A DNA stretch of 34,429 bases from an uncultured Lentimicrobiaceae bacterium (GTDB lineage: Bacteria; Bacteroidota; Bacteroidia; Bacteroidales; 4484-276), in contig CAZBDF010000002.1 in NCBI GenBank assembly GCA_964490385.1, positions 1-34,429 on the forward strand, given 5' to 3'. Numbering within the stretch: position 1 is the first letter of the stretch; each line of letters opens with the position of its first letter. Shown here in pieces: positions 1 to 34,429 of the stretch. A model generated the notes under the pieces. It worked only from the letters and a program-made list of their open reading frames with translations, was not told the DNA's origin and did no database searches. The position numbers and the translations under genes were made by a program.

Positions 1-62
1 TCAGTATGTAATAAATAGTTGTTTTAAAACCATCCATTAAATTCGTGGTAGAACCTAAATAT
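1..62 (+). promoter_or_regulatory. Copy A of a ~60-bp conserved intergenic element. It is a candidate promoter for the baseplate gene block and may be truncated by the window edge.
   Basis: Positions 1-46 match 22762-22807 at 44/46 nt, and similarity continues with small indels to about 60. The conserved core has the form (T/G)TTG-N16-TAAATTCG, with the box at 38-45. This resembles the Bacteroidota -33 TTTG / -7 TAnnTTTG promoter with one mismatch. It lies about 28 nt upstream of the ATG at 73. Confidence 0.4.
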
Positions 63-72
63 TGAAGATTTT

Positions 73-243
73 ATGCCTCTGGAAATAAAAGAACTGCATA
101 TCAAAGCTTCTGTTTCAGATGAAACCGGAAGATCAGATAGCGCGGGAAATTCTAGTACTGCCAATGCTGAAGCAAATGAAGAATTAATTCAGGCATGTGT
201 CGATAAAGTTATGGAAATCCTCAGGGAGAAAAATGAACGCTAA
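73..243 (+). CDS. Small conserved eCIS protein (56 aa) at the Cis6/Afp6 position; resembles the DUF5908 small-protein family.
   Basis: ATG at 73 and TAA at 241-243, in frame. It is absent from the ORF track because it is under 60 aa. Translation: MPLEIKELHIKASVSDETGRSDSAGNSSTANAEANEELIQACVDKVMEILREKNER. It has a conserved-looking MP.EIKELHIK N-terminus, a low-complexity middle and a helical C-terminus. It abuts the next gene (stop at 243, ATG at 244), as small Cis6-type genes do ahead of Cis7. Confidence 0.55.
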   Translation: MPLEIKELHIKASVSDETGRSDSAGNSSTANAEANEELIQACVDKVMEILREKNER

Positions 244-966
244 ATGGCTGAGATACCAACAAAAATAAGAATTATACCCTACACCGACAAGGAAGTCAAA
301 AAGAAAGACAAAGAAGTGAAGGAATACATTGTTCCCGTTAACCCGGAACACTATTCTTTGCGCTACAAGGTGAAGTACGATATTAAACCAGCCCAGGGAT
401 CGCATGGTGTGAAAGAAAGATTTATATCAAGTATGCCCGAGGAACTAAAACTCGACTTTATTGTTGATGGCACCAATACAATTTATGGGTATAAATACAG
501 TGATGAGAGCAAGAAAACGGTTCCTGAACAGATCCAGCATTTCAAGAGTGTAGTGTATGATATGTCAGGAAAAATGCACCAACCCCGATTACTGAAAATT
601 ATGGGATTGGGTATTCAGCAAAAGGGAAAAGGTGATGTAACCTATGATGGGATCCTCACCGATCTGCAAATAACCTACACCCTCTTCAATCCCAATGGGG
701 AGCCCTTGCGCGCCAAAATAAGTGCTACATTTTTAGATTACTTGGAAACCAGGCGCCGCGTACTCGAAGAGAATAAGAAATCACCCGATCTTACACACCT
801 GAGTAAAGTAGTTGACAGCGACAAATTGCCTTTGATGAGCCATACCATGTATGATGATCCATCTTACTATCTGGAAGTAGCAAAAGTAAATGACCTGACA
901 AATTTCAGGGAATTAACCGTGGGGCAGGAACTTATTTTCCCACCCATCCAAAAATCAGCAAAATGA
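244..966 (+). CDS. LysM-domain tube-initiator/baseplate hub protein (Cis7/Afp7-like; the LysM resembles P2 gpX).
   Basis: 240-aa ORF. The C-terminus DKLPLMSHTMYDDPSYYLEVAKVNDLTNFRELTVGQELIFPP fits the LysM pattern (..Y.....IA..N.l.....L.vGq.L.iP). It sits immediately upstream of the spike gene, with an ATGA stop/start overlap at 963-966. Confidence 0.75.
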   Translation: MAEIPTKIRIIPYTDKEVKKKDKEVKEYIVPVNPEHYSLRYKVKYDIKPAQGSHGVKERFISSMPEELKLDFIVDGTNTIYGYKYSDESKKTVPEQIQHFKSVVYDMSGKMHQPRLLKIMGLGIQQKGKGDVTYDGILTDLQITYTLFNPNGEPLRAKISATFLDYLETRRRVLEENKKSPDLTHLSKVVDSDKLPLMSHTMYDDPSYYLEVAKVNDLTNFRELTVGQELIFPPIQKSAK

Positions 967-2735
967 GTAATGACAGGGTATTACCTATTAATGACACTAC
1001 AGGTACCATAACCTTTACCGTGCTTATTGATGGTAATGAAGCACCCAACACCCTGGAATTCGATACCTTAATTACCAATAAAGAGGTAAACAGAATCCCT
1101 TATGCGCGATTAATTATTAAAGATGGCAGTGCCGCTTCCGAAGATTTTGAAGTAAGCAACCAGGATATACTGATTCCCGGTAAAAAAATTGAGGTACAAG
1201 CAGGATACGACAGTAAAAACAAAACCTTGTTTAAAGGAATCATCATCAAACACAGCATTAAAATCAGGGAGAACAAAGGTTCGATGCTTTATGTCGATTG
1301 CCGCGATGAAGCTGTAAAATTGACGATTGGCAGAAAAAGTGGCTATTTTAAAGACATGAAAGATAGCGATGTCATCGAAAAGATTATCGGTGGTTATGGC
1401 CTTAAAAAATCAGTTGCTGCCACTAAACTTAAGCACAAAGAGTTGGTGCAATATTATTGTTCCGATTGGGACTTCATCCTTTCCCGGGCCGAAATGAATG
1501 GTATGATTGTGATTGCCAATGATGGTGAAGTAAAGGTTTCATCGCCCAGCATAAATTCCGCTTCAAAATTGACACTTATATACGGGGCTACACTTCATGA
1601 ATTTGAAGCAGAAATAGATGCGAGGCATCAATACAAAAATGTAAAATCCAGTTCCTGGGATTCAAAAACCCAGAAAGTACTCGAAAAAACTGGTAGTTCT
1701 CCTGCATCAAATGCAATGGGCAACCTGAGCGAAAGTAAACTTGCCGATGTTATCGGGCTGAGTGACTTTCAACTTCAACATGGCGGGAAAGTGATCGACC
1801 AGGAACTTCAGGCATGGGCCGATGCCAAACTTATCAAATGCCACCTGGCAAAAGTAGTGGGTAGGGCAAAAATTGAAGGTTTCCCGGAAATATTCCCCGG
1901 TGATATGGTGGAGTTTCAAGGAGTAGGCAATCGCTTTAACGGCAAGGCATTTATTACCGGGGTTCGCCAGGAAATGATTGAAGGCACCTGGTACACGCAA
2001 TTACAGTTTGGGCATTCGCCCGAATGGTTTTACAATGAATACGAAACCATGGACCGTTCAGCATCGGGATTGTTACCTGGTATTAATGGATTACAGGTTG
2101 GAACTGTAAATAAATTGGGGGATGATCCTGATGGGGAAGACCGGATACAGGTGGTGTTGCCATTGCTTGATGAAAGTGCTAAAGGTATTTGGGCACGGTT
2201 GGCAAGTCTGGATGCCGGGCAGGAAAGAGGTTGGGTGTTTCGTCCCGAGATTGGTGATGAGGTGATTGTTGGATTTATCAATGATGACCCCCGCGACGCC
2301 ATTGTTTTGGGAATGCTTCATAGCAGCAAATTACCTGCACCAGTGCCACCCACCGACGACAACCATGAAAAAGGATTGGTATCAAGATCGAAAATGCGCA
2401 TCTGGCTTGATGATGATAAAAAAATAATAACCCTGGACACTCCCGGGGGAAATAAAATTGAACTCAGTGAAGACGGCAAGTCAATTTCCCTCGAAGATCA
2501 GAATAGCAATAAGATTGTGATGAATGATAGTGGGATAGAGATCAATAGTCCAAAAGATATAAAAATTACAGCCACTGGGGCAATTGAAGCCAAAGCCACG
2601 GGCGACATTAAGCTCGAAGGCACGAACGTGGAAGCGAAGGCAAATGCTGAATTTAAGGCAGAAGGTAGCGCGGGAGCCAAACTAACTACATCAGCGATTG
2701 CCGAGATAAAAGGATCATTGGTGAAAATTAATTAA
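963..2735 (+). CDS. VgrG-like spike protein (gp27/gp5 fusion; phage late control D family; Cis8).
   Basis: 590 aa. The gp5 OB-fold signature is RIQVVLPLLDESAKGIWARLASLDAGQERGWVFRPEIGDEVIVGFINDDPRDAIVLGMLHS. The C-terminal beta-helix repeats read GGNKIELSEDGKSISLEDQNSNKIVMNDSGIEINSPKDIKITATGAIEAKATGDIKLEGTNVEAKA. A PAAR gene follows directly. Confidence 0.9.
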   Translation: MSNDRVLPINDTTGTITFTVLIDGNEAPNTLEFDTLITNKEVNRIPYARLIIKDGSAASEDFEVSNQDILIPGKKIEVQAGYDSKNKTLFKGIIIKHSIKIRENKGSMLYVDCRDEAVKLTIGRKSGYFKDMKDSDVIEKIIGGYGLKKSVAATKLKHKELVQYYCSDWDFILSRAEMNGMIVIANDGEVKVSSPSINSASKLTLIYGATLHEFEAEIDARHQYKNVKSSSWDSKTQKVLEKTGSSPASNAMGNLSESKLADVIGLSDFQLQHGGKVIDQELQAWADAKLIKCHLAKVVGRAKIEGFPEIFPGDMVEFQGVGNRFNGKAFITGVRQEMIEGTWYTQLQFGHSPEWFYNEYETMDRSASGLLPGINGLQVGTVNKLGDDPDGEDRIQVVLPLLDESAKGIWARLASLDAGQERGWVFRPEIGDEVIVGFINDDPRDAIVLGMLHSSKLPAPVPPTDDNHEKGLVSRSKMRIWLDDDKKIITLDTPGGNKIELSEDGKSISLEDQNSNKIVMNDSGIEINSPKDIKITATGAIEAKATGDIKLEGTNVEAKANAEFKAEGSAGAKLTTSAIAEIKGSLVKIN

Positions 2736-2768
2736 TGATTTTAAATATTTAACCAAAATCAGTATGAT

Positions 2769-3059
2769 ATGCCAGCAGCAGCAAGGGTAAGTGATATGCA
2801 TGTTTGTCCAATGGTTACGGGATTAGTCCCTCATGTAGGTGGCCCGGCATTGCCACCTGGTGAACCAACTGTTTTAATTGGTGGTTTGCCGGCCCTTCGT
2901 TTGGGAGATATGCTTACCTGTGTAGGCCCGCCCGACACTGTTGTAAAAGGTTCTGCCACTGTAATGATTGGAGGAAAACCTGCTGCACGTATGGGCGATT
3001 CAACAGCGCATGGTGGGAGCATTGTTCTTGGCTGCTTTACTGTAATGATTGGAGGCTGA
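2769..3059 (+). CDS. PAAR-repeat spike-tip protein (Cis10).
   Basis: 96 aa with three PAAR-type motifs (MPAAARVSD, LPALRLGD, KPAARMGD) and the typical size. It is adjacent to the VgrG-like gene. Confidence 0.93.
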   Translation: MPAAARVSDMHVCPMVTGLVPHVGGPALPPGEPTVLIGGLPALRLGDMLTCVGPPDTVVKGSATVMIGGKPAARMGDSTAHGGSIVLGCFTVMIGG

Positions 3060-3060
3060 T

Positions 3061-3486
3061 ATGACCAATAAAAAATCTTTTATAGGGACAGGCTGGAGTT
3101 TCCCACCGGAATTTGATAAATTCCAGAAGAAAATTGTGATGGTTTCTGATGTAGAAGATATTGAACAAAGCTTGAATATCTTACTAAGCACGGCTTTAGA
3201 AGAGCGGGTAATGCAACCAAAATATGGGGCTGACCTGCAAGAATTTGTTTTTGAAACAGCCGACTCAGGGCTCGTTACAAGGCTAACAGATATCGTCAGG
3301 ACAGCAATTATCTATTTCGAAACACGCATCGATCTTATAAGTCTAAAAATCGACACCACCAGGGCATGGGAAGGTGTCTTGCTGATAGAGATTGATTACC
3401 GCGTAAAAATTACAAATTCACGCTTCAATTTTGTATATCCTTTTTATATCAACGAAGGAGTTGACATAAGGGAATTGATAAATTGA
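3061..3486 (+). CDS. gp25-like baseplate wedge protein (GPW/gp25 family; Cis9).
   Basis: Motif IEQSLNILLSTALEERVMQPKYGADLQEFVFE is typical of GPW_gp25. I prefer the ATG at 3061, just after the PAAR stop at 3057-3059, over the TTG at 3049 used by the ORF track. Confidence 0.88.
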   Translation: MTNKKSFIGTGWSFPPEFDKFQKKIVMVSDVEDIEQSLNILLSTALEERVMQPKYGADLQEFVFETADSGLVTRLTDIVRTAIIYFETRIDLISLKIDTTRAWEGVLLIEIDYRVKITNSRFNFVYPFYINEGVDIRELIN

Positions 3487-3503
3487 AACAACAGAATAAC
3501 AGG

Positions 3504-6500
3504 ATGGCAAATAGTGATAATTATAGCATAAAAAATCCATTAAAGCGCGATGGCACAAGTCAGGGCCAGCGGCAACCAGTTGCACTCGATCCTGAATACG
3601 TGAAAGTTGATGAACGTACAATACAGGATTTTATGGTTTTTGCACGCAACTTCGCCAAACAGGTTTACTATTATAACCAAAACAACAAAATCGAGGGCGA
3701 TTGGGAGGATTTCTGGACATACGACATTTCCTTCATCATCGCGGCCATTCAAAAAACCAATCCTCAGGACGATAAACAACGGTTTTTCCAGGTTCAGGAA
3801 TCGAAGCCAAGAGTGGAAGGACTTGCCAAACTCATCCGCGAAATTCTAAACGTGGCCGGGAAACTGGACACCTGGATGCGAAACCTTGTTCCAGCGACTG
3901 ATTTCAGCGATCAAATATCTCGCCTCATCAGGGCCAACCTAAATGTCTTTCTTGGGCAAATCGCGGCTTATGATAAAGGGGCTTATGAGGTTTTAGGTTC
4001 AAAAAATTATCCACGCCCGGATGAAGACAATTATACAACATTTTCTTCCATATGGAAGCTGGGGGATTTTAACAAAATTGAAGCCGACACCAATCTATTT
4101 AGGCAAACATGGGAACCCGCGTTTTCGGATGAACCTCCCCCGAATCCTGATGAAAACGAAAAGATTGAAATTGCCTATGAAAATTTAAAGACTTCCTTCA
4201 ATGAAGTTTTCAATGTCTATTTCCAGGCAATCCGCCAGGCAGCTTCCTGGTTTGATAAAAGTTTACTTGTAAATGATCACGAACCCCATATTGCTTTATT
4301 TATTGCCTTTTTGCGCTTGTACCAGGCAGTTCAGGCCGACATCAATAAAATTACCGAAAAACACCTGGATTTCTACTTCCGGGATGTACTACAACTAAAA
4401 CTTAAACCTGCTACTCCTGACCATTCGCACCTGTATTTCGCCTTGGCAAAACATATTAACGAACACGAGCTAAGCGAGGGAACCCGTTTCCTGGCAGGAA
4501 AAGACCAGAGTGGGGCAGATTTATTCTATTCGCTTGATAAGGATATCGTGTTGAATAAAGCTCAGATCGATAGTCTCCAAACAGTTTTCATCAAAAGGAA
4601 AGAGGATGCAGTACAAAATATATTCGCTGCACCCGTGGCTAATTCATCTGATGGAAAAGGGGCTGAGTTTAGCAATGAAGACGAGGCATCATGGATGACC
4701 TTTGGGAGCAACAAAATGCCTGAAGCTGAAGTTGGTTTTGCCATTGCTTCCAACGAGTTCCTTTTGGCAGAAGGGAAAAGAGTAATCACCCTGACTATTA
4801 ATTATAGTGGTCCGGATTTAACTGAATACTTAAACGGGTTTTTCGATATTTGGTTTAGTGGCGAGGAAGAATTGTTTCAACCAATTAAACCTCCTGTTGT
4901 ACAACACTGCGATAGCCATAATTGTTTTGATCTTGTCATCACTTTGGGGCCTGAAGAACCAGCGATAATTCCATTTGATGAACAAATACTAAAATCAAAA
5001 CTGGGCACACAACTTCCTGTCATGAAAGTGCTGCTTCGGCCACCAGTAAATGATGCAGATTTTAAACTGGACATTATTAAAGATATAAAGATCACCTCGC
5101 TCTCGTTGGATATAGATGTTTCCGGTGTAAACAGCCTGTTGGCATTTAATGATCTTGGCGCAGTTGATCCATCGAAACCCTTTCTTCCATATGGCCCGGC
5201 TCCTGTTGTGGGCTCAAGTTTCTTTATTGGGAGCAAGGAGGCTTTTCAGAAGAACTTGACTAAAATTACCTTGAATTTAACCTGGGAGAATCTTCCTAAA
5301 GTTGGATCGACATTAAATTTTGAAAAACACTATGATGGTTATGACGATCCACCAGCCAATAAATCAAGTTATACATTTAAAACAACTATCTTAAAATCTA
5401 CAGGAGCAAGCCAGCTTACTGATCCCAAGCAGTTTTTTGAAACCCAGGCGATGGATAATAATGGCCCCATTCCTGATCAGTATATTATTGAGTTTGAAAA
5501 TTCTGCTTTGGCTTATCTGATACAAGCAAATGAATTGGAGAAGTATGGACAAAAGCCAGACTTCGGATTTCTAAGGTTGGATTTACAAAGAGATTTTGAA
5601 CATGACCAGTATTCACAGGTATTGACCCGACAAACCATTGCCATGGCAAAATTTGCTGATACTCCTCCCAAAATGGTTGTTGGGGCATATTATTGGAAAT
5701 CAGAAAATGGTGCCCTGAAGCCACAAAAGGCTACCAGTGGAACACTTTATCCTGAAGTAGAAAGTGTAATACAGCCTAACGAACCCTACACCCCAACTGT
5801 CAAAACTATTTCCCTTGATTATGCCTCGAGTGTTGATTTGGGTGCAATTGCGCTTACAAACACAAAATTCATCCATCTTCATCCCTTTGTCAATACCTAT
5901 CAGCAATTTGAAACTGTAGAAAATCTTTCGCTGATCCCTCAATTACATAAAAATACATCTTCCATCCCGCCTATAAATCTGGAAGGTAGCCTCTTGCTTG
6001 GTTTAAAAGATTTAAAATCCAAACAAAGCCTCTCTATACTTTTCCAGGTTGCCGGAAACACCGCCGATGCCGATGTTGATGAAGCAATAGTTCAGTGGCA
6101 ATATTTGTCGGACAACAAATGGGTTGATTTCAAATCCTATGAGATCACTAGTGATACCACCAAGGGACTCGTTGCATCAGGCATCATAACATTCACCATT
6201 CCAGAAGCTAATACAACAGGCAACACGATATTGCCAAACCATCGTTTTTGGTTGCGTGCCTGGGTTGAAAAAGATTCGGGGGCTGTTAGTGAAATAATTA
6301 ATATCCATACACAGGCTGCACGAATTACTTTTCAAAATAACAATAACGATCCTGATCACCTGGACACACCACTCCCGGAAAAAACAATAAGCAAACTCGA
6401 AAATGATGATTCAGCTATTGATAGTATCCATCAGGATTATGCTTCATTTGGAGGCAGGCCCGCCGAGAAAGCGTTAAAATTTTATACACGGGTTAGCGAG

Positions 6501-7235
6501 CGCTTAAGACACAAGGGACGCGCCATTACACTTTATGATTACGAAAGGATTATCCTCGAACAATTCCCTGACATTTATAAAGTAAAATGCATCAGCCATA
6601 CAAACGAAAATGATCAAACGGCTCCCGGACATGTACTCCTGGCGGTCATCCCCGATTTTACCAAAATGACTGCAATGGATAGAGGTCAACCAAAGGTAAC
6701 CAGAGGGCGACTGGATGAGATCAGGAAATATCTGGAACCTAAAAACCCAACATTTGTTGGAACTTTTGCCAATACGGGTGAACCTAAAAAGTACTTACAC
6801 GTGTCAAATCCCAAGTACGAAAAGGTCAGGGTGAATTTTTCGGTTCGTTTCAAACCAGAAGTAACCGCCATTGATTTCCATATAAGGAAATTGAGAAAGG
6901 CCATCATCCGCTTCCTCTCTCCCTGGGCTTACGAGGATGCCGCCGAAATAAACTTTGGAGGAAAAGTATTTAAGTCTTCTATCCTGGATTTCGTAGAAGC
7001 CCAGGAATATATCGATTATGTCATCAACTTTATGATGATGCGCGAAGGTTCCAATGCCGATGTGAATTCAATTGAAACAGATTCAGCCCGTACCATCCTG
7101 GTTCCTGACCAAGAAGACCGTATTGAGATATTCAGTATAAATGAAGCAGACCATTGCCCTACTGAAAATTTAATTTCAGGCGATACCCTGGGATATATGA
7201 CAATTAATGATTTTGAGATAAGGAATGAAAATTAA
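3504..7235 (+). CDS. Large baseplate-J-like wedge protein (gp6/P2 gpJ-like; Cis11).
   Basis: The C-terminal region KGRAITLYDYERIILEQFPDIYKVKCISH...GHVLLAVIP matches the baseplate J/gp47 signature. The N-terminal HEPHIALFIAFLRLYQAVQADINKITEKHLDFYFRDVLQLKLKPATPDHSHLYF fits the putative-baseplate-assembly-protein pattern (..ALl..fa......rlN..p.k....Fl.llg..l.Pa.pa...l.F). The start is ATG 3504; the alternative TTG at 3483 overlaps the gp25 stop. Confidence 0.8.
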   Translation: MANSDNYSIKNPLKRDGTSQGQRQPVALDPEYVKVDERTIQDFMVFARNFAKQVYYYNQNNKIEGDWEDFWTYDISFIIAAIQKTNPQDDKQRFFQVQESKPRVEGLAKLIREILNVAGKLDTWMRNLVPATDFSDQISRLIRANLNVFLGQIAAYDKGAYEVLGSKNYPRPDEDNYTTFSSIWKLGDFNKIEADTNLFRQTWEPAFSDEPPPNPDENEKIEIAYENLKTSFNEVFNVYFQAIRQAASWFDKSLLVNDHEPHIALFIAFLRLYQAVQADINKITEKHLDFYFRDVLQLKLKPATPDHSHLYFALAKHINEHELSEGTRFLAGKDQSGADLFYSLDKDIVLNKAQIDSLQTVFIKRKEDAVQNIFAAPVANSSDGKGAEFSNEDEASWMTFGSNKMPEAEVGFAIASNEFLLAEGKRVITLTINYSGPDLTEYLNGFFDIWFSGEEELFQPIKPPVVQHCDSHNCFDLVITLGPEEPAIIPFDEQILKSKLGTQLPVMKVLLRPPVNDADFKLDIIKDIKITSLSLDIDVSGVNSLLAFNDLGAVDPSKPFLPYGPAPVVGSSFFIGSKEAFQKNLTKITLNLTWENLPKVGSTLNFEKHYDGYDDPPANKSSYTFKTTILKSTGASQLTDPKQFFETQAMDNNGPIPDQYIIEFENSALAYLIQANELEKYGQKPDFGFLRLDLQRDFEHDQYSQVLTRQTIAMAKFADTPPKMVVGAYYWKSENGALKPQKATSGTLYPEVESVIQPNEPYTPTVKTISLDYASSVDLGAIALTNTKFIHLHPFVNTYQQFETVENLSLIPQLHKNTSSIPPINLEGSLLLGLKDLKSKQSLSILFQVAGNTADADVDEAIVQWQYLSDNKWVDFKSYEITSDTTKGLVASGIITFTIPEANTTGNTILPNHRFWLRAWVEKDSGAVSEIINIHTQAARITFQNNNNDPDHLDTPLPEKTISKLENDDSAIDSIHQDYASFGGRPAEKALKFYTRVSERLRHKGRAITLYDYERIILEQFPDIYKVKCISHTNENDQTAPGHVLLAVIPDFTKMTAMDRGQPKVTRGRLDEIRKYLEPKNPTFVGTFANTGEPKKYLHVSNPKYEKVRVNFSVRFKPEVTAIDFHIRKLRKAIIRFLSPWAYEDAAEINFGGKVFKSSILDFVEAQEYIDYVINFMMMREGSNADVNSIETDSARTILVPDQEDRIEIFSINEADHCPTENLISGDTLGYMTINDFEIRNEN

Positions 7236-7247
7236 ATCTATCATATT

Positions 7248-9398
7248 ATGGCATTAATGAGCAGACTTGACCTGGAAGCATTGTTCAAAAATGGGAAAAA
7301 ACCTTCAGAAAAGGATTTCGCTCATTTGATTGAATCGATGCTGAATAAAAGAGACGACCAGTTTATGGGCCGCTGGAAGGCTGGTAAAACATATCGCCCG
7401 GGCGATGTGGTCATTTACAACAGGGGCCTTTGGGAAGTTGCTGATAGCGTTGAAGGTGGAATATGTGCCGCTGAACCTCCCACCAAACCCAATTGGCAGG
7501 AATTGATTATCCTGGAAAGTGATGGCGACTGGAAAATACATAAAGACGATGGCGTGATGTACGCCCAGGTGTACGATCTCATTGGCATTGGCCGGGAATA
7601 TGATCCCGAAAAGGGAGATATGCCGGAAGCTAAAATTGATATTGTTGACGAGGATCGCTCCCGGTTTTTGATTTTCCCTAAAAGCCTCAGTACACCCACG
7701 CTGAGCCTGTTCCAACTGGAAACCGCTGACGGGGAGGGCCCTGAAAGGGAAAAAACATATTTCGTTAGTGGCCTGAACAACCAGGAGGTGAATTTCCTGA
7801 CCGATACCTCCGCCTTTTTGTTCCGCAAAGGTGAATACTGCGAAGACAATGAAGAGGCCAAGCTTTCGGCCAACGACGGGGTGGTACTCATGACAATCCG
7901 TTCGGGAAATTCCGGCTTGGCACAGGTTGGTATTAGTACTCCCAACCCATCGGCCATGCTCGATATAACAGATCAAAACAGGGGGCAATTCCTTTTTAAC
8001 CCTGAAGATAAAACCGACCCTGCCTTTAGCATTATCAACCTCGATCCCGGCACGGACAAAAACTATTTAACTTCAGGTGTAGGCGAGAAAAACGCTGTCT
8101 TTATTTCCGATGCCCCGCGTGGATTTGTTTTCAGGCATGGTGCCGAGTACAATGAATACTGTGCCCACACGGACATTGACCAGAATGGAAAGGGATTAAT
8201 GATCCTGCTATTAGACGAACTGAACAGGACCAGGATGGGAATTGGCACTGAAGATCCCGAAGCATTAATTGATGCAACCGATGATGCCCTGAGCAGGTAT
8301 CAGTTTAATCCCGAGCATAAATCTGAGTCGGCACTCAGCATGACAAATATCGAAGACCCCAACAACATCGAATACTTTGTTTATGGCCTGGGAAAAGAGA
8401 ATCAAGCTAACAACTCTGGAAGCAAAAAAGGTGCGAAATCTAAAGAGCACAAAGATAGGATGGCCATCTTTCTTTCCAATGCCCCGGGAGGATACCGTTT
8501 TAACCAGGGTATATCCCATGATGAATATCTTAAAGATCCACAAATTGACCAGGGAGCAACGCACCTTGTAATTTTAGCCGACGGTAAAACAGGCATTGGT
8601 ACCAAAAAACCTGAAACAAGATTAGAGGTAACTGATGAACAGAAGAGTGGTCGTTTTTTATTCAACGTGGATGAAAAGGCGCCAAATCCGGCAATGGCCA
8701 TTATCAACAACCGGCCCGATACGGGGAAGGCCAATTATTTGACATTGGGAGCAGGAAATAAATCTTCAATCTTTATTACTAATTCTGTTTTCGGCTTTTC
8801 GTTTCGATTAGGGAGCGACATCAACGGGAAAAACAACGATGTAGAAATAGAACAGAAAAGTGAGACACTTTTTAGCATTCGACCGGAATATATCGATTCA
8901 AAAAAAATTGTTCGTCCACGTGAGATGCGCATCTTTCCCGAGAATACCGGGAATATCCCGGGTGAAATTAACATCTCCGGAATGGTGGGTATCGAAAAAA
9001 ACCCGGAGGAATACGAGCTTGATGTGGAAGGCAAGGCCAGGGCCATTGCTTCCTACCTTGTAGCCGATCGTCAGAAGATGCAGGATACTGCCAACATGAG
9101 GGATGTGCTGAAAGATATTCAAAAGGTAATGCCGGTTAGTTTTAGCTGGGATACCAATCATGTTAAAAACGCGCCCGAAGGACCACAGTTTGGATTTGTC
9201 GGGCAGAATTTAGCAGATATTTTTCCTGAAGTTGTACGACAATCAAGCCAGGAAGAAAAAGAGCAGGACGCCTATGCCGTGGCTTACCAAAACATGGTCC
9301 CCGTGCTATTGAAAGCAGTTCAGGAACTCACCACCGAGGTACACGAGCTGAAAAAAGAAATCAAGAAAATAAAAGAAGATCAAGCGAAGAAAGCATAA
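7248..9398 (+). CDS. Tail-fibre protein with a C-terminal intramolecular-chaperone (peptidase S74-like) domain (Cis13-like).
   Basis: - N-terminus: LDLEALFKNGKKPSEKDFAHLIESM, common in Bacteroidota fibre proteins.
- CBM5/12-like segment: WKAGKTYRPGDVVIYNRGLWEVA...PPTKPNWQEL (about 7368-7505).
- Four ~115-aa internal repeats, each bracketed by (I/V)GI(G/S)t..P.a.lD(I/V)tD and containing F(L/Q)FNPE...
- C-terminus: VMPVSFSWDT...GPQFGFVGQNLADIFPEVV...YAVAYQNMVPVLLKAVQELTTEVHELKKEI, matching the chaperone-of-endosialidase domain. Confidence 0.8.
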   Translation: MALMSRLDLEALFKNGKKPSEKDFAHLIESMLNKRDDQFMGRWKAGKTYRPGDVVIYNRGLWEVADSVEGGICAAEPPTKPNWQELIILESDGDWKIHKDDGVMYAQVYDLIGIGREYDPEKGDMPEAKIDIVDEDRSRFLIFPKSLSTPTLSLFQLETADGEGPEREKTYFVSGLNNQEVNFLTDTSAFLFRKGEYCEDNEEAKLSANDGVVLMTIRSGNSGLAQVGISTPNPSAMLDITDQNRGQFLFNPEDKTDPAFSIINLDPGTDKNYLTSGVGEKNAVFISDAPRGFVFRHGAEYNEYCAHTDIDQNGKGLMILLLDELNRTRMGIGTEDPEALIDATDDALSRYQFNPEHKSESALSMTNIEDPNNIEYFVYGLGKENQANNSGSKKGAKSKEHKDRMAIFLSNAPGGYRFNQGISHDEYLKDPQIDQGATHLVILADGKTGIGTKKPETRLEVTDEQKSGRFLFNVDEKAPNPAMAIINNRPDTGKANYLTLGAGNKSSIFITNSVFGFSFRLGSDINGKNNDVEIEQKSETLFSIRPEYIDSKKIVRPREMRIFPENTGNIPGEINISGMVGIEKNPEEYELDVEGKARAIASYLVADRQKMQDTANMRDVLKDIQKVMPVSFSWDTNHVKNAPEGPQFGFVGQNLADIFPEVVRQSSQEEKEQDAYAVAYQNMVPVLLKAVQELTTEVHELKKEIKKIKEDQAKKA

Positions 9399-9424
9399 AT
9401 ACATTGTATTTATTTAGCACTACT

Positions 9425-9565
9425 GTCATTTGTTGTCATTAGGCTTCGCCGTCATTAGCTACGCTGTCATTAGGCTTCGCAGTCATTGGGCTCCGCCGTC
9501 ATTAGCTCCGCAGTCATTTATTGTAAACCTACCAATGACCACCAATGACCACCAATGACTTTTTA
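9425..9565. repeat. Intergenic array of seven direct GTCATT motifs followed by three inverted AATGAC motifs and a T-run. It is a possible multi-register terminator.
   Basis: - Five of the direct motifs form tandem 15-16-nt units of the GTCATTAGGCTTCGCC type.
- GTCATT occurs at 9425, 9435, 9451, 9466, 9482, 9498 and 9513.
- The inverted motifs are in CCAATGACCA x3, with AATGAC at 9534, 9544 and 9554.
- TTTTTATT follows at 9560.
- AGTCATT (9512-9518) and AATGACT (9554-9560) are perfectly complementary.
- The array lies 27 nt after the fibre gene stop. Confidence 0.75.
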
Positions 9566-9668
9566 TTGAAAAACGACGCTAATCATATCAAACCTATCAA
9601 TCACCCGAATAATTAAACTATTTTAAAATAGATACCTCAAGGGTATGAAGTGAAAACCCTGAAACCTT

Positions 9669-12600
9669 ATGGCAGAACCTATTACCATACCTAAAGACAA
9701 ATCCAGCTTCCCCGAATATCTCGATTTTTTCAAACTCAGGGAATTAGGCCTGGAACATGTACAAAAGCTTGGAAGTGAGCTATGGACAGACTATAACCTC
9801 CATGATCCGGGAGTTACTATTCTCGAGGTGCTATGCTATGCCATTACCGATTTGGGTTACCGTGCTAATTTTGACATAAAGGACCTGCTCGCAAGGAGTG
9901 AACAGGATAAAAATACTTCAATAAAAACTCCTTTTGGACAAGCTCACGACAATAATTTCTACACGGCCGCCAACATATTAGGATGCAATCCATTAACGGT
10001 AAATGATTTCAGGAAACTCCTTATTGATATCCCGGGCGTACGAAATGCATGGCTTGAAAAATCAGCAGGACAGGAAATACGGATAGGTGTTGATAAAGAT
10101 AAAAAAGAACTCTACTACCTTGATAAAAATAACACAAATCAGGAGGATCAGAAAAACAATACTGAAGATACTGTTGAACTGAAAATAAATGGACTTTATG
10201 ATATCTGTGTTGAAATTGAACCCCAACTTATAGTAGATGCTTGTGGCAGGACAGTGATTTCCCAAGAAGACATCATCAAAAAAGTTTATGAAGTATTCCA
10301 CATGCACCGAAATTTATGTGAAGATATAAGGGATGTTGTAATTTATGGTGAAGAGGAAATAGCCATTTGTGCCGATATTGAACTTACTGCCGAAGCTGAA
10401 CCCGAAGAGGTAATGCTGCAAATTTTCCTTCATATCGAGGAATTCCTATCCCCCACCCTTCGGTTTTATACCCTTCAGGAGATGATAGAAAAGGGTAGAG
10501 CTGTTGAGGAAATTTTTGAAGGCCGCCCGATGACGGTTCCAGATATTCAATCTGAAGATGAGAGCATTAAGAACTCCAAAGACTTAAACCTTATCCCCGG
10601 CCATGGATTTATCGATACCGATGAACTGAAAAAACTGGAGCCTCAATCCAGGATACATGTATCGGATATTCATGAAAAAATCATGGATATTGAAGGCGTA
10701 TTGGCGATACACAAATTGGTGCTTGTAAATTACATTAATGATCTGCCACTGACAAAAGGCGAGAAGTGGTGCCTTCCATTGACCAGGGCTTACAGGCCAC
10801 ACATTGGAATCAATTCATCCAAAGTCAATTTCCTGAAAGGGCCGCTTTATTTCTCCTATGATAAAGAAGAAATCAAACAACGCTTTAACCAGGAAAAGTT
10901 TGCAAAAACCAAGGCCAGCCTCGAACCCTACCAGCTCGATCTTTCAATTCCGGGGGGAACCCATCGCGATTTGCTGGATTACACTTCAATTCAACATGAA
11001 TTTCCGCTCACCTATGGCATTGGCAGTGAAGGAATCGCCGACATGCCTACACCAGTTAGGCAAGCAAAGGCACGCCAGTTGAAGGCATACCTGTTATTTT
11101 TTGATCAGATCCTGGCCAACTACCTTTCGCAACTTTCGCATATCAGGGAACTTTTTGCCATGCAATCAGTCCCCGGGAAAGATCAACAGAATGGCTGCCA
11201 CACCTATTTCACGCAAGGATTAGATGATGTGCCGGGGGTAAAAGATCTAATAAAAAATTTCAACACCTGCCATACATCGTGTTCTAACGAAAGATTTCCT
11301 GAAGACTATCCCAGCTACCTGTCATGCATAACCGAAAATAAAAAGGACTACGAAAAAAGGAGAAATCGTTTTCTGGATCACCTGCTGTCCAGGTTTTCAG
11401 AATCGTTTACCGATTACGCGATGCTGGTATATAAACTTCAAAAAGAAAACAGGAACGAGCAGGACATCATCAACAGCAAGGTTTCGTTTTTAGAAAAATA
11501 TCCCGACATCAGCCGTAACAGGGGAAAAGCCTTTGATATGCTTGAGAAGCCGGTTTGGAATACCGAAAATGTGGCCGGGTTAAAAAAGAGGATATCAGCT
11601 TTATTGGGTATTGAAAATGCAAGGCGGGAAACTTTAAGCACGGGCGAAATAGTAGAAGAAGCTGGGGGATGGTTTTATGTTGTAAAGGACAAGCAGGGGA
11701 AAGATACACTGAAAAGTAAGAAATCTTATTTAGACAAACCCTCGGCAGAATCTGCATTCGAAGCCATCCAGGCGCGGTTGAAAGATCAGGATCAATACCA
11801 CGTGCTGAGTTATAAAATACCGGAACTTGATGGATACAGCTATCGCCAGGGCCGGAAAATAAAAGATGTTGTTCAATATGGTTTTGTCTTTGTTGGTGGC
11901 CTGGAAGACCGGGACAGGCCTGAGGTCATCGCCCAAAGTGTTACCAGGTTCGATACAAAGGGAGCGTGCGAAGAAGCCCTTTACAGGTTTATTTGCCAGG
12001 CAAAGTTTAACGATATCGCCTGCAAGGTAGAACAGGAAAAAGAATGTTATGAATATTTGTTATTTGATGCCAGGTATGAAAATATATTTTTCAGGAGTTT
12101 CAAGGGCTATCATACCATCAGCATTTGCGAAAAGGCTTACCGGCTTTTTATCAAAAGTGCAGTTGATGAAAATAAATATGAAGATATTGAGGAGAACGGA
12201 AAATACGGGTTTGAATTATTTAGGACAAGGGCTAAGAAAAAAACTATCGTGGCAATCCATCCTAATTGGTATGAAACTGACCAGGAAAGACAAGACCGTA
12301 AATGGGCCATTATCTATTACCTCGACGAAACAATCCCCGAACCTGAATTTGGAGGGACACCCGGACATTTTGAACTTGTGGTTAAAGATCAGCAGGAGCA
12401 AACTTTACTGATCAGCCCTGCCGAAAATAGCGTCACTTTTTACAAAACCGAGGCCCATGCCCGGCGTGCCTACCAGAAAATACGTCGCAGGGCAAGTGAT
12501 GTAAGTAAGGAATATTACGTTTTGCTTAATGGCCCGGAAGAGGACAAACCCTTCGGTTTTTTAATCTCCGACCGCGACAACACCATCCTTGCCCAACACC

Positions 12601-15600
12601 CTGTGCAATACGCTTCAGAAGCGGAGCGCGCCCTGGCAATTAACATGCTGATGTTTGGAATACGAAATCAAGCTGCCAGCTACCGGCACATGCAGGAAGA
12701 GGAGGGATACAGGTTTGAGTTGTTGGATATGGATCATGTAGTAATTATGCGCGCCGCCGGGTTATACAGCGATGCCGAAGCTTCGGAAGCCGGGTGGAAT
12801 GAATTGCAGGACCAGGCCTGTGCTTACAGTAATTATCGGCTAATCAATGATGAAGGTGCTAAATATCCATTCTCTTTTGAGCTGCTTGGCAAATCAAAAA
12901 ATATATTGGCAATCCATACAAAGTCTTATGCTACCGAAAGCACGCGCGACCTAATGCTCCAATCGGTAATAAATTACTCCTGTTACACTGAATATGATGT
13001 AAATATTACAGGCACTGCCGGGACATATACCTATGCCCTCAAGGGTAAAGATGGAAGAATTCTTTTGGAGAGTGCCGACCGTTTTGCTGATGAATCGACA
13101 GCCAGGTCAGCTTATTGGGAAATGGTGCAACTGGCCAAAGAACATGCAAATTACTTTATAGAGCTACCTGAATTCCGCTTTGAGATAATGAATGAAGATC
13201 ACCAGGCTATTGCCCACCCTCCCACGGATTACAACTTCGTTTCGGTGAACGAGAGGGAAGCGGCGATTGCAATGATTATGGCCTATCTAAGGGACGATAA
13301 GGTAAACTATGAGATCGAAAATGTGAGAGGTTCTTTTTACAGTAAAATTACCGATGGCAATAAAAACCGCTTACTAAAAGGATGCACCTTATCTCCTTCC
13401 CACGAAAAGGCCGAAGTTGAGTTGGAAGCATTAACAGGTAATAAGAACGATGATGCCAGCACGGGCTTTGTGCAGGATCCGAAGTATTATAAGATTTCAG
13501 AAAACCTTAAAAATAATTGCCCTTATGGCTTTTATATTCAAAATGAGGATGGGAACATGCTTGCCCGTCATCCACTTAAATATCATACAACTGATGCGCT
13601 TTACAAGGCACAGCTTAATGTATTATCCTGGGTATCCGACTGGAAAAAGTTGAAGCATGATATCATTAGGCCACATCAGTGGAATGAACTAAAAGACTGG
13701 GATGAAAATGTCTTGCTCATGGTCGATTCGCTGTATCTTAATGACGAGGGGATTGATTCATTCAAAAAACTGGCATCCAAGGAGAAATACTATTCAATCG
13801 AGAACAAAGACAATTTTTCCCAAATCGTTGTCAGGGATCATAACAAAAGATACCTGGCCTATCATCCAAGATATTTTCAAACTAAAAAAGATGCTGAAAA
13901 ATACATCGCGACGATTCTCCTTTTCATCAAGCTGAATGGGGTAAGCTACACGTTTTTTGATACAGAAAAAAGATACACTATTGTAAATGAAAAGGGTGGT
14001 GACTTGCTGGTTTGTGTAAAAGAGATAAGGAATTACAAGGCTGCAACAGAAGTTTTATTGAAAGTGTGTGAGCTGGGAAGTTCAGCAGGAAATTATAAAC
14101 TTGTGCCCGGGCATGAAACTCCTGCTAAAAATGAGAAGGCCGGGCCAGCAGATGACCCCGAGGCCACAGATGAGAATCATGCGACAGATCATCCTGAGGG
14201 CACAAAAACGGAAGTTCCTACCGAAATCCCACACCAGGAAGAGCCAGCCACTTATGGTTTTGAACTATTGAATAATGAAGTCCCCATTGCGCGGAATGTA
14301 AACATTTACAGCAGCGCGACGGAACGCGACGATGCCTTGAAAGAACTGATAGCGATACTACTTAGCGATCATATTCCCTCCAGGCTAACAAGCCGGATTG
14401 AAAAGTTTTGTTACGAACTCACAGATTTCTCAGGCAAAGTATTACTTAGTTCACGCAATTTTAAGGAATTTAATTCGAGGGAGGAAGCCGCTCAAGCAAA
14501 CAATTACAATAAATATTTGGCACTGGCAATAGAAGCAAAAAACTATACATCCCAGTTACGATACCAAAAAGTGCCTGACGAAAACCACGAGCAGTGTTTC
14601 CACTCCTTTCATATTGCCGATCCTGATGCTGCCGATGAATCCACCCTGTTTGGACATCCATCGGAATATACCTGTCAGCAAGGGCGCGATGAAATGATTG
14701 CTACGATAATTATCTTGCTTTCGAGCAAACAATATAATTGCTCCATTGAAGGAATTCCCTGTGGTTTTACTTTTAGCATGAAATTCAAAATGCCTTTCGG
14801 TAGCGACGAAAAAGCAATCAAGGATAAAAATCCAGATCAGAAAGGAAAAATAAGTCGGAAAACAAATGAACAAAGCAATATACTGGTAAAGATTGTTGGA
14901 GCCATTCACTATCCAAGCAGAGGTGAAGCCTGGAAAATAGCCAGTCGTACAGGTGATCTCCTGAAAAACGCGGATCAATATATTGATCCGGGTGTAGAGG
15001 AAGAAGCCATCTGGTTGGTCAAAAATTCAACTGGGGAAACAGTAGCCCGGATATACGCGGATGGTGGAAATGAAGAGGAGGTCAGGGATTTCATCATTCA
15101 TACCATGACCCATTCAGTAGCAGGAATACCTTATAATGTGCGATACCAGGAACGGGCACTTTATTATCAACTTGAAGAAGGCGGCTCTACCTTGTTAAAA
15201 AGCACGAAGGGAATTGATTGTCCCATTTTCGCTCATGGGAACGGATCAACCAATAGCGAGGAAAAGGTAGTTCAGGAACAAGATGCCCATCAAAAAGCCT
15301 GCGAGTTAAGCAACGAAATAAGTGAATATGCACAGCATGAAAAATACTATCGCTTCATAAGTAATGAAGAGGAATGCCTGCATGGTTTCGAGGTAGTGGG
15401 TGGTACCGGCACTTCAATTGCAACGCACGACCATCTGTATTTGAGTAAAGTTGAAAGCAGGAATGCTATAGGAAAAATCATTCAAAAATTAAATAATGAA
15501 GGGATGCACCTGCTTGAGCATATCCTGTTGAGGCCCCGGAATAGTGGTTTGGCCCTCAACGATCAATTAGATATTTCAGGTGAAGAAACCATGTTGCAGA

Positions 15601-16106
15601 GGTCAACAACCGGTATCACTAACATCAGCGAAACCCGCTCAAGCATCAACATAAATGAAAAGCCCGGGCGAAACCCGGAAGCTGACAAATTCTTGCCCAT
15701 ACCCATTTTATGCCATACTGACGATGATAACTTTTGCCCCGAACTTAGCGACCCATATTCATTCCGTGTAACCATAGTATTGCCCTACTGGCCTAAACGT
15801 TTTAATGACCCCGGGTTCAGGGAATTTATGGAAACCACCCTTCGAAGGGAAGCACCGGCTCACATCCTGCCGAGGATTTGCTGGCTGGACACCTGTCAGA
15901 TGAAAGCTTTTGAAAAGGCTTATCAACGTTGGCTCAACACGCTGGATATTCAGAACAAGCATTGCGATGCAACGGCGGCCCGCGATGAACTTATCGAAGT
16001 ATTGAAACAACTCCGAAGTATATACCCCGAGGCACATCTACACGATTGCGAGCAAAGGGGCTTAGATAATAATAAGGTGATCCTCGATCACACCCGATTA
16101 GGTTAA
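9669..16106 (+). CDS. Giant (2145 aa) Cis12-like baseplate wedge protein carrying a central array of ~20 degenerate ~55-aa repeats.
   Basis: - N-terminus: WTDYNLHDPGVTILEVLCYAITDLGYRANFDIKDLL, the HDPG..LE.l.Y..D.L.YR pattern shared with gp6/gp7-type wedge proteins of phage-tail-like clusters.
- C-terminus: MHLLEHILLRPR and DPYSFRVTIVLPYWPKRFNDPGFREFMETTLRREAPAHILPRICWLD, which I recall as typical of eCIS wedge proteins.
- Central ~1280 aa: repeated F.F.l.d..g..la.h...Y.s..eA...i modules (see findings). Confidence 0.6.
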   Translation: MAEPITIPKDKSSFPEYLDFFKLRELGLEHVQKLGSELWTDYNLHDPGVTILEVLCYAITDLGYRANFDIKDLLARSEQDKNTSIKTPFGQAHDNNFYTAANILGCNPLTVNDFRKLLIDIPGVRNAWLEKSAGQEIRIGVDKDKKELYYLDKNNTNQEDQKNNTEDTVELKINGLYDICVEIEPQLIVDACGRTVISQEDIIKKVYEVFHMHRNLCEDIRDVVIYGEEEIAICADIELTAEAEPEEVMLQIFLHIEEFLSPTLRFYTLQEMIEKGRAVEEIFEGRPMTVPDIQSEDESIKNSKDLNLIPGHGFIDTDELKKLEPQSRIHVSDIHEKIMDIEGVLAIHKLVLVNYINDLPLTKGEKWCLPLTRAYRPHIGINSSKVNFLKGPLYFSYDKEEIKQRFNQEKFAKTKASLEPYQLDLSIPGGTHRDLLDYTSIQHEFPLTYGIGSEGIADMPTPVRQAKARQLKAYLLFFDQILANYLSQLSHIRELFAMQSVPGKDQQNGCHTYFTQGLDDVPGVKDLIKNFNTCHTSCSNERFPEDYPSYLSCITENKKDYEKRRNRFLDHLLSRFSESFTDYAMLVYKLQKENRNEQDIINSKVSFLEKYPDISRNRGKAFDMLEKPVWNTENVAGLKKRISALLGIENARRETLSTGEIVEEAGGWFYVVKDKQGKDTLKSKKSYLDKPSAESAFEAIQARLKDQDQYHVLSYKIPELDGYSYRQGRKIKDVVQYGFVFVGGLEDRDRPEVIAQSVTRFDTKGACEEALYRFICQAKFNDIACKVEQEKECYEYLLFDARYENIFFRSFKGYHTISICEKAYRLFIKSAVDENKYEDIEENGKYGFELFRTRAKKKTIVAIHPNWYETDQERQDRKWAIIYYLDETIPEPEFGGTPGHFELVVKDQQEQTLLISPAENSVTFYKTEAHARRAYQKIRRRASDVSKEYYVLLNGPEEDKPFGFLISDRDNTILAQHPVQYASEAERALAINMLMFGIRNQAASYRHMQEEEGYRFELLDMDHVVIMRAAGLYSDAEASEAGWNELQDQACAYSNYRLINDEGAKYPFSFELLGKSKNILAIHTKSYATESTRDLMLQSVINYSCYTEYDVNITGTAGTYTYALKGKDGRILLESADRFADESTARSAYWEMVQLAKEHANYFIELPEFRFEIMNEDHQAIAHPPTDYNFVSVNEREAAIAMIMAYLRDDKVNYEIENVRGSFYSKITDGNKNRLLKGCTLSPSHEKAEVELEALTGNKNDDASTGFVQDPKYYKISENLKNNCPYGFYIQNEDGNMLARHPLKYHTTDALYKAQLNVLSWVSDWKKLKHDIIRPHQWNELKDWDENVLLMVDSLYLNDEGIDSFKKLASKEKYYSIENKDNFSQIVVRDHNKRYLAYHPRYFQTKKDAEKYIATILLFIKLNGVSYTFFDTEKRYTIVNEKGGDLLVCVKEIRNYKAATEVLLKVCELGSSAGNYKLVPGHETPAKNEKAGPADDPEATDENHATDHPEGTKTEVPTEIPHQEEPATYGFELLNNEVPIARNVNIYSSATERDDALKELIAILLSDHIPSRLTSRIEKFCYELTDFSGKVLLSSRNFKEFNSREEAAQANNYNKYLALAIEAKNYTSQLRYQKVPDENHEQCFHSFHIADPDAADESTLFGHPSEYTCQQGRDEMIATIIILLSSKQYNCSIEGIPCGFTFSMKFKMPFGSDEKAIKDKNPDQKGKISRKTNEQSNILVKIVGAIHYPSRGEAWKIASRTGDLLKNADQYIDPGVEEEAIWLVKNSTGETVARIYADGGNEEEVRDFIIHTMTHSVAGIPYNVRYQERALYYQLEEGGSTLLKSTKGIDCPIFAHGNGSTNSEEKVVQEQDAHQKACELSNEISEYAQHEKYYRFISNEEECLHGFEVVGGTGTSIATHDHLYLSKVESRNAIGKIIQKLNNEGMHLLEHILLRPRNSGLALNDQLDISGEETMLQRSTTGITNISETRSSININEKPGRNPEADKFLPIPILCHTDDDNFCPELSDPYSFRVTIVLPYWPKRFNDPGFREFMETTLRREAPAHILPRICWLDTCQMKAFEKAYQRWLNTLDIQNKHCDATAARDELIEVLKQLRSIYPEAHLHDCEQRGLDNNKVILDHTRLG

Positions 16107-16122
16107 TTTAAAATATCAAGAT

Positions 16123-19100
16123 ATGAGTGCTTATACCCAAACCGCGTATCCGTTTTTTAGAAAAGGTCAGGTGCTAAAAAACACCGACCTGAACAACATG
16201 GTCGATTACCTGGATCAGCACAATAGATTTACCAGGGTGCTGGTTGTAGGGTCTGGAATTTTTTCGGGACTGGAAGTTGACCTGGTTTTGGAAGGATCAG
16301 AATATACAATTAAGGTAAGCCAGGGTTTCGGCCTCAGTTCCGATGGTTTTATTATCCAATTGAAAAAGGAGGTTCCCAATATTCCTTTTGAATTCACGCA
16401 TTACCGGAAGTTAACCCTGTCCGACAATGATTTTAAATGTAAGAAACCTGACGGGCCTGATTTACCCGAACCGGTTTCTTTTGATGCTTATGAATTATTG
16501 GAAGATATTGATGAAAATGCTGACACTACAGGTGTCGCACCACTTTACTCCTTGCCCGAGAATCTGGAAACAAACACCCATTTCTGCCTTGTTCTCTGGG
16601 TGTCAAGGGAAGAAAAAGACAGGCCCTATTGCATTGATATTTGCGATGAATCAGGTGCTGACTTAAACTTTACCATAAAACCATTATTGGTTCCGTCGGA
16701 CATTTTCAATACCGCGGATCAGAATGGCAGTGGAGAAAGTACAGCAAATGGTTTTATTGCTCCTCCACAAGTGAAGTTGCGGCCTTTCGGTTACCAGGTA
16801 TCGTCCGTAAATAATCCAATAACTGGGTCGCAAGAGGATATCTCGGTGGTAAATCCTTCGCTGGTTGAAGATCATAACGATTTCCTGGAGAATTATAAAA
16901 GCATTATCCATAAACTCATCAACCAGGAATATACCATCAGCGATGCCTATGATTGGGCCTACAAACATATGCAATGGCTCGGTCTGGAAGGGGATGAGAA
17001 TCCGTTTGCCGATCTTAAGGCAAATCTTAATTCGTTATTGGAGACCTTTTCAGCCCCGCTTATAAACGAGGATGGATCATCACAAAACATCGAAATCCAG
17101 TACCTGTATAGCTACCTGCATGATTTGCTTGGAGCCTATGAAGAATTTGTTAAAATGGCCTGCTCATTACAAACAGCCGTACTTCCACTTGTATGCAAGC
17201 ATGTACGTTATGTTGGGCTTGCAGGGTTTGCCGTAGATGTTGAAGGCCGGGCCATAAATGAAGAAGATTCAAATTGCCGTACAGCTTTTCAATCCTCATT
17301 ATTTTATGAGGGTAACAATTCCAGGATACAGGAGACGGAGTTTTATTTCAAGCGGATGGTAAAATTGGCTACTGATCTTACAATGGTCGACCTTCCTCTC
17401 ACCAAGGCAGCTCCGGAGGATATCGCGAATATCATTGTAACACCTGGACGTACACCATCACTTCCCTTGAGCAAGCAGGCCTTTCCCTATTATTACAATA
17501 ATGATTCAAAGAAATATTGGTCATACCATACGAAAATGGATTGTTTTGACCCAAAGATACTGGGATACAGGGACCACACAATTGATACATTGTTTACGGA
17601 AAACAATCCCTTGTTGCAGCACGACGATGAATTTACTTTTTACCGTGTTGAGGGCCATGTAGGCAAACAGGCTGATGAGGTTTACGATGCCATGAATTTC
17701 TGGGTGAATCAATTCAACCTGCCCTTCGATGTTCAATTTGTAAATCTACTTTCCTTCGATAATGATCTTATTGGATATTATGCCCCAGAACTGGAAATCC
17801 TACAATCCAAATATTCCCAGGTCAAAACTGATCTTATCGGGTATTTGATGGAAAATGATTTTCCTGTCCCCGGAGAAGATGTCCTGCCCGAAAAACTTGA
17901 ATATTTTTTGTGCAAAGCACTCTCGCAGTGGCTGAATAGCCTGAACAATTTTGATGTACCACTAAATGTGGATTGTTTTATTGCAGCTTTTTGGGCGCTT
18001 CAGTTGCACTTTGAAATGGAAAGCGAAACCTTCCGTTATGTCAATTCCTTTCATGAATTTGCTTTGCAACACCCGGGCTTGCTTCACAAGGGAGGGGCTC
18101 CTGCCGGCGGTACACTTGTAATTGTAAATGCCGTTGTCCCAAATGCCTTTGCCAGGGATCTCGTGATACAGTTAGAAAAAGAAAAGAGAAGTGGATCCAC
18201 CTCAGGAAATCAGTCCTCAGTTAAAATAATTCCAGACGAAAGCATCAGGGCACCACAAGGATCTAAACCACTGGGCGATCCCGGTGGTAGGGGATCATTT
18301 AAATCTCCGCCTACCAAAGACCCTGATGCACGCTCATTTACCGGACTTGAAAAAAGGTTTAGGGAAATGTTATCTGAAAACGCCACGCAGGTGGTTGTCG
18401 GGGATTTTTGCCTTCCCTACCGCTGTTGCAACAGCCTCAAAACACCCGAGCCCATGATCTATCTTTTGCCCGATGAATTTTGCAGCAACGATGAAAAAAT
18501 TTATGAAATTTGGACTTACCCCAGGGGCGGGACAATCAGGGGTGTTGTGAACGGGGAAATCCCTGATACAGGAGACTTGCCTGATTATATCAGTTTTGAT
18601 GATGCCCAACGAAAATATTTTTTCCATCCAGTGCAAGTTCCGCTTTCTAATGAGATTAGTGCAGAAGTTGTGATAACATACCATATTGGAAGCCTCACGG
18701 CAAAGTCGAAGCTAATGGTGTATAATAAACCAGGCCTACCTGAAATGAACGTGGGGGAAAATGTGCCAATATATGATAGCCAGTCTGTATTACATGCCCA
18801 AGAAATAACTTTCACAATTGAAAATAACAATGATAGCTACGCGTCTTACTGGATGGTGGATGGGGAACGCGTTGAACCACTTGCAGGAACTCCGGCCAAC
18901 ATATTGAAAAAAACATTTTATTACCACAACAAAACCCAATATGTAGTGTCCCACGTTTTTGGTAACGGTATTTGCGAAACTAAAACGGATGAAATAATTA
19001 ACCTTTGTGAAATGGTGGATACTGTTACAATAAGTATTGGAGGCGAAAAGACTTTTACCGAGAATCCTCAGGAAGATGAATCGTTGGATTTAGATGTCAG

Positions 19101-34429: not shown

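What the first reader, a model, noticed from the sequence alone, without database searches (positions are those of the whole stretch)
11664..15503. About 20 degenerate YegP/DUF1508-like modules inserted in the Cis12-like wedge protein
A ~1280-aa segment lies between the conserved wedge N-terminus and the conserved C-terminus (LEHILLRP... / FRVTIVLPYWPKRF). It resolves by eye into roughly 20-22 diverged modules of 50-60 aa.

Each module has an aromatic-x-aromatic strand, a D/N/G turn, a strand ending near H(P), a Y.s..e(A/R) segment and an amphipathic helix. Examples:
- WFYVVKDKQGKDTLKSKKSYLDKPSAESAFEAIQARL
- FGFLISDRDNTILAQHPVQYASEAERALAINMLMFGI
- FSFELLGKSKNILAIHTKSYATESTRDLMLQSVINY
- YTYALKGKDGRILLESADRFADESTARSAYWEMVQLA
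- YGFYIQNEDGNMLARHPLKYHTTDALYKAQLNVLSWV
- YGFELLNNEVPIARNVNIYSSATERDDALKELIAIL
- HGFEVVGGTGTSIATHDHLYLSKVESRNAIGKIIQKL

The pattern resembles the YegP (UPF0339/DUF1508) fold signature (F.i.k...g.yrf.L.a.NG.ii..Se.Y.sk..a..gi.sv). An acidic P/E/T-rich linker (about 14107-14250) interrupts the array.

I do not recall a long array of such modules inside a contractile-tail baseplate protein. It could form an extended arm, cage or spacer around the baseplate.
Basis: partly seen in the sequence, partly recalled or inferred. Interest (0 to 1): 0.78.

Follow-up and report, generated by a model that had tools for sequence, protein, structure and literature searches.

The report
YegP-domain arm in injection-system baseplate
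A 2145-residue baseplate protein of a phage-tail-like injection machine devotes 60% of its length to 22 tandem copies of the small YegP/DUF1508 fold, a much enlarged version of a baseplate "connector" seen but never dissected in a cyanobacterial system, which gives this fold of unknown function a first structural role.

Summary

- **The protein.** ORF 9669-16106 encodes a Cis12 baseplate wedge protein. Its best solved relatives are Anabaena tCIS All3315 (E 2e-218) and AlgoCIS Alg12 (E 9e-120).
- **The array.** Residues 659-1943 fold, in two AlphaFold models (pLDDT 91 and 86), into 22 strand-strand-strand-helix modules about 54 aa apart.
- **The fold.** A module pair superposes on whole E. coli YegP (TM 0.74, 2.1 Å). 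Module profiles hit YegP at about 1e-7 and hit three other UPF0339 structures.
- **The repeat unit.** Modules alternate strictly between two types, so the real unit is a two-domain, YegP-like pair, repeated 11 times.
- **Origin.** The array is an expansion, not a foreign insertion. Short Cis12 proteins such as Alg12 carry one pair at the same site, and cyanobacterial tCIS proteins have 6-9 detectable modules. A third class, in Bacteroidota and some cyanobacteria, has 16-25 modules and includes this window.
- **Partner.** Array length tracks the neighbouring Cis13 protein: absent, 154 aa, or about 700 aa.
- **Precedent.** In Anabaena the shorter array is the partly modelled "wide connector". 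The repeat and YegP nature is not described in the papers I could search.
- **Likely role (inferred).** Six long structural arms on the baseplate periphery that work alongside the Cis13 fibres.

It is a new variant of a known kind.

The parts
9669..16106 (+). Cis12-type baseplate wedge gene (2145 aa)
   Evidence: ORF listed. phmmer against PDB gives All3315 at 2.2e-218, Alg12 at 9.2e-120, plus Pvc12 and Afp12. A 97%-identical protein, P0001, lies on one metagenome contig.
9669..11642 (+). Conserved N-terminal wedge core (aa 1-658; gp6-like part and start of the gp7-like part)
   Evidence: Aligns collinearly with All3315 residues 2-678 and Alg12 residues 7-636. The module profile gives no hits here.
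11643..15497 (+). Array of 22 YegP/DUF1508-like modules, i.e. 11 B-A pairs (aa 659-1943, 60% of the protein)
   Evidence: AlphaFold models; Foldseek; profiles; type alternation.
11643..12005 (+). Modules 1 (B, aa 659-701) and 2 (A, aa 710-779; has a low-confidence loop at aa 720-730)
   Evidence: Secondary structure. HMM hits at aa 666-711 and 737-782. Module 1 aligns to the first module of Alg12.
12021..12323 (+). Modules 3 (B, aa 785-831) and 4 (A, aa 837-885)
   Evidence: Module 4 is hit by the HMM at E 5.9e-8. Module 3 is seen only in the structure model.
12342..12665 (+). Modules 5 (B, aa 892-942) and 6 (A, aa 950-999)
12678..12980 (+). Modules 7 (B, aa 1004-1049) and 8 (A, aa 1056-1104)
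12996..13289 (+). Modules 9 (B, aa 1110-1156) and 10 (A, aa 1160-1207)
13305..13634 (+). Modules 11 (B, aa 1213-1256) and 12 (A, aa 1274-1322)
   Evidence: Module 11 is seen only in the structure model.
13653..13931 (+). Modules 13 (B, aa 1329-1369) and 14 (A, aa 1375-1421); part of the variable mid-array
   Evidence: Alignment occupancy among orthologues is 0.59 and 0.50.
13947..14363 (+). Modules 15 (B, aa 1427-1469) and 16 (A, aa 1476-1565, interrupted by the linker)
   Evidence: Alignment occupancy is 0.49 and 0.28.
14118..14225 (+). Disordered acidic P/E/T-rich loop (aa 1484-1519) between strands 1 and 2 of module 16
   Evidence: pLDDT below 50. Sequence shown. Alignment occupancy 0.07 among orthologues.
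14373..14720 (+). Modules 17 (B, aa 1569-1620) and 18 (A, aa 1626-1684)
14739..15113 (+). Modules 19 (B, aa 1691-1764, with a loop at aa 1709-1737) and 20 (A, aa 1770-1815)
   Evidence: Both are seen only in the structure model.
15144..15497 (+). Modules 21 (B, aa 1826-1888) and 22 (A, aa 1894-1943)
   Evidence: Module 22 is hit by the HMM at E 6.6e-8. It abuts the conserved EG.HLLEHILLRP motif.
15498..16106 (+). Conserved C-terminal Cis12 domain (aa 1944-2145), including LEHILLRP and FRVTIVLPYWPKRF
   Evidence: Aligns to All3315 residues 1185-1331 and Alg12 residues 768-931. Near-invariant columns are listed.
7248..9398 (+). Cis13-like fibre gene (716 aa), the partner whose length tracks the array
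   Evidence: The N-terminal 87 aa match All3316 at E 1.6e-18. Peptidase_S74 and CBM_5_12 hits are weak. No membrane-spanning-like segment. Co-variation shown.
3483..7235 (+). Cis11 (1250 aa), the wedge partner that carries the cage extension
   Evidence: All3317 at E 1.8e-186 over the full length, and Alg11 at 6.7e-137.
16123..20703 (+). Cis19-like crown or tail-fibre protein (1526 aa)
   Evidence: All3314 at E 1.3e-50 (aa 7-547) and the Alg19-type protein 9wt0_a at 5.5e-22.

Best explanation
**What it is (shown)**
- The segment is the peripheral part of a Cis12 baseplate wedge protein.
- It is enlarged into a chain of 22 small strand-strand-strand-helix domains of the YegP/DUF1508 fold.
- The domains are arranged as 11 two-domain units. 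Each unit is equivalent to one whole YegP protein.

**How it arose (shown by comparison)**
- Short Cis12 proteins have exactly one such unit, in B-then-A order, at this site.
- The array grew by adding units between the first and last ancestral domains.
- The array is old. Orthologues align module for module at 30-45% identity, and most length variation falls in modules 13-16.

**What it does (inferred)**
- These arms would be the enlarged counterpart of the "wide connectors" formed by the shorter Cis12 extension in the Anabaena thylakoid-anchored system.
- They probably act as struts or connectors next to the Cis13 fibres. They would set the reach and geometry of the baseplate periphery relative to whatever surface the fibres contact.
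- Both ends of the array join the wedge core at adjacent points in the sequence. The arm must therefore leave and return to the same place, probably as an out-and-back hairpin.
- On that reading the variable modules 13-16 and the acidic loop would sit at the far tip.
For: **Identity and fold**
-.

**Two-type alternation across 121 proteins**
- Adjacent pairs are BA 452, AB 388, AA 0, BB 38.
- The B profile prefers YegP domain 1 and the A profile prefers domain 2.

**Expansion from a resident pair**
- Alg12 aligns to module 1 and to the motif after module 22.
- Short Cis12 proteins in 30-odd genomes have 0-2 modules at aa 600-730, in B-then-A order.

**Collinear orthologues**
- P0023 and P0032 align over the full length at 32-34% identity.
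- P0002 differs by an indel of about 116 aa, the size of two modules.

**Three length classes that track Cis13**
- Cis12 of 850-1000 aa: no Cis13.
- Cis12 of 1230-1350 aa with 6-9 modules: Cis13 of 150-154 aa.
- Cis12 of 2020-2470 aa with 16-25 modules: Cis13 of 555-716 aa.
- Spearman 0.82, n=49.

**Structural precedent**
- In 7B5H the Cis12 extension (aa 610-1100) forms the wide connector, about 5 nm by 2.5 nm. It reaches the thylakoid membrane beside the Cis13 narrow connector (PMC8894136).
- The gp7-like part of Alg12 is lateral, exposed, binds fibres, and is called an evolutionary hotspot (PMC8894135 and PMC13314943).

**Other**
- pTM of 0.71-0.72 for segments of 576 and 726 residues suggests fixed packing between modules rather than beads on a string.
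- All four baseplate neighbours have 7B5H chains as their best solved relatives.
Against: - No coordinates of the models were available to me. The overall shape (rod, hairpin, ring or superhelix) and the length are not shown.
- The out-and-back idea rests only on chain topology and on where the orthologues vary.
- No experiment exists for any long-array system.
- The Cis12-Cis13 length correlation is not corrected for phylogeny. It reduces to three clades or classes, and there are exceptions without a detected Cis13 (L015, L025).
- The MAFFT alignment of repeats behind the occupancy figures may be locally wrong.
- The window protein itself fails Pfam's DUF1508 model.
- In Anabaena the extension was only partly modelled and its function was not tested by mutation.
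Confidence: 0.6

Rival explanations
1. The array is a membrane anchor, as in the Anabaena thylakoid-anchored system or type-iv T6SS. On this view the machine is not released, and the six arms tether the baseplate to an internal or cytoplasmic membrane.
For: - Cis11, the N-terminus of Cis13, Cis12 and Cis19 all have the 7B5H (tCIS) chains as their best solved relatives. The gene order matches all3317 to all3314.
- The homologous shorter extension contacts the thylakoid membrane.
- Saprospiraceae relatives such as Aureispira use a membrane-anchored T6SS-iv with six anchoring densities of unassigned identity.
Against: - No membrane-spanning-like segment occurs in Cis12 or Cis13.
- The Cis13 transmembrane helix that defines the anchored cyanobacterial class is replaced by a fibre of about 700 aa with a weak Peptidase_S74 chaperone-type C-terminus. 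That is typical of free fibres.
- The array carries a net charge of -47.
- In E. coli, sfGFP-Cis12 of Anabaena was cytoplasmic.
- The host is not a thylakoid-bearing organism.
Confidence: 0.2
2. The array is mainly a multivalent binding surface, an adhesin or receptor-binding module that recognises a target-cell or nucleic-acid-like ligand, rather than a passive strut.
For: - The position is peripheral and exposed.
- The mid-array modules vary and there is a lineage-specific acidic loop.
- Paired DUF1508 domains have been likened to the PC4/Whirly single-strand-binding fold and proposed as sensor domains (PMC12065111).
- The cages and fibres of related systems carry carbohydrate-binding modules.
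Against: - Modules 1-12 and 17-22 are conserved one-to-one across distant orthologues and are not hypervariable.
- No ligand is known for any DUF1508 protein.
- No binding-site motif was found.
- The dedicated fibres Cis13 and Cis19 are encoded next door.
Confidence: 0.15
3. The repeat is not real, or is not YegP-like: a chance pattern in a compositionally biased linker, or an assembly artefact that fused unrelated sequence.
For: - Pfam finds no DUF1508 in the window protein.
- Pairwise identity between modules is only 8-24%.
Against: - There were 0 hits in 100 shuffles against 15 real hits with an independent profile.
- The models are high-confidence and periodic.
- The Foldseek and profile matches to YegP are specific.
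- The same architecture occurs in more than 100 independent proteins and genomes.
- A 97%-identical copy lies on a separate contig.
Confidence: 0.01

Closest known systems
Cis12 (All3315) 'baseplate extension' or 'wide connector' of the Anabaena PCC 7120 thylakoid-anchored contractile injection system (PDB 7B5H chain AD; Weiss et al. 2022, PMC8894136)
   Same: - The same protein family, at E 2e-218.
- The same site in the protein and the same module type: the homologue profile hits 9 stretches at aa 640-1165 with E 1.9e-53, and Foldseek gives E 5.7e-12.
- The same neighbours: Cis11, Cis13 and Cis19.
   Different: - Anabaena has about 9-10 modules in roughly 500 aa, against 22 modules in 1285 aa here.
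- Its Cis13 is 154 aa with a transmembrane helix, against a 716-aa fibre without one here.
- The host is a Bacteroidota-type organism, not a cyanobacterium.
- The paper treats the extension as an 'extra domain' and does not mention repeats, YegP or DUF1508.
Alg12 of the Algoriphagus machipongonensis extracellular injection system (PDB 7AEB and 9WSZ; PMC8894135, PMC13314943)
   Same: - A Cis12 orthologue at E 9e-120, with the same N- and C-terminal domains.
- It carries a module at aa 598-633, at the same site.
- Its gp7-like part is lateral, binds the Alg19 fibre, and is called an evolutionary hotspot.
   Different: - It is only 933 aa, with a single module pair and no Cis13.
- The 'cage' in that system is made by Alg11, not Alg12.
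E. coli YegP and other UPF0339/DUF1508 proteins (PDB 2K8E, 2K49, 6Q2Z, 3BID; Pfam PF07411)
   Same: - The same fold, and the same two-domain pseudo-dimer unit of about 106 aa (TM 0.74, rmsd 2.1 Å).
- A shared sequence signature, at profile E about 1e-7.
- The B-then-A order matches YegP domains 1 and 2.
   Different: - YegP-type proteins are free-standing proteins of 60-130 aa with unknown function.
- Here the fold is a building block inside a 2145-aa structural protein.
- The window's modules are too diverged for Pfam's model.
Free-standing long DUF1508 arrays (for example P0146: DUF7139 membrane domain plus at least 7 canonical DUF1508 repeats, very acidic; noted as 'extended arrays' in bioRxiv 10.1101/2024.11.21.623966)
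   Same: Long tandem arrays of the same domain, with 11-13 matched stretches.
   Different: - They have no Cis12 domains and instead carry an N-terminal transmembrane domain.
- Their repeats are canonical (Pfam 243 bits) and nearly uniform, not two alternating diverged types.
- They are unrelated to injection systems as far as the sequence shows.

Membership tests
DUF1508 / UPF0339 (YegP) domain family, Pfam PF07411 | Match to the Pfam PF07411 model above its gathering score (22 bits) | tested here: not met
   The whole window protein gets no PF07411 hit at E<=1. Only 1 of 13 individual modules reaches E 0.026. Orthologues do pass: P0002 at 32 bits, P0007 at 41.9 and P0013 at 51.2. Of 148 homologue modules, 21 hit at E<=0.1, the best at 3.2e-6.
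DUF1508 / UPF0339 (YegP) domain family, Pfam PF07411 | Profile-level sequence homology to solved UPF0339 proteins | tested here: met
   The window-module profile gives 2k8e at E 2.7e-7 on both halves and 2k49 at 0.01. The homologue-only profile gives 2k8e at 1.1e-7, 6q2z at 1.6e-4, 2k49 at 0.033 and 3bid at 0.31. No unrelated family reaches a comparable score.
DUF1508 / UPF0339 (YegP) domain family, Pfam PF07411 | Domain of about 50 aa with a strand-strand-strand-helix fold; two tandem domains form a pseudo-dimer | tested here: met
   There are 22 such modules in the AlphaFold models. Foldseek gives YegP with probability 1.00, TM 0.74 and rmsd 2.1 Å over 106 columns, and 2k49 with TM 0.73. For the second half of the array, probability is 1.00 and TM 0.47. 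These are predicted, not solved, structures.
Cis12 / Afp12 / Pvc12 baseplate wedge protein (gp6-gp7-like) | Homology of the N-terminal wedge core and the C-terminal domain to Cis12 proteins of solved injection systems | tested here: met
   All3315 at 2.2e-218, Alg12 at 9.2e-120, SalCis12 at 1.3e-37, Pvc12 at 8.1e-21 and Afp12 at 6.9e-15. Both ends align.
Cis12 / Afp12 / Pvc12 baseplate wedge protein (gp6-gp7-like) | Encoded within a contractile injection system cluster, next to Cis11 | tested here: met
   The locus holds tube, spike, PAAR, gp25, Cis11, Cis13, Cis12, Cis19, tape measure, eCIS_core proteins and an AAA ATPase.
Cis12 / Afp12 / Pvc12 baseplate wedge protein (gp6-gp7-like) | Six Cis11-Cis12 heterodimers form the baseplate ring | not testable with these tools
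   Inferred from 7B5H and 7AEB, where Cis12 is present as 6 chains. There is no structure for this system.
Thylakoid-anchored injection system (tCIS) class | Cis12 extension homologous to All3315 aa 610-1100 | tested here: met
Thylakoid-anchored injection system (tCIS) class | Short Cis13 with a C-terminal transmembrane helix that penetrates the membrane | tested here: not met
   Cis13 here is 716 aa. Only its first 87 aa match All3316. It has no hydrophobic 19-residue window above the threshold. The short 150-154 aa form is confined to the class with 6-9 modules.
Thylakoid-anchored injection system (tCIS) class | Cis19 crown protein | tested here: inconclusive
   The downstream 1526-aa protein matches All3314 over aa 7-547 at E 1.3e-50, but it also matches the Alg19-type tail fibre. 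Crown and fibre cannot be told apart by sequence.
Thylakoid-anchored injection system (tCIS) class | Cyanobacterial host with thylakoid stacks | tested here: not met
   Flanking genes carry the type-9-secretion sorting domain typical of Bacteroidota. The closest relatives are Prolixibacteraceae, Saprospiraceae and Lewinellaceae genomes. The window's own organism is not identified: the only near-identical copy is on a metagenome contig.

The most novel reading that the evidence does not exclude
**The reading**
- The Cis12 YegP-array and the Cis13 fibre form a length-matched pair that evolves in discrete steps: no array, about 9 modules, about 22 modules.
- Together they set how far the baseplate stands from, or how it is tethered to, a surface.
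- On this reading the long-array class would be a third, so far unseen architecture or mode of action of contractile injection systems. It occurs in Bacteroidota and in some filamentous cyanobacteria.
- Its six arms, tens of nanometres long, might anchor the machine in the cell, link machines into arrays, or gate firing.

**A structural corollary**
- Module 1 and module 22 may re-form the ancestral YegP-like pseudo-dimer. That would close the array into a hairpin with the variable modules 13-16 and the acidic loop at its tip.

**Wider consequence**
- It would also give the 20-year-old DUF1508/YegP fold its first defined role, as a stackable structural brick.
Probability: 0.25. Interest if true: 0.75.

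Novelty: new variant of a known kind. Interest (0 to 1): 0.55.

Why it matters
- **A role for an unknown fold.** DUF1508/YegP is a widespread domain with solved structures but no known function. Here, and in the already solved Anabaena baseplate, it appears as the repeating brick of a peripheral baseplate connector. That is a concrete structural role which can be checked directly in PDB 7B5H.
- **A testable prediction.** The periphery of Cis12 has been proposed as the place where injection systems evolve new modes of action: released, membrane-anchored, or arrayed. A class with arms more than twice as long as any studied, tightly linked to a long Cis13 fibre, predicts a baseplate architecture not yet imaged. 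At least one cultured species has it (Neolewinella marina, locus L061).
- **Engineering.** The modular architecture suggests a natural way to tune arm length two modules at a time.

Tried and rejected
- **Pfam and NCBIfam on the whole protein.** These gave only sub-threshold, unrelated hits (2OG-FeII_Oxy_3, GPI, PxpA) and no DUF1508. I treat those hits as noise.
- **DNA tandem-repeat search.** It found nothing, as expected for old repeats.
- **First genome scan.** Using the single N-terminal sequence as query found no relatives. It had to be repeated with an alignment.
- **The 'cage' reading.** Rejected, because in AlgoCIS, tCIS and Aureispira the cage is an extension of Cis11. Cis11 here is full-length and homologous to All3317.
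- **Module junctions.** I looked for a difference between A-to-B and B-to-A spacing that would show which junction lies inside a unit. The medians are 53 and 54 aa, which is not informative.
- **Viral fold library.** It holds only small YegP-like phage proteins of about 100 aa and no arrays.
- **Aureispira paper supplement.** It holds nothing on Cis12, so the six anchoring densities there could not be linked to this array.
- **Model coordinates.** They are not exposed by the tools, so arm shape and length could not be measured.

Full report
**1. What is at the coordinates**

The finding lies inside one long ORF, 9669-16106 on the + strand, encoding 2145 aa. Nucleotides 11664-15503 correspond to residues 666-1945.

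The surrounding genes form a contractile injection system cluster:
- tube (244-966), spike (963-2735), a PAAR-like ORF (2769-3059) and gp25 (3049-3486);
- a 1250-aa Cis11 (3483-7235) and a 716-aa protein (7248-9398);
- the target gene, followed by a 1526-aa protein (16123-20703);
- the tape measure protein (20725-22584), two eCIS_core proteins and an AAA ATPase.

Two C10 peptidases with a type-9-secretion sorting domain lie on the minus strand. They point to a Bacteroidota host.

**2. The host protein is Cis12**

phmmer against all PDB sequences gave these matches:

| Solved relative | E-value |
|---|---|
| All3315 (Cis12 of the Anabaena thylakoid-anchored system, 7B5H) | 2.2e-218 |
| Alg12 of AlgoCIS | 9.2e-120 |
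| SalCis12 | 1.3e-37 |
| Pvc12 | 8.1e-21 |
| Afp12 | 6.9e-15 |

The N-terminal 650-700 residues and the last 140-200 residues align. The 1285 residues in between do not align to Alg12. They align only patchily to All3315.

The neighbours also have 7B5H chains as their best solved relatives:
- Cis11 matches All3317 over its full length (E 1.8e-186).
- The first 87 aa of the 716-aa protein match All3316, which is Cis13 (E 1.6e-18).
- The 1526-aa protein matches All3314, which is Cis19 (E 1.3e-50). It also matches the Alg19-type fibre.

The gene order Cis11-Cis13-Cis12-Cis19 is that of all3317 to all3314.

**3. The repeat is real**

It found none in 20 shuffles.
- To avoid circularity I built a profile from 148 modules of homologues only. 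It finds 15 modules between aa 666 and 1945, none in 100 shuffles of the segment, and none in the N- or C-terminal flanks.
- There is no repeat at the DNA level.
- Modules are only 8-24% identical to one another, so the duplications are old.

**4. Structure prediction resolves all modules**

I ran two AlphaFold2 jobs, each with an alignment of 57 homologues.

| Segment | pLDDT | pTM | Modules |
|---|---|---|---|
| aa 655-1230 | 91.3 | 0.71 | 10 |
| aa 1225-1950 | 86.4 | 0.72 | 12 |

- Together they show 22 consecutive strand-strand-strand-helix modules.
- The module helices start at aa 690, 764, 817, 871, 928, 984, 1036, 1090, 1142, 1193, 1245, 1308, 1354, 1406, 1456, 1550, 1604, 1670, 1751, 1802, 1863 and 1927. 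The median spacing is about 54 aa.
It sits between the first and second strands of module 16.
- Seven modules that no HMM detects (for example 3, 11, 19, 20 and 21) have the same fold in the models.

**5. The fold is YegP/DUF1508**

Next came E. coli YegP, 2K8E, with probability 1.00, TM 0.74 normalised to YegP, and rmsd 2.1 Å over 106 columns. That covers the whole two-domain protein. Then came SO_3888, 2K49, with TM 0.73. Everything below had probability of 0.3 or less.
- The second model gave the same three top specific hits.
- At the sequence level, the 13-module window profile hits YegP at E 2.7e-7 on both halves.
- The homologue-only profile hits YegP at 1.1e-7, 6Q2Z at 1.6e-4, 2K49 at 0.033, Alg12 at 0.04 (aa 598-633) and 3BID at 0.31.
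- Pfam's own model does not see the window protein, and only 1 of 13 modules reaches E 0.026. It does pass its gathering score in the orthologues P0002, P0007 and P0013.
- Most of the top-ranked listed homologues carry a precomputed PF07411 label.
- The assignment is therefore sound at superfamily level, although this particular copy is too diverged for the curated model.

**6. The true unit is a pair**

- Across 1649 modules in 121 proteins, two types alternate.
  - Type A has the signature ...A.HP..Y.T..ERD.A...
  - Type B has the signature ...LL.S...Y.....A..A...
- Among neighbouring modules I counted BA 452, AB 388, AA 0 and BB 38.
- The window protein reads (B-A) x 11.
- Short Cis12 proteins have one B followed by one A-like module.
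- A B-type HMM scores domain 1 of YegP and SO_3888 higher, and an A-type HMM scores domain 2 higher. The differences are 2-10 bits, so this is suggestive only.
- This fits the literature statement that tandem DUF1508 domains form a symmetric pseudo-dimer (bioRxiv 10.1101/2024.11.21.623966).

**7. The array is an expansion, not an insertion**

- Alg12 aligns to module 1 of the window protein and to the motif just after module 22.
- I examined 57 of the 79 genome loci recovered with an alignment query and the 120 best protein homologues. Cis12 falls into three size classes.

| Class | Cis12 length | Modules detected | Cis13 | Where found |
|---|---|---|---|---|
| Short | 850-1000 aa | 0-2, at aa 600-730 | none | Tenacibaculum, Chitinophaga, Sunxiuqinia, Desulfobacterales and others |
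| Medium | 1230-1350 aa | 6-9 | 150-154 aa | Nostoc, Calothrix, Aulosira, Pseudanabaenaceae |
| Long (this window) | 2020-2470 aa | 16-25 | 555-716 aa | Saprospiraceae, Lewinellaceae, Prolixibacteraceae, other Bacteroidota genomes, Leptolyngbya, Elainellales |

- The Spearman correlation between Cis12 length and Cis13 length is 0.82 (n=49). It is not corrected for phylogeny.
- Long arrays are collinear between distant orthologues. P0023 and P0032 align over the whole length at 32-34% identity, and P0002 differs by an indel of about 116 aa.
- Modules 1-12 and 17-22 are present in most long-class orthologues. Modules 13-16 are variable, with alignment occupancy of 0.28-0.59. The acidic loop is specific to this lineage.

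**8. What is already known**

- The Anabaena paper describes a 'Cis12 extension' (aa 610-1100) as an extra domain that forms six 'wide connectors', about 5 nm by 2.5 nm, reaching the thylakoid membrane.
- That extension is only partly modelled, and the paper notes a 'putative amphipathic helix' at aa 872-891. It notes that the extension, the Cis13 transmembrane helix and the Cis19 crown are often conserved together in cyanobacteria (PMC8894136).
- It does not mention repeats, YegP or DUF1508.
- The AlgoCIS papers call the gp7-like part of Alg12 an evolutionary hotspot that binds the fibres. They assign the cage to Alg11.
- A full-text search for DUF1508, YegP, UPF0339 or PF07411 found 32 papers. 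None of the 30 listed concerns contractile injection systems. A search for Cis12 with 'extension' added nothing further.
- Long DUF1508 arrays also exist outside Cis12. A scan of 1.84 billion representative proteins found a separate population of very acidic proteins of 870-1030 aa. One checked member (P0146) has a DUF7139 membrane domain and at least 7 canonical repeats.
- The viral fold library has only small YegP-like proteins.

**9. Mechanism**

Shown:
- The segment is a 22-domain array of the YegP fold in the peripheral part of Cis12.
- It is homologous to, and more than twice as long as, the connector of the Anabaena system.

Inferred:
- There would be six such arms per baseplate, because Cis12 is hexameric in 7B5H and 7AEB.
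- The arms would be largely rigid (pTM about 0.7), and they leave and re-enter the wedge core at adjacent points in the sequence.
- The most economical reading is a structural strut or connector that works with the Cis13 fibre. The fibre's length changes in step with the array.
- What the arms touch is open. It could be a target surface, a host membrane or neighbouring particles.
- Neither Cis12 nor Cis13 has a membrane-spanning-like segment, and the array is strongly acidic with a net charge of -47. This argues against direct membrane insertion.
- I put about 0.6 on the strut/connector reading, 0.2 on a specific membrane-anchor role and 0.15 on a mainly ligand-binding role.

**10. Verdict**

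- Two corrections apply: the array is an expansion of a resident pair, and a shorter precedent has already been solved.
- It is a new variant of a known kind. The long-array class and the YegP identity of the Cis12 extension are not described in the literature I could search. Databases, however, already tag many homologues with PF07411.
- Interest is moderate to good (0.55). The finding gives an orphan fold a structural role and predicts an unseen baseplate architecture, but the function is still inferred.

Noticed in passing
window 27320-28090 (+), flanked by 23053-27294 and 28095-28796: A ParA/MinD-type ATPase gene (AAA_31 at E 1e-60) sits inside the injection-system cluster, between two genes with the eCIS_core domain (PF13699). 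ParA-like proteins usually position cargo or large assemblies, so its presence here is unexplained.
   Followed up: no
window 23053-27294 (+): A 1413-aa eCIS_core protein, basic (net charge +28), with one hydrophobic membrane-spanning-like stretch near aa 1111-1130. It could be an effector or a cargo-loading protein.
   Followed up: no
window 7248-9398 (+): The Cis13-like protein shares only its first 87 aa with Anabaena Cis13. The rest is a long fibre-like region with weak Peptidase_S74 (intramolecular chaperone) and CBM_5_12 signals. It has no transmembrane helix, unlike the 154-aa cyanobacterial form.
   Followed up: partly
window 30638-32746 and 32861-34414 (-): Two tandem paralogous genes encode a Peptidase_C10 domain, CUB domains and a type-9-secretion sorting domain. 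They mark a Bacteroidota host and lie next to the cluster but are probably not part of it.
   Followed up: no
window 2769-3059 (+): A PAAR-like 96-aa ORF lies between the spike and gp25 genes and overlaps the gp25 start by 11 nt. It was identified by eye from the sequence and was not scanned against Pfam.
   Followed up: no
P0138 (fragment of a close homologue), aa about 45-135: This relative has a canonical YegP-like domain pair (Pfam DUF1508 at 93.6 bits, 2 stretches). It is inserted between the equivalents of modules 7 and 8. Arrays can therefore gain near-canonical units, or some units stay close to the ancestral sequence.
   Followed up: partly
P0146, P0152, P0157 and about 15 others: A separate family of very acidic proteins of 870-1030 aa. 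The members whose sequences I read have an N-terminal multi-helix membrane region followed by 11-13 near-identical canonical repeats (W-R-W-R-L motif). Pfam on P0146 gives DUF7139 and DUF1508. The composition suggests haloarchaea, but no taxonomy was available.
   Followed up: partly
Anabaena All3315 aa 872-891 (PDB 7B5H chain AD; PMC8894136, Supplementary Fig. 8): The 'putative amphipathic helix' proposed to mediate thylakoid-membrane contact lies inside one of the YegP-like modules: the profile aligns aa 861-885 to module positions 4-27. It may simply be a strand plus helix of that module rather than a membrane-binding element.
   Followed up: partly
L001 and L054 (same Lewinellaceae genome, HK-STAS-BACT-32); L004 and L009 (same Bacteroidota genome, P01_H01_bin.12): One genome carries both a long-array Cis12 (2266 aa, 21 modules) and a short one (972 aa, 1 module). 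Another carries two different long-array loci (2105 and 2359 aa). The classes therefore coexist in one organism and are not simple replacements.
   Followed up: no
L061 (Neolewinella marina MKG-38, NZ_PDLO01000011.1, 31932-58690): A cultured, named species has a long Cis12 (2254 aa, 13 modules detected by HMM) with a 584-aa Cis13. It would be a practical organism for imaging this architecture.
   Followed up: no
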